NCBI RefSeq assembly: GCF_000143415.4
Contig: NW_003314269.1
Coordinates: forward strand, 644,401-708,400
Length of the DNA: 64,000 nucleotides
Direction: 5' to 3'
From: Selaginella moellendorffii
Lineage: Eukaryota > Plantae > Lycopodiophyta
Both the position numbers and the translations under genes were made by a program. How positions within the stretch are numbered: the stretch's first letter is position 1; every line of letters begins with the position of its first letter. Below the pieces are notes generated by a model. It worked only from the letters and a program-made list of their open reading frames with translations. It was not told the DNA's origin and searched no databases. Below are positions 1 through 64,000 of the stretch, one piece after another.

Positions 1-4
1 GCTA

Positions 5-480
5 ACAGAGATTTTATATTTGATTTGATCTCTCGTGATTCATGACAGGCAAGAAAGATCACGGGTTCATTAAAGGAATGTAAGTTGTTCTTGGTTCGAT
101 GTAAAATCTTTGGTTCTAAAACTTTGTTATTTGTGATTCGCAGCTTAGCAGCAATGTGTTGCTGCTGCTTGCTTGATGAATGCTGCTGTGATCCCACTGT
201 GATCATTGTAGGCGATTAAAACGCGCCAGTTTCTTTTCTTTTTTTAAAAAAAAATTAAAAATTTCTAATGTCTACGTACACGCGGCTTTGGCGGTGGCGA
301 GAATCCTTGACGGGCAAAGATCTATCAGCGCAACTGATGCCGATGAGCAGCCCTCTCCACTCGAGCAGATTCCGGTATCGTATTCAATGCTGGAGAGCGA
401 AATTCATATAGATAGAGGTGAATTCGCAGCTACTGTCGAAGCCTGCTTGAAATTCTTCTGGTTCTCTCCGAGTTTGTCTT
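5..480 (+). pseudogene. Degenerate duplicate of the SLC35F-EXS intergenic region and EXS 5' end (copy of ~3570-4160)
   Basis: Shared collinear blocks, e.g. ctgtgatcattgtaggcgattaaaacgcgc (~198 vs ~3679), ctgatgccgatgagcagccctctccactcg (~334 vs ~3941) and ttcttctggtt-tctccgag (~453 vs ~4140), separated by indels. Confidence 0.75.
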
Positions 481-1498
481 TGTCCCTTCAGTCTATTTTC
501 TCGTAGCAGTTTCTGTAAAGAAGATGCGATCTGTTTTTTCAACCATGATCGCAGCAATATAATTAATTAATAATTGATCATTATCATTACATAAATTTAT
601 TATGGCAAACATCTCAGCAATATAATTTAACTTCTTCTAAGCATACATGAGCAATTTTTTATGGGAGCCCAACGTACTCTTCCCCTAGCAAGGCCCACAG
701 TTGACTGCAATTGACCAAATTATTTTAAAAGAAAAGATTAAGAGCTTAGGACAAAATTCAGGCTTTTTATATCGCTCTCAACTCCTTTGCCATGCATATG
801 TTTTCTTTCTCCCCTTCTCCTTTATAGTCTCTCATCCCTGGTAATCTCCCTCAAGCACAAGCCCTCATGCTATTTTCCCTACATTAATTCCCACCAGGAA
901 ATAATATTATCTCAAGACTCCCCTTTCTAATCCTCTTTAGAAGCTTTCTTATTTTCTTCCTAAATTACAAAAATATTTCATTCCCTCAACTTTGTCACCT
1001 TTTCTAATCTGAATAATTCATCATTTTAAATAATTTTGAGATGGAAATCCTTTGATGATGCTAGCAAGTAATATATTCAAAACTTTGGTGGTTGAAACAT
1101 TAAACATCACAATTATATAATTTTCTAACAGACCAAGGCAATATATTCAACTTAGGTGGTTGAAACATCAATGCTTTGCAACAAACAAGACAATGATAAT
1201 ATGAATTAGAGAAGGGAAAAGTGAACATTAACTTGCTTGCAGGTGACCTTGCAAGGTAAGTTTCCTTCAGGTGACATGCGAGTCAAGTATCACCCGGGAT
1301 GAACACACATCCGGGAAACTTCCAGCCTCTCCAAGAAGGAAATCACAATACTGTGAAGAAAAATCCCGGATCTGAGTATAGTGATTGTTCCAAAGGCAAG
1401 TACTAGAATATTATAAGAAGTCCTTGTCAACGAGGCAGGCGATTTCATGCGCTACGGTGCAGTGATAAGTTATGGGTGACCGCTGGCTTCTCGAATCA

Positions 1499-3350
1499 AT
1501 GGGCGACCGGGAGCAGCAGCAGCAGCAGCACGACAATGATCATCTGCAGCAGCGAGTGATCCTGGAATGGCTGGTTTCGTCTCCAAAATGGAGGGCGCTC
1601 GCAGCCCTGGGCCTGGGACAGGTCCTGTCGCTGCTCCTCACTGCCACGGGATTCACATCCTCGTTCCTGGCTCGCGAAGGTAGGACCTGGTACTGTTATA
1701 TGAACCTCTAGCTTGATTCTCTTGTCAAAAGGGGTAAATGCGCCCACTGCCCAGGCATTTTTCAATTACGCGCTGCTGGCCATCGTTTGCGGATCGATTG
1801 TTCTTATCAAGAGGCCAAAGATCAAGGTCAGCGCCTGAAAATCATTTTAATCTTCCCTCTATTCGTGCTTGTTCTTGTTCATGAGTTGATTATACTTTCT
1901 TCTCTTTGTGTGTGTGTGTGTGTGTGTGTAGTTTCAGCTTCTTTTTGTCTAGCTTGTTACATCGATGTAGTGATTGTCAACAGGTACCTTGGTATGGTTT
2001 CCTGCTACTCGCCATTGTGGATGTGGAAGGAAATTATCTCCGTAAGTTTCACCTTGCGATTCTTCATTTTTTCTTTGGTCACATCGACTCTGGCCGCTTT
2101 CTTTCTTCAGTTGTCAAGGCCAACCAATACACTTCGATCACAAGCGTGATGCTGCTTGACTGCTGGAGCACTCCCTGCGTCCTCCTTTTGACGTGGTTGT
2201 TTCTCAAGACACGGTACCGCCTCGGGCATTTTTTTGGAGTCGGGATCTGCGTGACGGGGCTCGTGCTGGTGGTTCTCTCCGATGTTCATGCCAAAGATCG
2301 ATCCGGTCTGTCCACCTCAAAAGAGAAGAGACGAGTGTGTGTTTCACTCGTTGAGTTGACGTGCCTCCGTACTTACAGCAACCAAGCATCGCTAACTTCG
2401 GTTTTGGTTTTATCTTCTCAGGTGGTAGTAATGTCGTCCTTGGAGACATTATCGTCATCGGAGCATCGATGCTGTACGCAATTGGCAATGTCACCCAGGT
2501 ATGCGGGCTGCCAACTTTTTTCTTTCACGTCTGAATCCCTTTTTCGATTTTTCTCAGGAATTTATAGTGAAGAAAACAAGTCCGGTTGAGCTGCTTGCCT
2601 TCCTCGGCTTGTTTGGATCGCTTATAAACGGCATTCAAGTGTAAGTAGCCTTTGGATTATAGATTCGAACAGCGTTTTTCAATGACTTTTGTTCCAGACT
2701 TGCTCTTGAACTGCATGAACTTCGTCACATTCAATGGACTGCAAATGCCGTAGGAACACACTCTCGCGTGTTTTCGCTAAGATTTTCATTTCTGCAGATT
2801 GGACCCTTTGTGGGATTTGCACTGGCACAGTTTTCTTTCTACATTCTCGCTCCAATTCTACTTCAGGTATACATCTATGCATCCTCTAAAGCTTTTATAC
2901 ACACTTTGGACACAGGGCAGTGGCTCGGCAATGTTTACCTTGTCTCTTCTCACGTCCGATATGTGGGCCGTCGCGATACGTGCATTGGCGTACCATGAAG
3001 ACGTAAGTATTTACCAAAGCTTGTATTTTATCGTGATTTCCATCGTTTTCTTTTCAGGTGGATTGGCTCTACTTTGTGGCGTTTGGAACAGTGGCCATAG
3101 GACTGTCTTTGTATTCATGCTTGTAAGTTTCGTGGTACCTCCTTTTTTCGCTAACTCCTGTTCCTTTTGTTTTAGTGGCGAGCCTAGACCAGAGAAAGAA
3201 GCAGAAGATACAGGACTGGACGAGCCAATGCTCGAAGAAATCCTCGCGGAAGATCCCGTGACAGAAGATTGCGAAACGAATTCCGGATCCAAAAACACTA
3301 ACAAGGAGGAAAAGCAGCAGTTTTTTCCCGACAAACGGGGACGACGATGA
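1499..3350 (+). CDS. Solute carrier family 35 member F (SLC35F/DUF914-like) multi-exon membrane transporter
   Basis: Splicing GT-AG introns gives LGLGQVLSLLLTATGFTSSFLAREG|VNAPTAQAFFNYALLA...DVEGNYL|VVKANQYTSITSVMLLDCWSTPCV...GSGSAMFTLSLLTSDMWAV, which is typical of SLC35F. An alternative ATG lies at 1472. Confidence 0.9.
1907..1929. repeat. (TG)n microsatellite in an SLC35F intron
   Basis: Direct dinucleotide run. Confidence 0.9.
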
Positions 3351-4074
3351 CGAAAGAGATCGATCGAAAAACCAATCCAGCCTACATATTCTATATATCA
3401 CTAATTTTGTTTGCTTTCTTTGTGAAGCAAAGCTCGCTGTAAATTCTCGGACTCGCCGTCCTCCACAAGAATTGTGAGTCGGGAACGGTAACTCCAACTA
3501 AGACAGGGGGTTTTTAAGCGAGGGATTTTATCATGGGTAAAGGGAGGTAAGTTGCTAGCGATTTGCGAAGAGATTTTAGATTTGTTCCATGAGGCAAGAA
3601 ATATCACCAAAGGTCTTGAAACTAAAACCTTTGCTTCTAAAACCTGGTTATTTAGCAGCTTAGCGGCGATGTGACGAACTGTGATCATTGTAGGCGATTA
3701 AAACGCGCAACTTTCTTAATTAAAAATTCATCAAAATGTCCACGTACACGTAGTTGACGTTTGAATCCGACGGTTGATACTAAGCCTCGTGGCTTGTATT
3801 TGTTCGTCCGATCCCAGTGAGGCCGTGAGGGCTAGGGTTGATCCAAGATGCGCTGATTCTTGAATTGGGCATCGCGATCGGGCGGCGCCGGGTAGAATGC
3901 GGGAGCTGCCGCCGGTGGCGAGAACCCTTGATGAGCGTAGCTGATGCCGATGAGCAGCCCTCTCCACTCGCGCAGCAGATCGAATTTGCTTGATCCCGGT
4001 ATGTTATTCAATACTCGAGAGCGACAGCTCTTAAATTTTTCTGCTTCCCAGATAGAGGAGGAGCTCCAGAAGCC

Positions 4075-5974
4075 ATGAATTTGCTTGAAGATTCTCCGCC
4101 AGCGACTGTGGAGCCCCTAAAATTGAAGCCGGCAACTTCTTCTTCTGGTTATCTCCGAGGTTGGCTTCCTCGCTCGCCAATCTATTTTCTCATCGCATGG
4201 GCGATCGTGTGTGTAAAGGTATTCTTTCGCATTTGGTTCCATCTGTGTTTTTCTAGCTCGGTGCTATCTAGATCGCCAAAGATTCCATCGAGAAAATGGA
4301 TACAACACTGAGGGGTAGTTTCTTCTACGAAGCATTTTTGTACTACAATCCATTAGTTATGGTGGTATGTCTCAACTATTTTTCTATTGCTCATTCGAGA
4401 TGCAAGCAAGCTTTTTTCTTGTCTTTGCAGGCTATGATGGTGTGGTTGTGGGGAGTAAATCTCTGGGCATTTCTACATTATCGTGTGAATTATAGCAAGA
4501 TCTTTGATCTTGATCAGAACCATTTAACGCACAAACATATATGGAAGGTAGTAAGTAGTGTTCTTTCTTATTTTTCCTCCTCTTAATTCTCGTCAATGCA
4601 GGTTGCCTCTTGGATGACCATTGTCATCTCGACCAGCATGACAACTTATCTGTATCTTTATTCCAACGGGGAAGCGAACTACGCTGCATCGCAGCCAGTG
4701 TATAATCCACACTTTTCCCCACTCTTGCTGCTTGTTGATGATGGTGTGCTTTGCTGAAATGATTCTATTCATTGTTTGCTATTGCTTCCTTTTTCCCTCT
4801 AACAGCTTCGTTTCTCACAGGCCATTCTTTACATCGGCCTGCCGCTCGTGTTAATTCTACCTTTTGATGTCCTTTATCGTTCATCGCGATTCTTCTTTCT
4901 TGGTACGTTATTGAGACTTTCGCTACCGCTGCAGGTTCGTTGAAAATCTAACTCGCTGTGCCTGAACTAATGGTTTTGTTACGCCAGCCTATCACCTTTG
5001 CAGATTTTTTTGTAGCAGACGTGCTTACCTCTATGTCCAAGGTTCGCCCGCCGCGAGTAGAGTAACAAAGAAATGGATTTGAGATGTTTCTTTTGCAGGT
5101 GCTATCGGACATTGAGCGGTCGCTGTGCAGGATGTATCATCGTCAGGTATGCCGTGTTGCTTTCTCCTGTTTCTTGTGTAACGCTCTTTTATCAGGCTGC
5201 TTTTGAGGCAGAGGAGTTATGCGGGAGTCACTCCATATGGATACCTTGCATTCTCGCGCTTCCTTACTTGTTCCGATTCGCGCAGTGTCTGAGGCAGTAT
5301 ACGGACACGAAAGAGCGATCTTGTCTTTTCAACGGTATGTCCTGACCTCTTTTCTTGTGATTGATCTCGTGTAATTCCCTCGCAGCTTTGAAGTATTCGA
5401 CAGCCTTCCCCGTGGTTTTCCTGTCCGCGCTCAAGTATCACGTACTTCCCGAGTACTGGGAAGGTGTCTATCGCCCACTCTGGTTACTTTCTAGCGTGGT
5501 TAATTCTTTCTACTCGTTCTACTGGGATATCAGCCGAGACTGGGACTTCAGGTAACTTGCCAATTCTCTCCGTCCTCTCTCTCACTGTTTTCGTCGCAGC
5601 CTCTTCTCCGGTATCTCCAGGACCAAAAACTTGGGACTCAGGGCTCACCTCGTCTACAATCCTCGATGGGTGAGTGAATGAAGCATTAACCCGAGTGTCT
5701 CTAAACACAACCGGTGACTTCCCACCAGGTGTACTACTGGGCGATTGGAAGCAACTTACTCCTTCGCTGTGCTTGGACTTACAAGCTCTCGGCGCATCTT
5801 CGCCACAACTACTTGACGGTGTTCACATTCTCGGGGCTGGAGATGCTGCGGCGGTTCCAGTGGATTTTTTTCCGGGTGGAGAACGAGCACAACCGGATGC
5901 TGTTACGTACTTCCTCGTCGCCAGAGACCGAAATGGGCCTTTTAGCCACCGATGACGAAGAACACGTTGTTTAA
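4075..5974 (+). CDS. EXS (ERD1/XPR1/SYG1) family protein without SPX domain, multi-exon
   Basis: Motifs YEAFLYYNP..MMVWLWGVNLW, VNYSKIFDLDQNHLTH, ITFADFFVADVLTSMSK, PYLFRFAQCLRQY, NSFYSFYWDISRDWD and LEMLRRFQWIFFRVENE, joined by GT-AG introns. Confidence 0.92.
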
Positions 5975-6069
5975 AGGGCCTGTGTTAACGAATTCTTTTT
6001 GGTTTAAACTTCTATACCCTAGGCGGTGTCTTCGTGATTAGCGAGGGTGGGGAATAGCGAGGGCGGGGA

Positions 6070-7213
6070 ATGGCGTCTTCCAAGAACATGGATGCGCTGA
6101 ATGCGAGGAAGCAGCTGCCGAATGTATGGCAGGCGCCGCTGATGAGCACTCCAGCCAGAGATCCGCTGTGTAAGCTCCTAGAATCAGCTCGTTGTGTGTG
6201 TGGCATTGCTAGATCTTCGAGAATTCAGCCTTCTCGACTAGGCTAGGGATTTACTCTTGAGATCCAGTGGACTGACTCGTTTGATCACCTCGCGCAGTTT
6301 GTTTCTACAGCATCTTCTGGTAAGGATCCATGTCGCGAAAATATTTCGCTTCCTCTTTGTTTGACTGTGTGTGATTCGTTTTGCAGCCCCTTTTGTGCCG
6401 CGTACCAGCTGCGTGGAAGATCTTTGCACAATGACTGGTCACGGTTAGTGTTTTTTCCCCTTCTTCTTCTTCTTCCCCTCTTCCGCTGGGAGAAAACTCT
6501 GACGGAATGGTTCTGTAGCTATCAATGTTGCGGCGGAGGCCTGCCATGCAGCGGCCGTTGTGGAGAGCCCAAATGTCCTCGCTTCTGTGCTGCCACTGAA
6601 GTAAGTCTTTTAGAAGTTTCATGATCTTAAAAACTTTCCAATGTTTTTGTCCTTTTTTTCCCAGGCCGTGCTTTGCTTTCCAATGTCTGTCACTGCAACA
6701 AGGTTTATGATACAGGACTCCTTGGGGATCCAAAACACCAAGTGTGACAACTGCATCATTGTAAGTTTTCCAGTGTCAAAAGATCTCAACACTTGACACC
6801 ATCAAATCTCTACTTCCAGGCGACGATGTGGTTTCTCCAGTACCTCAACTGTATCTGCTGGCTGGTTGCAACTTTTACTAATGTGCCATTCATTGACGAC
6901 GCAGCTCTCGTTGTCGACAGAGTTGCGGATATTGCCTACTGCAGGTAAAGATTTGTCACACTTGTCGCTCTGTCATCGAGGACTGACGTTGTCGTGCTCC
7001 TCAACTTTTGTTACTTTGTTTTTTCTCGCAGTGTGTGCGCGTGCATGCAGGTGAGTCACTCCAAAGAAAAATTCCTTCCAACATCATCACTGAGCTAATC
7101 TTTTGTGTTTTATATTGCAGACACAGCATAAAGTGGAGCTTGATGTTCGCGATGGATTAAAGCCCGCCGTATCGCGCACGCCTCCAGCAATGCAGGAGAT
7201 GTCGCGAAAATAG
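6070..7213 (+). CDS. PLAC8-family cysteine-rich protein, multi-exon
   Basis: Spliced reading MASSKNMDALNARKQLPNVWQAPLMSTPARDP...AAYQLRGRSLHNDWS|YQCCGGGLPCSGRCGEPKCPRFCAATE...KCDNCII...VCACMQ|TQHKVELDVRDG..SRK* matches the plant PLAC8 subfamily pattern. Confidence 0.85.
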
Positions 7214-7853
7214 CTAGTAACCGGCTGCTGGTATTCTCTCTCTTTCGGTTTCGCTGGCCAGGGTACTAGCTAGTTTCCTTTCATTGTACTCATGATTCAT
7301 TGAAATACGTTTTCCACAGCACACGTTTCTCGCAAACCAAGACAGGTACCGAAAACTCGGGCTTCATCTTTTCACGAGAAGCTCGCGAGCGAGAAACGAA
7401 GAAAAATCGAGAGGTAAGTGTCAGGTCCCTGCTGTGATCGATCGAGATCTAAAAACCGACTGGAAGAACTCTCCAGAGATTTTTTTGCTAACAGATTCCA
7501 TTCAAGTGAGTCCGTGCAGTGGTTCGAAGAAACCGACGCATCGTCCAACGGGGAAGAGAAAGTAAACGAAGCATCGCTTTCTTTCTTTTCTTTGGAAGAT
7601 CCTCCATTACGGTACATTTGTGAGATGGAATTTTGGTTAAGATATGGTGGCAGTGGTGGTGGTGTCTCTCTTTTGCAGGGAAAGCGTGGGGTAATGGTGG
7701 ATCCCAGGACTCGAACGCCACACCCGCCCTGGACGATAGCGTAGTATCACTGGCTAGGAAGCTAAGAGTGGGGCTCTCAGTTCGTAGGATCGATCTCTTT
7801 TCTTTTTCACCTCCTCGTTCTTTCATTTTCTAGCGCGACGAGGAAGAACGGCA

Positions 7854-8978
7854 ATGAGGAAGCACCAGTTTGCGAGCGCTCCCAGCAGCTACTGCAGCAA
7901 TTTGGTGGTGATGCTCTTCGCGCTGATCGTGGCCTTCACGCTCGGATTTCTAGCGTCTCCAATTGTGAGAACTTCTCCTAGCTCGCCTCCTCCTCTCCAA
8001 TCTTCATCATTCCCTTCCTCGTCGCCCTCTTCGTCTTCTTCCTCCTCCGCTGCATTGACCGCGTGCTCGTCTTCATCGCCGTCGATCCAAGAGAAGAAGG
8101 AAGCGAATCTGGGCGACAACGTGGCGAATATCCAGCCCCAATCCGACGATGGATTCGTGAGCCACGTCAGATCGCTGCCGGACGACCTCCTCCGCTTCCA
8201 CTACGACTGCCAAGCGGCGCCGTCGCGGGGCCGAGACGCCGCCTCCGCTCGAGCGGCCGTCATTGACGAGGTGTTTGACGGCACGTCGCCCTTCACGGCC
8301 TTCCCGCCCCCCCACATTGCCCGCCTCCTCAAGCCCCACAAGATCAAAGGCTGGGGCTCAGATCACCCCGTGTTTGCGCGCCTCGTCCAGGAAATCCGCC
8401 CCAAAATCGTGGTGGAGCTCGGATCCTTCCTGGGCGCGTCGGCGATCCACCTCGCCAAGCTCATCCGCGAGCAGCAGCAAGGCGGCAGTGATTTCGTGAT
8501 CTTCTGCCTGGATGATTTCCGGGGCTGGCCAGGGTTTCGCAAGGTCTTCACGGACATCCGGCAGGAGCACGGCAATGTCATGCTCTTCAACCAATTCTTG
8601 CAAAATGTGGCCTTCTCCAACGCCAGCGACAACATTGTGCCGGTGCCATTCTCCACCAACACGGGGCTCTACAAGCTGTGCGAGCTGGGCATCTCGGCGG
8701 ATCTGATTGAGGTGGATGCCGGGCACGATTTCCACTCGGCGTGGACGGACATCAATCTCGCGTGGTCGCTCATGCGGCCCGACGGCAAATCCATCATGTT
8801 TGGGCACGATTACTTTAATGGAGCTGACTACCACGGCGTGCGCAGGGCGGTGGATCTCTTTGGGCGTCTCAAGGGGCTGCGGGTGGAGCCGGATGGGCAG
8901 CACTGGATCTACAGGAAGTTTGATGGGAAGAAGCCCAAGGGGAAGAAGAAGAGGGGAAAGGAGGAATTGCCCCTTTGA
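7854..8978 (+). CDS. Class I SAM-dependent methyltransferase (Methyltransf_24-like) with N-terminal transmembrane anchor, intronless
   Basis: 374-aa ORF with a TM segment, Ser-rich stem, motif I VVELGSFLGASA, DLIEVDAGHD and IMFGHDY. Confidence 0.88.
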   Translation: MRKHQFASAPSSYCSNLVVMLFALIVAFTLGFLASPIVRTSPSSPPPLQSSSFPSSSPSSSSSSSAALTACSSSSPSIQEKKEANLGDNVANIQPQSDDGFVSHVRSLPDDLLRFHYDCQAAPSRGRDAASARAAVIDEVFDGTSPFTAFPPPHIARLLKPHKIKGWGSDHPVFARLVQEIRPKIVVELGSFLGASAIHLAKLIREQQQGGSDFVIFCLDDFRGWPGFRKVFTDIRQEHGNVMLFNQFLQNVAFSNASDNIVPVPFSTNTGLYKLCELGISADLIEVDAGHDFHSAWTDINLAWSLMRPDGKSIMFGHDYFNGADYHGVRRAVDLFGRLKGLRVEPDGQHWIYRKFDGKKPKGKKKRGKEELPL

Positions 8979-11069
8979 AAAGTAGCAATATACTTGCTTG
9001 TTTTTCAAAGTAAAACTATTAGATTAAAATAATTATATCTTATAAACATACTTACACTTTATCATAAATATTTATTTTATCTAACTTTGATTATGTTCCT
9101 GGTAAACTCAAAAGCACATCCCTAAGTCTAGGGTGTTCCTAATTTCTCCCATTCAAGGATATTTTAATTATATATCCTTAAAATATTTCAATTGATTAAA
9201 ATATTAAAAAACAAATAGGAATTATTTTAAAATATTGAAATTGGAATTAAAATAATATATAATTTTTATTTTTATTAGGTTTTTAGGAGCTTGTTGGGAG
9301 ATGACAAAACTAATAATGAAATATTAAAACAATGGAGAAGAAAATATGAATTTGTGTTAAACACTCTTGCTCTCAAAACTAATTTAAGCCAATCCTTAAT
9401 TAATCCAAATTAGGTAGTAGTAGCCATGACAAATACATAAATAACACCTTAAACTGGTAAAAAATATAGAGAGATAGCAAATACATAAATAATTAATGTG
9501 GTGTTAAGTGGATATTGCTATTGGAAATTTACAACTAACTCAAAAACATGAGCATGATGAAATAAAAGTTTCAAAATATAATCACTAAAGGAATACTCAA
9601 CCCAATCTATCAAATAATAAAATATGTTTAATTATATGACAATGAAATGTAATTGCATGTTGTCCACATATGTTATAACACTTTCACAATAAGGCATTTT
9701 AGTGTCTCCAAAACATTAGAATTAATTAAATAATAGTTTTGATGATTTTATATATGTAAGTATATTGAAAACTTTATACATACTTGTGATATGTGTTAAT
9801 AAACTAAAATGTTATAACATAAAATTCTCTAACCCTTTCTTCTTGCTCTAGACTTTGTAAATTTAATTTTATAAATTTGTTTATTAATTTTTCACCTTCT
9901 TGAATATTTGATAGTTTCTGATATTAGTACTTTAAATTAACCTCAAAGTCCTACTCATTAATAATAGTGGTGGAGACTCTAGAAAATCAAAAAAAGTCTA
10001 AAAAAAAATAATTTATATAGTGAGTTGTGTTAAAAGAATAGTGATTTTAGAGAAACATTAAATGAACTGTTTATAAAAATTTGTAAAGGAAAGGTGTGAG
10101 GGCCAAGTGTACAACTACGATGCCGTATACTAATATTAACGTAGTGGGATTTTGGTAGCTGTCGGATTGGTTTCAATCTGGACCACTTGCTCTTATATAT
10201 AAGCTAGGGTTTTTGGGTTAATTGATATGCACATTTCTATTTTCCCTTTCCATATTCCAGACACTCACATTGGTGGAGATGAAGAGCACCTTTGATTGTT
10301 CCTAAGGAATGCTTGGATTTGGGATTTTGATTTAGATTTAGCTTTTGCATTGTCTAGATTTAGCTTTTTTCATTTCCTTTCTTTTGTTCTTTCTTTTCAG
10401 GGTTTTGGTTTAGATCTAGCTTTTTGCGTTGTTTAGATTTACCATTTCCTTCTAGCTTTTTGTCATTTCTCTTCTTTTGCTCTTTCTTTTTCGTTCATCT
10501 TCATAGCAGATCAGCAATCTCCTCCTTTGACTCTAGAGTAGCAGTTGGTACAATTGCTTGATGCTATGCACTTGCAATTAAACAACCAAACTCAGTTGAT
10601 GGCGGCGTTCATGGCACATGGTACAACTCCTCTTACTCTTGGTGCCAATCCTCGCGTTCGGCCAGAGTTCTTTCGTGGGAATCTTGGGGATGATGTGTAC
10701 CATTGGTTTGATCACTTCACGGTGATTGCCACATATCATTCTTGGGATGATACTTGACGTTTACATGAGTTCCCCACATGTCTCCAAGGGATGGCATTGT
10801 AGTGGTACAATGGATTGAGCATAGCCACTCGTGGCGATTGGAGTGTTCTTTCGGATGTCTTCAAATGCGCCTTCGGACATGCCGACGATTGTTATGATGC
10901 CTTCAAACAATTGCATCGTCTTCGCCAAGGGCCATCTGAGTCAGTGATGCAATTTGGCGTTCGTTTCCGAAGTCTTTTGCTTCGTGCGGAGCCCAATATG
11001 TCGGAGCGGATCAAGCTAGGAATGTTGTGGCCAGCACTTCGTCAAGATCTTGTCGGACTTGTGCATGCA

Positions 11070-12213
11070 TGTAAGCCACAAATTTTTCCTTTCCCATTTG
11101 CCAGCTTACCTCGTATATCCGTTCGACACTGCCTTGGCTTTTGCTAAGTTCCCTTGCCAAGGTTCTCGCCTATGGTACCAACTCCTACTTGGTCCTACTT
11201 GGTTTCAGCTACTCACTGCACAAGCAATGGAGCGTTAGCCATCCATCCACGGATTCCCAATCTCTCCCAATCCCCCTCCCCGAGTTAGACTGGACTTAAG
11301 GTTCGGCTACACTCCCCGCAAGCACAAGCAGCCAAGCACACCAAGCTTCCAGGTTCCTAACATCCTTTGGTACCACAAGACTTAATCATGGGACCCTCTA
11401 AATCCCAAGTCTTGAGTGCAACACTTGCTTCGGGACGCCGGGGCGAAACACCGTGTCCTAGCGGCCTGGTATGGGTACCTCTACCCCCCCACTTCCATCC
11501 CGAAGGAAGGCCCAAGCCCCTAGGAAGGGCGAGGACCAATGAGCCGCATGGTACTCAAGTGGGGCACCACTCCACATGAGCCGGGAGCACCGCAATCGGT
11601 TTCCCTTTCGGGAGTGGGAGCTGCTCTTGAGCACTTCCTTGGATGGCCCCTCCGGCACCAGCCAAGTCCATGCTCACTCCCACCTAAGGCCCCTCGGTCC
11701 CAGTCTCAACCTCAAGTCGGTTTGGGAGCCCCACTGGAGAGTCCCTTCAAAACTGGTTCCTGGACCTCACTCTCCCTACTATACTTTTGGAACCCCCTGC
11801 AGCCCCCTCCCCCTGGGAGACGCACGCTTTGGGCTTTCACCCCTTGACCCGTATTAGTATTTGAACTTAGTCTCTGGCTCAATCTCGGACTTGATTTCGG
11901 ATCCGACTTTGGATTCGGTCTCGGACTCGATCTCGGACTCGATCTCGGACCCGACCTCAGACCCGACCTCGGACTCGACCTCGGACTCGGTCTCGGACCC
12001 GATTTCGGATCTCGGACTCCGTCTCAAACTCGGTCTCGAACTCGGTCCTCGAGTCAGCCTCAGACTCGATTCCGGACTCTATCTCGAACTCGGTCTCCGA
12101 GTCGGTCTTGGACTCGATCTTCGACTTGGTCCTATCTAATGAACTCTTTGTCATTTTGTCATGCTTTTGGGGTTCCTTTAGCCTACGACACCTCGGCGAG
12201 TTGGTTCCTTACA
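11070..12213 (-). mobile_element. Solo LTR of family B inserted in the gag of A1
   Basis: TGTAAG...TTACA, about 1144 bp, flanked by 5-bp TSD ATGCA; homologous to LTR 26006-27154; the uninterrupted empty site (LVHALAPATL) is present in copy A2 at ~14910. Confidence 0.93.
11878..12130. repeat. ~12-bp degenerate tandem array (TCGGACTCGATC-like) inside family B LTR; also at ~20452-20690 and ~26806-27070
   Basis: Visible periodicity; unit number differs among the three LTR copies; source of the SDSISD-type ORFs. Confidence 0.85.
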
Positions 12214-12357
12214 ATGCACTTGCTCCTGCCACTCTTGATGATGCTCTTCGCTTGACACAACGTTATGAGACGTCGCCTCTTCCACTTCTTGCTACACGTC
12301 CTTCAGCTCCATTTCCTATGAGTGATGGTCCTGTTCCCATGGAGGTTGATGCTGCTG

Positions 12358-15300
12358 TGTCGCGAATGTGACTTCGGGTATCGAAAGATACTTGTCGACT
12401 AGTCCTTACGGGCACTCTTTCCTTACTGCCATGACGGCAGGAGGTCGGTACCGTTGGTTCCCTTTATTGGCCCCTCTTGTCCAAGTGTTAGTAAACTGGA
12501 TTTAGCATCTGTACTTGGCCAGATGAGCATAAGGAAGGAATTCCTAAGTGTCTATTTAGCCAAGCATATTTGGCCTGGCTTGTTAGTTCTCTTTTGCTCT
12601 GTCTTGCACTGGTTTGGCAAGAACCCTCGCATATTAAGACTAGTCCCTCAATATCGCCGGATGATAGCTTACCGTGTCTGCCAAACACCCTTGCTATCAC
12701 GCCCTTTGTGTTGGTCTCATTTCGGTCCCAAATGTTATTTATGGAAAGTGTCTAGATTAGCTCATTTGGCATATCTACGGAATGTAGAGATCGGCCTAAA
12801 CACAATGGTGTTCGTCCCATGTCCAAATTCACAATTTAAGGACATTCCATATTTAGTAAGTTTCGGACTTGTCCCAGAGACTAACTCCTGGTACTAAGGG
12901 AGGCTTGGGGTGAAAGCCCAAAGCATGTGTCCTTCAGGGGGGGAGGGCTGTGGGGGGTTCCAAATGTATAGTAGGGATAGTGGTTGGAATGCATGTCCAA
13001 CCACCTGAGACATTAGTTTGGCTTCCGCTGGGCTGTGTCGCTCCTTGTTCTGCGTCCGGCTTGAGTTTAAGCCCAAGCTCCACGCTGCTCTAGTCGGTGG
13101 AGTACCCTCCTTCTCGTGTTAGGCCACCGGTATGCCAAAATTGTGCCAGACTCCGTTTGACACCATTTTGCGTGCAGGTGCTGGATACGGGGAGTTGGTG
13201 CTCTTGGGATTGTACCGGACCCTCGTTTCGTAGCGCAACGGGCTTGGAGTTCGGCTCCAAATTCAGGTGCGCTACATTTGGTATCAGAGGGATTGTCTCA
13301 GCAACTCCTATCCAACTTTTGTCTGATTTTCTGACTCAAGTTGCATACGTAGAGACTTTTCTAGTAGATCCGAAGCGACCTGTGTAGGATTAGTTGGATT
13401 GCATCATTCGGTAAGAATGTTGTATGCATGTTCAGTTACTGATAGAGGCATGCATGCAGCTAGCGGGATGGTGAAATGGAACCGTGCTGATGACGTTGAA
13501 ACCTCTAGATGGGCGAATCGAGAGGAGGAAACTCCTACTAGAGGTGCTACGGAAGAGGCAGAGGCTGAGTCAGAAGAGGAAGAGCCAGATGCTGCGGCGC
13601 TGCAGTGTACGGCTCAAGAAGTCGAGATCGAGAATTTGTGAAAGGAGATTCGCAAATTGAAGAAGGAGAACAAGAAGAGGAAGAAAGAGGTTGAGGCAGC
13701 TAAACCAGCTAAGCCTAAGCAACCAGACTCCTCTTCGAGTTCTGAGGACGATGAAGTTCTGCAGCCGCCCCCGGTTGCACGAGTTTCAAAGTTCAAGCCC
13801 CCGAAACCACCCAACTTCAGAGGCATGCGGGACAATCAGGTTTTGGGGAAAACTATTTCATAGCGGCAGACGTAGATAATTGTACGAAAGTTGCGTGTGC
13901 GCAATCCTTTCTCACCGATCATGCCAAAACTTGATAGTCCCACATGCCTCTGAAGTTGGGTGGTTTCGGGGGCCAAGTGTACGGCTACGATGCCGTATAC
14001 TAATATTAGCGTAGTGGGATTTTAGTAGCCGTCGGATTGGTTTCAATCCGGACCACTCGCTCCTGTATATAAGCTAGGGTTTTTGGGCTAATTGATATGC
14101 ACATTTCTGTATTCTCTTTCCATATTCCATGCACTCACATTGGTGGAGGTGAGGGGCACCTTTGATTGTCCCTGGGGAGTGCTTGGATTTAGGATTTCGG
14201 TTTAGATCTAGCTTTTGCATTGTCTAGATCTAGCTTTTTCCATTTCCTTTCTTTTGGTCTTTCCTTTCAAGATTTTTGTTTAGATCTAGCTTTTTGCATT
14301 GTCTAGATTTACCATTTCTTTCCAGCTTTTTGTCATTTCTCTTCTTTTGCTCTTTCTTTTTCATTCATCTTCATGGCCGATCCGCAATCTCCTCCTTTGA
14401 CTCTAGAGCAGTAGTTGGTTCAATTGCTTGACGCTATGCGCTTGCAATTGAACAACCAAACTAAGTTGATGGTGGCATTCACGGCACATGGTACAACTCC
14501 TCTTACTCTTGGTGCCAATCCTCGTGTTCGGCCGGAGTTCTTTCGTGGGAATCTTGGGGATGATGTGTACCATTGGCTCGATCACTTCACGGGATGATGC
14601 TTGACGTTTGCATGAGTTCCCCATATGTCTCCAAGGGACGGCATTGCAGTGGTACAATGGATTGAGCGCAGCCACTTGTGGCGATTGGAGTGTTCTTCCG
14701 GACGTCTTCAAACACGCCTTCGGACACGCCAAGGATTGTGATGATGCCTTCCAACAATTGCATCGTCTTCGCCAAGGGCCATCTGAGTTGGTGATGCAAT
14801 TTGGCGTTCGTTTCCGAAGTCTTTTGCTTCGTGCGGAGCCAAATATGTCGGAGCGGATCAAGCTAGGAATGTTGTGGCCAGCACTTCGTCAAGATCTTGT
14901 CGGACTTGTACATGCACTTGCTCCTGCCACTCTTGACGATGCTCTTTGCTTGGCACAACGTTATGAGACGTCGCCTCTTCCACTTCTTGCTACACGTCCT
15001 TCAGCTCCACTTCGTATGAGTGATGGTCCTGTTCCCATGGAGGTTGATGCTGCTCCTACTCGAGTCCAAGGACAAGGGCAAGGACATGGTTGTGGCCGTG
15101 ATGTTCGTTGCTGGGCGTTGATGAAGTTGGTCATATTTATCGGCGTTGTCGGCGCTTTCCGGATTGGCGACCTCCATTTCCTGGGTGGAGACTTTGGCGT
15201 CAGCAACGTCCCGTTGGTGCTGCTGCGGTGAAAGGTTTGGATACCGACATGCATTCCGGAAACGAGGAATCACGCGAGTAATGGAGGGACCTTGCGCGAA

Positions 15301-18300
15301 TAAGTTAGTGACTCCTCCATCTTTCTTTCGAGAGTATCATCAAGGGGTTCACTTGGCACGGGTTCATCCAGTGTTTACTTTCCAAGCTCGTTTTTATAAC
15401 AAGAGGTCTCCTATTCTTCTCTCCATGTTGGTTGATACAGGTTCGAGTTTATTTTCTATTGCTCAACCTGTTTCCACACATTGTCGTCTACACTTGCATT
15501 GTGCGGCGGATCCAGTTTTCATTCTTTATGGCAACGGCCGTACACATGCATGTGCACGAGATGAGGCGGACCTGGTTGTGCGTGTGGGCGATCTCGAGCT
15601 TGAGTTGCAGTCGTTGCGGGTGGTGCCGAGTCAAGCTTTTGACCTCATTCTTGGTATGGATTGGTTGCAGCGCAATCATGCCAAGTGTGACTTTGAGGCT
15701 TCTCCCCCTTGTCTCATACTTCCTTATGTTTCATCCATTCCTCTCACTTCCGTACCTCTTCGTCCCTCTACTTGTACCTCTGCTTCCATTACTTTTGTTC
15801 CCCCACTATTTCCTCTTGTGTTTCTATCTTGTTCTGCTCTTCCCTTTTCCGATCCCTCCGATGATCTTTGTGTTGCAGCTGTTGACTAGCTCATGAAGGA
15901 GTATTCTGATCTCTTTGACTTTGACCTATCGTCTGGGGCCAAGATTGCCACATGTCATCCCATTCCAACCGGGGATGCTCGTCCAATCAAGGTTCCTGTT
16001 CATCATCGGTCACCCAAGGAGATCAAGATTTTACGTGCCAATGTCAAGGAGATGTTAGAGAAGGGTGTTATTCGGAAGTCGCGGAGTCCTTGGGCATGTG
16101 AACCTCATCTTGTGACGAAGCCTGATGGGAGTATTCGTTTCTGCATCGACTATTATCCATTAAATGAAGTGACGATCTCGGATGTGTACCCTCTTCCTCA
16201 CACTGCTGATCTCTTGGATCGTCTGGGGCGAAGTTGTTGGTTCACCAAGCTAGATCTTGCTTCTGGGTATTGGCAAGTACCGATGGCCAAAGAAGATATT
16301 CCTAAGACTGCTTTTTGTACACCATTTGGTTTGTACGAGTTCTTGGTGATGCCGTTTGGTTTGAACAATGCTCCAGCAACTTTTCAGCGGATGATGGACG
16401 AGGTTCTTTGCAATATGCCGGAGTTGACGGCTAACTTCATTAATGATGTCTTGATCCACTCGGAGGGGACGTGGGAGGAGCACATTCGTGATGTTTGTAA
16501 AGTGTTGGATCGGCTACGCGACGTTGGTTTAAAGCTGAAGCGGTCAAAGTGTGTGTTTGGGTCCAAAGACACAACTTATCTTGGGTACTGTATTTCTCGT
16601 GAGGGTTTGCAAGTTGATCCTGACAAACTTGTGGGTGTTCTAAAGTTCCCTACTCCAAACTATGTGAATGATGTGCAGCGCTTTTTGGGTAAGGTGCAGT
16701 ATCTCGGTCGTTTTGTGGATCATCTTTCCGATCGCACTACACCATAGCGAGCGTTGCTGAAGTCATCAACGTCATCTTTCATCTGGTCTCCGGATTGTGA
16801 GCGGGCGTTCGTGAATCTCAAAGAGCTATTGACGACTCCTCCGGTTTTGGCATATCCTGATTACACTCGAAATTTTATTTTGCGCGTGGATGCTTTTGAC
16901 ATTGGTCTTGGAGGTGTGTTGATGCAAGAAAGCTCGAGTGTGCCTGGTCAGCACCATCCCATTGCATACATAAGCCTTACATTACAACCAGCGGAGATGA
17001 ACTACTCCACGACGGAGAAGGAATGTTTAGCAGCAGTCTGGGGTTTCGAGAAACTTCATGCATATCTACATGGTTCTCGGACGTTACTTGAAGGTGACCA
17101 TGCTGCTGTTATTTCATTATTGATGCGGAAAAACCTGGTTGGTTGTACGGCTCGATGGGCTTTAAAGCTTCAGATATATGATTTCGATGTTGTTCATCGC
17201 CTAGAGAGTTCTATGGCTGATGCTGATGCCCTTTTTCGAGCTCCTCTTCCTTCTCCACTCATTTCTCATGTTTCTGACGAACCTGTTGTTCCAGCATCTG
17301 TGGATTTTCTAGATGAGGATTCTGTGACGTCAGCGGTTGTTGTCCTTGACGTTCAGTGTCCATAGGGCGCAGAACAAGATCTACCTTCTCTTGATGAGGT
17401 TCGCGAGGCTCAAAAGATTGAGCCATGGATTCGAAGGCTTCGAGATGGGTTTGAGAATCCTGCATCACTTGCTGATGACTTGCCTTTCCGGCATTTACAT
17501 TCTCAATATCGCTTTGAAGATGGCCTTCTTTATTTTGTGGGGACGGATTCTGATGATCATTTACGGCTGGTGGTGCCTTTGGTATTTATTCCACGGTTTC
17601 TCCATGCCTACCATGATTTTCCTGTTCTAGGTGGGCAAATGGGACACCGTCGTGTCACCGAGAAGTTGCGCAGGTCTTTCTATTGGTCAGAGATGCGACG
17701 TCAAACGTCAAACGTCAAACGTATCGAAAAATACTTGTCAACCAGTCCTTATGGGCACTCTTTCCTTACTGCCATGACGGGAGGAGGTCGGTATTGCTAG
17801 TTCCCTTTATTGGCCCCTCTTGTCTAAGTGTTAATAAACTGGATTTAGCATCTGTACTTGGCCGGATGAGCATAAGGAAGGAATTCCTAAGTGTCTATTT
17901 AGCCAAGCATACTTGGCCCGGCTTGTTAGTTCTCTTTTGCTCTGTCTTGCATTGGCTTGGCAAGAACCCTCGCGTATTGAGACTAGTCCCTCAATATCGC
18001 CGGATGATAGCTTACCGTGTCTGCCAAACACCCTTGCTATCACGCCCTTTGTGTTGGTCTCATTTCGGTCCTAAATGCTATTTATGGAAAGTGTCTAGAT
18101 TAGCTCATTTGGAGATCGGCCTAAACACAATGGTGTTCATCCCGTGTCCAAATTCGCAATCTAAGGACATTCCATATTTAGTAAGTTTCGGACTTGTCCC
18201 AGAGACTAACTCCTGGTACTAAAGGAGGCTTGGGGTGAAAGCCCAAAGCGTGTGTCCCTCAAGGGGGAAGGGGGGGGGGGGGATGTGGGGGGTTCCAAAT

Positions 18301-18611
18301 GTATAGTAGGGATAGTGGTTGGAATGTATGTCCAACCACTTGAGACATTAGTTTGGCTTCCGCTGGGCTGTGTCGCTCCTTGTTCTGCGTCCAGCTTGGG
18401 TTTAAGCCCAATCTCCACACTGCTCTAGTTGGTGGAGTACCTTCCTTCTTGCGTTAGGCCACCGGTATGCCAAAATTGTGCCAGACTCCATCTGACACCA
18501 TTTTGTGTGCAGGTGCTGGATACGGGGAGCTGGTGCTTGTGGGATTGTACCGGACCTTCGTTTTGTAGCGCAACGGGCTTGGAGTTAGGCTCCAAATTCA
18601 GGTGCGCTACA
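12358..18611 (+). mobile_element. LTR retrotransposon family C (Met-PBS, gag related to B), internally deleted, inserted in the gag of A1
   Basis: 5' LTR 12358-13276; PBS TGGTATCAGAG at 13279; gag from ATG 13468 (KFKPPKPPNFRG..KVACAQSFLTDHAK) truncated at ~13933; 3' LTR 17721-18611 lacking its first ~20 bp; TSD TGCTG on both sides. Confidence 0.85.
13970..17700 (+). mobile_element. Family A copy A2, truncated at both ends, lying inside element C
   Basis: LTR 13970-14139 missing its first ~5 nt; PBS TGGTGGAGGTGAGGGG; gag, protease (LVDTGSS), RT (KLDLASGYWQ, MPFGLNNAPATFQ, FINDV), RNase H (DAFDIGLG, TTEKECLA) and integrase Zn-finger start; several stops. Confidence 0.9.
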
Positions 18612-21555
18612 TGCTGCTACTCGAGTCCAAGGACAAGGGCGAGGAGGTGGTCATGGCCGTGATGTTCGTTGCTGGGCGTGTGATGAAGTTGGTCATACTT
18701 ATCGGCATTGTCAGTGCTTTCCGGATTGGCGACCTCCATTTCCTGGGTGGAGACCTTGGCGTCAGCAACATCCCGTTGGTGCTGCTGCGGTTGAAGGTTT
18801 GGATACCGAGGTGCATCTGAGAAACAAGGAGTCGCGTGAGTAGTGGAGGGACCTTACATGAATAAGTTAGTGACCCCTCCATCTTTCTTTCGGGAGTATC
18901 ATCAAGGGGTTCACTTACCACCGGTTCATCTAGTGTTTACTTTCCAAGCTCGTTTTTATAACAAGAGGTCTCCTATTCTTCTCTCCGTATTGGTTGATAC
19001 AGGTTCGAGTTTATCTTCTATTGCTCGACCTGTTGCCACACGTTGCCGTCTACACTTGCGTCGTGCGGTGGATCTAGTTTTCATTCTTTATGGCAACGGC
19101 CGTACACATGCATGTACACGAGATGAGGTGGACTTGGTTGTGCGTGTGGGCGATCTTGAGCTTGAGTTGCAGTCGTTGCAGGTGGTGCCGAGTCAAGCTT
19201 TTGACCTCATTCTTGGTATGGATTGGTTGCAGCGCAATCATGCCAAGTGTGACTTTGAGGCTTCTCCCCCTTGTCTCATACTTCCTTATGTTTTATCCAT
19301 TCCTCTCACTTCCGTACCTCTTCGTCCCTCTACTTCTACCTCTACTTCCATTACTTTTGTTCCCCCACTATTTCCTCTTGTGTTTCTATCTTGTTTTGCT
19401 CTTCCCTTTTCCGATCCCTCCGATGATCTTTGTGTTGCAGCTGTTGACTAGCTCATGAAGGAGTATTCTAATCTCTTTGAATTTGACCTATCGTCTGAGG
19501 CCAAGATTGCCAGACGTCATCCCATTCCAACCGGGGATGCTCGTCCAATCAAGGTTCCTGTTCGTCGTCGGTCACCCAAGGAGATCAAGATTTTACGTGC
19601 CAACGTCAAGGAGATGTTGGAGAAGGGTGTTATTCGGAAGTCGCGGAGTCCTTGGGCATGTGAACCTCATCTTGTGGCGAAGCCTGATTATCCGTCCGAC
19701 ACTGCCTTGGCTTTTCCTAAGTTCCCTCGCCAAGGTTCTCGCCTATGGTACCAACTCCTACTTGGTCCTACTTGGTTTCAGCTACTCACTGCACGAGCAA
19801 CGGAGCATTAGCCATCCATCCACGGATTCCCAATCTTTGCCAATCCCCCTCCCCGGGTTAGACTAGACTTAAGGTTCAGCTACACTCCCCGCAAGCACAA
19901 GCAGCGAAGCACACTAAGCTTCCAGGTTCCTAACATCCCTTGGTACCACAAGACTTGATCATGGGACCCTCTAAATCCCAAGTCTTGAGTGCAACACTTG
20001 CTTCGGGACACTGGGGCGAAACACCGTGGTCTAGCGGCCGGGTATGGGTACCTCTACCCCCCCACTTCCATCCCGAAGGAAGGCCCAAGCCCCTAGGAAG
20101 GGCGAGGACCAATGAGCCGCATGGTACTCAAGTGGGGCACCACTCCACATGAGCCGGGAGCACCGCAATTGGTTTCCCTTTCGGGAGTGGGAGCTGCTCT
20201 TTAGCACTTCCTTGGATGGCCCCTCCGGCACCAACCAAGTCCATACTCACTCCCACCTAAGGCCTCTCGGTCACAGTCTCAACCTCAAGTCGGTTTGGAA
20301 GCCCCACTGGAGAGTCCCTTCAAAACTGGTTCCTGGACCTCACTCTCCCTACTATACTTTTAGAACCCCCTACAGCCCCCCCCCCCCCGGGAGACGCATG
20401 CTTTGGGCTTTCACCCCTTGACCCGTATTAGTATTTGAACTTAGTCTCTGGCTCGATCTCGGACTTGATTTCGCATCCAATTTCGGATTCGGTCTCGGAC
20501 TCGATCTCGGACCCGATCTCAGACCCGACCTCGAACTCGACCTCGGACTCGGTCTCGGTCTCGGACCCGATTTCGGATCTCGGACTCTGTCTCGAACTCG
20601 GTCCCCGAGTTGGCCTCGGACTCGATTTCGGACTCTATCTCAAACTCGGTCTCCGAGTCGGTCTTGGACTCGATCTTCGACTTGGTCCCATCCGATAAAC
20701 TCTTTGTCATTTTGGTCATGCTTTCGGGGTTCCTTTAGCCTATAACACCTCGGCGAGTTGGTTCCTTACAGCTCCACCACCCATAGAAGAAGTTCGATGC
20801 CCACATCGAACGTCTTTCTTTTGATCCTACGACTTGTTGACCATGTCTCCGGGGGCATCCCCCCACTTAGCAGTGTGCCTAAGTTAGCTTCCCCGACCAA
20901 GAGCCCATGACAATGGAATATAGGTGTCCCTATACTCCTCACCTCACCACGCACTAGTATGGGGTCGGGACTTGAACCCAGCCTTGCTTTACTAGGGGGT
21001 TGGGACTCGAACCCAACCTCCGTAGAATATATCTACGGATTCGACATCCCCGTAGGGAGTCGGGTGTAGCTCCCTACGCCTAGTCGACTTAGCTAACCCA
21101 TGCTAATTAGCTTACCTTCGGTGCGCCTTCGGGTCCCAACATATGCCATTGCTCAACTTCACAAATTGATACTTTAATTGAACTTTGCATAAGTACATAG
21201 AGTTCTGCCTTGCAAAAATTCCTCCACTAGATCTCGCGCGTTCGCTAGGTTCTCCTCCGGTTCCCATGTTGCTTCGCAGTGTGGAAATCTTTTCCACTTC
21301 ACATGGAACTCTCTCACCTCGCGTCCTTTTCGCTTGCTCTTGCGCGCATTGAGGATGGCCTCGACTTTGTATTCCTCTTCCCCTTGGATAACCTCAGGTA
21401 AAGGTCTTACTTGGTCCTTGCAAAGCGGATCCTCAAAATACGGGTTGAGTAAGTTCACGTGAAACATGGGATGCATCTTCCCCATCTCTCGAGGAAGTTG
21501 GAGTCGGTAAGCCACTTTACTGATTCGAGCCTCAATCTCGTAAGGCCCCGCGAAC

Positions 21556-21607
21556 CTGCTTAACGAACTCAAGATCAATTCTTTTACAGGAATACATGCA
21601 TTTTTAC
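21556..21607 (-). other. 52-nt GT-AG spliceosomal intron in integrase C-terminal region of element B
   Basis: AAG|GTAAAA...TTAAGCAG|G; removal restores K-L-T-Q-R-F-A-G-P-Y-E-I and puts the chromodomain in frame. Confidence 0.85.
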
Positions 21608-22025
21608 CTTTGGGTCAACTTCCGGCTGATCCCACTTGGTAGCCTGAGGTTCTTGGTGTTCAGCCACACCTTCTCCCCAGCTTGGAACTCTACATCCCGG
21701 CGCTTCTAGTTTGCGTACTTAGTTTGCCTTTGTTGAGCTCGTTCCAAGGAATCCCTCACTAGATTCCAAATGTTGAGTCTTTCCGCTGTGAAGGCCTCCA
21801 CTACGGGTAACTCTCCATGATACTCGGCCACGCCGAGTTCCACAGGACCTTCAATAGCTCGCCCATTGATGACTTCCCATGGACTCACCCCGATACTCGA
21901 ATGTGGTGAGTTGTTATAACACATTTCCGCAAGTCCCAAATGACTTACCCAATCGGTCTGGTCTCCCGATACATAGCATCGCAAATAATCCTCCAACTGC
22001 TTATTCACCCTTTCCGTTTGTCCGT

Positions 22026-22072
22026 CTGTCAAGAAGTGTTAGTGCCACTAAACTTGACTTAATACCCCATAC
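22026..22072 (-). other. 47-nt GT-AG spliceosomal intron in integrase core of element B
   Basis: CAG|GTATGG...CACTAAC ACTTCTTGACAG|AC; removal restores H-P-Q-T-D-G-Q-T-E-R-V-N. Confidence 0.85.
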
Positions 22073-25000
22073 CTGTCTGTGGGTGATAGGCTGTGCTGAA
22101 TTTCAACTTGGTGCGATACTGTTCCAGGAGAGTCCTCCAGAACCTACTAGTGAGGATCTTATCTCGATCTAAGATGATCTCTTTCGGCCTTCCCCGCAGT
22201 TGAACCACTTGTTCAAAGAACAGCTTCGCCACACCTTCCGCATCCACTTCCGTTGTGGTGGGTATGAAATGTGCCATTTTCGAAAATCAGTCCACCACCA
22301 CGAATATCGCATCAAACCCCTTGCTTGGGGGAAGTCCCGTGATGAAGTCCATCGTAAGACATTTCCACGGACGATCTGGAATTGGGATGCTTTGCAACAA
22401 GCCCCCACTAGCCTTAGTCACGGCTTTGACCTGCTGACATGTTGGACATGTCTTTACATAGTCTTGGACGTCCTTAGCCATATCTGGCCAATGGTACTTC
22501 CTCTTGAGTAAGCCCATCGTCTTGGGCACTCTGCCGTGTCCCGCAAGAAGTCCGTCATGACACTCTTCTAAGGCTACCTTCCTTAGTTCCCCTTCTGGAA
22601 CATACACCCTCGTTTGCTTGTAATAGATGAGTCCGTTGCGTTCTGCATAGCCCGTTTTCTCTTCCGTTGGCAGCTCACCTCTTTGGTGAGCTTCCCGTGC
22701 CTCTAGATTCCTCAGCAACACTTCTTGTGCTAGACCATCGTTCTCATATGCTGTCTGCACATCATCCCAGAAGGTTGCTGTTGCGCTGGATATCGCTAAC
22801 CTCAAGCTCACTTTTCGACTTAGCGCATCTGCCACAATGTTGCTCTTCCCAGGCTTGTACAGAATCTCGCAATCAAACTCGGCCAAGGCATTGGCCCACC
22901 GACCTTGTTTCCCTCTCAGGTCGGGCTGTGACAAGAAGTGTTTCGTTGCCACATTGTCCGTGTAAACCTTGAAGTGTCTCCCAAGGTAGTGTCGCCACTC
23001 CTTGAGTGCCTTGACCACTGCAAACAATTCCTTCTTGTGGGCAGGCCACTTCCGTTGAGCCTTGTCCAACTTCTTCGAGAAGAACACTACTGGATGGTTG
23101 TCTTGCTTCAAAACTGTGCCCAACGCAAAGTCTGAAGCATCCGTTTCTACCTCAAAGTCCTTACCAAAGTTTGGTAATGCCAACACGGGAGCCTTCCTCA
23201 ACTTCCCTTTGAGGTGGACGAATGCCGCCTCGCATTTCGCTGTCCATACCATCTTCCCTTTTCCTGTTTGGTCCGTTAAGGGCAGGGCTACTCTCGAATA
23301 GTGTCTGATAAACTTTTGGTAGTAGTTGCATAGCCCCAAGAACGCCCTCAACTCATGTACATTCGATGGTCGCTCCCATTCCTGGATCGCTTGGACCTTC
23401 TCCGGGTCCACCTTGAGCCCGTCCTGGCCCACCACATGCTCGAGAAACTTTACCTCTTGTTGAGCAAAGTCACATTTGCTCTCTTTAGCATACAGTTTGT
23501 GTTCCCTTAGTTTCTCAAACACCTTCACCAAGTGTTCGACATGCTTCTCTAGCGTCTCGCTATAGATCAGGATGTCGTTGATATAGACGACCACGAAGTG
23601 ATCCAGATAGGGAACAAAGATGTGGTTCATCAACGCCGAAAACGTTGCTGGCGCATTGCACAGCCCAAAGGGCATCACCAGAAACTCAAAGCTCCCATAC
23701 CTCGTTCGACAGGTTGTCTTTTCGACATCTTCCTCAGCTACCCTGATCTTGTAGTATCTTGAGCTTAAGTCAATCCTCGAGAAGTATTTTGCCTTTCCCA
23801 ACCTATCGAACAGGTCCTCAATCCTTGGCAAAGGATACTTGTTCTTCTTGGTATACTTGTTGAGCAACCGATAGTCTATGCACATGCGCATAGATCCATC
23901 TTTCTTTTTCACAAATAGTACCGGCACCCCATACGGTGACTTGCTCAACCTAACATACCCTTTGTCCACCAACTCCTCTAATTGGCGCTTGAGCTCCGCG
24001 AGTTCTTTTTCGTTCAATCGATAGGGTGGACAAACCACCGCCTCAGCACCCTCGACCAGCTTAATCTTATGTTCTATCGGTCGTGCGGGGGGCAACCCCG
24101 CCGGTAGCTCCTCCGGCATGGTATCCTGGAATTGGTCCAACACCCGCTGGATCACTAAAGGTACTTCTTCTGTTCCAATCTTTTTATCACTTCTCATCGA
24201 GAGTAAGCACAAAAATGCAGCCTTGGTCCCTTTAGTGAGTTGTCCTCTTGTGGACACCAGGTTCAGGCACGAATCTTTGGCCTTGCATTGCCTTACCTTT
24301 AGATCCTGGGCCTCCACCCTGGATCTTCTTCCTTGGGCATTCGCCAATACCACAAGGTTCCTACTTTGTCCATGTAGGGCTACCACGAACCGATTGAACT
24401 AGTCCATCCCAAAGATCACGTCAAATCCCGCCATGTCCAACACGGTGAAGTCCATGTTTACTTTCCAAGTCCCTACTTCGACTCTCGCTTGTCAAAGTAC
24501 CTCATCGGTGCTTTGGCTACCTTGAACAAACTCTATAGTCTTTGGTTCGCCTAGCCGCTGCATCGTTAATCTGGCTTGCCGGACTATGTCTGCAGCCACA
24601 AAATTATCCGAAGCACCCGTGTCAATAAGGATCTTAACAAAGCTACCTCCGAGCTTCCCTCAGAGGGCTAGTAGATATAACGAACGACTCTCTACCAAAG
24701 TTGCTCGTGTAATGAGTAACTTTGAGTTAGGGACTGGATCACATACCTCAATTTGGATTTCACCTGACTTGATGGCCATATTGGCTCTGGCCTTCTTCAG
24801 GTAGGGACATTCCCTCGAAAAGTGTCCCCCTTCACCGCAGTTGTAACATACATTGTTTCCCACGCTGCTATATGACTTGACCTTCTTATCCGTGGGTTTG
24901 TCTTTTTTCGCTTGACTCCCCCACGTACTCGCTCGCTGGCCACCGGATTTGCCTTTCCGGAACCCCGAGGACTCATTCTTAGAGAAACTCTTCTTGAATT

Positions 25001-28000
25001 TCCCTCTGCTATACGTTCCTCTTGGTTTGGCCCCTTTGCTAAACGTGGATCCCAACCCTGTCGTGTTCCCCTTTCTTAGGTTATCGTTGAAATGCACCTT
25101 GATGGCCGCATCTAACGCTTCCTTGTAGTTGGTCGGGTTCCAGCGCATCACCTCACCGCGAGCCCAGGTTTGCAAACCTGATATGAAGGCATGGAACGCA
25201 TCCATATCCCCCATGTCCGTGACAAGTATCCTCTTTGCCATGAACCCATTCACATATTCCTAAATGGTTCCAGTCTGCTTCAGCCTACTCAGCTCATCTC
25301 TCAGATGCAGAGTGGCATTCGGAGGAACGTATGTTGCACGGATCCTCACCTTCATCATGTCCCAAGTGGCCACTGGTCCTTCGTTGGCCTCCGTCATTCT
25401 CCACCAAGACTTGGCATTATCTGCCAAGTATGGTTTTGCACATGGGACCTTCTCCAAGCTCGGTAATCGTAACGCTTGGAAGTAGTCCTCCATATCGTAA
25501 AACCAATCCTCCACCACCTTATAGTCATTCACTCCCTTGAAGACCGGTGGGGGCTTTGGTTTGTACTTGGGAACTGCCTGAGGGACTGATTCTACTTCGG
25601 TCTGTTCGACCTTGTTTGGTTCTGCCTCAGTCCCTGCCGAAGGGTCTGCACCTTCTGCACTGCCAGCATCCGCAGTCTTTCTCTTTTTCTTCCGCTTCTC
25701 GTCATGCTTTAGCTTGCGTACGAGAGTCTCTAGCAGGGCATTGGTCTGTGTCAACTGTCCTTCTAGCACGTCCAATCGAGCCTTGGACGACCAAACCTCG
25801 CCACCAGACTCCTGTTTGGAAGTTTCCTCACTAGAGTCCTCCTCATGCAAGGATTCCTCATTCATAGCCTCTTGTTCGACCGGAGGCTCCAGCTCCGGTG
25901 GAGGTTTCGTCTCTGCCTGGGTTTGCTTACGCCCTGCCTTTGCCATCTCCCAGCAATCCGCCTCTATCCTTCGCTAGAACTGAGGAAAATGCTCCGATAC
26001 CAAATTGTAAGCCACAAATTTTTCCTTTCCAATTTGCCAACTTATTTCGTCTATCCGTCCGACACTGCCTTGGCTTTTCCTAAGTTCCCTCGCCAAGGTT
26101 CTTGCCTATGGTACCAACTCCTACTTGGTCCTATTTGGTTTCAGCTACTCACTACACAAGCAACAGAGCGTTAGCCATCCATCCACGATTCCCAATCTCT
26201 CCCAATCCCCCTCCCCGGGTTAGACTAGACTTAAGGTTCAGCTACACTCCCCGTAAGCACAAGCAGCGAAGCACACCAAGCTTCCAGATTCCTAACATCC
26301 CTTGGTACCACAAGACTTGATCATGGGACCCTCTAAATCCCAAGTCTTGAGTGCAACACTTGCTTCGGGACGCCGGGGCGAAACACCGTGGCCTAGCGGC
26401 CCAGTATGGGTACCTCTACCCCCCCACTTCCATCCCGAAGGAAGGCCCAAGCCCCTAGGAAGGGCGAGGGCCAATGAGCCGCATGGTACTCAAGTGGGGC
26501 ACCACTCCACATGAGCCGGGAGCACCGCAATCGGTTTCCCTTTTGGGAGTGGGAGCTGCTCTTGAGCACTTCCTTGAATGGCCCCTCCGGCACCAACCAA
26601 ATCCATACTCACTCCCACCCAAGGCCCCTCGGACCTCAAGTCGGTTTGGAAGCCCCACTGGAGAGTCCCTTCAAAACTGGTTCCTAGACCTCACTATCCC
26701 TACTATACTTTTGGAACCCCCTGCAGCCCTCCCCCCGCCCCTGGGAGACGCACGCTTTGGGCTTTCACCCTTTGACCCGTATTAGTATTTGGACTTAGTA
26801 TCTGGCTCAATCTCGGACTCGATTTCGGATCCGACTTCGGATTCGGTCTCGGACTCGATCTCGGACTCGATCTCGGACTCGATCTCGGACCCGATTTCGG
26901 ACCCGACCTCGGACTCGACCTCGGACTTGGTCTCGGACCCGATTTCGGATCTCGGACTTTGTCTCGAACTCGGTCTCGAACTCGGTCCTTGAGTCGGCCT
27001 CGGACTCGATTCCGGACTCTATCTCAAACTCGGTCTCCGAGTCGGTCTTGGACTCGATCTTCGACTTGGTCCCATCCAATAAACTCTTTGTCATTTTGGT
27101 CATGCTTTCGAGGTTCCTTTAGCCTACGACACCTCGGCGAGTTGGTTCCTTACACATTCGGATTGGGATGGTTATTTGCCGTCTCATCGGTATGCTTATG
27201 TCACAGGGGTGCAGAGTTCTATTGGTGCTTCACCATATAAACTTCTATATGGTTATGATCCAATATTACCAACGGAGCTGGGTTTACCTTTGCGATTGCC
27301 ACAAGCTCCTGATGCTAGGTCATGGGATCAATATTTAACGAGCATTCTTCCACTTGTCCGAGCAAAGTCTACTGAACACTTAGGCTGCGTACAAATGGGA
27401 CAACAATGGCGCTACAACTCCCATCATCGTCCACCTGCAGAGTACAAAGTGGATGATTTGGTGTTAGTCCGTTTTCCCTATCTTAATGGAAAGGACCATA
27501 TTGGGTGTTGCGGCAAGTTGGACCGCAAGTTTATGAGGTTCGGCATGACATCCAGTAGGCCGATCCTTCAGAGATTGTGCATGTGCAGCGGTTGAAACAC
27601 TTCATACAAAGGGATCAGGAGCAGTTAATGCCGTCTATAGATCCACTGATGCCTCCTCCTGACATTCCTCTAGATCTCAGCCCATCTGCAAGAGAACCCT
27701 GATAGCCTTCCATTATTCCGAGAGGAGGGGATGATGTGAGGGCTAAGTGTACGGCTACGATGCCTTATATTAATATTAGTGTAGTGGGATTTTGGTGGCC
27801 GTCGGATTGGTTTCAATCTGGACCACTCGCTCTTATATATAAGCTAGGGTTTTTGGGATAATTGATATGCACATTTCTATATTCCCTTTCCATATTCCAG
27901 GCACTCACAAAGGAAATATTTAACATCATATATAAAAATTACGTGTTACTATTTAAAACTAGTGATAATTTTGGCATAATTCATAATGGTGTTGTCTAAA

Positions 28001-28242
28001 GACCCAAATGTCTTAAATTAAATATTTTTTCACCTAAAAAAATTTCTTAATTGTAAAATTTACTTACTCCATCTATATATTATTTTACCTCCTCTCAATG
28101 AATTTTATTGATAGGATAATAAGACTCAGTTGTATAATAAATTTATAGCATTAATAAGGTATGTGGTTGGAAGTTTAATATAGAAGGATTTTCACTAAGA
28201 AAAAGTATAAAAACTTTACTTGTAAGTTAAAACAAAAGAGCT

Positions 28243-29842
28243 TTAAATTCTTGATGATATAGTAAGCTCAAGAGGAACTGCTCTAGGTAGTGTCAAACCA
28301 GATCCTTCACTCATATCAAGTTCCTTGCCGCTAGGGTTCTTCCACTCAAAGCCATGCACAAGGTTGGCCAGGACGAAATGCACCACTCGCAAACCAAGCT
28401 GGATTCCGGGGCACCCTCTTCTTCCAGATCCAAAAGGGAGCATCTCAAAGTCGCGCACGCCAACAATGTCGATGTTTCTCTCCACAAACCGCTCCGGCTT
28501 GAACTTGAGAGGCTCCTCCCAGCAGCGCTCATCCCTGGCGATCTCATAGTTATTGATGAAGACCCGTGTTCCCTCCGGAACAAAGTAGTCCATCATCTGG
28601 CATGGCTGTGCGGCCTGGAAGATGAGTATCGCACCAGGCGGATGGAGACGAAGGGTTTCTTTCACCACTGCGCCCAGATAGACGAGTTTGTCGAGGTGGG
28701 CTTCTTCTACCTTGAGTGACGATGGCCCGACCACGCTGTGTAGCTCTTCCAGGAGCCTGGACATGATTCTGGGATTGTTGATGAGCTCCGCCATCGCCCA
28801 CTCGATCGTCACTGCGCTAGTGTCTGTTCCAGCACCGATCATGGCCTGCGAATAGAGATCATAACAATAGTTTCCAATGCTAATTTAACAAGATCAGGAA
28901 CTCACCAGGACGATTGCCTTCATGAAGGAATCCGACTTGGAAAAGAGCTCGTTTCGCAGCATTATGCTGATGAAATCGTCGCCAATATCCGCGCCTTTCC
29001 TGCGCTGCTCGTCGACCAGCCGCTGCATGTACTCGTCAACTTGCTTGTACAAGCGCTTGGCATGGGCCGCTTTTCTCAAGTCGAGCCACTGCAGCCATGG
29101 CATGGTGTCTCCCACGTAAAAGTCTCCCGCCGCGACGAACACCTCCTTTAGCAAGTGCTTAAACCGCAGAGCTTCCTCGTTCCTCCGGTGGCCATTCCCC
29201 ACAACTTTTCGCAAGATCATGCCGTAAGTAACATCCGAGATCACCTGCGTGAGGTTAACAGTGCGCGGCATTGGACCCCTCGAGGCCTTCACAAGCTTTG
29301 CCACGGCCAGAGCCATCTCCTCGGCTCTCGCGGCTTGCGAGAGCTCGATTTGCCTCAACGTCAGTAGCTCCAGAGTGCAAAGCTTCCTCACGTTTCGCCA
29401 GTACTCGCCGTAGGGCGTCCATAGAATTCCATCGGCACCGAAAATCTTGCCTGGATAGATAGAACGAGCGTCGAGGGTCACAGTCTACAGACTCAATTAT
29501 CACTGGACACTGACCTGGTGTTAGGAAAGGCCTGGAAGAATAAGTGGAGTCGCGGACTCGGATGGCCTCTCTGGCGGCTTGGGCAGAGGAGATGACCAAG
29601 TGAGGAGAGCTCCCAAACTTGAGGAACACACAGGGGCCGTGCTCTCGAGCGATTTCCCCGAAGGCACGGTGGAGATGCTTGCCAAGAACCAGATGCAAGT
29701 GCCCGATTAGCGGGAGTGCTCTTGGCGATGGCGGCAGCGAGCATCCAGCTCCTCCAGATGGTGGGCGAAGAATCCATGATTTCACGAGGAGAGCCACGGA
29801 GAGCCCGAAGAGCACTGCAAGCGGAGCGATCCACGTCTCCAT
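28243..29842 (-). CDS. Cytochrome P450, CYP71 clan (A-type), copy 1; exons 29842-29515, 29450-28906, 28845-28243
   Basis: TM anchor, LPPSPRALPLIGHLH, PYGEYWRNVRK, AGTDTS, KETLRLHPP, FKPERF and heme motif PFGSGRRGCPG; two GT-AG introns. Confidence 0.95.
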
Positions 29843-30275
29843 AGCTCTCGCAAATTAGCAAACTCTATTAATTGACTTTGAAGTCACCTGGAGTCGGTCG
29901 AGTTTTTCTCATTTTGTTTCTTTTTTTCTTTTTTCTTGACCAGTAAAAGGAAAAAGTTCTAGAATGAGAGCGTTTCTTTCTGAGAAAGGTCATTTAAACC
30001 CGAATCCATTGGCGTTTATAAAAATTACATAAAATCTTTCTTGCGAGAGTTTTAGCTAGCGCTGGCGATGGAGCTCTAACAATCTCTCATGCATGGAAGA
30101 GAGAGAGAGAGAGAGATTAATCTTCTAAAAATTTAGTGCTAGCGATGGAAGGAGAGAACCAATCTAGCTCTCAAAAAAAATTATGCGAACTTTGCATAGA
30201 GAGAGAGAGTTTACCGAGTTTCTCTACCTAGGGCTTTTGCTCCTAGATCGGTCGATCAATCCATTGATCGACCCA

Positions 30276-31590
30276 ATGGCGTCGGCGTCGTGGGCGCTGC
30301 GGCTGCGCGAGCTGAGTGAAAGGTATGGCAAGGTCGCGGTGGGCGTGCATTTCTCCGTGTCCGCCATCTCCACCGGGACCATCTACCTGGCCATCAAGAA
30401 CAACGTCGATGTGGTAGCGCTCCTGGAGAAAGTGGGGCTCGTCTCCAAGAAAGCCCCCGAGGACAAACCCAGCGGCGACGCCGGAGTGGAGCAAGTCTGG
30501 AGCGAATCCGAGGAGAGCAGCGGCAGTCCCGACATGGCCCAGAAGATCGATGATCCCAGCGACGCCGACGCCGACCCTTCTGCTCCTCCGTCCAAGGAGA
30601 AGAAGCGATCGGATGGGGCCATGGGAGCTCTGGGCCTGGCTCTTCTCTGCAACAAGGCTCTCTTTCCAGTCCGTGTTCCAATCACTGTCATGCTCACGCC
30701 GCCAGTTCCTCGCCTCCTCACCCGGACTGTGATCCATGCCATCCTGCTTCCACGAATCGAGAGCTCCATTTTTTTTTTGGCTTTGCTCTCTTTTGTTCGA
30801 GCCCAATCCGACGATGGATTCGTGAGCCACGTCAGGTCGCTGCCGGACGACCTCTACGACTGCCAAGCGGCGCCGTCGCGGGGCCGCGATGCCGCCTCCG
30901 CCCGCGCGGCCGTCATTGACGAGGTGTTTGACGGCACGTCGCCCTTCACGGCCTTCCCGCCCCCCCACATTGCCCGCCTCCTCAAGCCCCACAAGATCAA
31001 AGGCTGGGGCTCAGATCACCCCGTGTTTGCGCGCCTCGTCCAGGAAATCCGCCCCAAAATCGTGGTGGAGCTCGGATCCTTCCTGAGTGCGTCAGCAATC
31101 CACCTCGCCAAGCTCATCCGCGAGCAGCAGCAAGGTGGCAGTGATTTCGTGATCTTCTGCCTGGATGATTTCCAGGGCTGGCCAGGGTTTCGCAAAGTCT
31201 TCACGGACATCTAGCAGGAGCACGGCAATGTGATGCTCTTCAACCAGTTCTTGCAAAATGTGGCCTTCAACATTGTGCTGATGACATTCTCCACTAACAC
31301 GGGGCTCTACAAGCTGTGCAAGCTGGGGATCTTTGCGGATCTGATCGAGGTGGACGCTGGGCACGATTTCCACATGGCATGGACGGACATCAATCTTGCG
31401 TGGTTGCTCATGCGGCCCAACGGCAAATCCATCATGTTTGGGCAAGATTACTTCAATGGAGCCGACTACCATGGCGTGCACAGGGCGGTAGATCTCTTTG
31501 CGCGTCTCAAGGGGCTGCAAGTCAGATGGGCAGCACTGGAAAGAAGCCCAAACCCGGGAAGAAGAAGAACAGGGGAAAGCACCCCTTTGA
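30276..31590 (+). pseudogene. Chimeric DUF1279::methyltransferase gene at the duplication junction; open to a stop at 31214, then degraded methyltransferase 3' end
   Basis: 30276-~30725 matches the gene at 51038; ~30800 onward matches the methyltransferase from ~8136; premature TAG at 31212 and deletions further 3'. Confidence 0.85.
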
Positions 31591-32798
31591 AATGTAGGAA
31601 TATGCTTGCTTGAGATTAAAATAAATTATATCTTATAAACCTGGGTGGCGCAGGAGGCTTGAGTTTTTCGACACCCACCGATCTACCAGACGAAGGTGAT
31701 TGCCGCTCGGGTGGGTTTGGGGGGAGGTTCTTCGATGATCCGCTGGGAGCCTACAAAAACTTATACTATACTATCTTATACTTATACTTATCTTATATAA
31801 GTATTTATTTTATATAACTTTGATTACATTCTTGGTAAGCTCAAAGCTTCTTAATTTCTCTCTTTCAAAAAAATTGAGAATATATTTTTTTAAAGGAAAT
31901 AAAATGCTATATAATTGATATTTTTTTTCAAAATGTTAGGAGTTTGTTATCAAAAGAAGATGAGATGAAAAAACTACTAATGAAATTCTAAAACAATGGA
32001 AAAGAAAATAAAAATTTACGCCTGACACTCTAAATACAAACTTCTTAACCCTTACTTTTATAGAAGTTCTCAAATACTTCTACTTTTATAGGGCTCTCAA
32101 ATTAAACTCCTACTTTTATAGGGGTTCTCAAAACTAATTAATCTCAGCTGATCTTGGATATGGTCCATGCTAATTTTAAATGCTGTATTGCAAGTGGTTT
32201 ATGGTTTTGATTCTTGCCATGGCTAATATACTCTTCAGTAAATATGGAGAAATGACAAATTCATTGACCAATTGACATGGTATAGGCCCTGGCTTAAGTG
32301 GATATTGCCAATGGAAATTCACAATCAACTTAAAAGTGTAATCATAATGAAAATTAAACTCTTAAGTATGATTGCTAAGACAATCTATCAAATAATAAAA
32401 TATGCTTAATTATATATATTTAATGGTGAGATGTTGTTGCATGCCACCAACAGCAAGGCTTTTTGGTGTTCGCAATACATTGGAACTGGTTAAACAATAC
32501 TTTTCATAACCCCTTATATATAAGTATTTTGAAAATTTTGTCCATACTTACAATATATGTTAGTAAATTAAGATGCCATAACATGGTATTTTCCAACCCC
32601 TTCCTCTTGCTCTAATACCTTGAAAAATTATCTTTATAAATTTCTTTACTAATCTTCCTTCTTTTCAAGGATTTTTTGTGATATCAATACTTTAAGTTAA
32701 GGATGGCAACTTGTAATGCACTTTATCTCTCTCCCCTTAATCTAAGAGATGTTAAGGGAACCAACACCTTCATTTTCACATTGAATATACCAATCCTT

Positions 32799-32978
32799 CC
32801 ATTGTGTACATTAATTACCTTCATTTATAAATGCTCCATTATGTACACTAGCTACTTTCCTTCCATTGTGTACACTAGTTACCTTCGTCTGTGGATGCTC
32901 CATTGTGTACATTAGCTACCTTCGTCCGTGGATGCTCCATTGTATACACTAGCTACCTTCGTCTGTGGATGCTCCACC
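32799..32978. repeat. 37-bp minisatellite, about 5 units
   Basis: Unit CCATTGTGTACACTAGCTACCTTCGTCTGTGGATGCT starting at 32799, 32836, 32863, 32900 and 32937 (one unit shortened). Confidence 0.85.
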
Positions 32979-33779
32979 AAGAGGAAAGACATATGTATGG
33001 ATGCCTAATATATATACCACATGTAGCGCACTCTATTTCTCTCCCTTTAAGCCAATTGAAAGAAGGGCAATTTTTTTATGAGAAAGCCCTTAGTGGCTAT
33101 TTTATCCCCATTTATCCCCTAAAGTTCCAAGGATCCACAGTGATAATATATCCAAATTTTATCCCATAATCACATACACTACATAACCATATCAAACTCC
33201 TACTCACCCACAATAACCTTTAAAGGAGGTGGTGAAAATTAAAGGAGATCAAAAGAAATTTAAGCAACATAAGACCACATAAAATATATATCATTTATGG
33301 TGAGTTGTGTCAAATGAAGAGTGGTTTTGGATCAAATACTAATAAAAATTTGCAAAGTTAAGAAAACATTGGATATAATGAATAAAAATTAAGCATTGCC
33401 ACATATAAATAGTGGTAACTTGGCAAAACCTATAATGATGTCGTATAAGGAAACAATATAACCAGAAACCTCCACCTCTTAATCAAAATAACATTTTTGC
33501 AACTTTCTAAAAATTCTATGTTATTAAAGGGACTAAAAAACAAGTCTTACTATTCTTAAGTCTTAAAGAAGATAATAGTATCATTAAATACATGACAAAA
33601 AATAAAAAAATCACAGAAACATCATTTGCCATATGTTGGAAAATAATATGTGTATTAGTCAAACCAAAGTGTACTAACGTTATTTTTCACTCATTAATAT
33701 TGTGAATGCAAATAAAATTAAAGTTGCAATGCAAATCAATCTTAATCTCAATAGATAAAGTTAACATTATATGATTTTG

Positions 33780-34240
33780 TAAGCAACCAAAGGGAATAAT
33801 CTAAAAAGGAATCTATTAAGGTTCATATATAAAAAGAAAGGGCTTATAAATAAGAATGCATAAAAATAAGGGGTACAATCTTATTTATAAGCCCTTTCTT
33901 TTTCTATCATAAGAAAATAAAATACCAATATGAATATAAAAATAATATATAAATTCTCATAAGTATGGAATATAAGAATGACCTTATATAAATGTGTAAG
34001 CAACCAAAGGGAATAATCTATAAGACAATCTATTGAGGTTTATATATAAAAAAGAACAGGTTTATAAATAAAAATGACACCTCTTATTTTTATGCATCCT
34101 TATTTATAAGCCCTTTCTTTATATAAAAAAACATCATTCTTATATTCCATACTTATAAGGGGGGCTATGAAGCCCCCTTTATAGCATAAGAATTATTCTG
34201 TATAAGAATGAACTTTTAATCGATATTAGATTATCCAATA
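33780..34240. mobile_element. AT-rich foldback/MITE-like element with internal direct and inverted repeats
   Basis: AGAAAGGGCTTATAAATAAG / CTTATTTATAAGCCCTTTCT inverted pair; block from ~33780 repeated at ~33997; TAAGTATGGAATATAAGAATG inverted at ~34135; no counterpart seen in the paralogous intergenic region. Confidence 0.5.
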
Positions 34241-35108
34241 CCACTAGGTTTAAATAATATTGGACTATCTCAAAAAGTCCAAATTTAGAAGCTTACATTT
34301 AATATTAGAGGGGTTTCAGGTTTAACTTTGTTGGTTTGCCAAAAAATCACACCATATATTTAAATTAGCATTTGGTGGATTAAGTTTGATTGGCTAGCAA
34401 ATTATATTATATGTTGAGATTGACATCTAATGGTTTAGGCATAACTTTCAACTCCCATTCACAAGGATGTGAAACATGTTAAATTACAATCAACTAAAGA
34501 GAATAAATTGAGAAATGATCTATTATAACTTAAATATAAAGGGATTTACTTTTTTCTTCTAATTGCTCAGAAGCCAGAAGACTTCTTTCTTACTTGCATT
34601 TTCACTCTTTTATGTCTTCTCATAACACTTGTTTGTTTTTTTTTTCTCTCATAAAATTTAATTATGTTTGAAAGAATTGTTTTTTTATATAGTAAATAAT
34701 TTTTAGTTAATAATATATATAATATATATAGAGAGAGTATTATTATTTGCATAATGAATTTTATTGATTGGATAATATAAATCAACCATATACTAAGATT
34801 ATAGCACTAATAAAATAATTAAGATATGCAGTTGGATGATAGATTTTAACTAAGAAAAAGTTTTAAAAGTTTTTCTTGTAAGTTAATACAAAATTTCATA
34901 CTCTGATGATACAATTGTTTTTTGCATTGATCAACCCTATAAAAAATAATATATAACTTCTTGTAAGTACATAGCAAATAAAGTTGCAGATTCACCAAAC
35001 ATGTATATACTTAGAGAGTTTTATTTATATATGTAAGTAGATAAAGAAGATTTCTTCATATATTTGTAAAGCATATAACTATTTATTCTTTAATAAAAAT
35101 AAATTTGA

Positions 35109-35588
<480 letters not shown>

Positions 35589-37313
35589 AAATTATTATAT
35601 AGTATTTAAATTGTAAATCAATTAGACATAAATATAATTTATAGATATTGATTCTAATGAAACTAACTATATTTTAACTTATATAAATTATTTTATTCTT
35701 ACTTTATTATAGTTAAAAAGCAGATAGGCCTCTCCTATGTTTAAAGAGTTTTTAATTAATTTGTAAGTAAACTAAACTTTATTAAAATATTTTTAAAAAA
35801 CTAGAATAATTAAACCTTTCAAATAAGAAACTAATTATGAAATAAAAAATGTCTAAAGGTGTAGTATAATGGCTAATATTAGATCTCATCCTATTTTAGT
35901 TTTTAAAAAACATTATTATGAAACTAAAGTTTTATTGTTTTCAATATACATAGTTAAGTGTATAATCTAAACCCTGGAAATAATAATAGAATTTATTTTA
36001 TTAAGTAAACTTGTAGAGGAACTGGTGTGGTAAGTTGACTAGACATTTTGGGATATTCTAGTACTTAAAAGTTGTTATTAATTTATATTAATTTTGTGTT
36101 TAGAATTTATAAACATCTTTATAATCTAAATTTTTTTCTAAAACTTCCTAGTATATTGTCTTATTCTAAATATTCTTATGTAGTAAATTAATCTTCTATT
36201 TATAAATGGTCAGTATCAATAGGAAATGCTCATCACCTGTACAAACATGTTAATAACTATAAATTCCTACTAATAAATTATTTTAAGATAAATTTAAACA
36301 CTATTATGATAAAACCAAGCATTATTGCATGCAAAGTACATTTTATATGTATTTAATGTATTTAATATATATGTATTGAATGTATTTAATCTCACTATGT
36401 AGGTGCATGGAATATGAAAAAGAGAATACAAGAAATATGCATATCAATTAGCCCAAAAACCTTAGCTTTTATATAAGAGCAAGTGATCCAAATTGAAACC
36501 AATTCAATGGCTACCAAAATCTCACTATGCAAATATTAATATACAACATTGTAGCCATACACGTGGACCTCACATCATCCCTTCCTCTTGGAATGATGAA
36601 AGATCGTCAAAGTTCTCTTATAAATGGGTTATGATTTAAAGGAACATCAAAAAGAGGTATTGATGGATTTGGAGGTGGTGCTAATTATTTTTAATCCTTT
36701 TGTATAAAGCTTTTTAACTGTTGCATATGCATAATTTTTGGAGGATCAACCTACTAAATATCATGCCGAACCTCATAAACTTGCAATCCAACTTGTCGCA
36801 ACACTTGATATGGACCTTTCCACTCAACAAGGATCCCCTTAGGTAAACCACGTATCGTAAGATGGGATAAATAAACTAACACTAAGTCATCCACTTTATA
36901 CTCTGTAGGTGGATAATAATGGGAGTTGTAGTGCCATTGTTGTCTCACTTGTATGCAGCCCAAGTGTTTGGTAGACTCTACTCAAACAACTGAAAGAATA
37001 CTTATCAAATACTGATCCTATGACCTAGCATTAGTAGCCTATAACAATCATGAAGATAAACCCAACTCCATTGGTAATATTGGATTATGACCATATAAGA
37101 ATTTTTATCGTGAAGCACCAATATAACTTTGCACCCCTGTGATATATGCATATTGAAGAGACAACAAATAACCATCCCAATCCAAATGTTAAAAATTCAC
37201 ATACTTTGCAATCATCCCTTTGAAGGTCTAAACGAGCTATTTTATTAAACCATCTGATTGTGGATCACTTATGAAAATGTGGCGTATTCCCAATTGAGAC
37301 ATCAAAATGTGAA

Positions 37314-40300
37314 TGTCAAGACCCCCAACAAAATCAAGACTGGAAAATGCTAAAGGCAAAGAGAAAAAGCTAGTGAAAACAAAGAAGAAGCCTTGGACTG
37401 GTGTTGATTCAGATTGTGGAGAAATGGAACAAGGCTAACCTATATATACTATGGGTTGATGAAGCTCCACCACTCTTGGATCGAGGACGGCCTAAATATA
37501 GCTGAGGTCGAGGAAGCGCCACATCAATATCAAGAATGTGGCTCGAGACTCAGGAATCGGGAAGTGTCTTGAGAGTCAGGAATAGGGAAGTGTCTCGAGA
37601 GTCAGGAATAGGGAAGTGTCTCGAGAATCAGGAATGTGATCTGCAGGTCAGGAATCCGGCGAGAGTCAGGAATGTGGCAAGAATTGGGGGATTCTTGACA
37701 GCGAATTGGGGGATTCCTAACAGCACCCCCTCCTCAAGAATGAGTGGAACGAGAATGTGAATGAGAACGACGAGAAGGATGAGATGAGCGGCGAGGGATG
37801 GGAGATGGAGAAAAAGAATGAGGACTGGGACGACTAGGATAGCGGCGGTGGAAGTCCTGAACAAGGTCAGGAGAATGAATCAGGTTGTCTGCAGGTTCCC
37901 AAGTGCGTTCTTTAGGCCCGTAACCCTTCCAGTCGACCAAATAGTAGAGTTTAGACCGTGAAATCTTGGAATCAAGGATGTCCTGAACCTCGTACTCAGA
38001 CCCATCCTCGAGCTGCACTGGTGGAGGTGGAGGAATGACCCGATTGGGAATAGGATTGGGAATATAAGGCTCAAGGAGAGAGGAATGAAAAACGGGGTGA
38101 ATTTGATATGAGGAGGGAAGTGCAAGGCGATAAGTGACAGGATTAATGATGGCAGTGATAAGGAAAGGACCGAGGCGTTTGAAATCAAGTTTTGGACAGG
38201 GCCTGGTGGTGGAGATATTTCACCTGAGGAACCAAACTTTATCCCTGATATTGTAAGGAGGACAATCTTGACGATGGACATTGGCAAATGTTTTGTGAGA
38301 TTCCTGAGCACGATGGAGGTGGAAGGAGATGGAGTTATGGATTTCTTAGAGGTTGGAGACAAATGCCTCAGAGCGGGGATTTGAATGAGAGGATTCGGAG
38401 AAGGAAGTGAGAGATTGAATCGGGGATTTCGGCCAGAGTTTGCAAAGAAGGGGGAAATTCGAAGAGAGGAGTGAATAGAGTTGTTATAGGAGAACTCAGC
38501 AAGGGGAAAGATATTGAACCAGTTATCCTGATGATAGTTGATGAAGCACCTCAAGAATTGTTCCAACGTCTGAATCGTTCGCTCGGACTGCCCATCAGTT
38601 TGAGGATGATACGCTGAAGAGAGGTTGGCCTTCACTCCAAACAGCTGCAAAAACCGTTGCCAGAAATGAGAGATGAACTGAGGCCCCCGATCCGAAACCA
38701 CATCTGTAGGAATCCCATGAAGTCGGAAAATTTCCCTGAATACCAGTTTTGCCATGTCCTCGCCCGAAAACTCCTTGGTACATGGCAAGAAGTGCGCCAT
38801 CTTTTTGAAGCGATCCACCACGACTAAAATGCTGTTGAAGCCTCCAGAACTCGGAAGATCACTCAAGAAATCCATGGAAATGGATTCCCAAGGACCTGAA
38901 GGGACTGGAAGGGAACGAAGCAAACCTAAAGGAAGGTGGCGAGGTACCTTATTCTGGGCGCAAGTGTCACAGGAGGTAACAAAAGCTTTGATGTAGTCGT
39001 CCATGTGAGGCCACCAAAAGTCCTGTGCAACTAGCTCATAGGTTTTCGCAATGCCGAAGTGACCAGCAGTCAGGCTATCGTGGCACACCATTAGGACCAA
39101 CCTTCGAGCATCACCTTCAGGAACGTAAAGCTGCTCCCCACGGAATAATAAGCCATCTAAGAACTCGAACTCGTCAAATCGCCGGCAGTCGGGAGTCACA
39201 GGGTGTTCAGCCTAAAGATAAGGGAAAATGTCGCTGGCGAGATCATCGGATTGAAGATCATTTCTGATGGCATCCATCAAGGAGGAGTCCTGAGGGGCCA
39301 GGGAAATTGCCATAACTTGAAGCCGATCAGGACCGAGGATAATTTGATCCTGTTGATCGAAGGCAGGATTACCAGGCCTGAGACTGAGATAGGAGTGCCT
39401 TGAAAGAGCATCAGGAAGGCCTTGAAGCTTTCCAGGTCTGTACTTGATAACAAAGTCAAACCGACTCAGGAATTGTGCCCACCTTGCTTGACGACGGCTT
39501 AAAACTCGAGAAGTGGCAAAGTACTCGAGATTTTTGTGATCCATCCAGACTATTGTTTGATGGCCCGCCCCCTCCAAGAAATGGCGCCACTCTCCAAAGG
39601 AATCCACGATGGCAAGGAGCTCTTTGTCGTGGATTTTGTAATTGATCTCCGCAGGCTGGAATTTCCGAGAATGGAAAGCGACCGGATGAAATTCTTGATC
39701 CGCTCCGAGTTGAGACAGCACAGCACCGATGGCAAAGTCGGAGGCGTCAGCCTCGATGAAGAAAGGTTGTGAGGAATCAGCATGGATCAAAACGGGAGTA
39801 GAACTGAAGGCTGCCTTGAGAGTGTCGAAGGTGTGCTGGGCAGCAGTAGACCAAGAGAGGGGAACATCCTTACGAGTGAGATGCGTGAGAGGAAGGACAA
39901 TGTCAGAGTAGTGATCAATGAATTTGTGGTAGAAGTTGGCGAAGCCAAGGAAAACTTGAACGTCCGACATTGATTGTGGAGGCTCCCACTCGAGAATAGT
40001 CTTGACTTTGGCAGGATCCATCGTGATACCCTCAGGAGTGACAATGTACCCAAGGAACTCCACAGACTGCTGATCAAAGGAACATTTCTCAAGCTTCGTG
40101 TATAGGCCGTGTTCTCGCAGCTTCGCCAGCACCTTGCGTACATGTTCGTCGTTCTCCTCCTGAGTTCTTGAGTAGATGAGGATGTCATCGAGGTAGACAA
40201 TCACTATCTGATCAAGAAACTCCCGAAAGACGTCGTTCGCCATGTGTTGGAAAACTGCTGGAGCATTTGTCAAGCCAAATGGCATGACAGTGTACTCGAA

Positions 40301-42919
40301 GTGGCCATAGCGGGTTCGGAACGCAGTCTTCCATTCATCACCAGGCCGAATCCGGATCAGGTTGTATGCCCCACGGAGGTCAATCTTGGTGAAGAAGCGG
40401 GCACCGCCGAGGCGTTCCAATAGGTCCGAGATCAGGGGCAGCGGATAATGGTTCCGAACAGTCACCTTGTTCAAACCTCGGTAATCGATGACTAGCCGCA
40501 AACTCCCATCCTTCTTCTTGACAAAGAAGGCAGGCGCTCCAGCCGAGGACTGCGAGTGCTGAATGAACCCTGAGGCAAGGTTCTCATCCACGTACTCTTT
40601 GAGGGCCTTAAGCTTGGACGGGGATAACCTGTAGATAGGCCCCCACGGAGGCGACGCTCCTTCTTGTAAATCAATGGGACAGTCATAAGGCCGATGAGCA
40701 GGCAGTACACTAGCTTTTTTCTTATCAAACACATCCCCAAAATCATGATACTTCTCAGGAAGATTGACAGGAAAAAAATGCAAAGCAAAAAGGAAAATAA
40801 GTTCTTCATGAAGGAGTTCTTGCATAGTGATTGTGGAGATAGGAGGAGGTGTACGACTAAATGGAATGATGAGACGAGGATACTGTCCAGTATAAGATGG
40901 AAGAGAGGAAAAAGAAGAGGGTGAAAAATTCGTAGAGTCAGGAACAGAACCCCAATTTGAGTTTAGGGATGATTCGGACTCGATGAACAGCAGGGGAAGT
41001 CATGGGAGATGGTGATGTGGGAGAGATGAGTTGTAAGTCCTTCCAACAAATCTGAGGCTGATGTAGTTGGAACCAAGGAAGACCGAGCACCACAGAGGAG
41101 GACTTGTTGTTGATGATGTTGAAGGTGATATCGGTGATGGTGGACCCAATGTGTACTCGAACGGGCAACGTTTCCCTAAGTCCAGAAGATGGAGACACAA
41201 AATGCCCACCGATGCCTTCAACCCTCAGATCCCGTATGGTAGGAGAAAGAGGAACGTGATGTCGGGCAGCAAAGTCTTTGTCCATGAAGCAGGAAGTTGC
41301 ACCCGAGTCCAGTAGCGCCAAAGCCTTGAGTCCTGATTGTCCGGTGAAAGAAAGGAGACATGGGATGCGGAAGTTGCAGGAATTGGTGGTGGCTTTGATG
41401 AAAGGTGGTGAGGAGCTTGATAAGGAAGAAAAGTGATTTTTATTCAGGGAGTCCAAACAGACAGCTCCTACTCTATTTGGACAGGGTCGTTTCCCGACTG
41501 TAACAGAGGTGGACTTTGAGGCAGAGTGAACTCAAGCAATCGGGGAGGCTTCTTGGGACACACAGCTGCTTTGTGATTAGGATCAGCACAGTAGAGGCAA
41601 AGATTATGAGATATTCGACATTGCTTCTTAGCAGGACTCAACTTCCCTCTAATGAGTCGGGGAGTACCAGAAATATCCATCGGGACCGGAGCAGTAGGTT
41701 CAGGACTATGCCCCGAAGACTCAAGCTGGGATTCCTGAGTCTGGGACGGAAAAACAGCGGCGCGGTGACTTTCCTGACGATGTTCAAAGAGACGATTGTC
41801 ACATCGAACAGCTTTGTTGATGGCGTCCGACAGGTCCTTGGGATCCTCCATGGTGAGCAACAAATCCTTGACACCGTTGTTGAGGCCAAAACAAAATTGG
41901 TCAATCAGGGCCCGCTCATCCCACTAAGTGTCCAAGGCAAGGAGTTGGAACTCTGCAGCGTAGATCGAGGCAGGACGAGACCCCTGAGAGAGATGTCTCA
42001 TCTTTGTGGTAGCAGCCCGAACCCGATCCGTCTCGCCAAAACATGCTTCGAGCTTCTCTTTGAACAATTGAAGATCCATCAGCTCCGGAACCACGACCCC
42101 TTTCATGCTCTTCTCCAGAAGAGGAGAAAACCATGACAAAGCTGCACCCTCGAGCAATGTCCCAATCGCGCCGATTTGAGACTCGGGAGTGGGGTACCGC
42201 CGATGTTGAAGTGCAAAGATCAGCTCCATTTGGTTCAAAAATCCACGAAGCTCCGAACGCTTGCCTGAAAATTTCGCCGGGAAACTCACCTTTGGTTCAG
42301 GAACTTTGCTGGATCCTTGAGCCGAAAGTGAAGCAAGCTCCTGCTGCATGCGAAGAAGGGTCGCCTTCAGCTCGGTATTCTCAGACTGGATTTTTGCAAG
42401 GACTTCGGCAAAGAAATCAGGATGGCTTGGAGACTCCATTGGCAAGAAGAAAGAAAAGAAAGGGGGAAAAAGACAAAGGCAATCAAATAATTAAAGCGAG
42501 CTAAAGGAAAAGCAAACACCACAATCTGAATCAAACTGTCAAGACCCCCAACAAGATCAAGACTGGAAAATGCTAAAGACAAAGAGAAAAAGCTAGTGAA
42601 AACAAAGAAGAGGCCTTGGACTGGTGTTGATTCAGATTGTGGAGAAATGGAACAAGGCTAACCTATATATACTATAGGTTGATGAAGCTCCACCACTCTT
42701 GGATTGAGGACGGCCTAAATATAGTTGAGGTCGAGGAGGCGCCACATCAATATTAGGAATGTGGCTCGAGACTCAGGAATCGGGAAGTGTCTTAAGAGTC
42801 AGGAATAGGGAAGTGTCTCGAGAGTCAAGAATGTGGTCTGCAGGTCAGGAATCCAGCAAGAGTCAGGAATGTGGCAAGAATTGGGGGATTCCTGACAGCG
42901 AATTGGGGGATTCCTGACA
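37314..42919 (-). mobile_element. Tcn1/Tf1-like chromovirus LTR retrotransposon (family D), full length, inserted in integrase of A3
   Basis: LTRs 37314-37722 and 42537-42919; TSD GTGAA; PPT GAGGAGGGGGTGC; gag (PAKFSGKR..LCLYCADPNH), protease LLDSGAT, RT (KIDLRGAYNLIRI, YLDD), RNase H, integrase and chromodomain EYEVQDILDS..YLVDWKGYG..TWEP. Confidence 0.95.
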
Positions 42920-43599
42920 GTGAAATGCCTCAACCATAAATATAGGACCATTATCTAAAAGAATCCACTTTGGATAAAAATGCTAGAACACCACTTGATT
43001 AAGGAGGAAGTATCGAACAACAATTGTAAACACACTAGCAAGAGCATCGACTTCCACCCACCAAATCATGTAGTTAAAAGCAATAATGACATACTCATTG
43101 TTAACAATCAATCATGGAAAAATTCCTATCAAATCAAACATCACAAACTCAAACAGACAAGAAATTGCAATTGATTCCAACCGTCATTCTACAGCATGAG
43201 GGGGAGTATTATGAGCTTAGCACTAAACATAGCTATGCACATACCGAATAATATTATATCACATCTTTGGCTAATAAAAAGACTTGCATAACTTCTCAGA
43301 GCATTTACATTTATAAACAATTTCTAAACAAAGAGGAGCTTGAAGCCCACCGATACTCCTGCATACAACGATATCTTATATGCCTATTTAGAATAAAAGA
43401 ATTATGGTAAGCATGGAGAAAGCGTGGAATAAAGATTGAAGGCACCATCAGCAAATTCATCCCCAAAAAATAAAGAAGACTATCTTTAAGGTAATATTAA
43501 GAATATTAATGACGAAATGGCAAGTTATCAATAAGTGATGCAAGATTCTTAAACCCATCGCGAAGCCTTTGAATCCACAATTCAATCTTTTAAGCCTTA

Positions 43600-45440
43600 T
43601 ATAAGTGACTAATTTTTCAATTCTACTTTAGTCACCTAACCACATCTCCAACCACTTGGAGGAGTCTCATTCACAACCTCTATAAGTCCAATTCAAGACA
43701 TGGGGCTTGCTAGCCCCAAGAATGGTATCCATGCTATTCAACTTTTGCACTTGGTCTCAGATTTAATTTTGGGTCCATCTTGAACTCCACCTTGGATCCA
43801 TCTTAGATTCCATCTTTAACTTCATCTTGGACTCCATCTCGAGTCCTTCCACGTGTTATGTGTTGGTCTTTTCGTATCCCTTTTTAAAAGATTCATTGCT
43901 CGCTTCATGCTTATTCCTCGAACACTTTATTAGGAGTTCCACTCCCACTCTTGCCTTTTCGAGTTGGAGCTAGTCCATATATGTTACCTTCATTTAGCTT
44001 TCACCTCAGACATTACCACATGGCACCCTTTCGGCTCCTCTTTGGGGCCTAGGGATTTTATGTCTCATAACTCCACTGCCCATAGACAAAGTTCGATATC
44101 CTTATCAAACGATAAATTATTTTATAAAGTAACACCAGTATGTATTAGCCATTCTATCCTTGGCACCTATCCAATATTTGTCAATAGTTTGACATTGAAG
44201 GCTCACTATGCCTTGTCCATCCTCTAAGAAGTATAGTCTCTCTAATATAAAGATTCATTCGACTATCTGTAGTGGTTTTCTCCTTTTTATTGGTTTAGTT
44301 CTTGTTAAACCTGTTAGAGACACCTTCTCTATCTCAATCCCACTACTTATTCTCGAGTAATCTAAACTTTTATTGATATAACTATTTTACTTTGGAACTT
44401 TTAATTTTGACTCCTCAAAGTCAATTTTTTGGGTGTCTTCGACACTTTTCATTGCACATATGTAAACTCCACTTCCCCATCCTACAAAGTTCTCTACTTG
44501 AGGCACTATCATCCTTTTTTCTATTTCATGTCACTTTTGGCACTAAATTCCAGTTATCATAAGTTGTGATAGAGTTGTTCATGGCTCTATCATTTAGTTA
44601 CCTTGCCACTCCCTCCCTTAAAGCTTTCACTTTTACTAAATTGAAGCATTTGGGAATTCATTATTGGAAACACACTTCCTTTCCCATAATCTGTTAGCAT
44701 TCAACACATTAGTGTTCTTTGCCTAACTTTGCCATTTGGATTCCTTCCAATGAATTCCATGGCCCAAACTTAGCCACTAGTCTTTTGTTCCTATCCGTTA
44801 ATTGTTTGCACCAAGCAACATAGGATCATTACCTCCATCCTCAAGGTATTCTTTCGGTTCTATAGCAAAGGTTCCACTTTGCCAAGTTTAACGGATGCTC
44901 ACCCCTTAAGCGATTCCATCTCGAACTCCATTTCAGACTCCATCTCAAATTCCATCTCAGACTCCATCTCAGACTCCATCTCAGATTCCATCTCAGACTC
45001 CATCTTGGACTCCATCTCGGACTCCATATCGGGTCCATCTCAAACTCCTTCTTAGGTCCATTTTGGACTCCATCTCAAGTTTATCTCAAACTCTATCTCA
45101 GGTCCATCTTAGACTCTATCTTGGACTCCATCTCGGACTCCATCTCAAGTCCATCTTGGACTCCATCTTGGGTCCATCTCAGACTCCATCTTAGACTCTA
45201 TCTTAAGTCCTTCCACGTGTCATGTGTTGGTCCTTTTATGTCCATTTTTTAGAGACTCACTTATTGTTTACTTCGTGCTTATTTCTTGAGCACTTCGTTG
45301 GGAGTTCCACTCCCGCTTTTGCCTTTTCGAGTTAAAGCTTTTAGTCCATATGTGTTACCCTCATTTGGCTTTCACCTCAAACACCACAACGTGGCACCCT
45401 TTTGGCTCCTCTTTAGGGCTTAGAGATTTTATGTCTCACA
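43600..45440 (-). mobile_element. Internally deleted, decayed LTR element (family E, related to B) inserted in pol of A3
   Basis: Interrupts A3 pol with TSD CCTTA/CCTCA; direct repeats ~43790-44069 and ~45160-45440; the sequence after 44069 (ACTCCACTGCCCATAG) resembles the PPT side of B (GCTCCACCACCCATAG). Confidence 0.7.
44914..45210. repeat. 12-bp tandem array (GACTCCATCTCA-like), roughly two dozen units, in element E LTR
   Basis: Direct periodicity. Confidence 0.9.
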
Positions 45441-48400
45441 CCTCACAAACCTTGTCAAGAGAAGGTAAATCTTGCTTTGCACCTTGTGGATATTGAACGT
45501 TAAGTACAATAACTGTCAATAGCATGGAATCCTCATCCAAAATATCCATAGATTTTGCAACAACAAGTTCATAAAAAATATGAGAAGAGAATGAAGAAGG
45601 AAAAAGAGTTCGAGAAAAGGCATTAACATCAACCATAGAACTCCTTGGGCAATAAACAATATCAAAATTATATATCTGAAACTTCAAAGCCCATTAAGCA
45701 GTACAACCAACCAAGTTGTTTCATTTCAATAATGAAGTAGCTATAGCATGATCACCTTTTAATAAAGTCCAAGAACCATATAAATATGCATGAAGTTTCT
45801 CGAAACCCCAAACTATTGCTAAACACTCCTTCTCTGTTGTGGAGTAATTCACCTCTACTAATTGTAATGTATGGCTAATATATGCAATAGGATGGCACTG
45901 ACCAAGCACATTCGGGCTCTCTTGTATCAACACATCTCCAAGACTGATATCAAAAACATCCATGTGAAAAATGAAAGGTCAAGTATACTTAGGATATGCT
46001 AAAACCAAAAGAGTCGTTAACAGCTCTTTGAGATTCATAAACGCCAGCTCACAGTCTACAAATTAGATAAAAGATGATGTTGACAACTTCAACAATGCTC
46101 ACAACGGTGCAATGTGATCAGAAAAATGATCAACAAAACAACTGAGATACTACACTTTGCCTAACAAGTGCTACACATCTTACACACACTTCAGAATAGG
46201 GAATTTTAGAAACGCCACAAGTTTGTTAGGATCAATTTGTAAACCCTCACAAGAAATACGATACCCAAGATAGTGTTTTTGGACCCAAATACACATTTCA
46301 ACTGCTTTAGATTTAAACCAATGTCCCGTACCCAATCTAACACTTTATAAGCATCACAGATGTGTTCCTCCCATGTCCTCTCTGAGTGGATTAAGACATC
46401 ATTGATGAAGTCAACAATCACCTTAAGCATATTGCAAAAAACCTTGTCTATCATCTGCTGGAAAGTTGCTGGAGTATTGTTCAAACTAAACAACATCACC
46501 AAAAACTCATATAAACCAAACAGTATACAAAAAGCAATCTTAGGAATATCTACTTTGGCCATCGGTACTTGCTAGTACCCAAAAACAATATTTAATTTGG
46601 TGAACCAATGCCTTATCCCCAAACGATCCAAGAGATCAACATTGTGAGGAAGAAGGTACACATCCAGGATCGTCACTTCGTTTAATGGACGATAATCGAT
46701 ACAAAAACAAATATTCCCATAAGGGTTCGTCACAAGATAAAGTTCACATGCCCAAAGATTCCACAACTTCTAAATAACTACCTTTTCCAACATCTCCTTG
46801 ATGTTTGCACATAAAATTTTAATCTTTTTGGGTGACTGATGATGAATAAGAACCTTAATTGGACAAACATCCTCAATTGGAATAGGATGACATGTTGCAA
46901 TTTTAACCTTAGACAATAGGTCAAATTCAAAGATATCAACATACACCTTCATGAGTCAGTTAACTGCTACATCATAAAGACTGTTGGAGGGATCGAAGAA
47001 GGAAAGAGAGGAACAAGATAGAAACTTAAGAGGAAGTAAAAGGGAGACAGAAATGATGGAAGCAGAGGTAGAAACAAAGGGACAAAAAATTACAAAAATG
47101 AGAGGAATGGAAGAAATATTAGGAAGTATGAGATAAAGGGGAGAAACCTCAAAGTCATACTTGGCATGATTGCACCGCAACCAATTTATACCAAGGATGA
47201 GGTCAAAAGCTTAACTCGGCACTACTCGCAATAACTGTAACTCAAGCTTAAGATTGCCTATACACACAACTAGGTCCGCTTTATTCTGTGCACATGCATG
47301 TGTACAACTGTTGCTCTAAAGAGTGAAAACTAGCTTTGCCACACAATGCAAATGTAGATAGCAACATATAGCAACAGGTTGAGCAATAAAAAATAACTCA
47401 AACTTATATCAACTAACATAAAGAGAATAATAGGAGACTTCTTATTATAAAAATGAGCTTGGAAAATAAACACTAAATGAACTCGTGCTGAGTTGAACCC
47501 CTTGATAATACTCCCAAAAAGAAAGATGAAGGGGTCACTAACTTATTCATGCAAGGTCCCTCCTTGTGCATCTCCTCATTTTCTAAATGCATCTCGGTGT
47601 CCAAACCTTCCATTGCAATATCACTAACAAAACATTGTTGACGCCAAAGTCTCCACCCAGGAAATAAAAGCCGCCAATCCAAAAAATATTGACAATGATG
47701 ATAAGTGTGACCAACTTCATCACACGCCCAACAATGGATATCACGACCATGATCACATCCTTGCCCTTGTCCTTAAACTTAGGCAACAACAACATTAATT
47801 TCCATTGGAATAAGACCATCTCTCACAAGAAGTGGAGTTCAAGGACATGTAGTGAGAAGTGGAAGGACAATGTTTTATAACATTGTGCCAAATGAAGAGC
47901 ATAATCAAGGGTGGCTAGAGCAAGTATATGTATAAGTTCTACAAGATCTTGATGAAGTGTTGGCCACATCATTTCCAGCTTGATCCGCTCCGATATATTT
48001 GGCTCTGCACAAAGCAAAAGGCTTTAGAAACAAACGCTAAACTGCATTATTGACTCAAATAGCCCTTGATGAAAACAATGTAATTGTTGAAAGGCATTAT
48101 TACAATCATTAACATGTATAAATGTGCATTTAAAGATGTCTAAGAAAATACTCCAATCCTCACGAGTGGCTACACTCAAACCATTGTACTGCTGTAGTGC
48201 CGTTACTTTGAGACATGTAGGAAAGTTACACAAACGTCAAGCATCATCCTAAGAATTATATGTGGCAATCATTGTGAAATGATTGAACCAATGGTACACA
48301 TCATCCCTAGAATTCCCATGGACGAACTCTAATTAAATACAAGGATTGGCAACAAAAGCAAAAAAAGTTATACCACATGCTATGAATGTTGCCATCAACT

Positions 48401-49035
48401 AAGTTTGGTTATTTAATTGCGATCATATAGCATTGACCAATTGCACCAACTGCTACTCTAGAGTCAAAGGAGGAGGAGATTGTTGCTTTACCATGAAGAT
48501 GAATAAAGAGGAAAGAGCAAAAGAAAAGAAATGGAAAAAAGTTAAAAGGAAAAGGAGATTTAAACAATGTAAAATTTAAATCTAAACCAAAAATCCCAAA
48601 TTTAATCACTCTTCAGGGACAATCAAAGTTGCCCCTCATCTCCACCAATGTCAGTGCATGGAAAGAAAATACAACAAATGTACATATCAATTAGCCCAAA
48701 AACCCTAATTTATATATAGGAGCGAATGGTCTAAATTAAAACCAATCTGATGGCTGCCAAAATCTCATTATGTTAATATTAGTATATGGCATTGTAACAA
48801 TACACTTGAACCTCACAACTAAAAGATTTTAATTTTCTTTAAAACATTTAATATTTTTAAATTGATGATTAATGGAGATATAAATTGCATCATCTAACTA
48901 AAGGGACAACAATCTTGACAAAAGGAATTAATATGTATTGCAATTGAATTCCAAATATGACTTAAAGCATTCACTTTAACTAACTTATATGCAAATTATT
49001 TATAATATGATAGTTGCTCCACTGCATTATTTACT

Positions 49036-50624
49036 TTAAATTCTTGGTGATATAGTAAGCTCAAGAGGAACTGCTCTAGCTAGTGTCAAACCAGATCCTT
49101 CACTCATATCAAGTTCCTTGCCGCTAGGGTTCTTCCACTCAAAGCCATGCACAAGGTTGGCCAGGACGAAATGCACCACTCGCAAACCAAGCTGTATTCC
49201 AGGGCACCCTCTTCTTCCAGATCCAAAAGGGAGCATCTCAAAGTCGCGCAAGCCAACAATGTCGATGTTTCTCTCCACAAACCGCTCCGGCTTGAACTTG
49301 AGAGGCTCCTCCCAGCAGCGCTCATCCCTGGCGATCTCATAGTTATTGATGAAGACCCGTGTTCCCTCCGGAACAAAGTAGTCCATCACCTGGCAGGGCT
49401 GTGCCGCCTGGAAGATGAGTATCGCACCAGGCGGATGGAGACGAAGGGTTTCTTTCACCACTGCGCCCAGATAGACGAGTTTGTCGAGGTGGGCTTCTTC
49501 TACCTTGAGTGACGATGGCCCGACCACGCTGTGTAGCTCTTCCAGGAGCCTGGACATGACACTGGGATTGTTGATGAGCTCCGCCATCGCCCACTCGATC
49601 GTCACTGCGCTAGTGTCTGTTCCAGCACCGATCATGTCCTGCGAATAGAGATCATAACAATAGTTTCCAATGCTAATTTAACAAGATCAGGAACTCACCA
49701 GGACGATTGCCTTCATGAAGGAATCCGACTTGGAGAAGAGCTCATTTCGCAGCATTATGCTGATGAAATCGTCGCCAATATCCGCGCCTTTCCTGCGCTG
49801 CTCGTCGACCAGCCGCTGCATGTACTCGTCAACTTGCTTGTACAAGCGCTTGGCATGGGCCGCTTTTCTCAAGTCGAGCCACTGCAGCCATGGCATGATG
49901 TCTCCCACGTAAAAGTCTCCCATCGCGACGAACACCTCCTTTAGCAGGTGCTTAAACCGCAGAGCTTCCTCGTTCCTCCGGTGGCCATTCCCCACAACTT
50001 TTCGCAAGATCATGCCGTAAGTAACATCAGAGATCACCTCCGTGAGGTTAACAGTGCCCGGCATTGGACCCCTCGAGGCCTCCACAAGCTTTGCCACGGC
50101 CAGAGCCATCTCCTCGGCTCTCGCGGCTTGCGAGCGCTGGATTTGCCTCAACGTCAGTAGCTCCAGAGTGCAAAGCTTCCTCACGTTTCGCCAGTACTCG
50201 CCATATGGCGTCCATAGAATTCCATCGGCACCGAAAATCTTGCCTGGATAGATAGAACGAGCGTCGAGGGTCACAAACTCATCACTGGACACTGACCTGG
50301 TGTTAGAAAAGGCCTGGAAGAATAAGTGGAGTCGCGGACTCGGATGGCCTCTCTGGCGGCTTGGGCAGAGGAGATGACCAAGTAAGGAGAGCTCCCAAAC
50401 TTGAGGGACACACAAGGGCCGTGCTCTCGAGCGATTTCCCCGAAGGCACGGTGGAGATGCTTGCCAAGAACCAGATGCAAGTGCCCGATTAGCGGGAGTG
50501 CTCTTGGCGATGGCGGCAGCGAGCATCCAGCTCCTCCAGATGGTGGGCGAAGAATCCATGATTTCACGAGGAGAGCCACGGAGAGCCCGAAGAGCACTGC
50601 AAGCGGAGCGATCCACGTCTCCAT
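49036..50624 (-). CDS. Cytochrome P450, CYP71 clan, copy 2 (three exons)
   Basis: Near-identical to copy 1, with the same motifs and intron positions. Confidence 0.95.
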
Positions 50625-51037
50625 AGCTCTCGCAAATTATCAAACTCTATTAATTGACTTTGAAGACACCTGGAGTCAGTCGAGTTTTTCTCATTTTGTT
50701 CTTTTTTCTTGACCAGTAAAAGGAAAAAGTTCTAGAATGAGAGCGTTTCTTTCTGAGAAAGGTCATTTAAACCCGAATCCATTGGCGTTTATAAAAATTA
50801 CATAAAATCTTTCTTGCGAGAGTTTTAGCTAGCGCTAGCGATGGAGCTCTAACAATCTCTCATGCATGGAAGAGAGAGAGAGAGAGAGAGAGAGATTAAT
50901 CTTCTAAAAATTTAGTGCTAGCGATGGAAGGAATCTAGCTCTCAAAAAAAATTATGCGTAGAGAGAGAGAGTTTACCGAGTTTCTCTACCTAGGGCTTTT
51001 GCTCCTAGATCGGTCGATCAATCCATTGATCGACCCA

Positions 51038-51505
51038 ATGGCGTCGGCGTCGTGGGCGCTGCGGCTGCGCGAGCTGAGTGAAAGGTATGGCAAGGTCGCG
51101 GTGGGCGTGCATTTCTCCGTGTCCGCCATCTCCACCGGGACCATCTACCTGGCCATCAAGAACAACGTCGATGTGGTAGCGCTCCTGGAGAAAGTGGGGC
51201 TCGTCTCCAAGAAAGCCCCCGAGGACAAACTCAGCGGCGCCGCCGGAGTGGAGCGAGTCTGGAGCGAATCCGAGGAGAGCAGCGGCAGTCCCGACATGGC
51301 CCAGAAGATCGATGATCCCAGCGACGCCGACGCCGACCCTTCTGCTCCTCCGTCCAAGGAGAAGAAGCGATCGGATGGGGCCATGGGAGCTCTGGGCCTG
51401 GCTCTTCTCTGCAACAAGGCTCTCTTTCCAGTCCGTGTTCCAATCACTGTCATGCTCACGCCGCCAGTTCATCGCCTCCTCACCCGGATCAAAGCTCGAC
51501 TGTGA
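51038..51505 (+). CDS. DUF1279 / FAM210B-like protein, intronless
   Basis: RLRELSERYGKVAVGVHFSVSAIS..YLAIKNNVDV and LALLCNKALFPVRVPITVMLTPP are characteristic of DUF1279. Confidence 0.85.
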   Translation: MASASWALRLRELSERYGKVAVGVHFSVSAISTGTIYLAIKNNVDVVALLEKVGLVSKKAPEDKLSGAAGVERVWSESEESSGSPDMAQKIDDPSDADADPSAPPSKEKKRSDGAMGALGLALLCNKALFPVRVPITVMLTPPVHRLLTRIKARL

Positions 51506-51796
51506 TCCATCCCATCCTGCTGGAAAGTAGTCCACGAATCGAGGTAGCTTGAGCTCCATTTTTTTTTTTGGCTTTGCTCTCTTTGCGTCGAGTTTTCGTA
51601 GAGTCCAGTCCTTGTCCTTTACGTTCGCATATTTCCTGCTTTCTTCTTCACGGGGACTCCTGAGAAGGGATGAGCTCCATTTTTTCTTCCCTCCAGCGTC
51701 CCCAGCATTGCGTGCTTTCGCTGTTGTTTACGTTCCTTCTTCACGGGGATTGCCACTGTCGGTAAAGCTTTCTTCTTCCTGCAGCGGTCCCAACTT

Positions 51797-53077
51797 CTAA
51801 CCACTGGTCTTGCTCTGCTTCTTCTTCGCCACCACCTGTTTCTTCTCCGCCGGTTTCACCTTGATCACGGAGTCGTAGATCTTGACAGCCGCCGGGTTCC
51901 ATCCCAGCACCATCTTCCGAAAGCTCGCATTGGTGTAGTAGAACACGCCCTTCCACTTGATGTCCACGTCCTGCCTCATCAATCCGCTGAGCAAAACCAG
52001 CGCCGCCACCCGGAACCGCGGCCTCAACCGCTTCTCGAGGCTGTAGAGCATGTAAGTCGGCGACTTGAGCATCTTCTCCCGGGGCAGCTTGACGCAGTCG
52101 AGCAGAAACCTCATCTTGAGCTTGAGCGACTCGTCACCCACGCGCAGGATCCTCGGCTGCTTGCGAAACATCTCGTGGACTTGCGCAGTGGAGAAGCCAA
52201 ACGCGCTCATCCTCTCCAGCCGCTCCGGGATGATCTCCATCTTCGTCAGCGCCGCGATGCTGAGCGCCGACTTGTAAGATCTGGCGCTCCTGCTCAGCCC
52301 CGCCGAGCGGAGAACGTCCTCTCTCGCCGGGAGCGTCGCGGCGGAGCGGAGAGATCCCGGGTACCAGGCCACCATCTGCGCCATCCTCTCGCCATCCAGG
52401 CCGTGGCGCTTGAACAGCGGCATGCACTCCTCCATGGTCACGTTGCTGCTCTTGAAGAACCACGGGTAGCGGAGAAGAATGCGCTCCAAGTTCTTCCCCA
52501 CCACGGACCTCTCCGCCACGAACGCCAGCTTGATCTTCCACATCTCCAGGCTCAGCGTGGCGGCGCCTCTGGACTTCTGGAGCACCAGCCCGAAAGCTTT
52601 CCTGGACACCCCGAGGCTGCAAACCAGCCGCGTCTTCTCCTCGAGGTCCTCCACCGTGAGCAAGATCGGGCGCTTGGGGATGTCGCTCTTGCCGATGCCC
52701 AGCCGCCCCAGGCTCGCGATCCTGGTGGAGAGGCTGGCGGGGTCCTGCGCCACCACCTGGGGGACGATCCGGACGATCCGGTGGACTTGCTTCTCGTCGC
52801 CGAGCTCGCGGAGAATGGCCAGGATCTTGTCGAACTTGGCTTGATCGTAGGCGACCTTGAAGAGACATGGCTGTGCTCGGAATGCGTCGCTGATGTGGCG
52901 CCGCGAGAAGCCGTTCTTCACCAGGAAGATGATCACTCCCGAGAGATTGAATGCCGTGCTGCCGCTGGACTGCCCATTCTTGTCAATCCTGTCCGTGTAG
53001 AGCGACACTAGCTTGTCTAACCCGGTCTCGGCGAGGAAGCCTGGATCGACGAGGTCGTCGCTCGAGTGTGCCGCCAT
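51797..53077 (-). CDS. mTERF-family protein
   Basis: Long ORF with mTERF repeats, e.g. FGFSTAQVHEMFRKQPRILRVGDESLKLKMRFL..PTYMLYSLEKRLRPRFRV. First ATG at 53077; the frame is open to a probable splice acceptor at ~53183, so the true start may be upstream. Confidence 0.85.
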   Translation of the reverse strand: MAAHSSDDLVDPGFLAETGLDKLVSLYTDRIDKNGQSSGSTAFNLSGVIIFLVKNGFSRRHISDAFRAQPCLFKVAYDQAKFDKILAILRELGDEKQVHRIVRIVPQVVAQDPASLSTRIASLGRLGIGKSDIPKRPILLTVEDLEEKTRLVCSLGVSRKAFGLVLQKSRGAATLSLEMWKIKLAFVAERSVVGKNLERILLRYPWFFKSSNVTMEECMPLFKRHGLDGERMAQMVAWYPGSLRSAATLPAREDVLRSAGLSRSARSYKSALSIAALTKMEIIPERLERMSAFGFSTAQVHEMFRKQPRILRVGDESLKLKMRFLLDCVKLPREKMLKSPTYMLYSLEKRLRPRFRVAALVLLSGLMRQDVDIKWKGVFYYTNASFRKMVLGWNPAAVKIYDSVIKVKPAEKKQVVAKKKQSKTSG

Positions 53078-53614
53078 TTCGGACAAGAACCCTAGAGGAG
53101 GAGCGACTGACCTGCTAGAGCTGTGGATCTTGCTTGCTCCATCCCAGTTAGGGCACACACTGGATAGAATAAAATGCAATACCTGAGAAAAAAGAGAGAA
53201 AAAAAGAGAAAAGTCACCACCTTGAAATGAGAAGATTTTTTATTTCATCGAAGTTTAATTTCAATAATTTACTGTGCGTTGCATGCAACAGCACTTTATC
53301 TACTTAATAGTAGTTATAAATATGTTTATAATTTGTAAATCAAGATCAATTTTATTGCATATTAACCATTCGATGGTAGAATAAAAAAGAATATTTTAAA
53401 AAGTGTTTAGGAATGTTTATAAATTATAAACATAAAAAATTAATCTAAATAAATAACAACTGTTAAATAGTAAAATATCCTAAAATATTCAAATATATTT
53501 TAAGTATATTCATTAACATCTTTCCCCTTACAGGTTTGCACCAAAAACTTATGTTATTGTCAAATTTCGCACACCCTTTTAGGGCATATAATTTGGCACA
53601 AAGGTTTGGCAACT

Positions 53615-55083
53615 ATGACGTATACGGAGGAAGAAAGGAAGCTGTCTCTGCATAGCGACGTGGTCGAGCTCTGCTCCCACGTCGGGAAAGAGTATGCTTC
53701 AGCAGTGTCTCGGACGCTAAACATAGGGCGCGCGTTGAGAGGTTTCCGTAGGAATCTCTATCACACCGCTTACCCAGAAAGGGATGGGAACCTATACGAC
53801 CTTGTCATGCTGCTCTATGCTGGAAGCCTTCCCCTCGGAGTTTCCAGTAATGTCGTCCGGGAAATCTCTCAGAGTGTGCGTGCTGGTTCCCTCCAACACG
53901 CCTTGACGTGGTTGCGCGAACCAGGTGGGTGGTTTTTCTTTTCAGTTCCTCATTTACTCTTTTGCAAAGTTTCAGCCTCTCAGGCTCGCCGTGAGGTTGA
54001 CGCACTGGCCAAGTCCGAGTATTTCCTAACACCAGACAAATCGGTAAGCGTGCGCCTATGTATCTTCGTACTTCTAATCGCCATTCTCGCAGACACTCGC
54101 GGAAAGAAACCCCTACGCCGCCTGCCAGGTTGAAGCTGGATGTCCCGAGGAGCTCCAGTTCCTCACACAGGAGCATGGATTCCAGGCCATCCTGGTGAAT
54201 GCCCGGCCGGGCTTGGAGGTGGAGGACTTGAGCGAGGAAGAGATCGTACTTCTCCTGCATGCTCTACACGCAGAGAACTCTCCGTTGGCGAAGCTCATGC
54301 GGCCACTTCCTTTCCTGACGCATCAGGAGAATGTGGCTGTCGCACTGCAACACGCGCGGCTCTTCCTGCTCGGGGCTCTGCTTCCGGTTGCCTTCGCCAT
54401 AGACATCACCTGTGAGTGTTGCAACACACTATTTCCTGCCTCTCAAGTGCTCCATCTCTTATTTCCTTCGTTTTTGCTACAGATGCCGATCTGAGGCACT
54501 TGGTTGGACCCTGCAACTCGTTTCCTTGTTGTCAAGCCAGCAAGTACCAGCTCATAGTAATTGGTGTTTCATTTCTTGCCTCGTTTAACATAACTCTTTT
54601 CAGCCAGCGGCAGACGAGGACGTGATCGCTAAATGGCGTTGCTGGAAAAGGCCGCTATTCCGCTGGTATGCACTCATTGTAGTTCTTGCTTTTTCCTTGA
54701 TCGTGAAAATCTGCTCGGTATGCTGCAGGCTTGACAATCCTGATCGTCTACCATCAGGTATGGAGACAAACCTGAGATTGACAACGATAAGTAGCCATCT
54801 GCTGGCGAAGAAGGAACCGAGCATGGTTGTCGTCCATGAGACGAGTACCGGGTGTCCAGCGGAAGCACCATTGTTTGTGCGGCAGCTACTACGCCTGCGG
54901 TCACCACACTGCTTTGATCCGACGAGAGAGGAGCCCCGTGACTGGAGAGAATGGAACAGTATCCTGGTTCACACCCAGGAAGAGGAAGAGGAGGGCCACG
55001 GTGATGCACTTGACCAGGCCACGTATGCCGAGTGGGAGTTTGGAGAGTCCGAGGAGATGTTTGCGTTGCTCACAAGGCTCTAA
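53615..55083 (+). CDS. Hypothetical multi-exon gene (possibly two genes or a pseudogene), no recognised domain
   Basis: GC-rich coding-like blocks separated by ~50-nt pyrimidine-rich GT-AG segments; the 3' structure is uncertain. Confidence 0.45.
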
Positions 55084-55600
55084 GGAAGTTCTCTCCATCT
55101 CTCTCCACAAACTGCGTCTGGACCCTGTGTAGTTGCTCTTAGCGAGAAAAAAAAACGTGGAACAACATGAAAGGAATGACCTGGTGGTGTTTGGGGTGGG
55201 GACGAGCGCTGCGACCTGCAAAATGAGAATTGTTTGACGATTTTTCTAAGTTGGCCAGAGTTACCTGATCTTATTATCATCATTAGAGCTGGGCAGCCTA
55301 TCTCCTATGGTAGTTCATGGCTCGTCCTGCAAAACTTATCTTAGAACAAATCCACCAGAAACAGTAATTCTCAAACCTGTGTTTTTTGAAAATTGCATGT
55401 TTCTCCATGCGCAGAACTGTAAAAAGAAAAATAGAAAAACAGAAAACACTCACAGAGAAGTATTAGAACCGATGGCGTCGAGGAACGCCATTTTGCCACG
55501 ATCGCGCTGGTTCGCGATCATGGACTTCCTAACCTAAGACATGGATGCATCATACATACAAGCTCCGGAAGCAATGCAAACTTACAAGAAATCAATACGC

Positions 55601-57239
55601 TTACCGAATACAGCGACTGTTCAAGGCACTGTATGTTTCCCTTGCCTTCGTTCGAACCGCTGCTTTCGCTGTGTCGGGATTGCCAAAGACTTGCCAGAAC
55701 CTGAGTGTTTCGTCTCCAGCGGCAGAAGCAACTGTGTAGCCATCAGGACTCTGCAACGAACACAGCGTGGTTAGATACCAGCTGATGGAAACCAAGCAAG
55801 AACATCTACCTGCGCCAAGTGCAAGACTCTGGATGTGTGACCGGTAAGTTCCGCCATCTTCACCATAGACGGGTACTTCCACAAGATCAACTGGTTCTGG
55901 CTGAATCCATGCGAACTTAGCAGCTCTCTCTCATGCTTGCTCCACTGCAACGCGCACACCTGAGAGCCCGTGTCGACGCTTTGGATGCAAGCTCCAGTGT
56001 GCGTGTTCCAGAATTTGATGCATCGGTCTGCAGTGCCACCCCCGGAGGCCAAGAGATTGCTCTGGAAAGGACACCAGGCAAGGGCTTTGACAGCCGCTTG
56101 ATGCTCGTCCAGACGATGCAGATACGAGCTTGTACCACCGGAAACAGCAGCGGCGGCATCCCAGACGTGAAGAAGGTTGTCATTACCACCGCTAGCCAGC
56201 TGCTGTCCAGAAGGCGACCACTTCAAGCCGCAAACTTCCTGCTGGTGTGCTACCATCTTGCCAGTTACGTGCTCACGGATGCGAACGTCATGGTTGAAGA
56301 TAACGTTGTCACGACCCCCGGTACTGAGAATCGGACCATTCCAGGCCAGGCTTCCAACTCGAGCAGAGTGGGCCTTGAGAGATCGCACCTGTGTGGCACC
56401 GCAAGCTTTTTTAGTTCCTGAGATCCAAGACACAATCCTACACTTCACTGTACCTGGCGAAGAGACAATGAATCCCAGAGCTGCACGTCCGCATTGCTAA
56501 GGCCGACAGAGATATGCTTGCCGTCGGGCGCCCAAGCAACGCTAGTCACGGGACCGTCCTCCTCGTTTGCTTGCATGAGCTCTTCGATGTTACCCGTGCT
56601 CGCGTTCCAGAGGTAGACGGTGTGTCCGAGAGCGACCGCGACCACGTTGTTTGATCCCCAGTCGAGCAAGTTGAGGTAGTAGTCGTCTAGAATCTCGGGT
56701 GCGTCGAGAGTTCTCTCTGGAGCCTGAAAGAAGAAAACAAGTGTGAGAAGAGAAGATTTCTAAACCCAAGAACAAATGGATGGAAGAAAGAAAGAGGAGA
56801 GGAAACATACCTGGGGAATGTGTCTAAACATCTTGCGAGGCCTGGAAGCGCCCGGAGCCGTGTTCTCGCTGTACAAGAGCCTGGATTCCTTGTCAAATCC
56901 CTCGGGAGGCGGCGGAGGCCTGTTCTTGAAGGCAAGAATCCGGCTCTCCTTGTGGAGGATGTTGGCGTCTTTCAAGAGATTCTCGGCGAGCTGCTTCTTG
57001 TACTCTTCCTGGCAGCAATCGTACCTCAGATGCTGCTGCTGTTGCTGCTGCTGCTGAGAATGCGAGTTCTCCTTGCCGAGCACGAGCATATTTGCGACAT
57101 CGAAATTCATGGCGCTGCGATCTGGGATGAATCGATCGCTCTGGAGCTGGAGCTTCCCCGGCGTCTTCCTCGGCGGATTCGAGATGAGGCACGGGGCTCT
57201 GCCGGGAGTAGAGCAAGTCGCCGTGCCCTGGGCTGCCAT
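55601..57239 (-). CDS. CDC20: Cell division cycle 20 (fizzy), APC/C activator, four exons
   Basis: C-box DRFIPDR, KEN box, RILAF MAD2-binding motif, [19 protein letters not shown]40 repeats ([24 protein letters not shown]) and C-terminal IR tail. Confidence 0.95.
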
Positions 57240-57435
57240 CAACACACAAAAGAAACCAAAATTTTCGAGCAAGAAGCACACAAACAAGAAGAATGCGAGC
57301 TAGAAAGTTCTACTCTACTGATCTCTAGCTATGAGCGCGCTTGGACTTCGTGGAGAGAGGGCCGCGCGGTTCGCAAAATCGATCGCTTTGCTTCTCTAGA
57401 GATTTAGGGCTCTTGATTATAACCCCGGCTCCTCT

Positions 57436-57461
57436 ATCAACGGTCCGATTTTCCAACGGGT
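57436..57461. promoter_or_regulatory. Two MSA-like (MYB3R-binding) elements in the divergent CDC20/CNBD promoter
   Basis: TCAACGGT and TCCAACGGGT about 200 bp upstream of the CDC20 ATG; the AACGG core is established for G2/M genes. Confidence 0.7.
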
Positions 57462-57558
57462 CTATGGATGGTTAGGGCTCCTGGCCAAAGGTCACTGGGG
57501 TTTATTGGGGCTTTGGATCGATCGCGCTGGCCGCCGCTTTCTCTAGGAATGATCGAGA

Positions 57559-60506
57559 ATGTCGCTTGAAGCAACGATAGATCGTCAATGGTGAGACTCT
57601 TTGACTCGATCGCTCTAGAGGAAATGCTGAGTTTGTATGAACTAGGCTTCTCTATTGCAAGACGAATGGCGTGGATTGGCGCATTTTAGAACAGAGAGCC
57701 GCCGCAGGGTCTTCAAGAAGACGTGAGTTACTCGCCTTTTTTTCTGCTTGTATGCTCGAGCTTTGTTTTAATTTTGCCAACAGTCCTGAGGAGCGGACTG
57801 CTAGCGAGCTCTATGTTTTGGAAGAAGTTTTCTCGGATATCAAGCTCATCAGCAATCTCCCATTTTCTAAACGACTTGAGGCAAGCGTTTAGAAGCCATT
57901 TTCTTGGAGATTGACTGTTTTTTTTTTTTTTTGGTTTTTCTTTGTCTAGATTTGTAAATTTATCCATTACGAGGATGTTCCCGAGTGCACACCTGGTAAT
58001 TTGTGAAGTGTGCTAGTCTCCTGCTGAGCTCTTCACCCGAGTTTTTCACTTGCAGTGTATCGCGAAGGGGACGAGGGCAACAACTTCTATGTGATTTTTA
58101 CTGGCTCAGTGAAGGTAAGAGGGGAGCCCGTGGATATTGAGCTTTGTCAGTGACTTCATTCTGGTTTTGTAGGTGACAGCTACGTTTGGAAGAAAGGAAA
58201 AGTTGCTGAATGCTCTCTATGCTGGAGACTACTTTGGAGAGGCAGCGTTTCTGCACGAACATTACCGAAGGTTTGCTATGGAACTTATTGAAGCCATTCC
58301 TTACGTTCTTTTGTCAAGCAGGAGGGAAACGGTGTCGACACTCAGGCGGGTATGCCTTTATAGATTTCTTGGAAAGCTTTTGTGTTGAGGCCTTTTATTA
58401 TTTGTTTCTGCAAGTGCGAGCTTTTGGTTTTGAGAAAGGCAGACTACGAGGCAGCTCTAAAGACAGACATAACTGAAGAAGTGCGAGATAACTTCAAGGC
58501 GTTGCAAGTAAGCATGAACTTTGTTCGCAGAAATTAGAAGCACAACATTCCTTCCTTTTTTCAGAATGTAAACGTCCTGCAAAAGATTGCAAAGGGTGGC
58601 ATGTATCGTCTAGCAAGCCTCTTGACGTCTCGGAGCTATCCGAAAAACAGAGGTACTTTTTATCACCTCTTATATCTGGAAGTGATAACAACAGAGTTTA
58701 TATTGGATGATAACAGGCAAAACCAAATGAACACAGTTTATGGATTGATTTTTTGCAGTCATAACTTTCCAGGGCGACGAAGCTCGTGAGATGTACTTCA
58801 TCAAGAGCGGAGAGTGCCGTGTAAGCTCATCCCGGGGTTTCGTTTTGGTTGTCTAATTAATAGTCTTCAGGTTGTTATGCATGTTGCGACTCCAGGCGAT
58901 GCGTCTCCTCGTTCTCTTCCTCGAGCTGCCTCAAGTTTATGCCAGTACAGGTAAACCTTGGCTTTGCTACGTAGCACCCGGCGATTTGACCTTGCTTCTC
59001 AGGCCTACCACGCACGATCATTGCAAACAAAAAGTGAAGGAGCTCCAAAAACACTGGGGACATCCACATTTTATGACTCGGCCATTGTCTTGCCCGACAA
59101 GTCGAAGCCAGTCCGTTCCTCCAATTTCGTTTAGTCCACCAGTGATCTACGAGTATGAGTCGAGCAACATGGCCTCCACAAAACCAGTTGCCGTGACGGT
59201 TCAGGGAAGGCCTTCGTCAGCACCGGAGGCACGAGTTACTTTCAAAGACACCAGTGCCGAGAGCAAGCTTTTGTCGGCTCCAAGGGATTTTGACGTATCC
59301 AGCAGGCGTGAAGCCACACCAGAACAGGATGTTGTAGGGCGCAGTGTCTCAGCACAGGGACACCAGCGTCAAAGTCGGCTAAAGAGCGAGAAGCAGCAAA
59401 TGCATCCGAGGCAGAAGAAGGCGCTACCTTTTCTTCCAAGCACCATCAAGCAGTCATACTTGGAACAGGAACAGGAGAATGCTCAGGAAACTTCTGGCCG
59501 TTTGAAGTCCATCAGGTTCTCACGCAAATCTAGGCCGCTGTCTCAAATGTCACTGCGGTCTTATAAGTCTAGGAAGGGGAGTAAAGAAGGCCAGACCAAC
59601 ACGGAATACTCCTTAGAGTCCCTTCTCAAGGAGATCAATCACAAGTTTAGTGATGAGTCCATCCAGGACCTGGAGTTTTCGGACAAGGAGGCCATGCTAT
59701 GGGGAATGGGAACGGCAGACACTGGTTTGCTGCGTGGAGACGTGAGCGACCCTATGAATTACCAGAATAAGTTTGAGGTGTGGGTAAGAACAGTGATATC
59801 CAGAGAGAAGAAGTTGCGGGCAATCGAAGAAAACTCGGAAGATGGACTGTCGGCGAGTTTTCGGTCTAGTGAGAACACTGGGACCGAGACTGAGATCGAT
59901 AAACTCTTCAAGGTATGGTCATACTTTTCAAGCTTTTTATTTGGAAGATGAAGGTTTGTGTTTTGTAGACGGGAACGATATTGGATGTAGGTGGACTTCA
60001 CGCTGGAGAGTACTTCGGAGAGGTATTCATAGTCGAAGTTTGTTCTTCTTTTTGGGAAGTTTCTTACTTTCTTAAGAAATCCAGGCTGGTCTTCTAAGCA
60101 AAGCTACAAGGGCGGCCAGCATTCTTAGTGTTACAGACGTGGAGGTTTTGGTTCTCACAAACTCGGATTTTAGTCGTCGCTTGGACCAAGACATCATTGA
60201 TTGTCTCTGTGCGGCCGTAAGTTTGATCTCCTTTTTCATTCCTATTGCTGGTTTCAACTTTTTTTTTTCTCTCTTCTCAGAACTACAAGAAGGCCAGCTT
60301 TATGCTTGAACAATTCTATAAAACGCATCGGTGGGAGTTGGTTAAGGTGTGCTTAAGTTTTCTCTCTTCCCATGAAGTTTTTCTTTTGTTCTTGGCAGAA
60401 AAGAGTAATGAAAGATGCGCTCATGGGAAAAAAGGAAAGGTTTCCAAATCGTTTCTACCACGACATGAGCGACGCGATTCGAAGAAAGGGCATGAGAATC
60501 GAGTAG
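57559..60506 (+). CDS. Cyclic-nucleotide-binding domain protein (two CNB domains), multi-exon
   Basis: Spliced motifs VYREGDEGNNFYVIFTGSVK|V..LYAGDYFGEAAFL, VITFQGDEAREMYFIKSGECR and LHAGEYFGE..RAASILSVTDVEVLVL; start codon tentative. Confidence 0.8.
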
Positions 60507-60608
60507 TTCTTGATTTTTTGGAAACTCAGTGGTGCTGGTCCTTTTAATTTTTTTTTTATGTTTATAAAGGTCGTTGACCGTATGGTTGACCAGGTCAATT
60601 GGCTATGA

Positions 60609-62606
60609 ATGAATGTGGCGCGCAGGAGGACAAGCAGCCGCGATGCTCGGATGGTGGAGCTGGGATCGATGGCCCTGGAGGAGCTCGAAAGGAGCAATGT
60701 GATAAGCTGGGCGAGAGCTCCACCAAGAACAGCAACAAGACCTGGTGGAGCTCTTTTGTGGGGTCGCGAGGAGCTCCAGCGGGCATTGGATCGAGTGGAG
60801 CAGCTGGGGGGAATCCACCACATCTCTCTCTCTGTATTTGCAGCGCTCCTCCGCCAGTGCGGGAACGTGAGAGCCTTGAACGAAGGCCGAAGAGTTCACG
60901 CTTCACTGGCTATGGTAGCGGCGGATTCGAGCTCGGCCTTCTGGGCGAATCTTCTCATCCAAATGTATGGGAAATGTGGATCCAGCGAGGATGCGCGGGA
61001 TGTTTTTGACAAGCTAGGCAATCTTCGCAACTCTTACTCGTGGACCATTCTTCTCACTGCATATACCCAAACCGGGCATTTATTAGAGGCGAACTTTGTG
61101 TATGAAAGAATGCCTTGTTTTAACGTAGTTGCATGGACGATTTTAATCACTGCAAACGCCAAGCACGGTAACGTAATCGATGCAAAGAAAATCTTCGACG
61201 CCATGCACGAAAGGAATCTTGTTTCCTGGAACGCATTGCTAACCGCATATGCCCAAAAAGGATATCGAAAAGAGGCAGTGAGGATGTTCTCTAAGCTGGA
61301 TCAAGAGGGAGAAAGGCCCAACGAGATTACTCTCACCAGCGTTCTCGAGGCCTGTTCGGATCCACGCACCATATATCTTGGAAGAACCCTCCATAGCATT
61401 GTCTCTGGAGACGAGGAGCTTAGCAAGAGCGTGGTGGTGTCCACGGCACTCGTGAACATGTACGCACAGTGCGGTCGATCGATCGAAGCCCGCAGTGTTT
61501 TCGACACGATGGCGACCAGGAACTCCGTCACTTGGACGTCAATGATCTCCGCCTATGCTCGAAACGGTCAGAGCTCGCAAGCACTGCTCATGCTCGAGCT
61601 CATGGACGTGGAAGGGATCGAGGCAAGCGACGCTACTTTCGTGTGTGCCATTCACGCTTGTGCGAACTTACGAGATCTCTCCATCGCCCTCGTCGTCCAC
61701 GACGCGATGAAAACCTCTGGAAGCTCACACTTGCACGACCTCAAGGTGGAAAATGCCATAGTCGACATGTATTCGAAGTGCGGCAGCCTCGATCTCACAC
61801 AAGAGATGTTTGATGCCATGGGCGATAGAAATGTGATCTCCTGGAGTGCTCTCATCGCTGCCTACGCACAGAGCGATCGATCCATCTACGACGCGCACCA
61901 CGCAATCCGGCTCTTCTTGCAAATGGATCTTGAAGGGATGGATCCCAACGAGGTAACGTCGGTGGCAGCATTGGATGCTTGCTCCAAGCTTGCATCGGTG
62001 GAGCTCGGGAAGACCATCCATGCAAACATCATCGTCCATGATGTGGTGGTGGCAACTGCGCTCGTCAACATGTACGCTAAGTGTGGGACTCTCCACGAAG
62101 CTTGCAAAGTTTTCTTGTCGTTTCCACAGCAAGAACACGATACCATTCTTTGCAATGCAATGCTCACGGCCTTTGTCCACAATGGCTGCGAGAAGCTGGC
62201 GATTGAAACCTTTCGATCCAATCTGGAGCTCCAGGGAATCCGACCCACTTCCGTGACCTTCATTGCCGTGCTCCTGGCCTGTGCTCGAGCTGGCCTTGTG
62301 GGAGATGGATGGAGCTACTTTGTTTCGCTAAAATGTGACTATGGGATCATTCCCAGCGTGTTTCATTATGAGTGCATGTTGGATCTTCTGGGACGAGCTG
62401 GGCTTGTGTGTGATGCCGAGGAACTTACGAACAATATGCCCATGGTTCCAGACTCCACAGCATGGTTGAGTGTTTTATCCTCGGCTTGTAGGAGTGATCC
62501 AAATGTTGCAGACAGAGTTTTTCAAAATGTGGATCTCGACGATCCTGTAGCTTATGTTCTTCTGGCAAACACTTGGAGGAACACCTCAGGAAACCTTGAG
62601 GATTGA
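60609..62606 (+). CDS. PLS-class pentatricopeptide repeat protein with partial E domain, no DYW
   Basis: 665-aa intronless ORF with repeats such as TALVNMYAKCG..A..VF, NVISWSALIAAYAQ, TFIAVLLACARAGLV and HYECMLDLLGRAG. Confidence 0.95.
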   Translation: MNVARRRTSSRDARMVELGSMALEELERSNVISWARAPPRTATRPGGALLWGREELQRALDRVEQLGGIHHISLSVFAALLRQCGNVRALNEGRRVHASLAMVAADSSSAFWANLLIQMYGKCGSSEDARDVFDKLGNLRNSYSWTILLTAYTQTGHLLEANFVYERMPCFNVVAWTILITANAKHGNVIDAKKIFDAMHERNLVSWNALLTAYAQKGYRKEAVRMFSKLDQEGERPNEITLTSVLEACSDPRTIYLGRTLHSIVSGDEELSKSVVVSTALVNMYAQCGRSIEARSVFDTMATRNSVTWTSMISAYARNGQSSQALLMLELMDVEGIEASDATFVCAIHACANLRDLSIALVVHDAMKTSGSSHLHDLKVENAIVDMYSKCGSLDLTQEMFDAMGDRNVISWSALIAAYAQSDRSIYDAHHAIRLFLQMDLEGMDPNEVTSVAALDACSKLASVELGKTIHANIIVHDVVVATALVNMYAKCGTLHEACKVFLSFPQQEHDTILCNAMLTAFVHNGCEKLAIETFRSNLELQGIRPTSVTFIAVLLACARAGLVGDGWSYFVSLKCDYGIIPSVFHYECMLDLLGRAGLVCDAEELTNNMPMVPDSTAWLSVLSSACRSDPNVADRVFQNVDLDDPVAYVLLANTWRNTSGNLED

Positions 62607-63239
62607 GAAAACTTTTCATAGTGCAGCTATAGTGGGGGTATAGATTTGACTAGACAAGTAGGCAACCTGTCAATAGAATCTAGCACCACCTATTAATTTT
62701 TACTTCAAGAAGGGTCTCAAACAAAGTTGTTCTGGAAAGTAGACTTGGATAGATCTCTTCCAAATCCAAAGTTACCTTCTTCAAGTGTGGAAGATAGAAC
62801 ATTCACATATTGTGTAGTCTTTCTAGGATGTTATCCAAGTTTATATCTCCATCAAACTGTAAATTACTAAATTTTCTAATCATTTCATTCATAAACTCAG
62901 TCTTCATCCCAACTTAGGGTACTCTAGTTAAAATGTTTCACATATTTACTTTAACCACATGACTAAAATGAGGTTTTGATGAGTTATATAAAGGATTTAA
63001 GGAGGTAATGAAGTTTTGATGAGCCATATAAAGGATCTAAGGAGGTAATGCCACCCATGGAGCATCAAACATTTGATTTTCTAAAGAGGGCTGGCTTCAC
63101 AAAGTCACCTTAATGTTTATATTATGACTCACCACAACTTTCTTTGGTCACTTTGGTAAATTTCATGTGGTGTAATTCCTTTAGCTAATTAATAGAGTTG
63201 GGTTTAAGTATGTAATCAAATGATTTGATTTAATGTAAT

Positions 63240-63734
63240 CTTTTAGATTTAAATTCCCCGAGATGTCACCCCCAATAACACTTAACTTAAAATATCCTAA
63301 AACCTTTAATTTCAAACATCCTAAAATCTTTAACTGATTGAAAAAGAAAATATAGGCCCTTTCCTTTTATATTTTAACTCCTATAAAAAAATCATTTTAG
63401 ACTTTCACCCCACTCTTGGATATATTTAGCTCTTGGATATGTTTGATACTTTAGACACTTGGTTTTTAAATCTTTAGGTTCTAAGACTTTAGTCTTGACA
63501 TTCTACATATCATGACACTTGCTACATACATACTTTTATCTTTTTCTAGAGACTTGCTTATCTATTGCTTTATGCTTGTTCTTTGAGTGCTTTTTTTGGA
63601 GTTTCACTCCTGCTCTAGACTTTTTAAATTAGACTTTTTAGTCTAAACTTGTTATATTTATTAAACTTCCATTTCAGCCACTGTTATATGGTATATTCTT
63701 AACTTCATTTTTTAGACTTAGGGATTTGTGCATA
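63240..63734 (-). mobile_element. Decayed LTR fragment similar to family E
   Basis: 63540-63734 aligns by eye with 45245-45440 (agagact..tgctt..gag..ggagtt.cactcc..ttagtc..tagggattt); left boundary approximate. Confidence 0.5.
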
Positions 63735-64000
63735 AATAAAGTTTAATATCCTCATCAAATGAAATTTTATTTTTGGAAGTAACCTTATCATGGATTACTA
63801 TTTTCTTTTTGGCACAAAGCCACTATTTGTGAAGTTTAACACCAAAGACTCATTATACTTTGCACATCCTTTAAGGGGCATGGATCCTCCTACTTATACA
63901 CTCAACACCTCACTTGTGAGTGTTTCCCTTCTCTACTGGTTTAAATCCACTAGAAATACTTAAGTTTATTATTCACTCTAGAGTAGTTTCAAACTATATC

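Follow-up and report, generated by a model that had tools for sequence, protein, structure and literature searches.

The window, i.e. the whole 64-kb stretch of DNA analysed, contains intronless PPR and mTERF genes, P450 and CDC20 genes, and LTR retrotransposons; the mTERF open reading frame matches SELMODRAFT_408106 of Selaginella moellendorffii with 100% identity. The host introns of the window, located in the P450 and CDC20 genes, have lengths of 60, 65, 59 and 87 nt and contain CTAAC-type branch motifs. The cytochrome P450 gene with its 60-nt intron is part of a segmental duplication (28241-31518 and 49034-51249, 97-99% identical), of which a further partial copy is found at 8198-8880 (90-97% identical). 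An AT-rich tandem array at 34961-35600 (GC ~0.2, periods of 8-12 nt) lies between the duplicated block and a gypsy element on the minus strand (37301-42920), the LTRs of which are ~95% alike.

The subject of this analysis, element B, is located on the minus strand with its 5' LTR at 26052..27154, as delimited by blastn against the 3' LTR at 19689..20770, just ahead of which a purine-rich tract, GGGTGGTGGAG, is found. Both LTRs start with TGTAAGGAACC; in the blastn alignment they are 91.5% identical when gaps are counted, and the 50 mismatches over ~1,100 nt correspond to a mismatch of ~4.5%. Between the LTRs, a single gag-pol reading frame (21174..25946, minus strand) extends from the ATG at 25946 to the TAA at 21176..21174 and encodes, in this order, Gag with a CCHC knuckle, a protease with the motif DTGAS, reverse transcriptase (RT), RNase H, an integrase with H2C2 and core domains, an SH3-like GPY/F domain and a chromodomain. 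Pfam recognizes RVT_1 (2e-34), RT_RNaseH (8e-30), Integrase_H2C2 (2e-20), rve, SH3_Tf2-1 (2e-13) and Chromo (1e-15), and DTGAS is located upstream of the Pfam-detected RT. With two LTRs around an internal region and the domain order PR-RT-RNase H-IN followed by a C-terminal chromodomain on the integrase, element B is consequently assigned to the Ty3/gypsy chromoviruses.

This particular copy is dead, as it possesses six in-frame stops in gag-pol (25262, 24662, 24494, 24401, 22289 and 21708) besides the mismatches between its LTRs. At position 21708, almost all DNA of the family in the DNA sequencing run X1 reads CAG where element B has TAG, and transitions make up the overwhelming majority of the differences between element B and other copies. 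Neither a clear target-site duplication nor a canonical tRNA-type primer site could be made out at the edges of the LTRs in this decayed copy.

Together with 46 nt of leader, another LTR of this family is found at 11070..12213 (minus strand; 93% to both LTRs by blastn). It represents a truncated copy, since no internal region of the family adjoins, and its blastn alignment with element B continues to 26006; a second pol of the family was not found in the 64-kb window by tblastn. The truncated copy at 11070 and many X1 DNA contigs diverge from element B at the same position, 26006, which suggests that the LTR and the 46-nt leader are shared with different internal regions, for instance those of deletion derivatives or non-autonomous relatives. 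The LTR at 11070-12213 adjoins a nest of other repeats, in which 10100-11038 resembles 13970-14885. A different LTR element occupies 12378-18571 on the plus strand; its LTRs (12378-13236 and 17721-18571) are 93-94% alike, and its RT shares only 32% identity with that of element B.

With respect to relatives, the best matches of element B in protein libraries are 45-57% identical. The element was searched in separate pieces: a 703-aa query from RT to integrase found no relative above 57% identity in either of two protein libraries, and a 105-aa query from the middle integrase exon found no match in the protein libraries. Some unclassified chromoviruses of S. moellendorffii have been noted (PMC6317226).

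Two introns in the integrase

The integrase is interrupted by two short insertions on the minus strand, intron 1 of 47 nt at 22072..22026 (GTATGG...TTGACAG, phase 1) and intron 2 of 52 nt at 21607..21556 (GTAAAA...AAGCAG, phase 2), the coordinates and GT...AG ends of which reproduce those given in an earlier note on this DNA. Intron 1 splits the Asp codon (G/AC) that links HPQT to GQTERVN and sits immediately ahead of the catalytic Glu in the D,D,E triad. Intron 2 splits an Arg codon (AG/G) between KLTQ and FAGPY, where the integrase core gives way to the module of SH3-like GPY/F domain and chromodomain. The middle exon (DGQTERVN ... KLTQR; 21608..22025, 418 nt, minus strand) carries one private stop, the one at 21708, and the last exon (21177..21555, minus strand) encodes the SH3-like GPY/F domain and the chromodomain as recognized by Pfam SH3_Tf2-1 and Chromo. 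With lengths of 3n+2 (47 nt) and 3n+1 (52 nt), the insertions move the integrase reading to another frame and then back. Retention of intron 1 ends the open reading frame four codons on, before the catalytic Glu, and retention of intron 2 places a TAA directly after the Arg codon.

When four uninterrupted homologs (P0004, P0014, P0019 and P0022) are aligned by tblastn, the pol alignment breaks solely at both intron sites. Exact removal of the insertions rejoins HPQT-D-GQTERVN and KLTQ-R-FAGPY, as had been proposed, with no residue lost compared to the four homologs, and the distance from HPQT to GPY amounts to 142 aa in element B with the introns removed vs 141-145 aa in the homologs. The unchanged spacing and the breaks in the homolog alignments indicate that the insertions are additions and not intronised coding sequence. 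As the boundaries are defined by protein homology and not by the GT and AG dinucleotides, the probability to find GT and AG at all ends by chance is ~(1/256)^2, about 1.5e-5, which puts a figure to the previous argument that two motif-restoring GT-AG insertions are unlikely to be coincidental. Two library products that end oddly in the integrase, P0009 and P0025, turned out to come from metagenome contigs (L001-L003) and to be ordinary relatives with frameshifts or truncations, which have no intron at either site.

The insertions resemble host introns in composition, with an AT content of 60% for intron 1 and 68% for intron 2 compared to 51% for the coding sequence. Intron 1 possesses a branch-like motif, CACTAAC, 16 nt before its 3' end, which resembles the host motif TCTAAC; an obvious branch site is not present in intron 2. 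The earlier comparison with host introns holds for the size class, but its figure of ~50 nt is slightly low, as the host introns in the window measure 59-87 nt. A search for the source of the intron sequences inside the window gave chance matches of 9-12 nt alone.

Splicing in contigs and retention in DNA

Contigs and reads of four data sets bear on the use of these introns. X1 is a DNA run and X22 the sole certain RNA run, from which only 11 reads aligned, too few for any countable joint. X16, a 26-Mb contig set, and X18, the contigs of another study, are labelled RNA by a guess, and the strand, the phasing of the three introns per molecule (the third is described below) and isoform ratios lie beyond the contig data of both sets.

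The spliced form is found in X16, RNA by its guessed label. Contig 9 (2,500 nt, ~4.4% from element B) aligns to 23825-22073, 22025-21606 and 21553-21227, and both integrase introns are absent, the second break (21606/21553) being the intron 2 joint with a 2-nt GT ambiguity. The X16 bin depths over the introns, 8.24 and 7.92 vs 11.2, equal the full depth minus the intron length, which means that only the joined form has been assembled there.

The DNA run gives the opposite picture. On the 5.3-kb internal region, 56,846 contig pieces of X1 are placed with a summed depth of ~0.9 million, and the intron bins (903,917 and 890,208) show no dip vs their neighbours (810,065-999,035). A joint at the intron coordinates is absent among the best-supported X1 joints listed, of which the lowest has a depth of 171. 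As a genomic library would show the thousand-fold commoner intron-bearing form, X16 is argued to be RNA. Furthermore, X18 contig 13 (614 nt, 22211-21603), which is ~6% diverged, keeps intron 1. The insertions, ascribed previously to a lineage on the basis of one copy, are accordingly not limited to element B.

These data refute two readings, to which practically no weight is given. Insertions private to the element B copy, or chance GT..AG stretches, would fit the degeneracy of a copy with six stops, but are incompatible with the even depth in X1, the presence of intron 1 in X18, the exact absence of both introns from X16 and the chance figure derived above. Domestication of a gypsy integrase as a host gene with later gain of introns would account for introns as such, since they are usual in host genes; it fails on the full LTRs and the complete gag-pol order, and the enormous copy number and the in-frame stops in element B equally speak against it.

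The spliced contig of X16 and X18 contig 13 have the same letter at 24 of the 25 listed variable places. The variant 21643T, common to both, occurs in a single X1 contig (depth 133 of 769,737), and X16 reads C at 21789, as no DNA contig does. Expression seems to arise from one or few particular copies and not from the family at large. That one lineage marked by rare variants is encountered with and without intron 1 points to splicing and not to a separate intronless master copy.

Such a master copy nevertheless has to be weighed. A rare intronless processed copy could be the real autonomous element that is transcribed in X16, with the thousands of intron-bearing copies as integrase-defective passengers mobilised in trans. 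RNA contigs cannot separate splicing from a transcribed intronless locus, the expressed lineage is minor, with 21643T in one X1 contig, and one or few intronless DNA copies could sit below the depth of ~171 of the listed X1 joints. However, the same rare-variant lineage keeps intron 1 in X18, no intronless joint is among the best-supported X1 joints listed at a summed depth of ~0.9 million, and a rare master of so large a family is expected to leave many intronless descendants. This scenario is therefore considered quite improbable; moreover, an intronless copy would itself stem from splicing at these sites, so that the introns are functional either way. Cumulatively, the integrase introns are functional, are present in the DNA of most of the family and survive retrotransposition.

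A third intron over the protease and the proposed fates of the RNA

In addition to the two introns listed in the earlier note, a 157-nt alternative intron is located in the protease region (24746..24590, minus strand, GTATGT...CTGCAG). In its retained form this intron is coding sequence that holds DTGAS, and homologs align straight through it. X16 contig 10 skips 24746..24590; X18 contig 18 stops at the acceptor on the 24590 side, and its 28 loose letters agree with the exon upstream of the intron in a diverged copy. As X18 covers the retained form, too, skipping is seen in two studies, and one of them contains both forms. Upon removal of the intron the frame shifts and a stop follows two codons later, so that the open reading frame ends with ...SGEIQIET-stop. 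As read from the sequence, splicing in the protease region is predicted to give a Gag-only mRNA from the single gag-pol open reading frame. The X16 contigs cover 21227-25981, by which the spliced RNA seems to be full-length.

All three introns possess the GT..AG sense-strand ends of the U2 type (GTATGG..ACAG, GTAAAA..GCAG and GTATGT..GCAG) and are seen removed exactly at these ends across the transcript contigs, namely X16 contigs 9 and 10 and the loose end of X18 contig 18, from runs that are probably RNA, a label that is guessed. A 66-nt skip in X16 contig 11 (26047..25982, leader inside the 5' LTR) lacks GT..AG ends, for which reason it was dismissed as a candidate for a further intron, and reflects an indel between copies; loose contig ends at 26044 are just contigs that extend beyond the end of the aligned stretch.

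Element B is probably best described as the decayed representative of a Ty3/gypsy chromovirus family that is very abundant in S. moellendorffii; the transcripts of this family contain three ordinary U2-type introns and would be directed to separate fates. Introns are the classical marker erased by retrotransposition, and their retention in an element reveals how genomic RNA is distinguished from messenger RNA. From the replication of LTR elements and the introns kept in the DNA copies it follows that the RNA which is reverse transcribed must be unspliced, and new copies inherit the introns from this unspliced template. The unspliced RNA would encode Gag-PR-RT-RNase H and an integrase truncated four codons after HPQT. 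Removal of intron 1 would restore the catalytic core of the integrase, and additional removal of intron 2 would add the SH3-like GPY/F domain and the chromodomain. Removal of the 157-nt protease intron, on the other hand, would lead to the Gag-only mRNA and an excess of Gag as in copia, BARE and EVD. In this proposed division, unspliced RNA would serve packaging and variously spliced RNAs would serve translation, with complete integrase provided solely by a predicted isoform that retains the protease intron and has lost both integrase introns.

The integrase supply would then depend on host splicing, which the element apparently needs to make its own integrase, and splicing may plausibly act as a transposition switch. 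A complete cycle via two RNA fates, in which only unspliced RNA is packaged and copied, catalytic integrase with chromodomain arises only from twice-spliced RNA and the third splice provides the Gag excess, is put forward tentatively, with somewhat less than even confidence. A point that counts against the model is that, in the Gag-only mRNA, both integrase introns would be spliced at sites well beyond the stop, an arrangement that in plants should attract nonsense-mediated decay.

The introns might also be real and spliced, but neutral passengers, which were gained once in the ancestor of the family and persist since LTR elements package unspliced RNA, with integrase possibly supplied in trans by intronless chromoviruses. 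In favour of this reading, the gypsy element at 37.3-42.9 kb of the window, the pol of which is 40-45% identical to that of element B, has an integrase uninterrupted at site 1 (HPQTDGQSER), with a frame that decays further downstream, and the relatives L002 and L003 (~52% identity to element B) are uninterrupted at both intron sites. However, an integrase does not usually act on the LTR ends of a family to which it is only 40-45% identical, two introns with good splice signals have been kept across a family of thousands of copies, and the element has a third splice with a clear function for Gag. Neutral passage is hence regarded as unlikely.

The family is of interest beyond this locus. One of the largest families in a model lycophyte genome has an integrase that is unreadable without two splices. 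To annotation tools that rely on domains this integrase will look broken, so that they may misclassify the family or call intact copies defective. The family also offers a natural system to study how unspliced RNA escapes the spliceosome and gets chosen for packaging, whether splicing sets the integrase dose or chromodomain targeting, and whether host-like introns help to avoid RNA silencing or decay. Should the reading with two RNA fates be true, the chromatin-targeting module of the integrase could also be included or omitted, according to whether intron 2 is removed or retained.

Comparison with known intron-bearing retroelements

Only Ogre and EVADE are named as intron-bearing plant LTR elements in a 2025 review (PMC12786077). 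Ogre, a Tat/Ogre Ty3/gypsy element of pea and Medicago, is similar in that the intron is kept in DNA, is spliced from part of the transcripts and has to be removed for downstream pol (PMC6317226, PMC12786077). The Ogre intron, located between PROT and RT, is removed from only a fraction of the transcripts, which permits translation of the remaining polyprotein (PMC6317226). The element B family displays these features within one variant lineage, with the intron kept in DNA (X1), spliced in X16 and unspliced in X18, and with its removal needed for downstream pol; the logic of unspliced genomic RNA and protein from spliced RNA would be common to both. While the Ogre intron lies in the PROT-RT spacer, element B has two tiny introns of 47 and 52 nt in the integrase, one of them in the catalytic core. 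Element B is a chromodomain element outside the Tat/Ogre lineage, with introns in integrase and protease coding sequence, and, unlike Ogre, its family consists of compact lycophyte chromoviruses with an extra Gag-only splice. The earlier note had held that the spliced LTR elements known to it splice elsewhere, which stands with respect to the integrase position, although Ogre is the nearest precedent and a closer one than the note had granted (PMC6317226).

The protease intron, on the other hand, resembles the alternative protease-centred introns of EVD and BARE1, where a frameshift stop just past the junction likewise creates a Gag-only open reading frame (PMC5580714, PMC3735527, PMC12786077), and BARE has been described to maintain separate RNA pools (PMC3735527). 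A spliced Gag-only subgenomic mRNA is made by Drosophila copia, too. EVD, BARE1 and copia are Ty1/copia elements, whereas element B belongs to Ty3/gypsy, for which no such conserved splicing was found among the Arabidopsis elements by Oberlin et al. (PMC5580714). A protease-centred splice thought to be typical of Ty1/copia thus turns up in a Ty3/gypsy element, with both the retained and the skipped form in X18. In Ty1/copia, Gag-only splicing is coupled to premature termination, as in EVD, and to preferential polysome loading; in the X16 contigs of the element B family, early termination was not seen and the spliced RNA seems to be full-length over the span given above. If the reading with two RNA fates is true, the family has converged on the way in which copia elements express their Gag.

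Spliceosomal introns in genomic copies are also present in the Penelope-like retroelements (PMC4209133), which differ by their GIY-YIG endonuclease, target-primed reverse transcription and the lack of LTRs and integrase, and in which intron retention is explained otherwise. Retroviral splicing, the env splicing of errantivirus and Athila-type elements and the CERV mRNA of Cer1 provide further cases where one primary transcript serves as unspliced genome and spliced mRNA (PMC10309623). Such env and CERV splicing removes gag-pol to reach a downstream open reading frame, whereas splicing in element B repairs an interrupted pol domain. A search confined to published papers found none that describes introns inside an integrase, and, provided that the two RNA fates apply, element B would be the first case of an LTR element with a catalytic domain interrupted by introns. 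In comparison to Ogre, the element B family differs in its lineage, the number and size of the introns, their position in a catalytic domain and the added copia-like Gag splice.
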